Shown in pieces: positions 1-64,000 of a stretch of DNA of 64,000 nucleotides. This DNA is from the human T2T-CHM13v2.0 reference genome, Homo sapiens: NCBI RefSeq assembly GCF_009914755.1, contig NC_060948.1, one strand, 5' to 3'. Made by a program: the position numbers and the translations under genes. Position 1 is the first letter of the stretch. Every line of letters starts with the position of its first letter. The notes below the pieces were generated by a model that had not been told where the DNA came from, ran no database searches, and saw only the letters and a program-made list of their open reading frames with translations.

Positions 1-1188
1 TTTCAGCTCCATCAGCTCCTTTAAGCACTTCTCTGTATTGGTTATTCTAGTTGTACATTCTTCTGAATTTTTTTCAAAGTTTTCAACTTCTTTGCCTTTG
101 GTTTGAATGTCCTTCCGTAGCTCAGAGTAATTTGATCGTCTGAAGACTTCTTCACTCAGTTCGTCAAAGTCATTCTCCATCCAGCTTTGTTCCGTTGCTG
201 GTGAGGAACTGCGTTCCTTTAGAGGAGGAGAGGCGCTCTGCTTTTTAGAGTTTCTAGTTTTTCTGTTCTGTTTTTTTCCCCATCTTTGTGGTTTTATCTA
301 CTTTTGGTCTTTGATGATGGTGATGTACAGATGGGTTTTTGGTGTGGATGTCCTTTCTGTTTGTTAGTTTTCCTTCCAACAGACAGGACCCTCAGCTGCA
401 GGTCTGTTGGAGTACCCTGCCGTGAGAAGTGTCAGTGTGCCCCTGCTGGGGGGTGCCTCCCAGTTAGGCTGCTCGGGAGTCAGGGGTCAGGGACCCACTT
501 GAGGAGGCAGTCTGCCCATTCTCAGATCTCCAGCTCTGTACTGGGAGAACCGCTGCTCTCTTCAAAGCTGTCAGACAGGGCCATTTAAGTCTGCAGAGGT
601 TAATGCTGTCTTTTTGTTTGTCTGTGCCCTGCCCCCAGAGGTGGAGCCTACAGAGGCAGGCAGGCCTCCTTGAGCTGTGGTGGGCTCCACCCCGTTGGAG
701 CTTCCGGGCTGCTTTGTTTACCTAAGCAAGCCTGGGCAATGGTGGGCGCCCCTCCCCTAGCCTCGCTGCTGCCTTGCAGTTTGATCTCAGACTGCTGTGC
801 TAGCAATCAGCGAGACTCCGTCGGCATAGGACCCTCGGAGCCAGGTGCGGGATTTAATCTCGTGGTGCGCCGTTTTTTAAGCCTGTCGGAAAAGCGCAGT
901 ATTAGGGTGGGAGTGACCCGATTTTCCAGGTGCCGTCTATCACCCCTTTCTTTGACTAGGAAAGGGAACTCCCTGACCCCTTGTGCTTCCCGAGTGAGGC
1001 AATGCCTCACCCTGCTTCGGCTCATGCAAGGTGTGTGCACCCACTGACTTGTGCCCACTCTCTGGCACTCCCTAGTGAGATGAACCCGGTACCTCAGAGG
1101 CAAATGCAGAAATCACCCTTCTTCTGGGTCGCTCATGCTGGGAGCTGTAGACCGGAGCTCTTCGTATTCGGCCATCTTGGCTCCTCCC
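1..1188 (-). mobile_element. L1PA2/3-type LINE-1 5' UTR and start of ORF1 (left-arm copy, cut by the window edge)
   Basis: Reverse complement of gggaggagccaagatggccgaata...; mirrors 52996-54183. Confidence 0.97.
739..1047 (+). CDS. L1 antisense ORF0-like frame (102 aa, ATG intact); expression unknown
   Basis: MVGAPPLASLLPCSLISDCCASNQRDSVGIGPSEPG... matches the primate L1 ORF0 peptide, with an extended C-terminus. Confidence 0.6.
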   Translation: MVGAPPLASLLPCSLISDCCASNQRDSVGIGPSEPGAGFNLVVRRFLSLSEKRSIRVGVTRFSRCRLSPLSLTRKGNSLTPCASRVRQCLTLLRLMQGVCTH

Positions 1189-1317
1189 TGGCTCAGTTTT
1201 TTTTAAAAGACAAAACCCTTTACTTATTAAAGGGAAGAGTGAGCTTTCCAAATGATCTGTCTCTTGTTTTTTTCTTCACTTCTTGATAGTCTGTTCACAA
1301 AGCAAACAAAAATTTTT

Positions 1318-1614
1318 TATTATTTATATATTTATTTACTTATTTATTTTTGAGACAGGATCTCTCTCTGTCACCCAGGCTGGAGTGCAGTGGCATGATC
1401 TTGGCTCACTGTAATCTTCACTTCCTGGGTTCAAGCAATTCTCCTGCCTCAGCCTCCTGAGTAGCTGAGACTACAGGTGACCACCGCCATGCCTGGCTAA
1501 TTTTTGTACTTTCATTAGAGATGAGGTTTCACCATATTGGCCAGACTGGTCTCAGACTCCCAACCTCAGGTGATCTGCCCACCTCGGCCTCCCAAAGTGT
1601 TGGGATTACAGGTG
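1318..1614 (-). mobile_element. Alu (slightly 5'-truncated)
   Basis: tgagacagga...cccaggctggagtgcagtgg...cctcccaaagtgttgggattacagg with an A-rich tail. Confidence 0.95.
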
Positions 1615-2804
1615 TTAACATTACATGAAAATATTGCTGAGAGAGAACAAAATTTTATCCATCCATTAGTCTATTATTCATGTCATCCCATTTTTTTAAA
1701 TGAAACGTTATATGCAAATGTATTCAATTTTTATCCGTTTGACAGTGAGGTGAAATTCTTACAAGCCTTTTATAAACCTGTAGAAATATTCGTTAAAAAG
1801 CAGATCAGTGCAATAAGAAATGCTTGGCTTCCAATGTTCAATGTATGGGAAAACCAAATAATATCTTTTTGAATTTAGTCAGTATGTTTATACACATAAT
1901 TTATTTTACAAGATTAAGTTTTACAAGCCATCCACTACTTGTTTTCACTTTTGCTTTATCTTATCTAATTTAACATAATCCTTTAGCTTCAAACTAGGCA
2001 AAAATTTATATTCCCATGCCATCTTATAATGTTTTACTAAAAACATATTTACTTTCCTTGTACACATTGCATGTAAATTTACTTTCAGTAGTCTCAGTTA
2101 TATGTTATAATGGTAACTCTTAGCAATTTTTAATTTTGATGTAAAACCTGATAAGTTACTTTAAGTATGTAGTAGATGCAGATAAGGCCAGACTATTTCC
2201 AGCATAGTTAGGGTGTTGTTAACTTCATATGTCCCCAGGCCTTACCCAAACTGTAAAGAAAACAAGTTAAAAATTTTCAAAAGACAAAGAAGCCCCTTTG
2301 ACCTCAAAGCACTTAGCAAACCTAGTTTCTGACCTGCATAATTTATACCACATGTGCACATTATGAGACATTCTTATTTTACCGATAATCTTAAATTCAA
2401 AGATCAAAGTCATATGAGCTAAAAGCATTATAGCTTTATTTTCTTTAAAAATATTTTATTTAGGTTATTATTTTCTCCTTAAGCCAATCAATTAAAACTC
2501 ATTTTAATATAAACATTATACATAGAACACACATATAACTACACAAACAGACAAGAGATAATACAGTCATTGCAAGACCTTTTTTTTATTGCCAATCTCC
2601 TGAATGGACTACTGGTTACAGGGTGGATCTCTCCAAGAAACAAAAGCTGATTTTGAGAGGAATCTTCTCCTTTTAATTTCTGGGGTTCTGGAGTTCTATG
2701 AAAAACACCCTCATGTGGCACCCTTTTGTCCAAAACTTTGGTTTGAAAACCTAAAAGGCAAAGCTGAATCTGAGTGACCCAGAGGCAGATGATGGTGTAG
2801 GCCT

Positions 2805-3080
2805 CGGGCCACTTTCGTGGAACAAGAGGGACCAGGGAGATCTTTACTTTGAGGTAAAAGCAGGAGGATTAATGAGTGCACTCAGATGCAGTGGACTTAA
2901 CATCCAAACACTGGGCCCAGAACAAAGACAGCACTTGACTTTTACATACATTTTAAAAGGGGGTGTGGGCTAGCTTGCAGTAGGCTTACAGTGGCATGAA
3001 AGCAAGCATACAGAAACAGAACAAAGACAGTTAATCAAATTGTGACAGTTTCATAACTCAGAATTACACATGACAGTTCC
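2805..3080 (-). mobile_element. LTR fragment, LTR22 (HML-5)-like
   Basis: Minus strand reads taaaagtcaagtgctgtctttgttctgggcccag...gagtgcactcattaa, then tggcccg (start of a tRNA-Ile-like PBS). Family recalled from memory. Confidence 0.45.
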
Positions 3081-4097
3081 TAGGGAGAGAAAAGAAGTTT
3101 TGAAATTGGGGAACTGCCAAAAAAAACCCACCTGTACCCTCACATGGAAAAACTACGTTGAATCCTGACATGGTGGAGGAAAAAAGCACTTAACTGCAGG
3201 GGTGCTCTTCCAAGGCAGCCCCCTTTTTAGCAGCAGTCAGTATTTGATTAAAAGGTAATATAACATTCTTTCCAGGAGAGTTCAAATACTTAGATTAAAT
3301 TCTGGAAGGCTTCCATATACCTGTCAAGGTCATCTGAAAACTTGTTGAGTTCACACCTAATTTGCCTTAAGTCATATAGAGTAAAGGAGACCTTGATTTT
3401 AGTGGGTCCATATTCACCAGACATCTGTTGTAGGGACAGAAGACAAAGACCTGCCTAAAATGAGAATTTCTAGAATGGAACAAATTTGAGAGAAAACCTG
3501 AATAGGAAGGAATGGAGAGAGTTGACTACCCCACTGAAGGTACCTCTTGGGTTTGCTTCCCTAAGTCCCTGAATTTTTCCCTTGCAGCCTCTCCTGATGT
3601 GGCCACCAGGAGGGCCAAATTAATCCTACAATGTTGGCAAAGGTCTAGATAACCCTGCAAGGTAAAGAAAGTCTGCACGTATGGGATCTTGGACCATTTG
3701 CCTTCACATTTACAGAGAAAGTCCAGCTTCAGGATGGTATTTAAATTAATGCTTTTTTCCTGAGGTCTTACTTCTTTTCTGTGCCTGAAGGTGCTTGGCA
3801 ATATAGCTGCAGGATGGTATTGAAATTAATGCTTTTTTTCTTGAGGCCATGCTTCTTATCTGTGTCTGAAGGTGCTTGGAAAAATTTGACAACCAAGGAA
3901 ATGACAAGAAAGTTTTCACCACAAACTTATGTATAAATACCAAGAAACACTTTTTTTAATCTGTGCTACTCTTAACCTTCCATTTTCTACTCCTGATGAC
4001 TAAACCAAATTCTCATTCTATCGGGTAATGTACCTGTGGTTTGCAACAACATTCTTAAGATTGTAGGTAGAGAAGAAAATCACAGCCACAGCAGTCA

Positions 4098-4222
4098 AGG
4101 AAGGAAAGAACGAAGGAAGGAAGGAAGGAAGAAGGTAGGAAGGAAAGAAGGAAGGAAGGAAGGAAGGAAGAAGGAAGGAAGGAAGGAAGGAAGGAAGGAA
4201 GGAAGGAAGGAGGGAAGGAAGA
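4098..4222 (+). repeat. (GGAA)n microsatellite
   Basis: Direct reading; 12 bp longer than the right-arm copy. Confidence 0.97.
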
Positions 4223-4675
4223 AAATGGAGGGTGGGAGGGAGGTTAATAAAAAAGGCTGAAGGCAACAAGAAGGTGAGAAGGGCTGTGACCCTCTGGGGA
4301 GGGCCAACACATTGTATCAACACATTGAGGGGCTGTTTACTGGAGTCAGTCAAGGTATGGCCTTGGCCAGATGTATTCAGTTGCCCTAATACCTTATTCT
4401 GATTCCACACAATGGCTAGAACTCTGTAAAGGTAAACTGATTTGAAAAAAAGAGAAAAAAGCCAACATTCCCAACACCTGAGGGTTATGGGGGATTAACA
4501 GTGTTTTCCTCAGCAAGCCTGTCCTCCCTGTCTTAAGTCAGGCAGCTTTGCCAGTTGCTTTTAACTGACAAACAGAGGACCTGTATTTTTCTTTTATTTT
4601 TGGCTATTGTGATGTTTAGGACAGAAAGCAACAAGTTTGCTTTTATTTGCCATTCTACAAATCCCAGATGAGTCT

Positions 4676-6254
4676 GCCAAAGGATTTTTGGAGTGTTGCT
4701 TTATCATCTAGAAATCTCCGTGACTGGTGGTACCTTCTGCCTGAGTATCACTCAGGTACCTTCTGCCTGAGTATCACTCATGCCACTTGGCTTGTTCTGC
4801 CCATTAAGCCCAGCAGGCTGTGCTTAAGTTGCACTGCTGGCCCAGATTCCACACCTGCTACATCAATCCAGCCATGAAGTGGCAAGGGATATGTAAGTGA
4901 GCACACATGGGGTCCTGCTGTGGCAGGACAGGCAGCTCCTGGTGCTGGCACATGTGCCAGCTCTGTGCAAGGCTGTAGCTACATGTATTTACATGTAGTT
5001 ACATGTATACTGCATGTAACTTTCACTGTGGGCACCCACGTTTAGACAAGGGGAACATGGCCACCAAAAGCTTGGAGATGCCAGAAACCACAGAGGCCAA
5101 AGAGATTTTACAGCCCTGGCTTGTGAAGACCCTTGGTCTGGGCTTCCCAGAGGGCCACCTATTTTCTCACCTTCTTGTTACCTGCAACATGGTGAGTGGA
5201 AGTGGATGTGTTTTAGTCATTTATGTTACAGCCGTTTTAATCCCACCACTCAGCGGGTCCCAGGTTCTTGTCCTGCATCCAGGAAGAGTAAGTAATGAGA
5301 ATAACTGGAGAGTGAGCAAGGCAGTGAGGAGATTCACTGAGTAATGGAACAACTCTCCAGAGACCTGAAATGGATAGTTTCTTTCAGCAGGCAGGTCATC
5401 CTGACAGGTGTCCAGCTCTCAGCAGAGAGGAGACCCACAATATGTATATCCTTTTGGTGGGCATATTGTCCCAATGTCTGTTCTAGTCTGGTGGAGTCTG
5501 GGGTTTTTATGGGCTCAGCATGGAGAAAGTGCATGCTGACTGGTCCATGGATGGTCATGGGTGGGCCCAGAAAAAGCATCATAAGTTCTCACTCTGGGTT
5601 GCTGACTCCACCCAAAGTTTATAAGTAAGCCCAACCCCCCACTTCAGGCTGTTCCTTGTTTGAAGGTGGAGTTTCACGGGAGATCCACTCCTTTCCACCC
5701 AGTAACCCGTCTGCCTCCCATCATGAACATACCATTCCCGCCATGCAGGCTGTTCATGCCAACAGGTGCTTGTAGACCCACACCAAGCTGCCCTTAGCCT
5801 CCCTGGACTCTCTCTCATGCTTGTCAGTGCCCAAAGTTTGGAGGGTGTTAAGGCTACAAGAGTCTAGCATGTCAGCACCACCCTGTGTGTGCAAACTTGG
5901 CCAGGTTATAATGGCACCCAGCCGCAGCCACAATTTTCCTCCAAAATCAGAGCAGACACCAGGAGTGGAGAAATGCCAGACAGTGGGAGCAGGCCCTACT
6001 GAACCTGCAGGAAAAAAGAGGGAAACCCTCATCCCTCAAGAGTACCTGGATTCCTGGATCTGGATCTGTGGCTGGACAGCTGCAGCTGTGCCCAGGAGCA
6101 TGGGACTTCCACCCCTCTAACTTGGTAAAAGGTGAGGTTCCCACATATCCTTGGCTCTCACTGGCTCCATGAAGCATGCAACCCCTGCCATACATCCTCA
6201 TGAAGCTGGTGCCTTCACATAAACAACACCACATGGGCCACCACTGCCATCACT
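4676..6254 (-). mobile_element. MER52-family ERV1 LTR
   Basis: About 1.6-kb GC-rich LTR with cccataaaaaccccagactc (TATA region) and cttcctggatgcaggacaagaac motifs on the minus strand. Confidence 0.7.
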
Positions 6255-7580
6255 GGGTCCAGCAATATCTCACAACATCCCCTGAGTGGAGGGACCATGC
6301 AGATAGGTCACATTACCTAGGTAAACTCCTTACAGATATGACACAATGTCCTCCCTGGATAGGACCCAGAAAGAGGAGGAGAGTCACATATCTTAGGGGC
6401 TGGACCCAGCTCTATGCCACATTTTCCCACATGGGTGTGGCCCAGGCATGAGATGAGAATCATATAACCTATGTGCTAGGGTTGGCAATATGTCACAATA
6501 CTCCCTGAGTAAAGGGCTCAGGCATGAGAGCCACATCACCTAGGTGAAGGCTCAGAGATATGTCACTATGTACTCTGTGGGCAGGGCTTAATAAGAAACG
6601 GACAGTCACATATCCTAGGGGCTAGGCCAAACAACACGTTATGATCCCCACTGTGAACAAGTCCTAAAAAGGAAATGAGAGTCATACCATCTAGGAAATG
6701 ACCACACCAATAAGTGACAATGACCGCTGTGAGTAGGGACCAGGTGACATAGCACATCATCTGTGTGCAGGTCCCAGTGACAACTCATTGTCCTTTCCGT
6801 GGACATGGACTAAGCAACAGAGGAGAGTTGAATTATCTATCTAGGTGTTGGGCCAAGAGATATGTAACAATCTCTCCTATGGGGAAAGCCAAGTAAGAGA
6901 AAAGAGTTATGCCAAATAGTTTATGGGCCCAGGATATGTCACAATGCCCCATCTAAGCAGGGCCAGGCATCAGATTGACATTACCTTGGTGCTGAGCCCA
7001 CATATATGTCACATTGCAATCAGAGAATAGGTTCCAGAAACAAGAGTAATGGTACCTTTCAGTTGAGCCCAGTGATATGTCACTGTCTGTCCTTAGAACA
7101 GAACCTAGGAAGAAGTCACATCAGCTAGGTGTTTGGCCAAATATGTCACAATTTCCCCTAGGCAGAAGAAGACAGTCAGATCACCTGGGTGATGGGTGCA
7201 GAGCTATGCCATAATGCCCTCTGTATGCAGGGTTCAGGCAGGAGGGTTATATTGTCTCAGAGCTGGACCAAGCAATATGACACAGTGGCCCATGGTGGCA
7301 AGACCAGGCAGGAGACTTACATTATCTGGGTGTGGAATGCAGAGATATGTCAAAATTCCACCAGTGAAGAGCACCAAGGCAGGAGAGGAGACTCATATCA
7401 ACTAAAGAGTAAGCCCAGTGGTATGTCACAATGTCCTTTGTGGGCAATACCAACGAATAAAAACAGAGTCACATCCCCGAAGTGCTGGGCTCAGCGATTT
7501 GAAGCAAAACCATCTGTGGGCTTAGCCCACACAGGACACTCAAATCACTAAGGTGCTAGACAGAAGCATGTCACAATGGT
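6255..7580. repeat. Diverged beta-satellite-like (BSR/Beta, ~70 bp) array
   Basis: Recurrent gatatgtcacaat / gagtcacatcacctagg / ctgggccc motifs at roughly 70-bp spacing. Confidence 0.75.
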
Positions 7581-8050
7581 ACCTGCAGGAGGCTTTAAGT
7601 GATGGTACTAATGATCCCACAAATGTCTTGATTTCATGCATGAGGGTGAATTTTCTTGTATGTTGGATCTAAGTATACTAGTCACAATCTCAATAGTGGA
7701 CTTAATCTGGCCATAAAAGCCTCAACCTCTCCTGCAGACTTTGTCTCCTTCAGGGAGCCACAGCCACACACAGCACACACAGTGTGCTGAATTTTTGTTT
7801 GAGGGTGACCAACCTAACCATGGACTGGAATGATGTATGAGAGTAAGTTTTTAAACTTTTGACTGCCTTTTGACTGCAAACTTTTGGCTGTTAGATATAA
7901 AACCTCATCAATGGGCCGCGTTCCCGTGGGAGAATGAAAATCTTTGCTGTTGGCTGGATGTGCATATGAATGCACAATTCCACCTGTGTGCTGGGTTCCA
8001 TAAACTTTCTACACTATCTGAAAGCTTTATACAATATAAATGAGAGTCTG

Positions 8051-8383
<333 letters not shown>

Positions 8384-8691
8384 TTACTGGTATGGACACA
8401 TAAACTCAGCTGTGTCCAGCACAGATATGAGAGTCAACGTCTCTCCAATTGACTCGGTCCTCTCTCCAATTGACTTGGTCCAAATAAGAGGGTCTTTACC
8501 TGCCTGTGAGCTGGGTTTAGAAATAGGTTATATTTCAACTGTGGCTATATGTTCACATATGACAGTCACAGTTTTAACTGTGGACTCTTTCTGCATGTGA
8601 TATTCAGAACCCCCACAATGGATTGTGAGAATGACTATTATAATGCCAACTTTATCAGTTGGCAATGTGCAAACATAAGAAACCCGATTGT

Positions 8692-8818
8692 GGCCAGGTG
8701 CAGTGGCTCACATCTGTAATCTCAGCACTTTGGGAGGCTGAGGCTGGCAGAGCATCTGAGTTCAGGAGTTTGAGACCAGCCTGGCCAATATGGTAAAACC
8801 CCGCCTCTACTAAAAATC

Positions 8819-8866
<48 letters not shown>

Positions 8867-9042
8867 AGCCAGGCATTTTGGTGTATGGCTGCAATCCCAG
8901 CTACTTGCAAAGCTGAGGCAGGAGAATCACTTGCAACATGGGAGTCAGAGTTTGCAGTGACCTGAGGTCACACCATTGCACTCTAGCCTGGGTGATAAGA
9001 GTGAAACTCCATCTCAAAAAGGAAAAGAAAATAAAAGAAAAA
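8692..9042 (+). mobile_element. Alu with expanded middle A-linker (A45)
   Basis: Standard Alu with a 45-nt A run at 8820-8864. Confidence 0.95.
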
Positions 9043-9310
9043 ACACAATCTCAACTACGCACCAGGATTCATGATGACACTCTCTGTACCAAATAAGAAC
9101 TTTATACTACGTACTAGAGAGTGGTAATCTTCTATGACCTTCATATATACATGCTCTCTGGTTATTTTCCAGACTTGTTGACCTCTCTTCATAGTGTTAT
9201 TGGTCTCCATATTTCCATTTTCTTTCCTCAGTGGCTGATACTGATTAATCAGTAATCTCAGAACCTGTTTGGCATGTAGCATGCAGCATATGAGAATAAG
9301 TGTCTATTGT

Positions 9311-10350
9311 CAGTTCTGGGTCTAGCGTACCTTTAACTGTAGCAGTTTCTATGTGACCGACTACATTTACAACATAAGCTGAATTACAGACAATGTTGGT
9401 AGGATCTGCAGCTGTGAGCTGTAAAATCTGAATGACTGCAGTTAGCACTGAGAATTGAGCTGAAGCCCCAGAGGGCATTATTGTTTGAGTATGTTTAGGT
9501 CCATAGAGAGTGGCACGACCTTTAGAAGAGCCATCAGTAAAATAAGTCTGTCCACCTGGAATAGGCTTGTGATGAGTAATCACAGGAAGAATGAAAGAAT
9601 GGAATTCATAAAACTACAAAATTTTGTCTGAGGGATAATGAAAGCAAAGGTTTCTGCAGGTGTAGCTGGGAGGCATGCCATTGCTAAAGCATTTGTTCTA
9701 CAAGCTGCAACTCCAAATTCTGCCTCTTTGGCCAACTGCCATGGGAAATTTAGTGAAGAGTCTCCTGGCAGGGTTTAACCTTTCTTTCCAGTTATTGATA
9801 TTGGGTTAGGGTTTCCTTGTAGGAATTTCTCTAAATATTTTCCACTCTGATGTCCCATGTCCTTCAACATTTTAAATCCTAGGTTATCAAAGTTTTCATT
9901 TGTAAGTCTCATATCCCATGCTGTAAGTAAGTCTTGACCCCATAAATTGATAGCTATATTTGCAACATAAGGCTGAAAAGTACACCATTGTCCGTCTGGA
10001 CCAGGAAAAGGTAAAATCTCAGCACTCTGTTAAACACTTTGAGCTGTTCCTACTCCCGCTAAGGATGTAGAAGTTAATTGTAATGGCCAGGATGGGGGCC
10101 GATTGTCTTTAGATATTATTGACACATCAACTCCCGTATCCATAAGCCCCCAAATTTATTTCCTTTAATTTGCACTACACAGGTGGGCCTATCAGAGGCT
10201 ATCGGTTGGGATGGATAGATTTCCCATGTAGTTGTGCTGCTAAACCGTTTATTCTCTTGTTTCTCCTTTCATGGAGGAGGGTGTAATTTGCAGGGAATAA
10301 ACAATAATTGAGCAACATATTCTCCTGGTTCAAAAACCCAAAGATCTTGT
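9311..10350 (-). mobile_element. Betaretrovirus-like HERV-K(HML) pro / RNase H fragment
   Basis: ORF 9245..9583- has TYFTDGSSKG...NIVCNSAYVV (RNase H); the protease motif atggatacgggagttgatgtg (MDTGVDV) is on the minus strand. Confidence 0.8.
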
Positions 10351-10955
10351 TGTTGTACCCAAGCGAGTTAGAGGAACACCACACTTTGAGACAAATTTAA
10401 GAGTCCTTTATTAGCCAGTGAGAGAGAGACGGCTAACGTTTGGAATTCTCTTGGCCCCGAGGAAAAGGCTTGCTTTTCCTTTATACTTTGGTTTAGGAAG
10501 GGGAGGGGAGCTCAGTTGCAACAATTCTACAGAAGTGAAAACATGCGAAAAACTTAAAAAGACAAATGGTTACAGGGAAGACAACAGTTCCAGGTGCAGG
10601 GGCTCTAAATCTATCATAAGATGTTAGGTATGGGGGCTCTGCCAGACAGAAACTCAAGGCGTTATGGTGTTATCTCTTGAGCAAAATCCTGGGAACTTTG
10701 TACATTGCTTGCTTCAGTACCTTATCAGTTAATTGGACTCTTTGATATGTTGAGAGTCAGCTTACACAAGTGAACTCCTTGAGGAAGGGGGTGGGTAAGG
10801 AGTCCTTGACGTCTTGTAAATGAAGGAGCCAAATGGAGTTCATCAGGCTTTCTCAGTCAAGGGAGAGCTTATACATGTGGAAACAAGGCTAGGTGATTAA
10901 GGGAGAAAGGGAGAGTCTAAAAGCAAGGTTAGTAAAAACAAGGTTAGGTATTACA
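10351..10955 (-). mobile_element. Solo LTR, LTR6-like (ERV1), defining the left inner arm boundary
   Basis: TG...CA termini (tgtaatacc...gggtacaaca), TATA (gtataaagg) and AATAAA on the minus strand; 605 bp. Confidence 0.75.
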
Positions 10956-12054
10956 CTATAATCAGCAATATAATTGTCAAGTAACATAATCAGTTAGGTA
11001 AGATTGTTAATGTTATGCTAGCATAATATTGATAGTGACAAAATCTTGAATTTAAAAATGTCAAAATCTTTCAATTTTTTTGAAGGGAAGACTTGCAATG
11101 CACCCTTAAAGTGAGATGTAACTTTTTTCTTATAGAAAAGTTAAAACAGGGTGGAGGAGCCAAGATGGCCAAATAGGAACAACTCCAGTCTACAGCTCCC
11201 AGCGTGAGTGATGCAGAAGATGGGTGATTTCTGCATTTCCATCTGAGGTACCGGGTTCATCTCACTAGGGAGTGCCAGACAGTGGGCACAGGTCAGTGGG
11301 TGCATACACTATTTGTGAGCCGAAGCAGGGCGAGGCATTGCCTCACTTGGGAAGCGCAAGGGGTCAGAGAGTTCCCTTTCCTAGTCAAAGAAAGGAGTGA
11401 TAGACAGCACCTGGAAAATCGGTCACTCCCACCCAAATACTGCACTTTTCCAAAGGGCTTAAAAAACGGCCCACCAGGAAATTATATCCCCAACATGGCT
11501 GGGAGGATCCTATACCCACGGAGTCTCTCTGCTTGCTAGCACAGCAGTATGAGATCAAACTGCAAGACAGCAGCGAGGCTGGGGGAGGGATGCCCGCCGT
11601 TGCCCAGGCTTGCTTAGGTAAACAAAGCAGCAGGGAAGCCCGAACTGGGTGGAGCCAACCACAGCTCAAGGAGGCCTGCCTGCCTCTGTAGGCTCCACCT
11701 CTGGGGGCAGGGCACAGACAAACAAAAAGACAGCAGTAACCTCTGCAGACTTAAATGGCGCTGTCTGACAGCTTTGAAGAGAGCAGTGGTTCTCCCAGCA
11801 TGAAGGTGGAGATCAGAGAATGCGCAGACTGCCTCCTCAAGTGAGTTCCTGACCCCGGACCCCGAGCAGCCTAACTGGGATGCACCCCCCAGCAGGGGCA
11901 GACTGACGCCACATGTGGTGGGGTACTCCAAGGGACCTGCAACTGAGGGTCCTGTCTGTTAGAAGGAAAACTAACAAACAGAAAGGACATCCACACCAAA
12001 AACCCATCTGTACATCACCATCATCAAAGACCAAATGTAGATAAAACCATGAAG

Positions 12055-13072
12055 ATGGGGAAAAAAACAGAACAGAAAAACTGGAAACTCTAAAATGCAG
12101 AGCAACTCTCCTCCTCTAAAGGAGTGCAGTTCCTCACCAGCAATGGAACAAAGCTCAACAAAGAATGACTTTGACGAGCTGAGAGAAGAAATGTTCAGAT
12201 GATCAAACTACTCTGAGCTATGGAAGGACATTCAAACCAAAGGCAAAGAAGTTGAAAACTTTGAAAAAAATTCAGAAGAATGTACAACTAGAATAACCAA
12301 TACAGAGAAGTTCTTAAAGGAGCTGATGGAGCTGAAAACCAAGGCTCCAGAACTACTAGAAGAATGCAGAAGCCTCAGGAGCCAATGCGATCAACTGGAA
12401 GAAAGGGTATCAGCGATGGAAGATGAAATGAATGAAAGGAAGTGAGAAGGGAAGTTTAGAGAAAAAAGAATAGAAAGAAATGAGCAAAGCCTCCAAGAAA
12501 TATGGGACTATGTGAAAAGACCAAATCTATGTCTGATTGGTGTACCTGAAAGTGATGGGGAGAATGGAACCAAGTTGGAAAACACTCTGCAGGATATTAT
12601 CCAGGAGAACTTCCCCAATCTAGCAAGGCAGGCCAACGTTCAGATTCAGGAAATACAGAGAACGCCACAAAGATACTCCTCGAGAAGAGCAACTCCAAGA
12701 CACATAATTGTCAGATGCACCAAAGTTGAAAAGAAGGAAAAAATGTTAAGGGCAGCCAGAGAGAAAGGTCGGGTTACCCTCAAAGGGAAGCCCATCAGAC
12801 TAACAGCGGATCTCTCGGCAGAAACCCTACAAGCCAGAAGAGAGTGGGGGTCAATATTCAACATTCTTAAAGAAAAGAATTCTCAACCCAGAATTTCATA
12901 TCCAGCCAAACTAAGCTTCATAAGTGAAGGAGAAGTAAAATACTTTACAGACAAGCAAATGCTGAGAGATTTTGTCACCACCAGGCCTGCCCTAAAAGAG
13001 CTCCTGAAGGAAGTGCTAAACATGGAAAGGAACAACCGCTACCAGCCACTGCAAAATCATGCCAAAATGTAA
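12055..13072 (+). pseudogene. L1 ORF1, disrupted (frameshift in the A run after ATG; TGA at ~12443)
   Basis: The C-terminal 186 aa (KRPNLCLIGVPESDGENG...NHAKM) are open; the upstream part is broken. Confidence 0.92.
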
Positions 13073-13135
13073 AGACCATCGAGACTAGGAAGAAACTGCA
13101 TCAACTAACGAGCAAAATAACCAGCTAACATCGTA

Positions 13136-16960
<3,825 letters not shown>

Positions 16961-17269
16961 GTGGGAATTGAACAATGAGAACACATGGACACAGGAAGGG
17001 GAACATCACACTCTGGGGACTGTTGTGTGGTGGGGGGAGGGGGGAGGGATGGCATTGGGAGATATACCTAATGCTAGATGATGAGTTAATGGGTGCAGCG
17101 CACCAGCAAGGCACATGTATACATATGTAACTAACCTGCACATTGTGCACATGTACCCTAAAACTTAAAGTATAATTATAACAAATTAAAAAAGGAAAAG
17201 TTAAAACAATGAGTGTATTTGGTTCAATAAATATATCTTTCTGTATTTTATAATTTTATTTAAAAATAT

Positions 17270-19695
17270 TTTTACCTAAGGGCCAGATATTTATTCCTAT
17301 TAGCCATTCCCTAGGAGAGCCACTAGTTTAAGAGAATTATTTTTCTTGCTCTTTCTAAATGTTTTTCTGTGCTAAAATGTTACTTTGTGTTAAAATCCTC
17401 CTTTCCTTTAAAGACAACCCATCATTAAGGGTCCTGACAAAAAGCTTATTGTCCACTTTTAGAACTAGACATATGTTCATTTTGATGATTCTCTACAAGG
17501 GCCACTGAGAGTGTTCTTCTCCTTGCTCTTTCTAGACACCTATCTAAAAGTTTTTCTTGTTGAAAACATTTTTTTTTCCAAAACCATAACTGACTGTCAT
17601 CATAAGTTCTGGCACAACACTTTTCATTAGCTTTCAGTGATGGATATTTATTTGTTTTTAAGGTTCTCTAAGAGGGCCACTGATGTGAGAGAATTGATCT
17701 GGTTGTTTTTTCTAAATGCCTGTCTACAAGTGCGTTTTGAACTAAGTGTCATTTTTTTTTTAAGCAAATCACCTGCTATTAAAAATTCTAACACAAAGTT
17801 TGTTGTCAGCTGTCAGGGCTGAATATTTATTTATATTTAAGTTTATGATATTGAAAGTTTCCTAACAGGGAAATAAGTGCAACAAATTTTGTTTCTTCCT
17901 CAAAATGATTGTCTGCAAACTTTTTTTGTGTTTTGAAATTTTGTTTGTCCTAAAAGAAAATTACCCAACTTCAACAGTTCTGACACAAAACCTGTCAAAT
18001 TTCAGAGTCACATATTTGCACATTTTGATGGTTGAAAAAAAACACAACCATGTAAGAGAATGACCCTCCTAGCTGTTTCAAAATAACTGTGTGCCAACTT
18101 TTCATTATGGAGGCATCTTTCATTTTTAGAATAAATATTACCTGTCATCCAGACTTCTGGCAAATAACTTGTTGTCAGTGTTCAGAAGCAAATATTTGTT
18201 TTTATTTATAAATTTCCAGAAGGGCCACTGATAGGAGAGAATCTATCTCCTTGCTTCTTCTAAATGCCTGTCTTCAAACTTTCATTGTTTTGAAATCTTC
18301 CTTTTCATCAAAAATGCCTTCATCAATAATACTGGCATAAACCTTTGGTCAGTTTGAAAACTGAATATTTTTCCTATTGATAAGCCTCTATATAAAGGCC
18401 ACTGGCATTAGACAGTTTTCCTCCTGCTGTTTCTAAATGCCTCTTGCAAACTTTGCTTTGTGGTAAAAATCTTTCTTTCTTATTGAAAGAAAAAAAAACC
18501 AACACCTGTCAAGAGTTCTGGTACAGGCCAGGTGTGGTGGCTCATGCCTGTAATCCCAGTATTCTGGGAGGCTGAGGCAGGCGGACCACTTGAGGTGAGG
18601 AGTTTGAGACCAGCCTGGCCAACTTGAGGTGAGGAGTTTGAGACCAGCCTGGCCAACATGGTGAAACCCATCTCTGCTAAAAATACAAAAATTAACCTGG
18701 TATTGTGATGTGTGCCTGCAGCTACTCGGGAGGCTGAGGCAGAAGCCTCACTTGAATTCAGGAGATGGAGGGTGCAGTGAGCCAAGATCATGCTACTGCA
18801 CTCTGGCTTGGGTGACAGAGTGAGACTCTGTCTAGAAAAAAAGAAAGAAAGAAAAAAAAAAGAAAGCTCTTGAACAAATCTTTTTTCAGCTTTGAGAACT
18901 ATAATTTGTTAATATTCAGTGTCCTCAGGAAGCCAACTAGCATAAGAAAATTCCTCTCCTTGCTCATTCCAACAGCCTGTCTGACAACTTTTCTTTCTGT
19001 TTAATTTTTTTTTCCTAGAAGAAAACTACATATCAACAAGAGTTCTGGCATGAGGGTTGTTACCTTATTTGAGGGAAGGGTATTCATTTATTTTCATATT
19101 TTTTCAGGAAGGCCACTGATAGAATTCCTTTCCCTTGCTTCTTCTAAATGTCTGCAAACTTTGCATATAGAAGTTTTCCTTTCTCTGAAAAAATTACCTG
19201 TTTTAAAGAGTTCTGATCCATAGTTTCTTGCATATTTCAGGGCCAGGTATTTGTTTATTTTTGTGATTTCTATGAGAGCCGCTGAAGTGAGATAACTTTC
19301 TTGCTCCTTCTAAATGGCTATTGGATAAGTTATCTGTTTTAGAACATCTTCCTTTTTCTAAAAGAGAAGGGCCATTCTCATGAGTTCTGGCATGTACTTT
19401 GTGGTAAGCTTTCAGGCTTAGATATTTTTATGGTTCACTAACAGGTTTACTGTTGCTAGAAAAAAATGCCCTTTCGGCTTTTTATAAATGCTTGTCAACA
19501 AACTTTTCTCCAAGGAAATGTTTTCCATTTCCTGAAGAGAAACTACTTATCATCAAGAGTCTTTTCATAAAGCTTGTGTCACCTTTCAGTGCCTGAAGTA
19601 TGTTTATATTGATGGGTTTCCTGAAAAAAAAAAAAAACACTGGGAGGAAAAAATCAACCTTATTACTCCTTTTAAATGTATGTTTGTGAATTTCT
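17270..19695. repeat. Diverged ~176-bp AT-rich tandem array, block 1
   Basis: gagttctggcacaaagc..gtcagctttcag..gatattt..gggccactga..tctaaatgcctgtctgcaaac recurs at ~17608, 17787, 17977, 18154, 18331, 18515, 19043, 19211, 19385 and 19559. Confidence 0.88.
18526..18862 (+). mobile_element. Alu with an internal 34-bp tandem duplication
   Basis: cttgaggtgaggagtttgagaccagcctggccaa occurs twice (18589 and 18623). Confidence 0.95.
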
Positions 19696-20196
19696 TATCA
19701 GGCCTCTGAACCCAAGCCAAGCCATCGCATCCCCTGTGATTTGAAGGTATATGCCCAGGTGGCCTGAAGTAACCGAAGAATCGCAAAAGAAGTGAAAATG
19801 CGCTGCCCCGCCTTAACTGATGACATCCCACCACAAAATAAGTGCAAATGCCAGTCCTTGCCTTAACTGATGACATTCTACCATAAAAGAAGTGAAAATG
19901 TCCAGTCCTTGTCTTAAGTGATGACATTATCTTGTGAAAGTTCTTTTCCTGGCTCGTCCTGGCTCAAAACCCTCCTTCACTGAGCACCTTTTGACCCCCA
20001 TTCCTGCCCACCAGAGAGCAAATCCACTTTGACTGTAATTTTCCTTTATCTACCCAAATCCTATAAAATGGCCCCACCCTTATCTCCCTTCACTGACTTT
20101 CTTTTCCTACTCAGCCTGCCTGCACCCAGGTGGTTAAAAGCTTTATTGCTCACACAAAGCCTGTTTGGTGGTCTCTTCACACAGACATGCATGAAA
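19696..20196 (+). promoter_or_regulatory. HERV-H 5' LTR (LTR7 family)
   Basis: tatcaggcctctgaacccaag start, cctataaaatgg TATA, ends ...catgaaa. Confidence 0.93.
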
Positions 20197-20198
20197 TT

Positions 20199-20216
20199 TG
20201 GTGCTGTGATTCAGAT
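20199..20216 (+). other. Primer-binding site, tRNA-His type (decayed)
   Basis: tggtgctgtgattcagat versus the canonical TGGTGCCGTGACTCGGAT. Confidence 0.85.
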
Positions 20217-21006
20217 TGGGGGACCTCCCTTGGGAGATCAATCCCCTGTCCTCCTGCTCTTTGCTCTGTGAGAACGATCCACCTATGACCTCAGGTCCTC
20301 AGACTGACCAGCCCAAGAAACATCTCACGAATTTCAAATCTGGTAAGCAGCCTCTTTTTACTCTCTTCTCCAACCTCCCCCACTATCCCTCAACCTCTTT
20401 CTCCTTTCAGTCTTGGTGTCACACTTCAATCTCTCCCTTTTCTTAATTTCAATTCCTTTCATTTTCTGGTAGGGACAAAGGAGACACGTTTTATCCATGG
20501 ACCCAAAACTCTGGCACTTGTCAAGGACTGGGAAGGCAGCCTTCCCTTGGTGTTTAATCATTGCAGGGATGCCTCTCTGATTATTCACCCATGTTTCAGA
20601 GGTGTCAGACCACATGGGGACCCCCGCCTTGGTCCTTCACCCTTGGCAGCAAGGCCTGCTTTTCTGGGGGAGGGGCAAGTACCTTAGCCCCTTCTCTTTT
20701 GTGTCTCTACCCCTTCTCTGCTTTTCTGGGGGAGTGGCAAGAACCCCTCAACCCCTTCTCTTTCACCTTTAGCAGCAAGTCCTGCTTTTCTAGGGGGCAA
20801 GAACCCCAATCCCTTATTTCCATGCCCTGACCTCTTATCTTTGTGCCCCAATACCTTATTTCCACACCCCAACCTCTTATCTCTATGCTCCAACTCCTTA
20901 TTTCTGTGCCCTGACCCCTCTCACACTTTTCTTTAGGGTAAGAACCCCTGAATCCCTTCCCTCCAAGTCTCTACTCTCTCTTTTCTCTGGGATTGCTTCC
21001 TTCACT

Positions 21007-22600
21007 ATGGGCAACCTTCCACCCTCCATTCCTCCTTCTTCTCCCTTAGTCTGTGTTCTCAATAACTTAAAACCTCTTCAACTCACACCTGACCTAAAAC
21101 CTAAATGCCTTATTTTCTTCTGCAACACTGCTTGGCCCCAATACAAACGTGAAAATGGCTATAAGTGGCCAGAAAATGGCATGTTTGATTTCTCCATCCT
21201 ACAAGACCTAAATAATTTTTGTCAAACAATGGGCAAATGATCTGAGGTGCCTTACATCCAGGCATTTTTCACACTTTGTTCCCTCCCTAGTCTCTGTTCC
21301 CAATGCAATTTCTCCCAAATCCTCCTTCTTTCCCACCCACCTGTCCCCCAGTCCAAACCCCTAGCATCACCAAGTCTTTCCAGTCTTCCTTTTCTACAGA
21401 CCCATCTGACCTTTCCCCTCCACTGCAGGCTGCTCATCACCAGGCCGAGCTAAGTCCCAGTCCTTCCTCAGCCTCCACTCCTCCATCCTATAATCCTTCT
21501 ACCACCTCCCCTTCTCACACCCAGTCCAGCTTACAGTTTATTTCTGCGACTAGCTCTTCCCCACCTGCCCAACAATTTCCTCTTAGAGAGGTGGCTGGAG
21601 CTGAGGGCATAGTCTGGGTACATGTACTTTTTTCTCTATCAGACCTCTCTCAGATCAGTCAGTGTTTAGGCTCTTTCTCATAAGACCCCACTAAATATAT
21701 ACAGGAATTCCAATATCTAACTCTGTCCTACAATTTAACCTGGAGTGACTTAAATATCATCCTGACTTCTGCCCTCTCCCCAGATGAATGGGAAAGAGTT
21801 TTTTCTCTAGCCCAATCTCATGCTGATAACCACTGGCTTCATGAGCCAGAACTCCAGGAAGGCATTAGAGCAGTTCCCCGAGAGGATCCCCAATAGAACT
21901 ACCAGGCAAATTCCCCAGGTATAGCTAGGCGAGATTACATGATTTCCCACCTTGAAGGCAGCTTACATAACTGTTAATTATGACAAGCTTAAAGAAACTA
22001 CCCAAGGTTAAGACAAAAACCCAGCCCAGTTCATGGCCCACTTAGCAGCAATGCTTAGACACTATACCACCCTAGACCCAGAAAGGCCAGAAGGCCGTCT
22101 TATTCTTAATATACATTTTATCACCCAATCAACTCCTGACATTAGGAAAAAACTTCAAAAGTTAGAATCTGGCCCTCAAACCCCACAACAGGAATTAATC
22201 AACCTCTCCTTCAAGGTGTACAATAACAGAGAGGAAGCAGCCAGACAGTAACACATTTCTGTTACAATTACTTGCCTCTGCTGTGAGACAAAACCAGACA
22301 CACTTTCATCATATAAGAACTTCAAAATGCCTAAGCCGCACACACGTAAGCTGCAGCAGTCAAGCATTCCTACAAGACTCACTCCGTCAGGATCTTGCTT
22401 GAAGTGCCAGAAATCTGGTCACTGGGCCAAGGAATGCCCATAGCCCAGGATTCCTACTAAGCCATGCCCATCTGTGCAGGGACCCACTGGAAGGCAGACT
22501 GCCCAGCTCACCCAGCAGCCACTCCTAGAGCCCCTAAAGCTCTAGCCCAAGGTTTTCTAACTCCTTCCCAGATCTGCTCAGCTTAGCGACTGAAGATTAA
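21007..22600 (+). pseudogene. gag: HERV-H gag remnant
   Basis: MGNLPPSIP...LIFFCNTAWPQY; HFITQSTPDIRKKLQK; zinc knuckle CLKCQKSGHWAKEC at ~22396. Confidence 0.88.
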
Positions 22601-25600
22601 TGCTGCCTGATCACCTCAGAAGCCCCCTGGACCATCACAGATGCCCAACTTCAGGTGACTCTCAAGTGGAGGGTAAGTCCACCCTCTGTTTCATCGATAC
22701 AGGGGCTACCAATTTCATGTTGCCTTCTTTTCAAAGACCTGTTTCCCTCACCCCAATAACTGATGTGGGTATTGACCTCCAAGCTTCAAAACCCCTGAAA
22801 ACTCCCCTACTCTGGTGCCAACTTGGACAACACTCTTTTATGCACTCTTTTTTAGTTATGCTCACCTGCCCAGTTCCTTTATTAGGCTGAGATATTTTAA
22901 CCAAATTATCTGCTTCCCTGAGTATTCCTGGACTCAGCCGCATCTCATTGCCACCCTTCTCCCCAATCCAAAGCCTCCTTTGCTTCTTCCTCTCACATCC
23001 CTCCACCTTAACCCACAAGTATGGGACATCTCTAGTCCTTCCCTGGCAACCAATCACATGCCCATTATTGTCCCATTAAAACCTAATCACCCTTACCCTA
23101 CTCAATGCCAATATCCCATCCCGCAGCACGATTTAAAAGGATTAAAGCCGGTTATCACTCTCTGCTACAGCATGGCTTCTAAAACCTATAAACTCTCCTT
23201 ACAATTCCCCCGTTTTACCTGTCCAAAAACTGGACAAGTCTTACAGATTAGTTCAGGGTCTGTGCCTTATTGACAAAGTTGTTTTGCCTATCCAGCATGT
23301 GGTGCCCCACCCATACATTTTTTTGTCCTCAATACCTTCCTCCACAATTCACTATTCCATTCTTGATCTTAAAGATGCTTTTTTCACTATTCCTCTGCAC
23401 CCTGCATCCCAGCCTTTCTTTGCTTTCACCTGGACTGACCCTAACACCTATCAGTCCCAGCAGCTTACCTGGGCTGTGCTGCCACAAAGTTTCAGAGACA
23501 GCCCTCACTACTTCAGCCAAGCTGTTTCTCATGATTTACTTTCTTTCCACCCCTCCGCTTCTCATCATATTCAATATATTGATGACCTTCTTCTTTGTAG
23601 CCCCTCCTTTGAATCTTCTCAACAAGACAACTTCTGCTCCTTCAGCATTTATTCTCCAAAGGATATCGGGTATCCCCCTCCAAAGCTCAAATTTCTTCTC
23701 CATCCCTTACCTCCCTTGGCATAATTCTTCATAAAAACACACCTGCTCTCCCTGCCAATCATGTCTGACTAATCTCTGAAACAACAACCCCTTCTACAAA
23801 ACAACTACTCCTTTCCTTCCTGGTCATAGTTGGATACTTTTGCCTTTGGATACCTGGTTTTACCATCTTAAAAAACCATTATATAAACTCACAAAAGGAA
23901 ACCTAGCTGACCCCATAGATCATAAATCCTTTCCCCACTCCTCTTTCTGTTCCTTGAAGACAGCTTTAGAGACTGCCCCACCCTAGCTCTCCCTGACTCA
24001 TCCTTACCCTTTTCATTACACACAGCTGAAGTGCAGGGCTGTTCAGTCAGAATTCTTACACAAGGACCGGGACCACACCCTGTAGACTTTTTGTCCAAAC
24101 AACTTGACCTTACTGTTTTAGGCTGGCCATCATGTCTCTGTGCAGTGGCTGCTGCCACCCTAATACTTTTAGAGGCCTTCAAAATCAACTATGCTCAACT
24201 CACTCTCTACAACTCTCATAATTTCCAAAATCTATTTTCTTCCTCACACCTGATGCATATACTTTCTGCTCCCTGGCTCTTTCAGCTATACTCACTCTTT
24301 GTTGAGTCTCCCACAATTACCATTGTTCCTGGCCCAGACTTCAATCTTGCCTCCCACATTATTCCGGATACCACACCTGACCCTCATGACTGCATCTCTC
24401 TGACCCACCTGACATTCACCCCATCTCCCCACATTTCCTTCTTCCCTGTTTCTCACTCTGATCACACTTGGTTTATTGATGGCAGTTCCACAAGGCCTAA
24501 TCGCCACTCACCAGCAAAGGCAGGCTATGCAATAGTATCTTCCACATCTGTTATTGAGGCTACCATTCTGCCCTGCTCCACTACCTCTCAGCAAGCCAAG
24601 CTAGTTGCCTTATCTCAGGCCCTCACTCTTGCAAAAGGACTACATGTCAATATTTATACTGACTCTAAATATGCCTTCCATATTCTGCACTACCATGCAG
24701 TCATATTGGCTGAAAGAATTTTCCTTACTACACAAGGGTCCTCCATCATTAATGCTTCTTTAATAAAAACTCTGCTCGAGGCCGCTTTACTTCCAAAGGA
24801 AGCTGGGGTCATTCACTGCAAGAGGCATCAAAAGGCGTCAGATCCCATTGCTCTAGGCAACGCTTGTGCTGATAAGGTGGCTAGGCAAGCAGCTAGCTTT
24901 CCAACTTCTGTCTCTCACAGCAATTCTGATGCAGATAAGGTGGCTAGACAAGCAGCTAGCTCTCCAACTTCTGTCCCTGACGGCCAGTTTTTCTCCTTCA
25001 CATCGGCCACTCCCACCTACTCCCCCGCTGAAACCTCCACCTATCAATCTCTTCTCACACAAGGCAAATGGTTCTTAGATCTAGGAAAATACCTCCTTCC
25101 AGCCTCACAGGCCCCTTCTATTCTGTCGTCATTTCATAACCTCTTCCATGTAGGTTACAAGCCACTAGCCTGTCTCTTAGAACCTCTCATTTCCTTTCCA
25201 TCATGGAAATCTATCCTCAAGGAGATCACTTCTCAGTTTCCCATCTGCTATTCTACTACCCCTCATGGATTGTTCAGGCCTCCTCCCTTTCCTACACATC
25301 AAGCTCAGTGATTTGCCCCTGTGCAGGACTGGCAAATTGACTTTACTCACATGCCTGGAGTCAGAAAACTAAAATATCTCTTAGTCTGAGTAGACACTTT
25401 CACTGGATAGTTAGAGGCCTTTCCAACAGGGTCTGAGATGGCCACCATGGTCATTTCTTCCCTTCTGTCAGACGTAATTCCTCAGTTTGACCTTCCCACC
25501 TCTATACTGTCTGATAATGGACCAGTCTTTACTAGTCAAATCATCCAAGCAGTTTCTCATGCACTTAATATTCAGTGGAATCTTCATATTCCTTATCATC

Positions 25601-26160
25601 CTCAATCTTCAGGAAAGGTAAAACAGACTAATGGTATTTTAAAGTCACACCTCACCAAGCTCAGCCTCCAACTTAAAAAGTATTGGACAGTACTTTTACC
25701 TCTTGCCCTTCTCAGAATTAAACCTGTCCTCGAGTTGCTACAGGGTACAGTGCATTTGAACTTCTATATGGACGCACTTTCCTGCTTTGCCCCAAACACT
25801 TCCCAGACACCAGCCCTCTAGGCGACTATCTTCCAGTCCTCCAACAGGCTAGACAGGAAATTCACCAAGCTGTTAATCTTCTCTTGCCTTCTCCAGATCC
25901 CCAGCCACATGAAGACACCCTAGCTGGACGATCAGTTCTTGTTAAGAATCTGAACCCTCAAACTCTACAACCTCGATGGACCAGACCCTACTTAGTCATC
26001 TGTAGTACCCTGACTGCTGTCTGCCTGCAGGATCTTCCACACTGGGTTCACCATTCCAGAATAAAGCTGTGTCCATCAGGCAGCCAGCCTAATCCCTCTC
26101 TTCCTCCTGGAAGTCACAAGTACTCTCCCCTACTTCCCTTAAACTCACTCATATTTCTGA
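22601..26160 (+). pseudogene. pol: HERV-H pro-pol remnant
   Basis: FIDTGAT (protease), LDLKDAFF / LPQSFRDSP / QYIDDLL (RT), WFIDGSS / YTDSKY (RNase H), SDNGPVF / PYHPQSSG (integrase); frameshifts and stops present. Confidence 0.92.
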
Positions 26161-26460
26161 AGAACAGTAATAACCCTTATGAGCCTAATACATCCCTTTA
26201 TTCTATTAGGTCTCTCCATCCTTACCCTACTTTTTGCAGCACAGCTTTATGAAATCACCCCCACCAATTGGGCTGAGCCCCAAAAAGAAACTATTCATCC
26301 CTACTGTCTTCTATCTAGTCATACTCCATTCTCAACTACCTATAAATGCCCTACTCTTATTTACACTGATGGTTTACACTGTTTCTTCAAGCCATCACAG
26401 CTGATATCTCTTCGTGCTATCCCCACACCACCACTCTTAAGTCTCTCTTAGAGTGGATAG

Positions 26461-28360
26461 ATGATCTTTACTGGCAGGGCATCCTCCTATACTTCCATCC
26501 TGATGAAGTTCTATTCTTTACTTTTATACTCACTCTTATTCTCGTTCCCAATCTTATGCCACCCTCTACCTCTCCCCAGCTATCTCCACCACACTATCAA
26601 CCTTACACATTCTCTCCTAGCCACTTCTAATCCCTCCTTAGTGAACAACTGCTGGCTTTGCATTTCCCTGTCTTCCAGTGCCTACACAGCTGTCCTCACC
26701 TTACAGACAGACTGGGCAAGATTTCCCCTAGGTAATCTTTCACCTTCTCAATGTTACTTTACTCTTCATCTCCGAAGCCCAGCTACACACATCACTGAAA
26801 CAACTGGAGCCTTCCAGCTCTGTATTACAGAAAAGCCCTCTATCAATACTGACAAACATTAAAAACATTAGCGGTAATTATTTTCATGCGCGTCCATGTG
26901 AAGAGACCACCAAACACGCTTTGTGTGAGTAACATGGCTGTTTATTACACCTGGGTGCAGGAGGGCTGAGTCCGAAAAGAGAGTCAGTGAAGGGAGATGG
27001 GGTGGGGCCATTTTATAGGATTTGGGTAGGTAAAGGATAAAAGGGGGTTGTTCTCTGGCAGACAGGAGTGGGGGGGGGGTCACAAGGTACTCAGTGGGGG
27101 AGATTTTGAGCCAGGATGAGCCAGGAGAAGGAATTTCACAGACAATGTCATCAGTTAAAGCAGGAACAGGCCATTTTCACTTCTTTTGTGGTGGAATGTC
27201 ATCGGTTAAGGCAGGAACCAGCCATCTGGATGTGTACGTGCAGGTCACAGGGGATATGATGGCTTAGCTTGGGCTCAGAGGCCTGACAATTATTGCTTAG
27301 GAAGACACTCACCCTTTATTTCACTCCATCTTTGGCTACCTTCCCTTTGCTCGTCAGACTCTCCTCCCAGGCTCTATTCTTGTTTTTACTTATACCCAGC
27401 CCTGAAAATAACAGTGAAAGGTTAGTCATAGATACTCAACGTTTTCTCATAAAACCATGAAAATCAAACCTCCCCCTCTATGCAGTTACCCCATCAGTCC
27501 CCATTACAACCTCTGATGGCTGCCGCCCTAGCTGAATCCCTAGGAGTCTAGGTAAAAGACACCTCTTTCAGCACTCCTCAACTTTTCACTTTCTATCTCC
27601 AGTTTTGCCTTGCACAAGGTCTCTTCCTCTATGGATCCTCTAACTACATGTGTCTACCTGCTAATTGGACAGGCACATGTACACTAGTTTTCCTTACCCC
27701 CAAAATTCAATTTGCAAATGGGACCAAAGGGCTCCCTGATCCCCTCATGACACCAAAATGACAAAAATGCTCCACTAATGCCCTTGCTGGTCAGTTTAGG
27801 ACTTTCTGCCTCCACTATTGCTCTCGGTACTAGAATAGCAGGCATTTCAACCTCTGTCACTACCTTCTGTAGCCTGTCTAATGACTTCTCTGCTAGCATC
27901 ACAGACATATCACAAAGTTTATCAGTCCTCCAAGGCCAAGTTGACTCTTTAGCTGCAGTTGTCCTCCAAAACTGCTAAGACCTTGATTTACTCACTGCTG
28001 AAAAAGGAGGACTGTGTATATTCTTAAATAAAGAGTGTTGTTTTTACCTAAATCAATCTGGTCTGGTGTATGATAACATAAAAAAACTCAAGGATAGAGC
28101 ACAAAAATTTGCCAACCAAGCAAGTAATTATGCTGAACCCCCTTGGGTACTCTTTAATTGGATGTCCTGGGTCCTCCCAATTCTTAGTCCTTTAATACCC
28201 ACTTTTCTCCTTCTTTTATTTGGACCTTGTATCTTCCGTTTAGTTTCTCAATTTATCCAAAACCGTATCCAGGCCATCACCAATCATTCTATATGACAAA
28301 TGTTTCTTCTAATATCCCCAAAATGTCAGCCCTTACCACAAGATCTCCCTTCAGCTTAAT
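26461..28360 (+). pseudogene. env: HERV-H env remnant, interrupted by a solo LTR7
   Basis: NCWLC motif in SU; TM fusion peptide; [26 protein letters not shown] immunosuppressive domain and CX6CC at ~27964-28045. Confidence 0.88.
26882..27288 (-). mobile_element. Solo LTR7 inserted antisense in HERV-H env
   Basis: Reverse complement tgtcaggcctctgagcccaag...gcatgaaa; 5-bp TSD attat (26877-26881 and 27289-27293). Confidence 0.95.
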
Positions 28361-28521
28361 ATCTCCCACTCTAGGTTCCCACGCCACCCCTAATCCCACT
28401 TGAAGCAGCCCTGAGAAACATCACCCATTCTCTCTCCATACCACCCCCCAAAAATTTTCACCGCCCCAACACTTCAACGCTATTTTGTTTTATTTTTCTT
28501 ATTAATATAAGAAGGCAGGAA

Positions 28522-29022
28522 TGTCAGGCCTCTAAGCCCAAGCCAAGCCATTGCATCCCCTGTGACTTGCACGTATATGACCAGGTGGCCTGAAGTAACT
28601 GAAGAATCACAAAAGAAGTGAAAATGCCCTGCCCCACTTTTACTGATGACATTCCACCACAAAAGAAGTGAAAATGGCCAGTCTTTGCCTTAACTGATGA
28701 CATTCCACCACAAAAGAAGTGAAAATGGCTGGTCCTTGTCTTAAGTGATGACATTATCTTGTGAAAGTCCTTTTCCTGGCTCAACCTGGCTCAAAAACTT
28801 CCCCACTGAGCACCTTGCGACCCCTATTCCTGCCCGGCAGAGAACAAATCCACTTTGACAGTAATTTTTCTTTATCTTCCCAAATCCTATAAAATGGCCC
28901 CACGCTTATCTCCCTTTGCTGACTCTCTTTTCAGACTTGGCCCACTTGCACCAAGGTGATTAAAAGCTTTATTTCTTTCACAAAGCCTGTTTGGTGGTCT
29001 CTTCACATGGACGTGCCTGAAA
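28522..29022 (+). promoter_or_regulatory. HERV-H 3' LTR
   Basis: tgtcaggcc follows the PPT; colinear with the 5' LTR. Confidence 0.93.
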
Positions 29023-29759
29023 TTTCTTTGTGTTGAAATGTTAATCTTTTTGAAAAATAAATGTGCCCATTTTTAAGAGTTCTGGTACAAAGCTTGTTGT
29101 CAGCTTTCAGTGTAAGATATTTGCTTGTTTTGATGGTTTTCTATGAAGGCCACTAAAATTTAATATTTCCTTCTTGTTTTTTCTAAATATCTAGCTAAAA
29201 ACTCTTTTTTTGAAAACGTTTTACTTTCCCGAAAGAGAACCAGCTGTCACCATGAGTTCTGGCACAATAGTTGTTGCAGGCTTTCAAGGCTGTATATTTG
29301 TTTTGATACTTCACTAGAATGGCCACTGATGTTAGAAAATTCCTTTTATTCCCTTGTTTCAAAATGCATGACTACAAACTCTTGTTTATGTAAACACCTT
29401 CCTTTTCCTGAAATAAAATGGCCCAGTGTTAATATTTCTCAACAAATCTTTTTTTTTTTTTTTTTGGATCTCTGGAAGGGCCACTGAGGTAAAACAATTC
29501 TCCTCTTTACTTTTTTTAAATACCTGTCTGCAAACTTTTTGTCAGTTAAAAATATTTATTTCCCTAAAAAAAAAGCTGCCCTTGTTCAAAAGTTCTGGAA
29601 CAAAACTTACTTTCAACTTTGAGATCTTCGCATTAGTTCCTAATGACAAGTAACGACAAGGGCCATGAGTGTAATAGACTTTCTCTTCTTTCTCTTTTTA
29701 AATGCATGTCAAGAAACTGCTTCTCTGTTCAAATATTTTTTTCTCTTAAAGAAACCACC

Positions 29760-30085
29760 AGACAGGGCACAGTGGCTCACCCATATAATCCCATCACTTT
29801 GGGAGGGCAAGGCAGGTGCATCTTCTGAGGTCAGGAATTTGAGACCAGCCTGGTTAACATGGTAAATCCCATCTCTACTAAAAAAAAATAATAATAAAAA
29901 AATTAGCTTGGCTTGGTGGCAGGGGACTGTAATCCCAGCTACTCAGGAGGCTGAGGCAGGAGAATCACTTTAACATGGAGGTTGGAGATGGCAGTGAGCC
30001 AAGACCATGCCACTGCACTGCAGCCTGGGTAACAACAGTGAAACTCCATTTCAAAAGAAAAATAAAAGGAAGAAAAAGCAAGAAA
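29760..30085 (+). mobile_element. Alu
   Basis: Both monomers and A tail; TSD approximately aaagaaaccacc. Confidence 0.93.
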
Positions 30086-30355
30086 GAAACCACCCATTTT
30101 CAAGAATTCTGACATAAATTTGTCAGCATTCAGGGCCAGATGTTCCCTTCTTTCATCAGTTCCCTAGAAAAACCACTGGTGTTTTTTTTTTTTTTTTTAA
30201 ATTGTTCTATCTAAATGTCTAACTGAACCTCTTTCTTTGCCTGAAAAAAAAATAAAAGGGACCATTATTAATAGTTATTGCACAAATCTTGTCAACTTTC
30301 AGGACCAGGTATTTGTTAATTTTAAAGGAAGGTTCTCTAAAAGATCCTCTGTTAT

Positions 30356-30649
30356 GGACAAGGGTGGTGGCTCACATTTGTAAGCCCAGCACTTCGTAAG
30401 GCCGAGGGAGTTGTAGCACCTGGAGAGTTGGAGACCATTCTGGTCAACATGGAGAAACCCCATCTCTACTAAAAATACAAAAATTGCCCGGGTGTAGTGG
30501 CACATGCCTGGAATCCCAGCTACTCAGGGGGCTGAGGAAGGAGAACTACTTGAACCTGGGAGACAGAGGTTGCAATGAGCCAAGATCACACCACTGTACC
30601 CCAGCCTGAGCAACAGAATGAGTCATCTCAAAAAAAAAAAAAAAAAAAA
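30356..30649 (+). mobile_element. Alu
   Basis: Alu body and A tail; TSD-like ctctgttatg / ctctgttgtg. Confidence 0.92.
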
Positions 30650-31426
30650 CTCTGTTGTGAGAAAACTTTACTATTACATTTGCAAATGCCTTTCTACAAA
30701 CTTCACTTTGATACAAAGAAAACCACATGTAATCCAGAGTTGTGGAACAAAGATATTAGATTTCAGGGCTTGATATATGCTCGTATTGATGGTTTTCTAA
30801 AAGAACCACTGATGTAAAAGGTTTCCCCTCTTTGTTTCTTTTAAATGTCTGCCTGCAAACCTCTCTTCAGCTAAACCCTTCCCTTGAAAGAAAACTGCTC
30901 TTCTTTAAGAGTTCTGGCACAAAAACTTCATCTTTGAGAGCTAAATATTTGTTTGTATTGATAAGTAATGAGAAAGGTCACTATTTTAAAAAAATTATCT
31001 TGTTTCTTATTCTAAATACTTATCAGGGATTCTTCTGTTTATGTTAAAGTCTGCCTTTCTCTTAAAGAAAACCATCCATCAGCAAAAGTTATGGCACAAA
31101 CGTGTTGCCAGCTTTCAGGACGATATATTTTTTCATTTTGATGGTTTTTTAGGTGAGACACTGTTGCTATCATCACTCTCTTCCTTTCTTCTTTTAAGTG
31201 ATCATCCACGAACTTTTATTTATATGAACTTTTTTTTTTGCTTGCAACAAAACCACGCATCAGAAAGGGTTCTAACATAATATTTGTTTTCAGCTTTCAG
31301 AGCCAGACATATGCATTAATTTTTAGGTTCCCTAGAAGAGCCACTGGTGTGAGAAATCTCCTACTTCCTCCTTCTTAGTTTCTGTCTAGAAATATCTCTT
31401 TTTTTGTTAAACACCTTCCCTTCTTT

Positions 31427-31427
<1 letters not shown>

Positions 31428-31474
<47 letters not shown>
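31428..31474 (+). repeat. (CA)n microsatellite
   Basis: Direct reading. Confidence 0.97.
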
Positions 31475-31475
<1 letters not shown>

Positions 31476-32790
31476 TTACTAATAGTTCTGGCACAAAGCT
31501 TCTTGTCAACTGTCAAGACCAGATATTTATTTGTTTTGACAGTTTTCTAGGAAGGATATTTGTGTTAGAGAATCTTTTTCTTGCTTACTCTAAATGTCTG
31601 TCTGAGAACTTTTCTTTGTATCTACATCTTTCTTATCCTGATAAAAAATGACCCATCATCAATAGCCCTGGAACAAATACTGTTATCAGATTTTAGAGCA
31701 GATATTTTTAAGATTTTGATATGTATCTATTGGGGCAAATGATGTACAATTTTTTTCTCTCCCTATAAATACCTCTCTGCAAACTTCCTTCATGTTAACA
31801 TCTTCGTTTCTCTTAAAACTGACCATGTTCACAAGTCATGGAAAAAAGTTTGTTGTTAGCATTAACTGCCAGATATATATTGGTCTTGATGGGTTTCTAG
31901 AAGAAACACTGCAATAGGAAAATTTTTTGCTAACTTCTTCTAGAAGCCTACCTGCAAGCTTCTCCCCATATTTACATCGTTGTTTCCTAAAAAAAAAAAA
32001 AAAAAAAAAAAAGGCTGCCCATCACCAAGAGTTTTGGCACAAAACTTATTGTTAGCTTTCAAAGCTGCGTATTTATTGGCATTAATTGATCTTTAGAAGA
32101 GCCACTGGAATGTGAGAATACTCTTTCTACCTCTTTTAAAACAACTGCAATGTTCTCTTTCTGTTAACATCTGTATTTAGCTCTACAAAAAATGCTGGCC
32201 ATCATCAAGAGTTCTGGCACAAAGCCTGTCATCAGCTGTCAAGACCAGATATTTATTTGTTCTGAAGTTTCCCTGGAAGGGCCATGACTATAAGATAATT
32301 TTTCTACTTTCTCCTTCTAAATGCTTGTCTGCAATATTTTTTGTGTTGAAATTTATCTTTCCTTGAAAGAAAACTCATCTTCAAGAGTTCTGGAACAAAG
32401 CTTGTTGTCATTTTTCAGAGTCAGATATTTATTCATTTTGATGGTTCCAAAAAAGAACCAGAGATGAAGGAGAATTTTTTACCTTACTATTTCTGAATAA
32501 CTGTTTATAAACTTGTCATTATGTAACCATATTCCATTTTTCAAAAGTAAACTAACCCATCATAAACACTTCTGGCATAGACCTTGATGTCAGCCTTTAG
32601 CGTTGGATAATTGTTTTTATTGAATGGTTCCTAGAAGAACAACTGGTTTGAGAGAATATCCCCCCTTGCTTTTTCTAAATGTCTGCCTTCAAACTATGTT
32701 TGTTAAAATTTACCCCTTTATTAAAATAATCCTCATCAGCAGTAGTTCTTTCATAAAGCTTTCTGTCAGCTGTTAAAACTGAATTGTTAG

Positions 32791-33395
32791 AGTGGGTCAA
32801 GATGGTAGATGAGAAACAGTGACAATCAGAGGCTCCCATCAAAAAGATCCAAAATAACTATGTGAATCTTTCACTAGTAAACTGAGGTATCTATGTTCTC
32901 TCATAAGAACTGACTAGGCAGATGACATAATCCACAAAGAGAAAGGAAGAGCAGTGCTATGCAGCAGTCCACTTGAGAACCACAGGGAGCAGGGGTGCCC
33001 CAATGCCCCAGCCAAAATAGGTGGTGAGAGAGCATGCTACCCAGCTGGGGGAACTGTGCTTTTTTCATGAAACTCTGCAACCCATGGATCAAAAGGTCCC
33101 ACTTGAGATCCTACAGCAATGACACCTAGCATCCCAATCTCAGGGCTTTGCAGATTCTCAACAACCTACTGTCTAAGCCATTTTACCTTCTTTGGAGTGG
33201 GGCAGCGGTAGGACTCACAACTGCCTGACCGGCTAAGCTCCTTGGGTCAGGGAAATGTGGCATGCATCTCTGTAGCTCCAAGCTGTGTTTTTCTTCTGCT
33301 GGAGCCAGGGAGGCTGGCTGGTTTAGTCACAAAATGTGTTCCCCACAACCCAACAAACTGGCTGTGACACACCAGCCAGAATGCCTCCTCAGGCT
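32791..33395 (+). mobile_element. Older primate L1 5' UTR fragment (L1PA13-16/L1PB-like)
   Basis: ggtcaagatgg start, cagaggctccc, actgaggtatc..gttctctca motifs typical of old L1 5' ends. Confidence 0.6.
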
Positions 33396-33450
33396 TATTT
33401 CTGGATAACTGTTTACAAACTTGTCATTATGTAACCCTCTTCCATTTTTC

Positions 33451-34903
<1,453 letters not shown>

Positions 34904-34918
34904 CCTCTTCCATTTTTC

Positions 34919-35166
34919 AAAAGTAAACTAACCCATCATAAACACTTCTGGCATAGACCTTGCTGTCAGCTTTTAGAGTTGGATATTTGTTTTTATTGAA
35001 TGGTTCCTAGAAGAAAAACTGGTTTGAGAGAATTTTCCCCCTTGCTCTTTCTAAATGTCTGCCTGCAAACTATGTTTGTTAAAATTTCCCCTTTTATTAA
35101 AATAATCCCCATCAGCAATAGTTCTTCCATAAAGCTTTCTGTCAGCTGTTAAAACTGAATAGTTAG
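34919..35166. repeat. Duplicated terminal units of the ~176-bp array
   Basis: Near-copy of 32543-32790. Confidence 0.85.
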
Positions 35167-35180
35167 GAGAGAGGTCAAGA

Positions 35181-35892
35181 AGGGGGAATAAAAAACAAAG
35201 ACAAATGAGTATATTTGGAAGAAAGGGTCAGATGGCACCTTGCCCCTAGGGGAGTGATTGTAGTAAATAATGATGTACAGAGCCCATTCACCTTAGGATT
35301 GCTGGAATCTGTGTTCAGTGCTATGTGTCTTTTACCCTTTGATGTGAAACACTTGGCACAAACTTGCTTGTCTCCTAGTGAATATATGACATGGAATTTA
35401 AATTGGCAAGAAATGTGTGCAGACAAGGCTAGATAGAATCGTGTTGCTGGACACAGAGACATTACAAAGGATATGCTATTGGGTAATGGCACTTATTCAG
35501 ACCTGGAACGTCAAATTGCACTCCCAGACACTGCTTATCAACAACATGCATAGGCCGCTATATGTGCCTAGGTCCCAATTCCTGAAGAGGGAGTCCCAGT
35601 ACAATCCTTTTTACATATCATGCAAGTGTCAAAGAAGCCCTATGTGCAATTTCTTGCAAGATTACAAAAGGCAGTGAGCATCACATTCCTCATGCCACTG
35701 CCACAGAAATGCTAACCTTAACTTTAGCTTTTGAGAATGGAATCACAGTTTGTAAATGTGCACTGGTGCCTGAGAGGTGTACAAAAACTTGGGAAATTTT
35801 TTCAGAGCTTGTCAAGATGTAGGAACTGAGCTTCATTGATCTGCACTGTTAACAAAAACAATGGCTAATTTGACTGCTGACTAATCTAACAG
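35181..35892 (+). mobile_element. gag: HERV-K(HML)-type gag CA fragment (HML-6-like, tentative); no 5' LTR
   Basis: SPFTLGLLESV...LLPFDVKHLAQTCLSPSEY; MHR-like EPYVQFLARLQKAV; continues at 42696 after the ERV9 insertion. Confidence 0.7.
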
Positions 35893-36316
35893 TGAGATGT
35901 GAAGGCAGCTGGGCTTCTGGTTTGGGTGGGGACTGGGATAACTTTTCTATCTATCTAAAGGATTGTAAATGCACCAATAAGCACTCTGTGTCTAGATAAA
36001 GTTTTGTAAATGCACCAATCAACACTATGTCAAAATGGACAAATCAGCACTCTGTAAAATGGATGAATCAGTGCTCTGTAAAATGGACCAATCAGCAGGA
36101 TGTGGGTGGGGCCAAATAACAGAATAAAAGCTGGCCACCTGAGTCAGGTCCCCTTCTACTCTGTGGAAGCTTTTTTCATTTGCTCTTCATAATAAATCAT
36201 GCTGCTGCTAACTGTTTGGGTCCGTGCCAACATTATGAGCTATAACACTCACCACAGGCATCCGTGGCTTTATTCTTGAAGTGAGCAAGACCAAGAACTC
36301 ATCAATTCTGGACACA
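35893..36316 (+). promoter_or_regulatory. ERV9 5' LTR12 (424 bp)
   Basis: tgagatgtgaaggcagctgg...ggacaca; CCAAT repeats and gaataaaagc. Confidence 0.88.
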
Positions 36317-39300
36317 TTTTGGCTATTTCGAAGAGACCATCACCTATCACCAAGCAGTGAGACCATCACCTATCACCAAGTGGTGAGTACAATTGGACCA
36401 CTTTCACTTACTATTCTGTCTTATTTTTCTTTAGAATTTGGGGGCTAAATACTGGGCACCTGCCAGCCAGTTAAAAGTGACTAGCACAGCCACTGGACTA
36501 AAGAAAAAAGTGTCAGGGCTTTCTGGGAAAGGGCTCTCTAACAATCCCTGACTCTTCAGGGTTGGGAGCGTTGGTTTGCCCAGAACCTGCTTCCACTTTT
36601 CCTGTAATTCTGGGCTGAGCCAAGGGTCAACAGAGAGGAAAGTCATTCAGCTCCCGGGGTCGTGACAAGTTGGTTGACCCTGTAGCCATGAGTGGAACTT
36701 TCAAAGGCATGTAGCCCAACTAAGACTATAGCTCATCTATCCTATCTATCCTGACCCTTGCACCCAGGGTCCTAATGCCTGCCAGACAAACTTCCTTTTG
36801 CCTCTCTTCTCCAAGGCTATCCCTACTTCTAAAAACCACTCCCTCTCTCTGGTGCTTTTCTAGTTTCCTCTTTAAGAATGATTTCTAGTATAAACTCCAG
36901 GACTCTGTTACCTTCTTTAGGTAGCTGGGCTCACCAATCAAAAAGACATACTTTTTTTTTTTTTTCCCAAATCCAAGTCACAGGGAGGACTATCTGGAAT
37001 TTTAGCATCCCTCCTCAGACTAACAGGCCTAACAAAAGCTATTCCTAAAGTTAGGATATGGGAAGACTCAGAAATTGTATCCCTCCTATTCATATGAGTA
37101 AGGACAAAATGTGTCACTCTTCCAGCCCTGGAGATCCCTTCCATCCCTCAGGGTATGGCCTTCCACTTAATTTTTGGGGTATAACATCTTTATAGGACAT
37201 GGATAAGGTCCCAATACTAAAAAGAGAATGCTTAGGACTCTAACAGGTTTTTGAGAATGTGTTGGTAAGGGCCACTAAATCCAATTTTTCTCAGTCCTCT
37301 TTGTGGTCTAGGAGGACAAGCAAGGGTGCAGGTTTTTGAGAATGCATCAGTAAGGGCCACTAAATCTGACCTTCCTTGGTCCTCCTTGTGATCTGGGAGG
37401 AAAACTAGTGTTTCTGCTGCTGTGTTGGTGAGCACAAATATTTCAATCAGCAGGGTCCAGGGACCATTGTGGGTTCTTGGGCAGGGGTTGTGTCTGCTGC
37501 TGCATCTATTACAGTTAGCAGGGTCCAGGGATCATTGCACGTTCTTGGGCAGGGAGAGAAAACACTCAGGCATCAACAGGCTCACTCTTGAAATGCATCC
37601 TAAGCCATTGGGACCAAATTGACCCACAAACCCTGAAAAAGAGGTGGCTCATTTTTTTCTGCACTACAGCTTGGCCCCAATATTCTCTCTCTGATGAGGA
37701 AAAGTGGCCACCTGTGGGAATTACAAATTACAACATTATCCTGCAACTTTACCTTTTCTGTAAGAGGGAAGGCAAATGGAGTTAAATACCTTATGTCCAA
37801 GCTTTCTTCTCATTGAAGGAGAATATACAACTATACAAAGCTTGCAATTTACATCCCACAGGAGGACCTCTCAGCTTACCCCCACATCCTAGCCTCCCTA
37901 CAGCTCCACTTCCTATTAATGATAAGCCTCCTCTAACCTCCCCTGCCCAGGAGGAAATAAGCAAAGAAATCTCCAAAGGACCACAACCCCACCCCCCTCT
38001 ATCTATTATGTCCCCTTCAAGCTGTAGGGGGAGGGGAATTTGGCCTAACCAGGGTACATGTCCCTTTCTCCCTCTCTGATTTAAAGTAGATCAAGGCAGA
38101 CCTGGGGAAGTTTTCAGATGATCTTGATAGGTATATAGATGTCCTACAGGGTCTAGGGAATCGCTTGTAGAGATGTCATGCTATTGTTGGATCAAACCAT
38201 GTCCTTTAATGAAAAGAAGGTGGCTTTAGCTGCAGTCCAAGAGTTTTGAGATATTTGATATCTTAGTCAAGTAAATGATAGAATGACAGTCAAACAAAGG
38301 TACAACTTCCCTACCAGTCAGCAAGCCATCCCCAGTATGGATCCCCACTGAAACCTCAACTCAGATCATGGGGACTGTGGTCATAAACATCTCTTGACCT
38401 GCGTTCTAGAAGGACTAATGAGAATTAGGAAAAAGAGCATGAATTATTCAATGATGTCTACCATAACTCAGAGAAAGGAAGAAAATCCTTTTGCCTTCCT
38501 CAAGTGGCTAAGGGAGGCCTTAAGAAAATATACTCCCGGTCACCTGACTCACCTGAGCCTCAATTGATCCTAAAAGACAAGTTTATTACCCAATCAGCTG
38601 TGGATATCAGGAGAAAGCTGCAAAAGCAAGCCCTGGGCCCTGAACAAAATCTGGAGGCACTATTAAACCTGACAACCTCAGTATTCTATAATAGGGACCA
38701 AGAGAATTAGGCTCAAAAGGAAAATTGAGATCAGAGAAAGGTCACAGCCTTAGTCATGGCCCTCTGACAAACAAACCTTGGTGGTTCAGAGAGGACAGAA
38801 AATGGAGCAGGCCAATCACCCTGTAGGCCTTTTACAAGTGTGATTTGCAAGGACATTTTAAAAAAGGTTGTCCAGTGAAAAACGAGCCACCCCCTGATCT
38901 ATGTCCACTATACCAAGACAATCACTGGAAGCTGCACTGCCCTTGAGGACAAAGGTCATCTGGGTCATGTGTCCCTCAACCAGATGGTCCAACAACAGGA
39001 GTGAGGGTGCCTGGGGTAAGCACCAGCTCATGTCATCACCTTCACTGAGCCCTGGGTATGTTTAACCATTGAGGGCCAGGAAATTGAATTCCTCCTGGAC
39101 ACTGGCATGGCCTTCTCAGTGTTAATCTCCTGTCCTGGATGACTGTCCTCAAGGTCTGTTACCATCTGAGGAATTCTGGGACAGCCTGTAACCAAGTATT
39201 TCTGTAACCTCCTCAGTTGTAATTGGGAGACTTTGCTCTTTTCACTTGCCTATCCTGTCATGTCTGAAAGTCCCACACCCTTACTAGGGAGGGATATATT

Positions 39301-40319
39301 AGCCAAAGCTAGAGGTGTTATCTACATGAATATGGGGAACAAGTTACCCATTTGTCATCCTCTGTTGAGGAGGGAATAAACCCTGAAATCTGGGCATTGG
39401 AAGGAATAAACTCAAGCCCCAGTCTCAAGCCTTCTCACAAGATGAAACTTTTCTTTATATGTCATAGAGAGAGCAGGAATAGCTCTTGGCGTCCTTACTC
39501 AGACTCATGGGACAACCCCACAACCAGTGGCATACCTAAGTAAGGAGATTGATATAGTAGAAAAAGGCTGGCCTCACTGTTTACAGGTAGTAGTGGCAGT
39601 GGCTGTCTTAGTATCAGAGGCTATCAAAATAATACAAGGAAAGTATCTCACTGTCTGGACTACTCATAATGTAAATGGCATACTAGGTGCCAAAGGAAGT
39701 TTGTGACTATCAGACAACCACCAGGTACTACTCCTTGAGGGATGGGTGTTTCAAGTGCATATGTATGCAGCCTTCAGCCCTGCAGTGGCTCACAGTGTTC
39801 TCGCAGAGGATGGGGAGTTGGTCGAGCATGGCTGTCAACAGGTTGAAGTCCAGATTTTTGCCACCTGAGATGATCTCTTAGAATACCCCTTGGCTAATCC
39901 TGACCTTAACATATATAGCGATGGAAATTCATTTGTGGAAAATGAGATTTGAAAGACGGGTTATGTCATAGTTAGTGATGTAACTGTACTTGAAAGTAAG
40001 CCTCTTCCCCCCAGGACCAAGGCCCAGTTAACAGAACTAGCGGCACTTACCCAAGCCTTAGAAGTGGGAAAGGGAAAAAGAATAAATGTGAATACAGATA
40101 GCAAGTACGCTTATCTAATCCTACATGCCCATGCTGCAATATGGAAAGAAAAGGAGTTCCTAACCTCTGTGAGAACCCCCATTAAATAACACAATTAAAT
40201 CATGGAGTTATTGCACTCAGTGCAAAAACCCAAGGAGGTGGCAGTCTTACACTGCCAAAGCCATCAATAAGGGGAAGGAGAGGAGAGAACAGCAGCATAA
40301 GAAGCTGGCAGGGGCAGGA

Positions 40320-40555
40320 GAAGACCAGCAGAGAGAAAGAGAAAGACAAAGTCAAAGAAGGAAAGAGAGAAAGAGACAGAAAATCAGAGAGAGGGAGAGA
40401 CAAAGATAGAGAGAAAGAGAAAGATAGGAAGTCAAAGAAAAGGAGATAGAGAGAAAGAGACAGAGAGACAGAAAGTCAAGCAGAGAAGAAAAGAGAGGAA
40501 GAGACAAAGGAGAAAGGAGTCAAAGAGAGAGAAAGAAATAGAAGTAGTAAAGAAA
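40320..40555 (+). repeat. AG-rich low-complexity tract within ERV9
   Basis: Purine-rich gagagaaaga repeats. Confidence 0.85.
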
Positions 40556-41911
40556 AAACAGTCTACCCTATTCGTTTAAAAGCCAGGGTAAATTTAAAAC
40601 CTATAATTGATAATTGAAGGTTTTCTCTGTAACTCTAACACTCCAATACGACCTTGTTGTCAGTGAAAACAAGGGCATAGCCCAAAAGTACTGAGGCCAC
40701 TGATGACCTATAGCCTTCCTATCAAAAATTCTTAACCCAGCAGGCTTCCTGACAGGGTATCTACATCGGAAAATCCGACCAGACATAGGAGGAACTCCCT
40801 TCAGGACAGGATGATAGATGATTCCTCCTAGGCAATTAAAAAAAAAAAAAGACACAAGTAAGTGATAAGAAAACTCTTGTAGAAGCAGAGATAGGAAAAT
40901 TGCCCAATAATTGGTCTGCTCAAACATGTGACCTGTTTGCACTCAGCCAAAACTTAAAGTACATACAGAATCAGGAAGGAGCCATCTATACCAATTTTAA
41001 GTTAATATGGAATGAATGAGGTCTTATTAATGGCAAAGAATAATTAAAATCCCACACTTACAAGGTTTTCAACAAAAGTACAGTTTGCTAAAAGTTAACA
41101 GTGTGACATATATTATCCTAACTTCTCATCTTATGGAAATCAGACCCTATCAGTGTCCCTGAAAGTTCAAGTCTGTCAGCACAGAGCCATATAACCAATA
41201 CCCCTACTTATAGTGTTAGGAATGACCACTGCTACAGGAACCAGAATAGCCAGTTTATCTACTTCATTATCCTACTACCACACACTCTCAAAGGATTTCT
41301 CAGACAGTTTGCAAAAAATAACAAAATCTATCCTTACTCTACAATCCCAAATAGACTCTTCGGCAACAGTGACTCTCCAAAACCACTGAGGCCTAGACCT
41401 CCTCACTGCTGAGAAACGAGGACTCTGCACCTTCTTAGGGGAAGAGTGTTGTTTTTACACGAACCAGTCAGGGATAGTAGGAGATGCCACCTGACATTTA
41501 CAGGAAAAGGCTTCTGAAATCAGAAAACACCTTTCAAACTCTTATATCAGCCTCTGGAGTTGGACAGCATGGCTTTATCCCCTTTCTAGGTTCCGTGGCA
41601 GATATCTTGCTGTTACCAGGCTTTGGGACCTGTATTTTTAAGCTTCTTTTCAAATTTGTTTCCTCTAGAATTGAGGCCATCACAGCTACAGATGGTCTTT
41701 CAAAATGGAAACCCAAATGAGTTCAACTAACAACTTCTACTGAGAACCCCTGGACTGTCCCACTGGCCCTTCCACTGGCCTAAAGAGTTCCCCTCTGGTG
41801 GACACTACAACTGCAGGACCCCTTCTTCATCCCTATCCAGCAAGAAGTAGCTAGAACTCTTATTGGCCAAATTCCCAACAACAGTTGTAGTGTCCTCTTT
41901 AGAGGGGGGAT

Positions 41912-42695
41912 TGATATGTGAATCTGGCTGGGCTTCTGGGTTCAGTGGGGACTTGGATAAATTTTCTGTCTAGCTAAGGGATTGTAAATGCACCAGTCAG
42001 CACTCTGTGTCTAGCTAAAGCTTGTAAATGTACCAATTGGCATTCTGTGTCTAGCTAATTGGGTAGGGGACTGTCTAGCTAAAGGATAGTAAATGCAACA
42101 ATCAGTGCTCTGTGTCTAGCTAAAGGTTTGTAAAGGCACCAATCAGCACTCTGTCAAGATAGACTAATCAGCACTCTGTAAAATGGATCAATCAGTGCTC
42201 TGTAAAATGGACCAATCAGTGGGATGTGGGGTGGGAGTGGAAAATAAGGGAATAAAAGCTGGCCACCCGAGCCAGCAGCGGCAACATGCTTGGGTCTCCT
42301 TCCACACTGTAGAGGCTTGTTCTTTCACTCTTTGCAATAAATCTTGCTGTTGCTCACTCTTTGGGTCTGTGTCACCTTTATGAACTGTAACACTAACCAC
42401 AAAGGTCTGCAGCTTCACTCCTGAAGCCAGCGAGACCACAAACCCACAGAGGAAAAAACAACTCTGGCTGTGCCAACTTTAACAGCTGTAACACTCACTG
42501 CAAAGGTCTGTGGTTTCACTCCTGAAGTCAGGAAGACCAAGAACCCATCAGAAGGAAGAAACTCTGGACACATCTGAACATCTGCAGGAACACACTCCAG
42601 ACACAGCATCTTTAAGAATTGTAACACTCACTGTGAGGGTCTGTGTCTTCATTCTTGAAGTCATTAAAACCAAGAACTCATGAAATCCAAACACA
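41912..42695 (+). promoter_or_regulatory. ERV9 3' LTR12 (784 bp)
   Basis: Follows the PPT; multiple tgtctagctaa U3 repeats and three gtaacactcac U5 repeats; ends aacaca. Confidence 0.88.
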
Positions 42696-43252
42696 AAAGG
42701 AGTCAAGGAACAAACCCTAAAATGGGAAAATATTATAATTGTGGAAAAGCTGGACAGTTTAAAAAGGAATGCTGCCAGATCTGAGGACAGAAAGAGACTT
42801 AAAATGGAGTGTCCCACCCACTGGAAAAATTCCAGGACTTTGCCGTTGCTATAACAACTGGGCTAATAAGTTCCACTCAAGATTGCAACAGAATGGCATC
42901 CGCTGTTGGGGAATGAGATGGGGGCCTGGACCAAGGTCATTCAAACAATGAGAGCATTCCCAGTTCAGACCACAACACCATTTCAGGAATGGTTCCCAGG
43001 AGAAACATTGATTTCCTCACCCCAGGAAGACCAGGAAGTGTAGGATTACATGTCCTGGTCAGAGAATGGGTAACATTAGTGGGACGAGAGAAACCCAACA
43101 AGATTTCCACTGGCATTTGGGGACCTTCAACAACAGGATGTATGGGACTAATTTTAGGCAAAAGCCATCTTAATTTACAGGGCAATACTGTACCCCCAGG
43201 AGTTGTTGACTCTCATTATGAAGGAGAAATTCAAGTAGTTTTAATGTCACGA
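42696..43252 (+). mobile_element. HML gag NC and dUTPase/pro 5' fragment
   Basis: YNCGKAGQFKKEC knuckle; KISTGIWGP...GLILGKSHLNLQG..VPPGVVDSHYEGEIQV dUTPase motifs. Confidence 0.82.
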
Positions 43253-43857
43253 TGTAATACCTAACCTTGTTTTTACTAACCTTGCTTTTAGACTCTCCCT
43301 TTCTCCCTTAATCACCTAGCCTTGTTTCCACATGTATAAGCTCTCCCTTGGCTGAGAAAGCCTGATGAACTCCATTTGGCTCCTTCATTTACAAGACGTC
43401 AAGGACTCCTTACCCACCCCCTTCCTCAAGGAGTTCACTTGTGTAAGCTGACTCTCAACATATCAAAGAGTCCAATTAACTGATAAGGTACTGAAGCAAG
43501 CAATGTACAAAGTTCCCAGGATTTTGCTCAAGAGATAACACCATAACGCCTTGAGTTTCTGTCTGGCAGAGCCCCCATACCTAACATCTTATGATAGATT
43601 TAGAGCCCCTGCACCTGGAACTGTTGTCTTCCCTGTAACCATTTGTCTTTTTAAGTTTTTCGCATGTTTTCACTTCTGTAGAATTGTTGCAACTGAGCTC
43701 CCCTCCCCTTCCTAAACCAAAGTATAAAGGAAAAGCAAGCCTTTTCCTCGGGGCCAAGAGAATTCCAAACGTTAGCCGTCTCTCTCTCACTGGCTAATAA
43801 AGGACTCTTAAATTTGTCTCAAAGTGTGGTGTTCCTCTAACTCGCTTGGGTACAACA
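43253..43857 (+). mobile_element. Solo LTR6-like element inserted in HML dUTPase-pro
   Basis: tgtaat...tacaaca; 4-bp TSD acga/acaa; the host sequence is continuous across it. Confidence 0.8.
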
Positions 43858-44897
43858 ACAAGATCTTTGGGTTTTTGAACCAGGAGAATATGTTGCTCAA
43901 TTATTGTTTATTCCCTGCAAATTACACCCTCCTCCATGAAAGGAGAAACAAGAGAATAAACGGTTTAGCAGCACAACTACATGGGAAATCTATCCATCCC
44001 AACCGATAGCCTCTGATAGGCCCACCTGTGTAGTGCAAATTAAAGGAAATAAATTTGGGGGCTTATGGATACGGGAGTTGATGTGTCAATAATATCTAAA
44101 GACAATCGGCCCCCATCCTGGCCATTACAATTAACTTCTACATCCTTAGCGGGAGTAGGAACAGCTCAAAGTGTTTAACAGAGTGCTGAGATTTTACCTT
44201 TTCCTGGTCCAGACGGACAATGGTGTACTTTTCAGCCTTATGTTGCAAATATAGCTATCAATTTATGGGGTCAAGACTTACTTACAGCATGGGATATGAG
44301 ACTTACAAATGAAAACTTTGATAACCTAGGATTTAAAATGTTGAAGGACATGGGACATCAGAGTGGAAAATATTTAGAGAAATTCCTACAAGGAAACCCT
44401 AACCCAATATCAATAACTGGAAAGAAAGGTTAAACCCTGCCAGGAGACTCTTCACTAAATTTCCCATGGCAGTTGGCCAAAGAGGCAGAATTTGGAGTTG
44501 CAGCTTGTAGAACAAATGCTTTAGCAATGGCATGCCTCCCAGCTACACCTGCAGAAACCTTTGCTTTCATTATCCCTCAGACAAAATTTTGTAGTTTTAT
44601 GAATTCCATTCTTTCATTCTTCCTGTGATTACTCATCACAAGCCTATTCCAGGTGGACAGACTTATTTTACTGATGGCTCTTCTAAAGGTCGTGCCACTC
44701 TCTATGGACCTAAACATACTCAAACAATAATGCCCTCTGGGGCTTCAGCTCAATTCTCAGTGCTAACTGCAGTCATTCAGATTTTACAGCTCACAGCTGC
44801 AGATCCTACCAACATTGTCTGTAATTCAGCTTATGTTGTAAATGTAGTCGGTCACATAGAAACTGCTACAGTTAAAGGTACGCTAGACCCAGAACTG
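43858..44897 (+). mobile_element. HML pro / RNase H fragment (RT largely deleted)
   Basis: MDTGVDV protease, INLWGQDLL, TYFTDGSS. Confidence 0.8.
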
Positions 44898-45165
44898 ACA
44901 ATAGACACTTATTCTCATATGCTGCATGCTACATGCCAAACAGGTTCTGAGATTACTGATTAATCAGTATCAGCCACTGAGGAAAGAAAATGGAAATATG
45001 GAGACCAATAACACTATGAAGAGAGGTCAACAAGTCTGGAAAATAACCAGAGAGCATGTATATATGAAGGTCATAGAAGATTACCACTCTCTAGTACGTA
45101 GTATAAAGTTCTTATTTGGTACAGAGAGTGTCATCATGAATCCTGGTGCGTAGTTGAGATTGTGT

Positions 45166-45341
45166 TTTTTCTTTTATTTTCTTTTCCTTTTTGAGATGGA
45201 GTTTCACTCTTATCACCCAGGCTAGAGTGCAATGGTGTGACCTCAGGTCACTGCAAACTCTGACTCCCATGTTGCAAGTGATTCTCCTGCCTCAGCTTTG
45301 CAAGTAGCTGGGATTGCAGCCATACACCAAAATGCCTGGCT

Positions 45342-45378
<37 letters not shown>

Positions 45379-45505
45379 GATTTTTAGTAGAGGCGGGGTT
45401 TTACCATATTGGCCAGGCTGGTCTCAAACTCCTGAACTCAGATGCTCTGCCAGCCTCAGCCTCCCAAAGTGCTGAGATTACAGATGTGAGCCACTGCACC
45501 TGGCC
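45166..45505 (-). mobile_element. Alu with A34 linker (right-arm copy)
   Basis: Mirror of 8692-9042. Confidence 0.95.
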
Positions 45506-45813
45506 ACAATCGGGTTTCTTATGTTTGCACATTGCCAACTGATAAAGTTGGCATTATAATAGTCATTCTCACAATCCATTGTGGGGGTTCTGAATATCAC
45601 ATGCAGAAAGAGTCCACAGTTAAAACTGTGACTGTCATATGTGAACATATAGCCACAGTTGAAATATAACCTATTTCTAAACCCAGCTCACAGGCAGGTA
45701 AAGACCCTCTTATTTGGACCAAGTCAATTGGAGAGAGGACCGAGTCAATTGGAGAGACGTTGACTCTCATATCTGTGCTGGACACAGCTGAGTTTATGTG
45801 TCCATACCAGTAA

Positions 45814-46146
<333 letters not shown>

Positions 46147-46616
46147 CAGACTCTCATTTATATTGTATAAAGCTTTCAGATAGTGTAGAAAGTTTATGGA
46201 ACCCAGCACACAGGTGGAATTGTGCATTCATATGCACATCCAGCCAACAGCAAAGATTTTCATTCTCCCACGGGAACGCGGCCCATTGATGAGGTTTTAT
46301 ATCTAACAGCCAAAAGTTTGCAGTCAAAAGGCAGTCAAAAGTTTAAAAACTTACTCTCATACATCATTCCAGTCCATGGTTAGGTTGGTCACCCTCAAAC
46401 AAAAATTCAGCACACTGTGTGTGCTGTGTGTGGCTGTGGCTCCCTGAAGGAGACAAAGTCTGCAGGAGAGGTTGAGGCTTTTATGGCCAGATTAAGTCCA
46501 CTATTGAGATTGTGACTAGTATACTTAGATCCAACATACAAGAAAATTCACCCTCATGCATGAAATCAAGACATTTGTGGGATCATTAGTACCATCACTT
46601 AAAGCCTCCTGCAGGT

Positions 46617-47942
46617 ACCATTGTGACATGCTTCTGTCTAGCACCTTAGTGATTTGAGTGTCCTGTGTGGGCTAAGCCCACAGATGGTTTTGCTTCAAAT
46701 CGCTGAGCCCAGCACTTCGGGGATGTGACTCTGTTTTTATTCGTTGGTATTGCCCACAAAGGACATTGTGACATACCACTGGGCTTACTCTTTAGTTGAT
46801 ATGAGTCTCCTCTCCTGCCTTGGTGCTCTTCACTGGTGGAATTTTGACATATCTCTGCATTCCACACCCAGATAATGTAAGTCTCCTGCCTGGTCTTGCC
46901 ACCATGGGCCACTGTGTCATATTGCTTGGTCCAGCTCTGAGACAATATAACCCTCCTGCCTGAACCCTGCATACAGAGGGCATTATGGCATAGCTCTGCA
47001 CCCATCACCCAGGTGATCTGACTGTCTTCTTCTGCCTAGGGGAAATTGTGACATATTTGGCCAAACACCTAGCTGATGTGACTTCTTCCTAGGTTCTGTT
47101 CTAAGGACAGACAGTGACATATCACTGGGCTCAACTGAAAGGTACCATTACTCTTGTTTCTGGAACCTATTCTCTGATTGCAATGTGACATATATGTGGG
47201 CTCAGCACCAAGGTAATGTCAATCTGATGCCTGGCCCTGCTTAGATGGGGCATTGTGACATATCCTGGGCCCATAAACTATTTGGCATAACTCTTTTCTC
47301 TTACTTGGCTTTCCCCATAGGAGAGATTGTTACATATCTCTTGGCCCAACACCTAGATAGATAATTCAACTCTCCTCTGTTGCTTAGTCCATGTCCACGG
47401 AAAGGACAATGAGTTGTCACTGGGACCTGCACACAGATGATGTGCTATGTCACCTGGTCCCTACTCACAGCGGTCATTGTCACTTATTGGTGTGGTCATT
47501 TCCTAGATGGTATGACTCTCATTTCCTTTTTAGGACTTGTTCACAGTGGGGATCATAACGTGTTGTTTGGCCTAGCCCCTAGGATATGTGACTGTCCGTT
47601 TCTTATTAAGCCCTGCCCACAGAGTACATAGTGACATATCTCTGAGCCTTCACCTAGGTGATGTGGCTCTCATGCCTGAGCCCTTTACTCAGGGAGTATT
47701 GTGACATATTGCCAACCCTAGCACATAGGTTATATGATTCTCATCTCATGCCTGGGCCACACCCATGTGGGAAAATGTGGCATAGAGCTGGGTCCAGCCC
47801 CTAAGATATGTGACTCTCCTCCTCTTTCTGGGTCCTATCCAGGGAGGACATTGTGTCATATCTGTAAGGAGTTTACCTAGGTAATGTGACCTATCTGCAT
47901 GGTCCCTCCACTCAGGGGATGTTGTGAGATATTGCTGGACCC
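46617..47942. repeat. Beta-satellite-like array (right-arm copy)
   Basis: attgtgacatat motifs about every 70 bp. Confidence 0.75.
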
Positions 47943-49521
47943 AGTGATGGCAGTGGTGGCCCATGTGGTGTTGTTTATGTGAAGGCACCAGCTTCATGAG
48001 GATGTATGGCAGGGGTTGCATGCTTCATGGAGCCAGTGAGAGCCAAGGATATGTGGGAACCTCACCTTTTACCAAGTTAGAGGGGTGGAAGTCCCATGCT
48101 CCTGGGCACAGCTGCAGCTGTCCAGCCACAGATCCAGATCCAGGAATCCAGGTACTCTTGAGGGATGAGGGTTTCCCTCTTTTTTCCTGCAGGTTCAGTA
48201 GGGCCTGCTCCCACTGTCTGGCATTTCTCCACTCCTGGTGTCTGCTCTGATTTTGGAGGAAAATTGTGGCTGCGGCTGGGTGCCATTATAACCTGGCCAA
48301 GTTTGCACACACAGGGTGGTGCTGACATGCTAGACTCTTGTAGCCTTAACACCCTCCAAACTTTGGGCACTGACAAGCATGAGAGAGAGTCCAGGGAGGC
48401 TAAGGGCAGCTTGGTGTGGGTCTACAAGCACCTGTTGGCATGAACAGCCTGCATGGCGGGAATGGTATGTTCATGATGGGAGGCAGACGGGTTACTGGGT
48501 GGAAAGGAGTGGATCTCCCGTGAAACTCCACCTTCAAACAAGGAACAGCCTGAAGTGGGGGGTTGGGCTTACTTATAAACTTTGGGTGGAGTCAGCAACC
48601 CAGAGTGAGAACTTATGATGCTTTTTCTGGGCCCACCCATGACCATCCATGGACCAGTCAGCATGCACTTTCTCCATGCTGAGCCCATAAAAACCCCAGA
48701 CTCCACCAGACTAGAACAGACATTGGGACAATATGCCCACCAAAAGGATATACATATTGTGGGTCTCCTCTCTGCTGAGAGCTGGACACCTGTCAGGATG
48801 ACCTGCCTGCTGAAAGAAACTATCCATTTCAGGTCTCTGGAGAGTTGTTCCATTACTCAGTGAATCTCCTCACTGCCTTGCTCACTCTCCAGTTATTCTC
48901 ATTACTTACTCTTCCTGGATGCAGGACAAGAACCTGGGACCCGCTGAGTGGTGGGATTAAAACGGCTGTAACATAAATGACTAAAACACATCCACTTCCA
49001 CTCACCATGTTGCAGGTAACAAGAAGGTGAGAAAATAGGTGGCCCTCTGGGAAGCCCAGACCAAGGGTCTTCACAAGCCAGGGCTGTAAAATCTCTTTGG
49101 CCTCTGTGGTTTCTGGCATCTCCAAGCTTTTGGTGGCCATGTTCCCCTTGTCTAAACGTGGGTGCCCACAGTGAAAGTTACATGCAGTATACATGTAACT
49201 ACATGTAAATACATGTAGCTACAGCCTTGCACAGAGCTGGCACATGTGCCAGCACCAGGAGCTGCCTGTCCTGCCACAGCAGGACCCCATGTGTGCTCAC
49301 TTACATATCCCTTGCCACTTCATGGCTGGATTGATGTAGCAGGTGTGGAATCTGGGCCAGCAGTGCAACTTAAGCACAGCCTGCTGGGCTTAATGGGCAG
49401 AACAAGCCAAGTGGCATGAGTGATACTCAGGCAGAAGGTACCTGAGTGATACTCAGGCAGAAGGTACCACCAGTCACGGAGATTTCTAGATGATAAAGCA
49501 ACACTCCAAAAATCCTTTGGC
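47943..49521 (+). mobile_element. MER52-family 5' LTR
   Basis: Mirror of 4676-6254; followed by a gag-bearing internal region. Confidence 0.7.
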
Positions 49522-49974
49522 AGACTCATCTGGGATTTGTAGAATGGCAAATAAAAGCAAACTTGTTGCTTTCTGTCCTAAACATCACAATAGCCAAAAA
49601 TAAAAGAAAAATACAGGTCCTCTGTTTGTCAGTTAAAAGCAACTGGCAAAGCTGCCTGACTTAAGACAGGGAGGACAGGCTTGCTGAGGAAAACACTGTT
49701 AATCCCCCATAACCCTCAGGTGTTGGGAATGTTGGCTTTTTTCTCTTTTTTTCAAATCAGTTTACCTTTACAGAGTTCTAGCCATTGTGTGGAATCAGAA
49801 TAAGGTATTAGGGCAACTGAATACATCTGGCCAAGGCCATACCTTGACTGACTCCAGTAAACAGCCCCTCAATGTGTTGATACAATGTGTTGGCCCTCCC
49901 CAGAGGGTCACAGCCCTTCTCACCTTCTTGTTGCCTTCAGCCTTTTTTATTAACCTCCCTCCCACCCTCCATTT

Positions 49975-50088
49975 TCTTCCTTCCCTCCTTCCTTCCTTCC
50001 TTCCTTCCTTCCTTCCTTCTTCCTTCCTTCCTTCCTTCCTTCCTTCCTACCTTCTTCCTTCCTTCCTTCCTTCGTTCTTTCCTTCCTT
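49975..50088 (+). repeat. (TTCC)n microsatellite
   Basis: Direct reading. Confidence 0.97.
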
Positions 50089-52569
50089 GACTGCTGTGGC
50101 TGTGATTTTCTTCTCTACCTACAATCTTAAGAATGTTGTTGCAAACCACAGGTACATTACCCGATAGAATGAGAATTTGGTTTAGTCATCAGGAGTAGAA
50201 AATGGAAGGTTAAGAGTAGCACAGATTAAAAAAAGTGTTTCTTGGTATTTATACATAAGTTTGTGGTGAAAACTTTCTTGTCATTTCCTTGGTTGTCAAA
50301 TTTTTCCAAGCACCTTCAGACACAGATAAGAAGCATGGCCTCAAGAAAAAAGCATTAATTTCAATACCATCCTGCAGCTATATTGCCAAGCACCTTCAGG
50401 CACAGAAAAGAAGTAAGACCTCAGGAAAAAAGCATTAATTTAAATACCATCCTGAAGCTGGACTTTCTCTGTAAATGTGAAGGCAAATGGTCCAAGATCC
50501 CATACGTGCAGACTTTCTTTACCTTGCAGGGTTATCTAGACCTTTGCCAACATTGTAGGATTAATTTGGCCCTCCTGGTGGCCACATCAGGAGAGGCTGC
50601 AAGGGAAAAATTCAGGGACTTAGGGAAGCAAACCCAAGAGGTACCTTCAGTGGGGTAGTCAACTCTCTCCATTCCTTCCTATTCAGGTTTTCTCTCAAAT
50701 TTGTTCCATTCTAGAAATTCTCATTTTAGGCAGGTCTTTGTCTTCTGTCCCTACAACAGATGTCTGGTGAATATGGACCCACTAAAATCAAGGTCTCCTT
50801 TACTCTATATGACTTAAGGCAAATTAGGTGTGAACTCAACAAGTTTTCAGATGACCTTGACAGGTATATGGAAGCCTTCCAGAATTTAATCTAAGTATTT
50901 GAACTCTCCTGGAAAGAATGTTATATTACCTTTTAATCAAATACTGACTGCTGCTAAAAAGGGGGCTGCCTTGGAAGAGCACCCCTGCAGTTAAGTGCTT
51001 TTTTCCTCCACCATGTCAGGATTCAACGTAGTTTTTCCATGTGAGGGTACAGGTGGGTTTTTTTTGGCAGTTCCCCAATTTCAAAACTTCTTTTCTCTCC
51101 CTAGGAACTGTCATGTGTAATTCTGAGTTATGAAACTGTCACAATTTGATTAACTGTCTTTGTTCTGTTTCTGTATGCTTGCTTTCATGCCACTGTAAGC
51201 CTACTGCAAGCTAGCCCACACCCCCTTTTAAAATGTATGTAAAAGTCAAGTGCTGTCTTTGTTCTGGGCCCAGTGTTTGGATGTTAAGTCCACTGCATCT
51301 GAGTGCACTCATTAATCCTCCTGCTTTTACCTCAAAGTAAAGATCTCCCTGGTCCCTCTTGTTCCACGAAAGTGGCCCGAGGCCTACACCATCATCTGCC
51401 TCTGGGTCACTCAGATTCAGCTTTGCCTTTTAGGTTTTCAAACCAAAGTTTTGGACAAAAGGGTGCCACATGAGGGTGTTTTTCATAGAACTCCAGAACC
51501 CCAGAAATTAAAAGGAGAAGATTCCTCTCAAAATCAGCTTTTGTTTCTTGGAGAGATCCACCCTGTAACCAGTAGTCCATTCAGGAGATTGGCAATAAAA
51601 AAAAGGTCTTGCAATGACTGTATTATCTCTTGTCTGTTTGTGTAGTTATATGTGTGTTCTATGTATAATGTTTATATTAAAATGAGTTTTAATTGATTGG
51701 CTTAAGGAGAAAATAATAACCTAAATAAAATATTTTTAAAGAAAATAAAGCTATAATGCTTTTAGCTCATATGACTTTGATCTTTGAATTTAAGATTATC
51801 GGTAAAATAAGAATGTCTCATAATGTGCACATGTGGTATAAATTATGCAGGTCAGAAACTAGGTTTGCTAAGTGCTTTGAGGTCAAAGGGGCTTCTTTGT
51901 CTTTTGAAAATTTTTAACTTGTTTTCTTTACAGTTTGGGTAAGGCCTGGGGACATATGAAGTTAACAACACCCTAACTATGCTGGAAATAGTCTGGCCTT
52001 ATCTGCATCTACTACATACTTAAAGTAACTTATCAGGTTTTACATCAAAATTAAAAATTGCTAAGAGTTACCATTATAACATATAACTGAGACTACTGAA
52101 AGTAAATTTACATGCAATGTGTACAAGGAAAGTAAATATGTTTTTAGTAAAACATTATAAGATGGCATGGGAATATAAATTTTTGCCTAGTTTGAAGCTA
52201 AAGGATTATGTTAAATTAGATAAGATAAAGCAAAAGTGAAAACAAGTAGTGGATGGCTTGTAAAACTTAATCTTGTAAAATAAATTATGTGTATAAACAT
52301 ACTGACTAAATTCAAAAAGATATTATTTGGTTTTCCCATACATTGAACATTGGAAGCCAAGCATTTCTTATTGCACTGATCTGCTTTTTAACGAATATTT
52401 CTACAGGTTTATAAAAGGCTTGTAAGAATTTCACCTCACTGTCAAACGGATAAAAATTGAATACATTTGCATATAACGTTTCATTTAAAAAAATGGGATG
52501 ACATGAATAATAGACTAATGGATGGATAAAATTTTGTTCTCTCTCAGCAATATTTTCATGTAATGTTAA

Positions 52570-52866
52570 CACCTGTAATCCCAACACTTTGGGAGGCCGA
52601 GGTGGGCAGATCACCTGAGGTTGGGAGTCTGAGACCAGTCTGGCCAATATGGTGAAACCTCATCTCTAATGAAAGTACAAAAATTAGCCAGGCATGGCGG
52701 TGGTCACCTGTAGTCTCAGCTACTCAGGAGGCTGAGGCAGGAGAATTGCTTGAACCCAGGAAGTGAAGATTACAGTGAGCCAAGATCATGCCACTGCACT
52801 CCAGCCTGGGTGACAGAGAGAGATCCTGTCTCAAAAATAAATAAGTAAATAAATATATAAATAATA
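52570..52866 (+). mobile_element. Alu (right-arm copy)
   Basis: Mirror of 1318-1614. Confidence 0.95.
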
Positions 52867-52995
52867 AAAAATTTTTGTTTGCTTTGTGAACAGACTATCA
52901 AGAAGTGAAGAAAAAAACAAGAGACAGATCATTTGGAAAGCTCACTCTTCCCTTTAATAAGTAAAGGGTTTTGTCTTTTAAAAAAAACTGAGCCA

Positions 52996-59005
<6,010 letters not shown>

Positions 59006-60142
59006 AAAAAAACCTGAGCCATTATTTTGGTTAAATAAATGACACATGAAAACCTGGAATTTTATTTCATAAGATAAAGTGTTTTAAAACTTTAACATAC
59101 TTGATAGGCTTCCCAAAATCAAATTTTAGCTTCAAAATTCTTTCTGATCCCTAACATTAGAATTCTATGGAGGGCCCCTGGAGCATCCAAAATTAAGGTA
59201 AGCAAGGTTATTATTTGACATGTTCAGTTACTTAGGATTGTCAAACTAAAAATAAAGCTTAATCCTTTCCAGGTTATATTTTAGTTAACAGTGTTAACAC
59301 ATATTTTTAAATCATGTGAGTCTTCCAGAATTCAAATGCTTAAGTATATTTTATTAATCATAATTAGGGTTACTATGGTAAGTTATAAATCACAGAAATG
59401 ACCAAATTTATTTGTCAGTTATGTTTTTTAATGTGAATATCCTAAAACATTCTGTCACTTACCGAAAATTGTTGCCTTGTTTTGATCCTCTAGAAAATAG
59501 AATTAATAATCAGCTACAGGACTTTGACAGGAACTTGTGATTTGTTTTTCTCTGTATTTTAGACTAACTCTCTTTATTCTGAGAGCCAGTCAGTGATCTC
59601 TGACTGCAGCTCAGAACAGACAAAAGGGACGGGTAATATAAAAATGTAGATCAATATTCTAATTCTGGGCAATTATCTTACAAATCCTGCCAGGTGATGG
59701 GGGTAAATTGGATGCCCATAACCTAAAGGTTTTGTTTTTCTTTTTCTTTTTTTTTTTCCTGGGAAAATAAGGCCACAGAAGCAAACCAGGGGCAACCCAA
59801 ATTCACTCAAATTTTAGCAGGCATTAATGTAGCCACTGGTTATCTGAGTACATTGGTAGCCTCAGAATTTTTGAGCTGGTATTATCCCCTTGTTTCCTTT
59901 TGATCTACGTCTTTTAACGGTCTTTTTTTTTTTTCTCACCTTCAGGCCATCAAATCTCAAATGGTAATGCTAAGAGAGCCACAAATGATGGCTCCCTCTT
60001 ACTGGGTACCCTTATATAGGCCTTGTGAGAAGATCTGGCTGCCACTTTTTCCAAAACAGTGCCCCCTGTCAGCATGAAGCAGTTATTAGCACATATAATC
60101 ACTATTCTAATGGCAGTTAGATGTATCTCTTCACAGGGGGAA

Positions 60143-61423
60143 TCAACGACAGCATCCTGTCTGGAGTGGCCACTGTGAAGACTCTAGCAGAAGTGGGAGA
60201 GACACGGCTTGGGTTGCACGCCTTGTGGAGCTAGCAGAAACCAGGAACGAGTGGAAGCCCTGCCTCCTACCGAGTTGGTGGGATGGGAGCTCCATGCTCC
60301 CAGATGCAGCTGCAGCTGCCAACCATGGTTTTAGATCTACGCATCTCTGCACTTTTGGGGCCGCAGACAGCCCATTCTCCTCCCACAGGCTTAAAAGGGC
60401 CTTCTCCCACTCTCTGGCCTCTCCACACTTTTGGTTCCTGATCCAGTTTGAGAGCAAAGTTGTGGTCAAGGTCAGGAACTGCTGTAACCTGGCCAGGTGT
60501 GTGCTCAGGGAAGCACTGACACCCAGAACTCTGCCACTTTGGCCCCCTCCAGTCTCAGAGTCCCAATAAGTGCAGGAGGGGGGCTGGTGGGGAGTGAGGG
60601 CAGATTGGCATAAGCCTGAAGGTGTCCCAGAACATGAACATCCTGGGACACGTTGATGGTGGGAGGCAGGCAGGCTCCTGGGAAGAAAGCAGTGAGTCCC
60701 TGGTGAAACCCCACCTTCAAGCCAGGAATGATCTGAAGTGAAACCTGGGAATTGATTGGTTAACTCCAGGTACAGACCACAACCTGAATTAAGAAATTAT
60801 GTTGCCTTTTCTTGGTTTACAGATGGCTGCCTATACACAAATCAACATGCACTTTCTCCTTTCTGAGCCCATAAACACCCCAGACTCAAACAGACACTGG
60901 GATAACCTGCCTGTGGGAAGCAGCTATCCACTGCAGGCCTCCTCTCCATTGAGACACGGACAGTCATCAGAATGATCTGCTTGTGGAAAACCATCCACTT
61001 TGGGTCTCCTGAGAGCTGTTCTGTCACTCAATGAAGGCAGACCAGGAGTGTCTGCCTTTCTCATCCTCCAGTTGTCCATGTACCCATGGGGGCAAGAACC
61101 TGCATTCTTCCTGGATGTAGGACAAGAATTGAGACCTGTTAAATGGGGGGACTAAAAAAGCTGCAACACAACTAGGGCTGAAACACGCACCCTTGCTTGC
61201 TATGTTGCAGGCAATAAGGAGAGAAGAGCTGTGGTCTTCTGCAGAGCTGGGACCTAGGGCTTCCTCAAGTCAGGGCTGTGACACCCTATTTGGGACTCTG
61301 GTTTCTGGCATCTCCAAGCTCTTGGGAACCACCACCACATTTCCATCGTCCAGATGTGGGTGCCTGCAGCAGAAACTGTGTGTGGTACATTTTGTCTAGC
61401 TACAACATCAGACAGAGCTGGCA
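60143..61423 (+). mobile_element. MER52-family 3' LTR (3'-truncated)
   Basis: Shares gtgaaaccccaccttcaa, gagcccataaacaccccagactc and cttcctggatgtaggacaagaa motifs with 47943-49521. Confidence 0.68.
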
Positions 61424-61929
61424 TATTATATATGCATATATATATGAATATTATATATATATATAAGATATGGCATATTATATTGTATGTATAATATAAT
61501 ATAAAGCCCTCAGATGGTACAGAGAACGTCCTAAAAGGGGCCCACACACAGATAAAATTCTGATTGTCATATGCACAGCCAGCCTTCATTTAAAATTGTC
61601 ATCCTTCCACAGGAACACAGCCCACTGTGGAAATTATGAATCTTACAACTGTAGTCAATCAGAAGTTGGAAAATTGACTGTTGTAGGTGGAGCTGGGCCT
61701 CAGGTGGATTGGTGACTCTCAGACCTTCATTAAGTGCACCTGGAATGCTGTGAATCCATTAGGTGGACACAGTCCCCAAGATGGATTTAAGCTCTTATGC
61801 ATTGATCAAGTCCACTATTGAGAAAGTGACATGTATGCTTGAACCCAATACAGGAAGTCTTGACTCTCAGACCTACAACCTGGACACATGTGAAATTGAT
61901 TGTTAATCTGATTTCTGAACCTACTGGCA

Positions 61930-62077
61930 GGTGTGATTGTGACATACGCATCTGCCCAGCATGTGTTTTGACTATTTTTTCTGTGCCAAGCCTACATATA
62001 ATATTTTGACATATCAGTGGACTTAGTACTTAGATTACATTTCTTTCTTTCTTTCTTCTCTTTCTTTCTTTCTTTCT

Positions 62078-62144
<67 letters not shown>

Positions 62145-63191
62145 GCTTTGGCATCCCTCAAGGTGCATTAGAACATATCACTGGGTCAAACACCCAGGTG
62201 ACGTAACACTTCTGTCTTAACCCTGCCTACAGGACCCATTGTGACATTCCTCTATACCTATCAAACAAGTTAGGTGACTCTCCTCTTCTGCTGGGTCTCT
62301 GCTCAAACGGGGCAGTGTGACATATCATTGGATCCAGCACCTAGCTGTTGTGACTAATTTTTTTATTGTTCCATCACGGGAGAGACTGTGAAATATCACT
62401 AGTCTAAACACCAAAATGGCACTATTCTTTTGCCTTGGTCCTAAATTCTAAAGACATTGCAACATATTGCTAAACCCAGTACTAAGTGGATATAAGTCTC
62501 CTGTCTGAAACCTGCCCACAGGGGGCATTAAAACACATCTTTAGGCCTATCAACTCTTTCATGTGAATCTTCTTTCTTACCTCAACTTTGCCCATATGGG
62601 AGATTGTAATATATCTCTGGGTCCATCAACTTTTTATGTGACTCTTCTGTCTCGTGTTCTCCCTGCCCACAGGGATTATTGTGACATATATCCAGGCCCA
62701 TCACCTGATTATGTCTCTCCTCCTTTTGCTGGGATTTACCCACAGTTGGGATTGTAACATATAACTTATCTAAACACCTACCCACTGTGGTGATTCTGAG
62801 ACATAACTTGGTTCAGCCATGAAGTTATGTGACTCTCCTCCTCTTTCTGAGTCCTTTGCATGGCAAGCATTGTGATAAATTTCTGAGTCCTTCATGTAAA
62901 TTTTGTTAATCTTCTCTCTGGGCCCTTCTCTCAGGGATGGTTGCAATATATTGCTGCACCCAGCAATTAGTTCATGTGACTCTTCTCTATTGCTTAACCT
63001 TCCCATAAAAGGGATTGTGGCCTATCACTGGGTCCAATGCCTAGTTGGTGCAATTGCCTTCATCTGCCCTGCCCACAGCGGTATTATGACATATCATTTT
63101 GTTCCTCACCTAGGTGATGTGACTCTCTACTGCATAAACCCTGCCAAACAGGGAGGTTGTAACATATCACTAGACCCAGAACTTAAGTGAC
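61930..63191. repeat. Beta-satellite-like array (resumes at 63732-63925)
   Basis: attgtgacatatc / gatgtgactct motifs. Confidence 0.72.
62040..62143 (+). repeat. (TTTC)n microsatellite
   Basis: Direct reading. Confidence 0.97.
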
Positions 63192-63731
63192 AGTATTAGC
63201 GTTCTCTAAAAGGTCAGAACCAACAAGATAGATGTGTATATGAAGGGGAGTTTGTTAGGAGTATTGGCTCACACAGTCACAAGGGGAAGTCTCACAATAG
63301 GCCGTCTGCAAGCTAAGCAGCAGGAAAGCCAGTCCAAGTCACAGAACCTCAAAAGTAGGGAAGCTAACAGTGCAGCCTTCAGTCTGTGGCTAAAGGCCTG
63401 AGAGCCTCTAGCAAACCAGTAATTTAATTCCAGGAGTTGAAAGTCTGAAGAACTTGGAGTCTGATGTTCAGGCAGGAAGCATCCAAGAAGAGAGAAAGGC
63501 AAAGACTGGAAGACTCAACAAGCCAAATCCTTCTAACTTCTGCCTGCTTTTATTCTAGTCATGCTGGCAGCTGATTAGATGGTGTCCACCCAGATTGAGG
63601 ATAGGTCTGCCTCTTCCAGTGCACTGACTCAAATACTAATCTCATTTGGCAACGCCTTCACAGAAACACCCAGGATCAATACTTTTCACCCCTCAATTCA
63701 ATCATATTGACATTCAGTATTAACCATCACA
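63192..63731. mobile_element. MLT2 (ERVL) solo LTR, MLT2A-like
   Basis: gtattagcgttctcta...cagtattaaccatcaca termini; 5-bp TSD gtgac. Confidence 0.85.
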
Positions 63732-63925
63732 GTGACATAACTCTCTTTTTATCCTGCGTCCCATATTTTGATTATTTTGACATGTTTCTGAGCCAATCTC
63801 CTAGAAGATAAAAGACTCTGCCTTGGCCATGCCACAGAGGGTCTTGTGATGTATCCCTGTACCCATCTACCCAGCACCTGACTGATACAACTCTACTGTC
63901 TGGGCTTAGCCCACATATGACATTC

Positions 63926-64000
63926 CTTTATTTTCCTTTTTTTTCTTTTTTGAGATGGAGTCTCACTCTGTCTCCAAGCTGGAGTGCAGTGGTGTGGTCT
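63926..64000 (-). mobile_element. Alu 3' end (cut by the window edge)
   Basis: T-rich tail then tgagatggagtctcactctg...ggagtgcagtgg. Confidence 0.9.

What the first reader, a model, noticed from the sequence alone, without database searches (positions are those of the whole stretch)
10351..10965. Palindrome inner boundary is exactly an LTR terminus, and shows which arm is ancestral
Seen: arm homology ends at the terminal TG of a 605-bp solo LTR. On the right, that LTR has its TSD (acga/acaa) and the host HML dUTPase-pro runs continuously across it into the spacer (...GEIQVVLMS|QDLWVFEPGE). On the left, the same terminus abuts unrelated AT-rich DNA (ctataatcagc) with no TSD and no HML continuation. 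Inference: the right arm is the original integration context. The left junction was likely made by ectopic recombination or template switching with a second, independent LTR of the same family, so an LTR seeded or trimmed the palindrome. The single substitution I found lies within 100 bp of this boundary.
Basis: partly seen in the sequence, partly recalled or inferred. Interest (0 to 1): 0.8.

Follow-up and report, generated by a model that had tools for sequence, protein, structure and literature searches.

The report
Small Y palindrome bounded by retroelements
A small, unnamed inverted repeat on the human Y long arm ends on its inner side exactly at the tip of an old retroviral LTR and on its outer side inside a pair of unrelated L1 elements, which shows that one arm was copied from the other by ectopic repair, an ordinary kind of event seen here in unusually clear detail.

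Summary
Arm homology stops exactly at the U3 end of a 605-bp ERV1-type solo LTR (10351-10955; partner 43253-43857). The right copy has an exact 4-bp target duplication and splits a betaretroviral dUTPase. The left copy abuts unique 27%-GC DNA with no HML similarity. The only in-window substitution lies 99 bp from the edge.

New findings:
- The arms run beyond the window (-4832..10955 and 43253..59012; 15.8 kb; 32.3-kb spacer). This is not one of P1-P8.
- The outer edge is the poly(A) end of an L1. The right L1 keeps its target duplication and the left L1 does not.
- Arm divergence jumps from about 0 to about 6% inside the L1. The left L1's 3' part is closer to L1s on other chromosomes than to its partner.

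The left arm is therefore a roughly 13-kb non-reciprocal copy of the right haplotype, anchored by recombination between two independent inverted L1s.

The LTR shows no chimeric switch: 0 of its terminal 98 positions differ, against at least 8 in each of 10 relatives, and the single difference is a derived singleton. A non-homologous end at the LTR tip is somewhat more likely. Ape Y sequences would decide, and I could not search them. Makova et al. 2024 list the spacer as a human-specific inversion.

The parts
1..10955 (.). Left (proximal) arm, in-window part. The arm continues 4,832 bases before the window start (chrY:21,881,168-21,896,955 in all).
   Evidence: window -4832..10955 pairs with 59012..43253; 15,790 alignment columns, 98.5% identical.
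1..1187 (-). 5' part of the left-arm L1. The element runs on to window -4832. It is a chimera: about 3.25 kb of its 5' part is identical to the right-arm L1, and its 3' 2.8 kb is about 6% diverged.
   Evidence: the switch is at alignment column about 3252, which is window -2056 / 56240. (the outer flank lacks the CTGAGCCA duplication). (7 of 9 full-length non-self hits elsewhere are 95-96% identical; the partner, at about 93.6%, is not among the 40 scored).
10351..10955 (-). Left copy of the 605-bp ERV1-type solo LTR. Its U3 5' terminus at 10955 is the inner edge of the arm.
10857..10857 (.). The only substitution between the arms inside the window (partner 43351). It is LTR position 99. The left-arm base is derived.
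   Evidence: 27 of 28 family copies carry the right-arm base.
10956..11148 (.). Left spacer flank: unique, 26.8% GC, no HML or proviral similarity.
11149..17208 (+). Full-length L1 in the spacer with a 14-bp target duplication, GAAAAGTTAAAACA. It is a simple insertion and not part of the boundary event.
12439..13429 (+). 991-bp tract of the spacer L1 with zero differences from the right-arm L1 (54285-55275), in elements otherwise 5-13% apart. Read as ectopic gene conversion.
10956..43252 (.). Spacer, 32,297 bp, not palindromic. Listed by Makova et al. 2024 as 'Human inversion' chrY:21,897,979-21,929,614 (window 11979-43614).
42917..43252 (+). HML (betaretrovirus-like) dUTPase, N-terminal part, running up to the right LTR.
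   Evidence: PF00692, E 1.2e-13, profile 2-83/129.
43253..43857 (+). Right copy of the solo LTR in sense orientation, flanked by the 4-bp duplication ACGA/ACAA.
43858..44433 (+). Continuation of HML pro: rest of the dUTPase, the retroviral protease, and a weak G-patch match. The frame is broken by stops and shifts.
   Evidence: RVP E 5e-8; G-patch E 0.026, below the curated cut-off.
43253..59012 (.). Right (distal) arm. It is colinear with the inferred ancestral single-copy haplotype: spacer HML, then LTR, then arm, then L1, then outer flank.
52997..59012 (+). Right-arm full-length L1 with target duplication CTGAGCCA on both sides. Arm homology ends at the last A of its poly(A) tail.

Best explanation
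This is a small, unnamed inverted repeat at the proximal edge of the large Yq ampliconic block. Its proximal (left) arm is a roughly 13-kb non-reciprocal copy of the distal (right) haplotype.

Shown:
- The right arm is colinear with an intact older haplotype. It carries an HML provirus split by an ERV1 solo LTR with its 4-bp target duplication, and 9 kb further out a full-length L1 with its own duplication.
- The left arm lacks both duplications.
- The outer junction lies inside an L1. An independently inserted, inverted L1 at the left site supplies the 3' 2.8 kb (about 6% diverged, with its own poly(A) and flank). From L1 position about 3250 inward the sequence is the right arm's.

Inferred sequence of events:
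1. A break in or beside the left L1 was repaired by invasion of the inverted right L1.
2. About 13 kb was copied: the L1 5' part, the HML remnant and the LTR.
3. Copying ended at the U3 tip of the LTR, and the new strand was joined to unrelated DNA. This join most likely used end-joining or a microhomology template switch (homologous start, non-homologous finish), so the exact match to the LTR tip would be coincidental.
4. Later, arm-to-arm gene conversion kept the core nearly identical, recombination between the arms flipped the spacer, and the spacer L1 exchanged a 1-kb tract with the arm L1.
For: Arm extent and identity profile:
- 176 substitutions in window -4832..-2001.
- 22 substitutions in -2000..-1.
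- 1 substitution in 1..10955.

Three-way L1 alignment:
- Left and right L1 are identical in columns 1-1890, and differ at only 2 sites across columns 2292-3251.
- Beyond column 3252 all three L1s are mutually 5-10% apart.
- All 20 arm differences in columns 1891-2291 have the right arm identical to the spacer L1.

Target duplications: CTGAGCCA lies on both sides of the right L1. The left L1's outer flank is GTGGAAAAATAAA..., with no match.

Independence of the left L1: 7 of 9 full-length non-self hits elsewhere are 95-96% identical. The partner is about 93.6% identical (177 substitutions in 2,773 aligned columns) and is not among the 40 scored.

LTR integration site intact on the right only.

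No sign of a second LTR.

The left arm as a whole is not a duplication-flanked insertion: the longest common substring of its two outer flanks is 6 bp, reached or exceeded in 370 of 500 shuffles.

Published parallels:
- Shi et al. 2019 (PMC6790999, passages read) describe present-day rearrangements of Y palindrome P8. Three of six duplication junctions lay in divergent repeats of 92 bp to 5.1 kb, one of them a mosaic, and three showed 2-6 bp of microhomology.
- Non-canonical, end-joined termination of long-tract gene conversion is described in PMC5104497 (search listing and start of abstract only).
Against: - A non-homologous join landing exactly on an LTR terminus is itself a roughly 1% coincidence (my estimate).
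- The sequence that originally lay at the left site is lost, so microhomology at the inner junction cannot be assessed.
- The two possible orders of events (start in the L1 and end at the LTR, or the reverse) cannot be told apart.
- Makova et al. 2024 list no human-specific insertion here and call the spacer inverted in humans relative to the other apes. If the apes carry both arms with the spacer flipped, the two intact junctions sit on different arms in them. At least one extra flip must then be assumed for my reading.
- I could not examine any ape or other human Y sequence.
Confidence: 0.5

Rival explanations
1. A second, independently integrated LTR of the same family sat at the left site in inverted orientation. 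The left arm was made by two-sided homology-directed repair, or trimmed by LTR-LTR recombination, bracketed by the L1 pair and the LTR pair. The arm therefore ends where LTR homology ends.
For: - It explains the exact coincidence with the LTR terminus without appeal to chance.
- The outer end of the same arm demonstrably used homology between independent copies of one repeat family.
- Ectopic gene conversion among Y-chromosomal LTRs is reported as common (Trombetta et al. 2016, PMC4921805, abstract read).
- A solo LTR without a target duplication is the classical mark of inter-element recombination (recalled: Hughes and Coffin).
Against: - There is no chimeric switch in the LTR. 0 of its terminal 98 positions differ between arms, while the 10 closest relatives examined differ at 8, 10, 10, 11, 11, 13, 14, 26, 50 and 53 of those positions.
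- The one difference, at position 99, is a derived singleton.
- At the L1 end, 2.8 kb of 6% divergence was never homogenised. Complete overwriting of a roughly 10%-diverged LTR up to its last base, with no homology beyond it, is therefore hard to explain.
- No other family copy lies within 1.5 Mb on chrY. The prior for a same-family LTR in the right place and orientation is about 1% (my estimate).
Confidence: 0.25
2. An older, larger palindrome was trimmed. Both arms once ran inward through the HML dUTPase and gag, and a later deletion or replacement on the left removed everything inside the LTR. The diverged outer L1 part reflects erosion, or overwriting by a third L1, rather than an independent insertion.
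For: - Ectopic L1-to-L1 conversion does occur at this locus: the spacer and right-arm L1s share a 991-bp tract with no differences.
- No human-specific insertion is listed here, and the spacer is called an inversion relative to six apes. This fits an old palindrome.
- Recalled: Jackson et al. 2021 reported that structural changes in primate X palindromes concentrate around spacers.
Against: - The left L1 has its own poly(A) tail and a different outer flank without the CTGAGCCA duplication. Conversion cannot create these.
- Its closest relatives are on other chromosomes.
- A deletion ending exactly at the LTR tip needs the same 1% coincidence.
- No inverted trace of HML remains anywhere in the left part of the spacer.
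Confidence: 0.12
3. The left arm is a giant retrocopy: a read-through RNA from the LTR through the arm and the L1, reinserted by the L1 machinery (5' transduction). Alternatively, the structure is an assembly artefact.
For: The outer edge is an L1 poly(A) end and the LTR is in the same sense as the L1.
Against: - No target duplication brackets the left arm.
- Transcripts start in R, not at the first base of U3.
- The L1 3' part is a different element from the right arm's.
- A 15.8-kb retrocopy is far beyond usual L1 products (established knowledge).
- Against an artefact: the two arms differ by 199 substitutions and have distinct unique flanks.
Confidence: 0.02

Closest known systems
Human Y palindromes P1-P8 (Skaletsky et al. 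2003; Rozen et al. 2003, both recalled; T2T-Y preprint 10.1101/2022.12.01.518724, passages read)
   Same: Inverted arms around a unique spacer in the ampliconic Y. The core is near-identical (1 substitution in the 10,955 in-window bases). The spacer is subject to inversion.
   Different: The arms are much smaller: 15.8 kb, of which about 13 kb is highly identical. No annotated gene is present. Overall arm identity is 98.5% because the outer 2.8 kb comes from two different L1s. The locus is not in the palindrome table of Makova et al. 2024: no row has an arm coordinate beginning 2188, 2189, 2192 or 2194 apart from one siamang row. At 40-220 kb from the centre, none of 10 mirrored pairs sampled gave a high-identity inverted match; three gave only 82-92% partial matches.
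Present-day rearrangements of palindrome P8 (Shi et al. 2019, PMC6790999, passages read)
   Same: Inverted duplications that create or extend palindromes. Junctions lie either inside divergent low-copy repeats (92 bp to 5.1 kb, one of them a mosaic) or at 2-6 bp of microhomology.
   Different: Here the event is ancient and fixed in this assembly. The repeat junction lies in an interspersed L1 pair rather than a local low-copy repeat, and the other junction coincides with an LTR terminus.
Homologous repair finished by end-joining or template switching (PMC5104497, listing and start of abstract only; Richardson and Jasin 2000, recalled)
   Same: A homologous start, a multi-kilobase copied tract, and a non-homologous end.
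   Different: Those are reporter assays with sister-chromatid donors. Here the donor is an inverted, 94%-identical L1 tens of kb away. The repair pathway itself is inferred, not shown.
Retroelement-mediated rearrangement and conversion on the Y: HERV15 in AZFa (recalled) and LTR ectopic conversion (Trombetta et al. 2016, PMC4921805, abstract read)
   Same: Dispersed copies of one retroelement family act as recombination substrates. Mosaic conversion patches are present.
   Different: The AZFa events are deletions or duplications between direct repeats. Here an inverted L1 pair seeded an inverted duplication, and no LTR-to-LTR exchange is detectable.
Inverted-repeat-primed palindrome formation: ODIRA and fold-back models (Brewer et al. 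2024, PMC10766186, abstract read; Tanaka et al. 2002, recalled)
   Same: A pre-existing inverted repeat nucleates a larger inverted duplication whose spacer is the DNA between the repeats.
   Different: ODIRA predicts inverted triplications from short inverted repeats at replication forks. Here there are two copies, and the seeding repeat lies at the outer end of the arms, not the inner end.

Membership tests
Y-chromosome palindrome (Skaletsky type) | Two inverted arms separated by a unique, non-palindromic spacer | tested here: met
   arms of 15.8 kb and a 32,297-bp spacer. The only inverted self-matches inside the spacer are L1 and other repeat fragments at 81-92%.
Y-chromosome palindrome (Skaletsky type) | Arm-to-arm identity of about 99.9% or more along the arms | tested here: inconclusive
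   Met in the core: 1 substitution in window 1..10955. Not met in the outer 2.8 kb, which is about 6% diverged, so the overall figure is 98.5%.
Y-chromosome palindrome (Skaletsky type) | Ongoing arm-to-arm gene conversion | tested here: inconclusive
   The 991-bp tract shared by the right arm and the spacer L1 is shared by the left arm over only 600 bp. This fits partial arm-to-arm spread. Near-identity could also reflect a recent origin. Population or outgroup data are needed.
Y-chromosome palindrome (Skaletsky type) | Arms carry testis-expressed multi-copy genes (true of six of the eight classical palindromes; recalled) | tested here: not met
   The hub annotation lists no gene in the window. 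The open frames I examined in the arm and distal spacer (36000-53000) that matched Pfam were retroelement remnants.
   the unit reads TGTAATAC...GTACAACA. 25 of 28 copies end at position 605 with [G/T]TACAACA. Copies starting at position 1 read TGTAATAC or TGTAATGC.
   exact 4-bp overlap of the two flanks on 2 of 2 uninterrupted HML relatives. ATTG and CAGT in the two solo copies with both ends aligned.
   On the right both flanks are HML pro. The left inner flank is unique DNA.
No Dfam or Repbase library is available. Three of 28 copies are followed by TTTGGA[G/A]GCC, which looks like a primer-binding site.
HML (HERV-K-like betaretrovirus) pro region | dUTPase followed by a retroviral aspartyl protease (and a G-patch) in one pro frame | tested here: met
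   PF00692 E 1.2e-13. PF00077 E 5e-8. G-patch only E 0.026, below the cut-off. 39 other genomic matches at 74-87% identity.
Recombinant solo LTR (product of inter-element LTR-LTR recombination) | Flanks that do not form a target-site duplication | tested here: met
   Left copy: the outer flank is TTGT, as in the right arm, and the inner flank is CTAT.
Recombinant solo LTR (product of inter-element LTR-LTR recombination) | A chimeric LTR sequence, or other trace of the second parent LTR | tested here: not met
   One difference in 605 bp and none in the terminal 98 bp, against 8-53 in each of 10 relatives. The single difference is a derived singleton. No second copy lies within 1.5 Mb.
Chimeric L1 from recombination between independent L1 insertions | Mismatched target duplications, an abrupt identity switch inside the element, and closer relatives elsewhere for the foreign part | tested here: met

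The most novel reading that the evidence does not exclude
The palindrome was born by repair bracketed on both sides by dispersed retroelements: an inverted L1 pair outside and an inverted LTR pair inside, the latter since erased. This locus would then be a preserved proto-palindrome, showing that pairs of interspersed repeats can nucleate new Y palindromes. The spacer L1 also exchanges sequence with the arms, so the palindrome is still being reshaped by third-party conversion.
Probability: 0.2. Interest if true: 0.6.

Novelty: new member of a known kind. Interest (0 to 1): 0.35.

Why it matters
How Y-chromosome palindromes arise is mostly inferred from large, old examples whose original junctions are gone. 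This small inverted repeat still carries both. One junction is a clear switch inside two independently inserted L1s, and two target-site duplications show which haplotype was the donor. That makes it a compact, testable case of a palindrome seeded by interspersed repeats. It is also a convenient locus for measuring arm-to-arm and third-party gene conversion and spacer flipping in the published human and ape Y assemblies. It changes no principle: repeat-mediated inverted duplication, gene conversion and inversion between arms are all established.

Tried and rejected
- Paralogues of the left spacer flank that might keep an adjacent LTR. 10956-11152 matches only itself. 17209-19700 matches only itself plus Alu-like hits confined to query positions 1311-1671.
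- Outgroup search. No ape genome is reachable with these tools, so this was not done.
- T2T-Y palindrome coordinates. The Nature version is not held and the preprint's supplements are closed. I placed the locus from the Makova et al. tables instead.
- Is this one of P1-P8? No. None of 10 mirrored pairs sampled at 40-220 kb from the centre gave a high-identity inverted match, and the arms end at -4832 / 59012.
- Residual HML in the left flank: none.
- The left flank as proviral internal sequence: rejected, since it has no match anywhere else in the genome.
- The whole left arm as a retrocopy flanked by a target duplication: rejected.
- A break-prone secondary structure in the AT-rich left flank. 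The DNA fold z-score is -1.1, and 26 of 200 shuffles fold at least as well. Only an 11/11-nt near-palindrome at 11009-11030 was found. Nothing notable.
- Pfam on the 32-residue piece just after the right LTR gave no hit. Continuity of the dUTPase was shown by nucleotide alignment instead.
Two 651-bp stretches were fetched instead.
Full report
WHAT IS THERE

The window is T2T-CHM13 chrY:21,886,001-21,950,000. It lies at the proximal edge of the ampliconic block 21,844,000-27,119,000 (sequence-class table of Makova et al. 2024).

A self-comparison shows an inverted repeat whose inner edges are 10955 and 43253, enclosing a 32,297-bp spacer. I fetched the neighbouring DNA of the same assembly. The arms run from window -4832 to 10955 and from 43253 to 59012. 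That is 15,790 alignment columns at 98.5% identity, with 199 substitutions.

At 40-220 kb from the centre, none of 10 mirrored pairs sampled gave a high-identity inverted match; three gave only 82-92% partial matches. This is therefore not one of the classical palindromes P1-P8. The palindrome table of Makova et al. has no row for it.

The last 605 bases of the left arm (10351-10955) are a true repeat unit.
- The same genome gave 43 matches from 40 scored of 425 candidates. Only the two arm copies are 100% identical; the next best are 91%. Several cover the unit from end to end.
- 25 of 28 fetched copies end with [G/T]TACAACA at position 605.
- Three copies are followed by a TTTGGA[G/A]GCC motif that looks like a primer-binding site. 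This fixes the sense of the LTR, so the arm ends at the first base of U3.

The right copy sits in an intact integration site.
- Upstream, a frame carries a dUTPase domain (Pfam E 1.2e-13) that stops at profile position 83 of 129, exactly at the junction.
- Downstream lie the rest of the pro region and a retroviral protease (E 5e-8).
- Two uninterrupted HML relatives from other chromosomes (2 of 2 fetched) read straight through. The two flanks overlap on them by exactly 4 bp, ACAA, which appears here as ACGA and ACAA.
- Two solo copies of the LTR family whose ends both aligned have perfect 4-bp duplications.

The left copy abuts 193 bases of 26.8%-GC DNA.
- This DNA has no similarity to HML (best 21 bp or less, E 0.16 or worse).
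- It has no other copy in the genome.

Next comes a full-length L1 (11149-17208) with a clean 14-bp duplication.

Inside the window the arms differ by one substitution, 99 bp from the edge, and by 24 gap columns in 5 gaps, those checked lying in a poly(A) tract and a microsatellite.

The outer 6 kb of each arm is a full-length L1, and arm homology stops at the last A of its poly(A) tail.
- The right L1 has the duplication CTGAGCCA on both sides. The left L1 shares the inner flank but has a different outer flank.
- The substitutions are not spread evenly: 176 lie in -4832..-2001, 22 in -2000..-1, and 1 in 1..10955.
- In a three-way alignment with the spacer L1, left and right are identical over L1 columns 1-1890 and differ at only 2 sites across columns 2292-3251. 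From column 3252 (window -2056 / 56240) all three elements are mutually 5-10% apart.
- The left L1's 3' 2.7 kb has closer relatives on other chromosomes than its own partner. 7 of 9 full-length non-self hits are 95-96% identical. The partner is about 93.6% identical and is absent from the 40 scored. The right L1's best hits are 94%.

The left L1 is therefore a chimera. Its 3' part comes from an independent insertion, and its 5' part belongs to the right arm's L1.

THE DIVERGENT ISLAND IN THE ARMS

The remaining island of divergence comprises 20 substitutions in columns 1891-2291. It has a specific cause.
- The right-arm L1 is identical to the spacer L1 over 991 bp (54285-55275 and 12439-13429), in elements otherwise 5-13% apart.
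- The left arm shares only the first 600 bp of that tract.
- All 20 differences have the right arm equal to the spacer L1.

This is an ectopic conversion between the spacer L1 and the arm L1 that has spread only partly to the other arm.

HOW IT MOST LIKELY AROSE

Shown: both independent markers of original context, the LTR duplication and the L1 duplication, lie on the present right arm. That arm is colinear with an older single-copy haplotype: HML gag/dUTPase, LTR, rest of HML, L1, outer flank. The left arm lacks both markers, and its outer junction is a homologous switch inside an L1.

Inferred: a lesion at the left site was repaired by pairing of the left L1 with the inverted right L1. About 13 kb was copied, and the copy was closed at the LTR tip.

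The left arm as a whole is not flanked by a duplication. The longest common substring of its two outer flanks is 6 bp, reached or exceeded in 370 of 500 shuffles. It is therefore not a retrocopy.

THE INNER JUNCTION

I tested the prediction of a chimeric switch within the LTR, and it fails.
- The arms differ at 1 of 605 LTR positions and at 0 of the terminal 98. The 10 closest relatives examined differ from this LTR at 8, 10, 10, 11, 11, 13, 14, 26, 50 and 53 of those 98 positions.
- The single difference is derived in the left arm, since 27 of 28 family copies have the right-arm base.
- At the L1 end, 6% divergence over 2.8 kb was never erased. Erasing about 10% divergence up to the very last base of an LTR, with no homology beyond it, would be surprising.
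- No other copy of the family lies within 1.5 Mb.

Both readings need roughly a 1% coincidence (my estimates): either a same-family LTR in the right place and orientation, or a non-homologous join landing exactly on a repeat terminus. The absence of any trace tips the balance to the second. I put non-homologous or microhomology termination at about 0.5, a second LTR at about 0.25, and a trimmed older palindrome at about 0.12.

Present-day P8 rearrangements show the same junction classes: junctions inside divergent repeats, including a mosaic, and junctions with 2-6 bp of microhomology (Shi et al. 2019, passages read).

THE REPORTED INVERSION

Supplementary Data 1 of Makova et al. 2024 lists 'Human inversion' chrY:21,897,979-21,929,614 (window 11979-43614). 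That is the spacer. It also lists another inversion, 21,796,520-21,878,747, ending 2.4 kb proximal to the left arm. No human-specific insertion is listed here. The method is an intersection of calls against six apes.

If the apes carry both arms with the spacer flipped, the intact LTR junction and the intact L1 junction sit on different arms in them. The human orientation would then match the donor haplotype, and at least one extra flip must be assumed.

Given toggling rates of 3.7e-5 to 2.4e-4 per generation for Y inversions (Hallast et al. preprint, passages read), spacer orientation is probably not a stable character over millions of years. That last point is inference. It follows that 'which arm is ancestral' is a statement about junctions, not about a fixed physical arm.

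LIMITS

- No ape or other human Y sequence could be searched.
- The repeat family names (LTR6, the HML group, the L1 subfamilies) could not be checked, for lack of a repeat library.
- The T2T-Y supplementary palindrome tables were not readable.

VERDICT

The second-LTR mechanism is unproven and somewhat disfavoured. The locus is a clear, small example of a known kind of event.

Noticed in passing
window 12439-13429 and 54285-55275 (left-arm counterpart -101..-1091, outside the window): The spacer L1 and the right-arm L1 share a 991-bp tract with zero differences, although they are 5-13% apart elsewhere. The left arm shares only the first 600 bp. This accounts for all 20 arm differences in that stretch. 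It looks like gene conversion from a third party into a palindrome arm.
   Followed up: yes
window 35947-42700: The distal spacer holds a second, gammaretrovirus-like provirus remnant on the + strand: RNase H E 7.8e-9, RT_RNaseH E 2.9e-7, TLV_coat env E 1.3e-8. Direct repeats at 35947-36147 and 42071-42275 are 86% identical. It sits directly upstream of what I read by eye as the HML gag end (Pfam gave no support for that part), so the HML provirus appears to be interrupted at least twice.
   Followed up: partly
window 33456-34905, with 32525-32802 and 34902-35180: An L1 3' fragment has one segment inverted relative to the next, a twin-priming-like layout on the minus strand. It lies between two 278-bp direct repeats that are 92.9% identical. 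That is too long for a target duplication.
   Followed up: no
chrY:21,796,520-21,878,747 (window -89,480 to -7,253, outside the window): Makova et al. 2024 list a second human-specific inversion of 82 kb that ends 2.4 kb proximal to the left arm, and a small human deletion at chrY:21,876,261. Whether the two inversions are linked events is unknown.
   Followed up: no
G000 chrY 7,282,323; 23,536,524; 25,367,779; 26,987,202 (loci L007-L010): Four other Y copies of the same LTR family give identical scores (86%, 736 bits) and identical flanks. They are presumably one insertion carried on copies of a Y amplicon.
   Followed up: no
window 3833, 4139-4146, 4171-4177, 8820-8830: All 24 indel columns between the in-window arms fall in five gaps; those I checked are a GAAGGAAA-type microsatellite and an 11-base poly(A) length difference. 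Slippage evidently outpaces homogenisation at these sites.
   Followed up: partly
window 10918-10947 (and 43261-43290): The U3 start of the LTR carries a 15-bp tandem duplication, TAAAA[A/G]CAAGGTTAG x2. Some family copies have it and three of the ten closest lack it. It is a subfamily marker, not a junction feature.
   Followed up: partly
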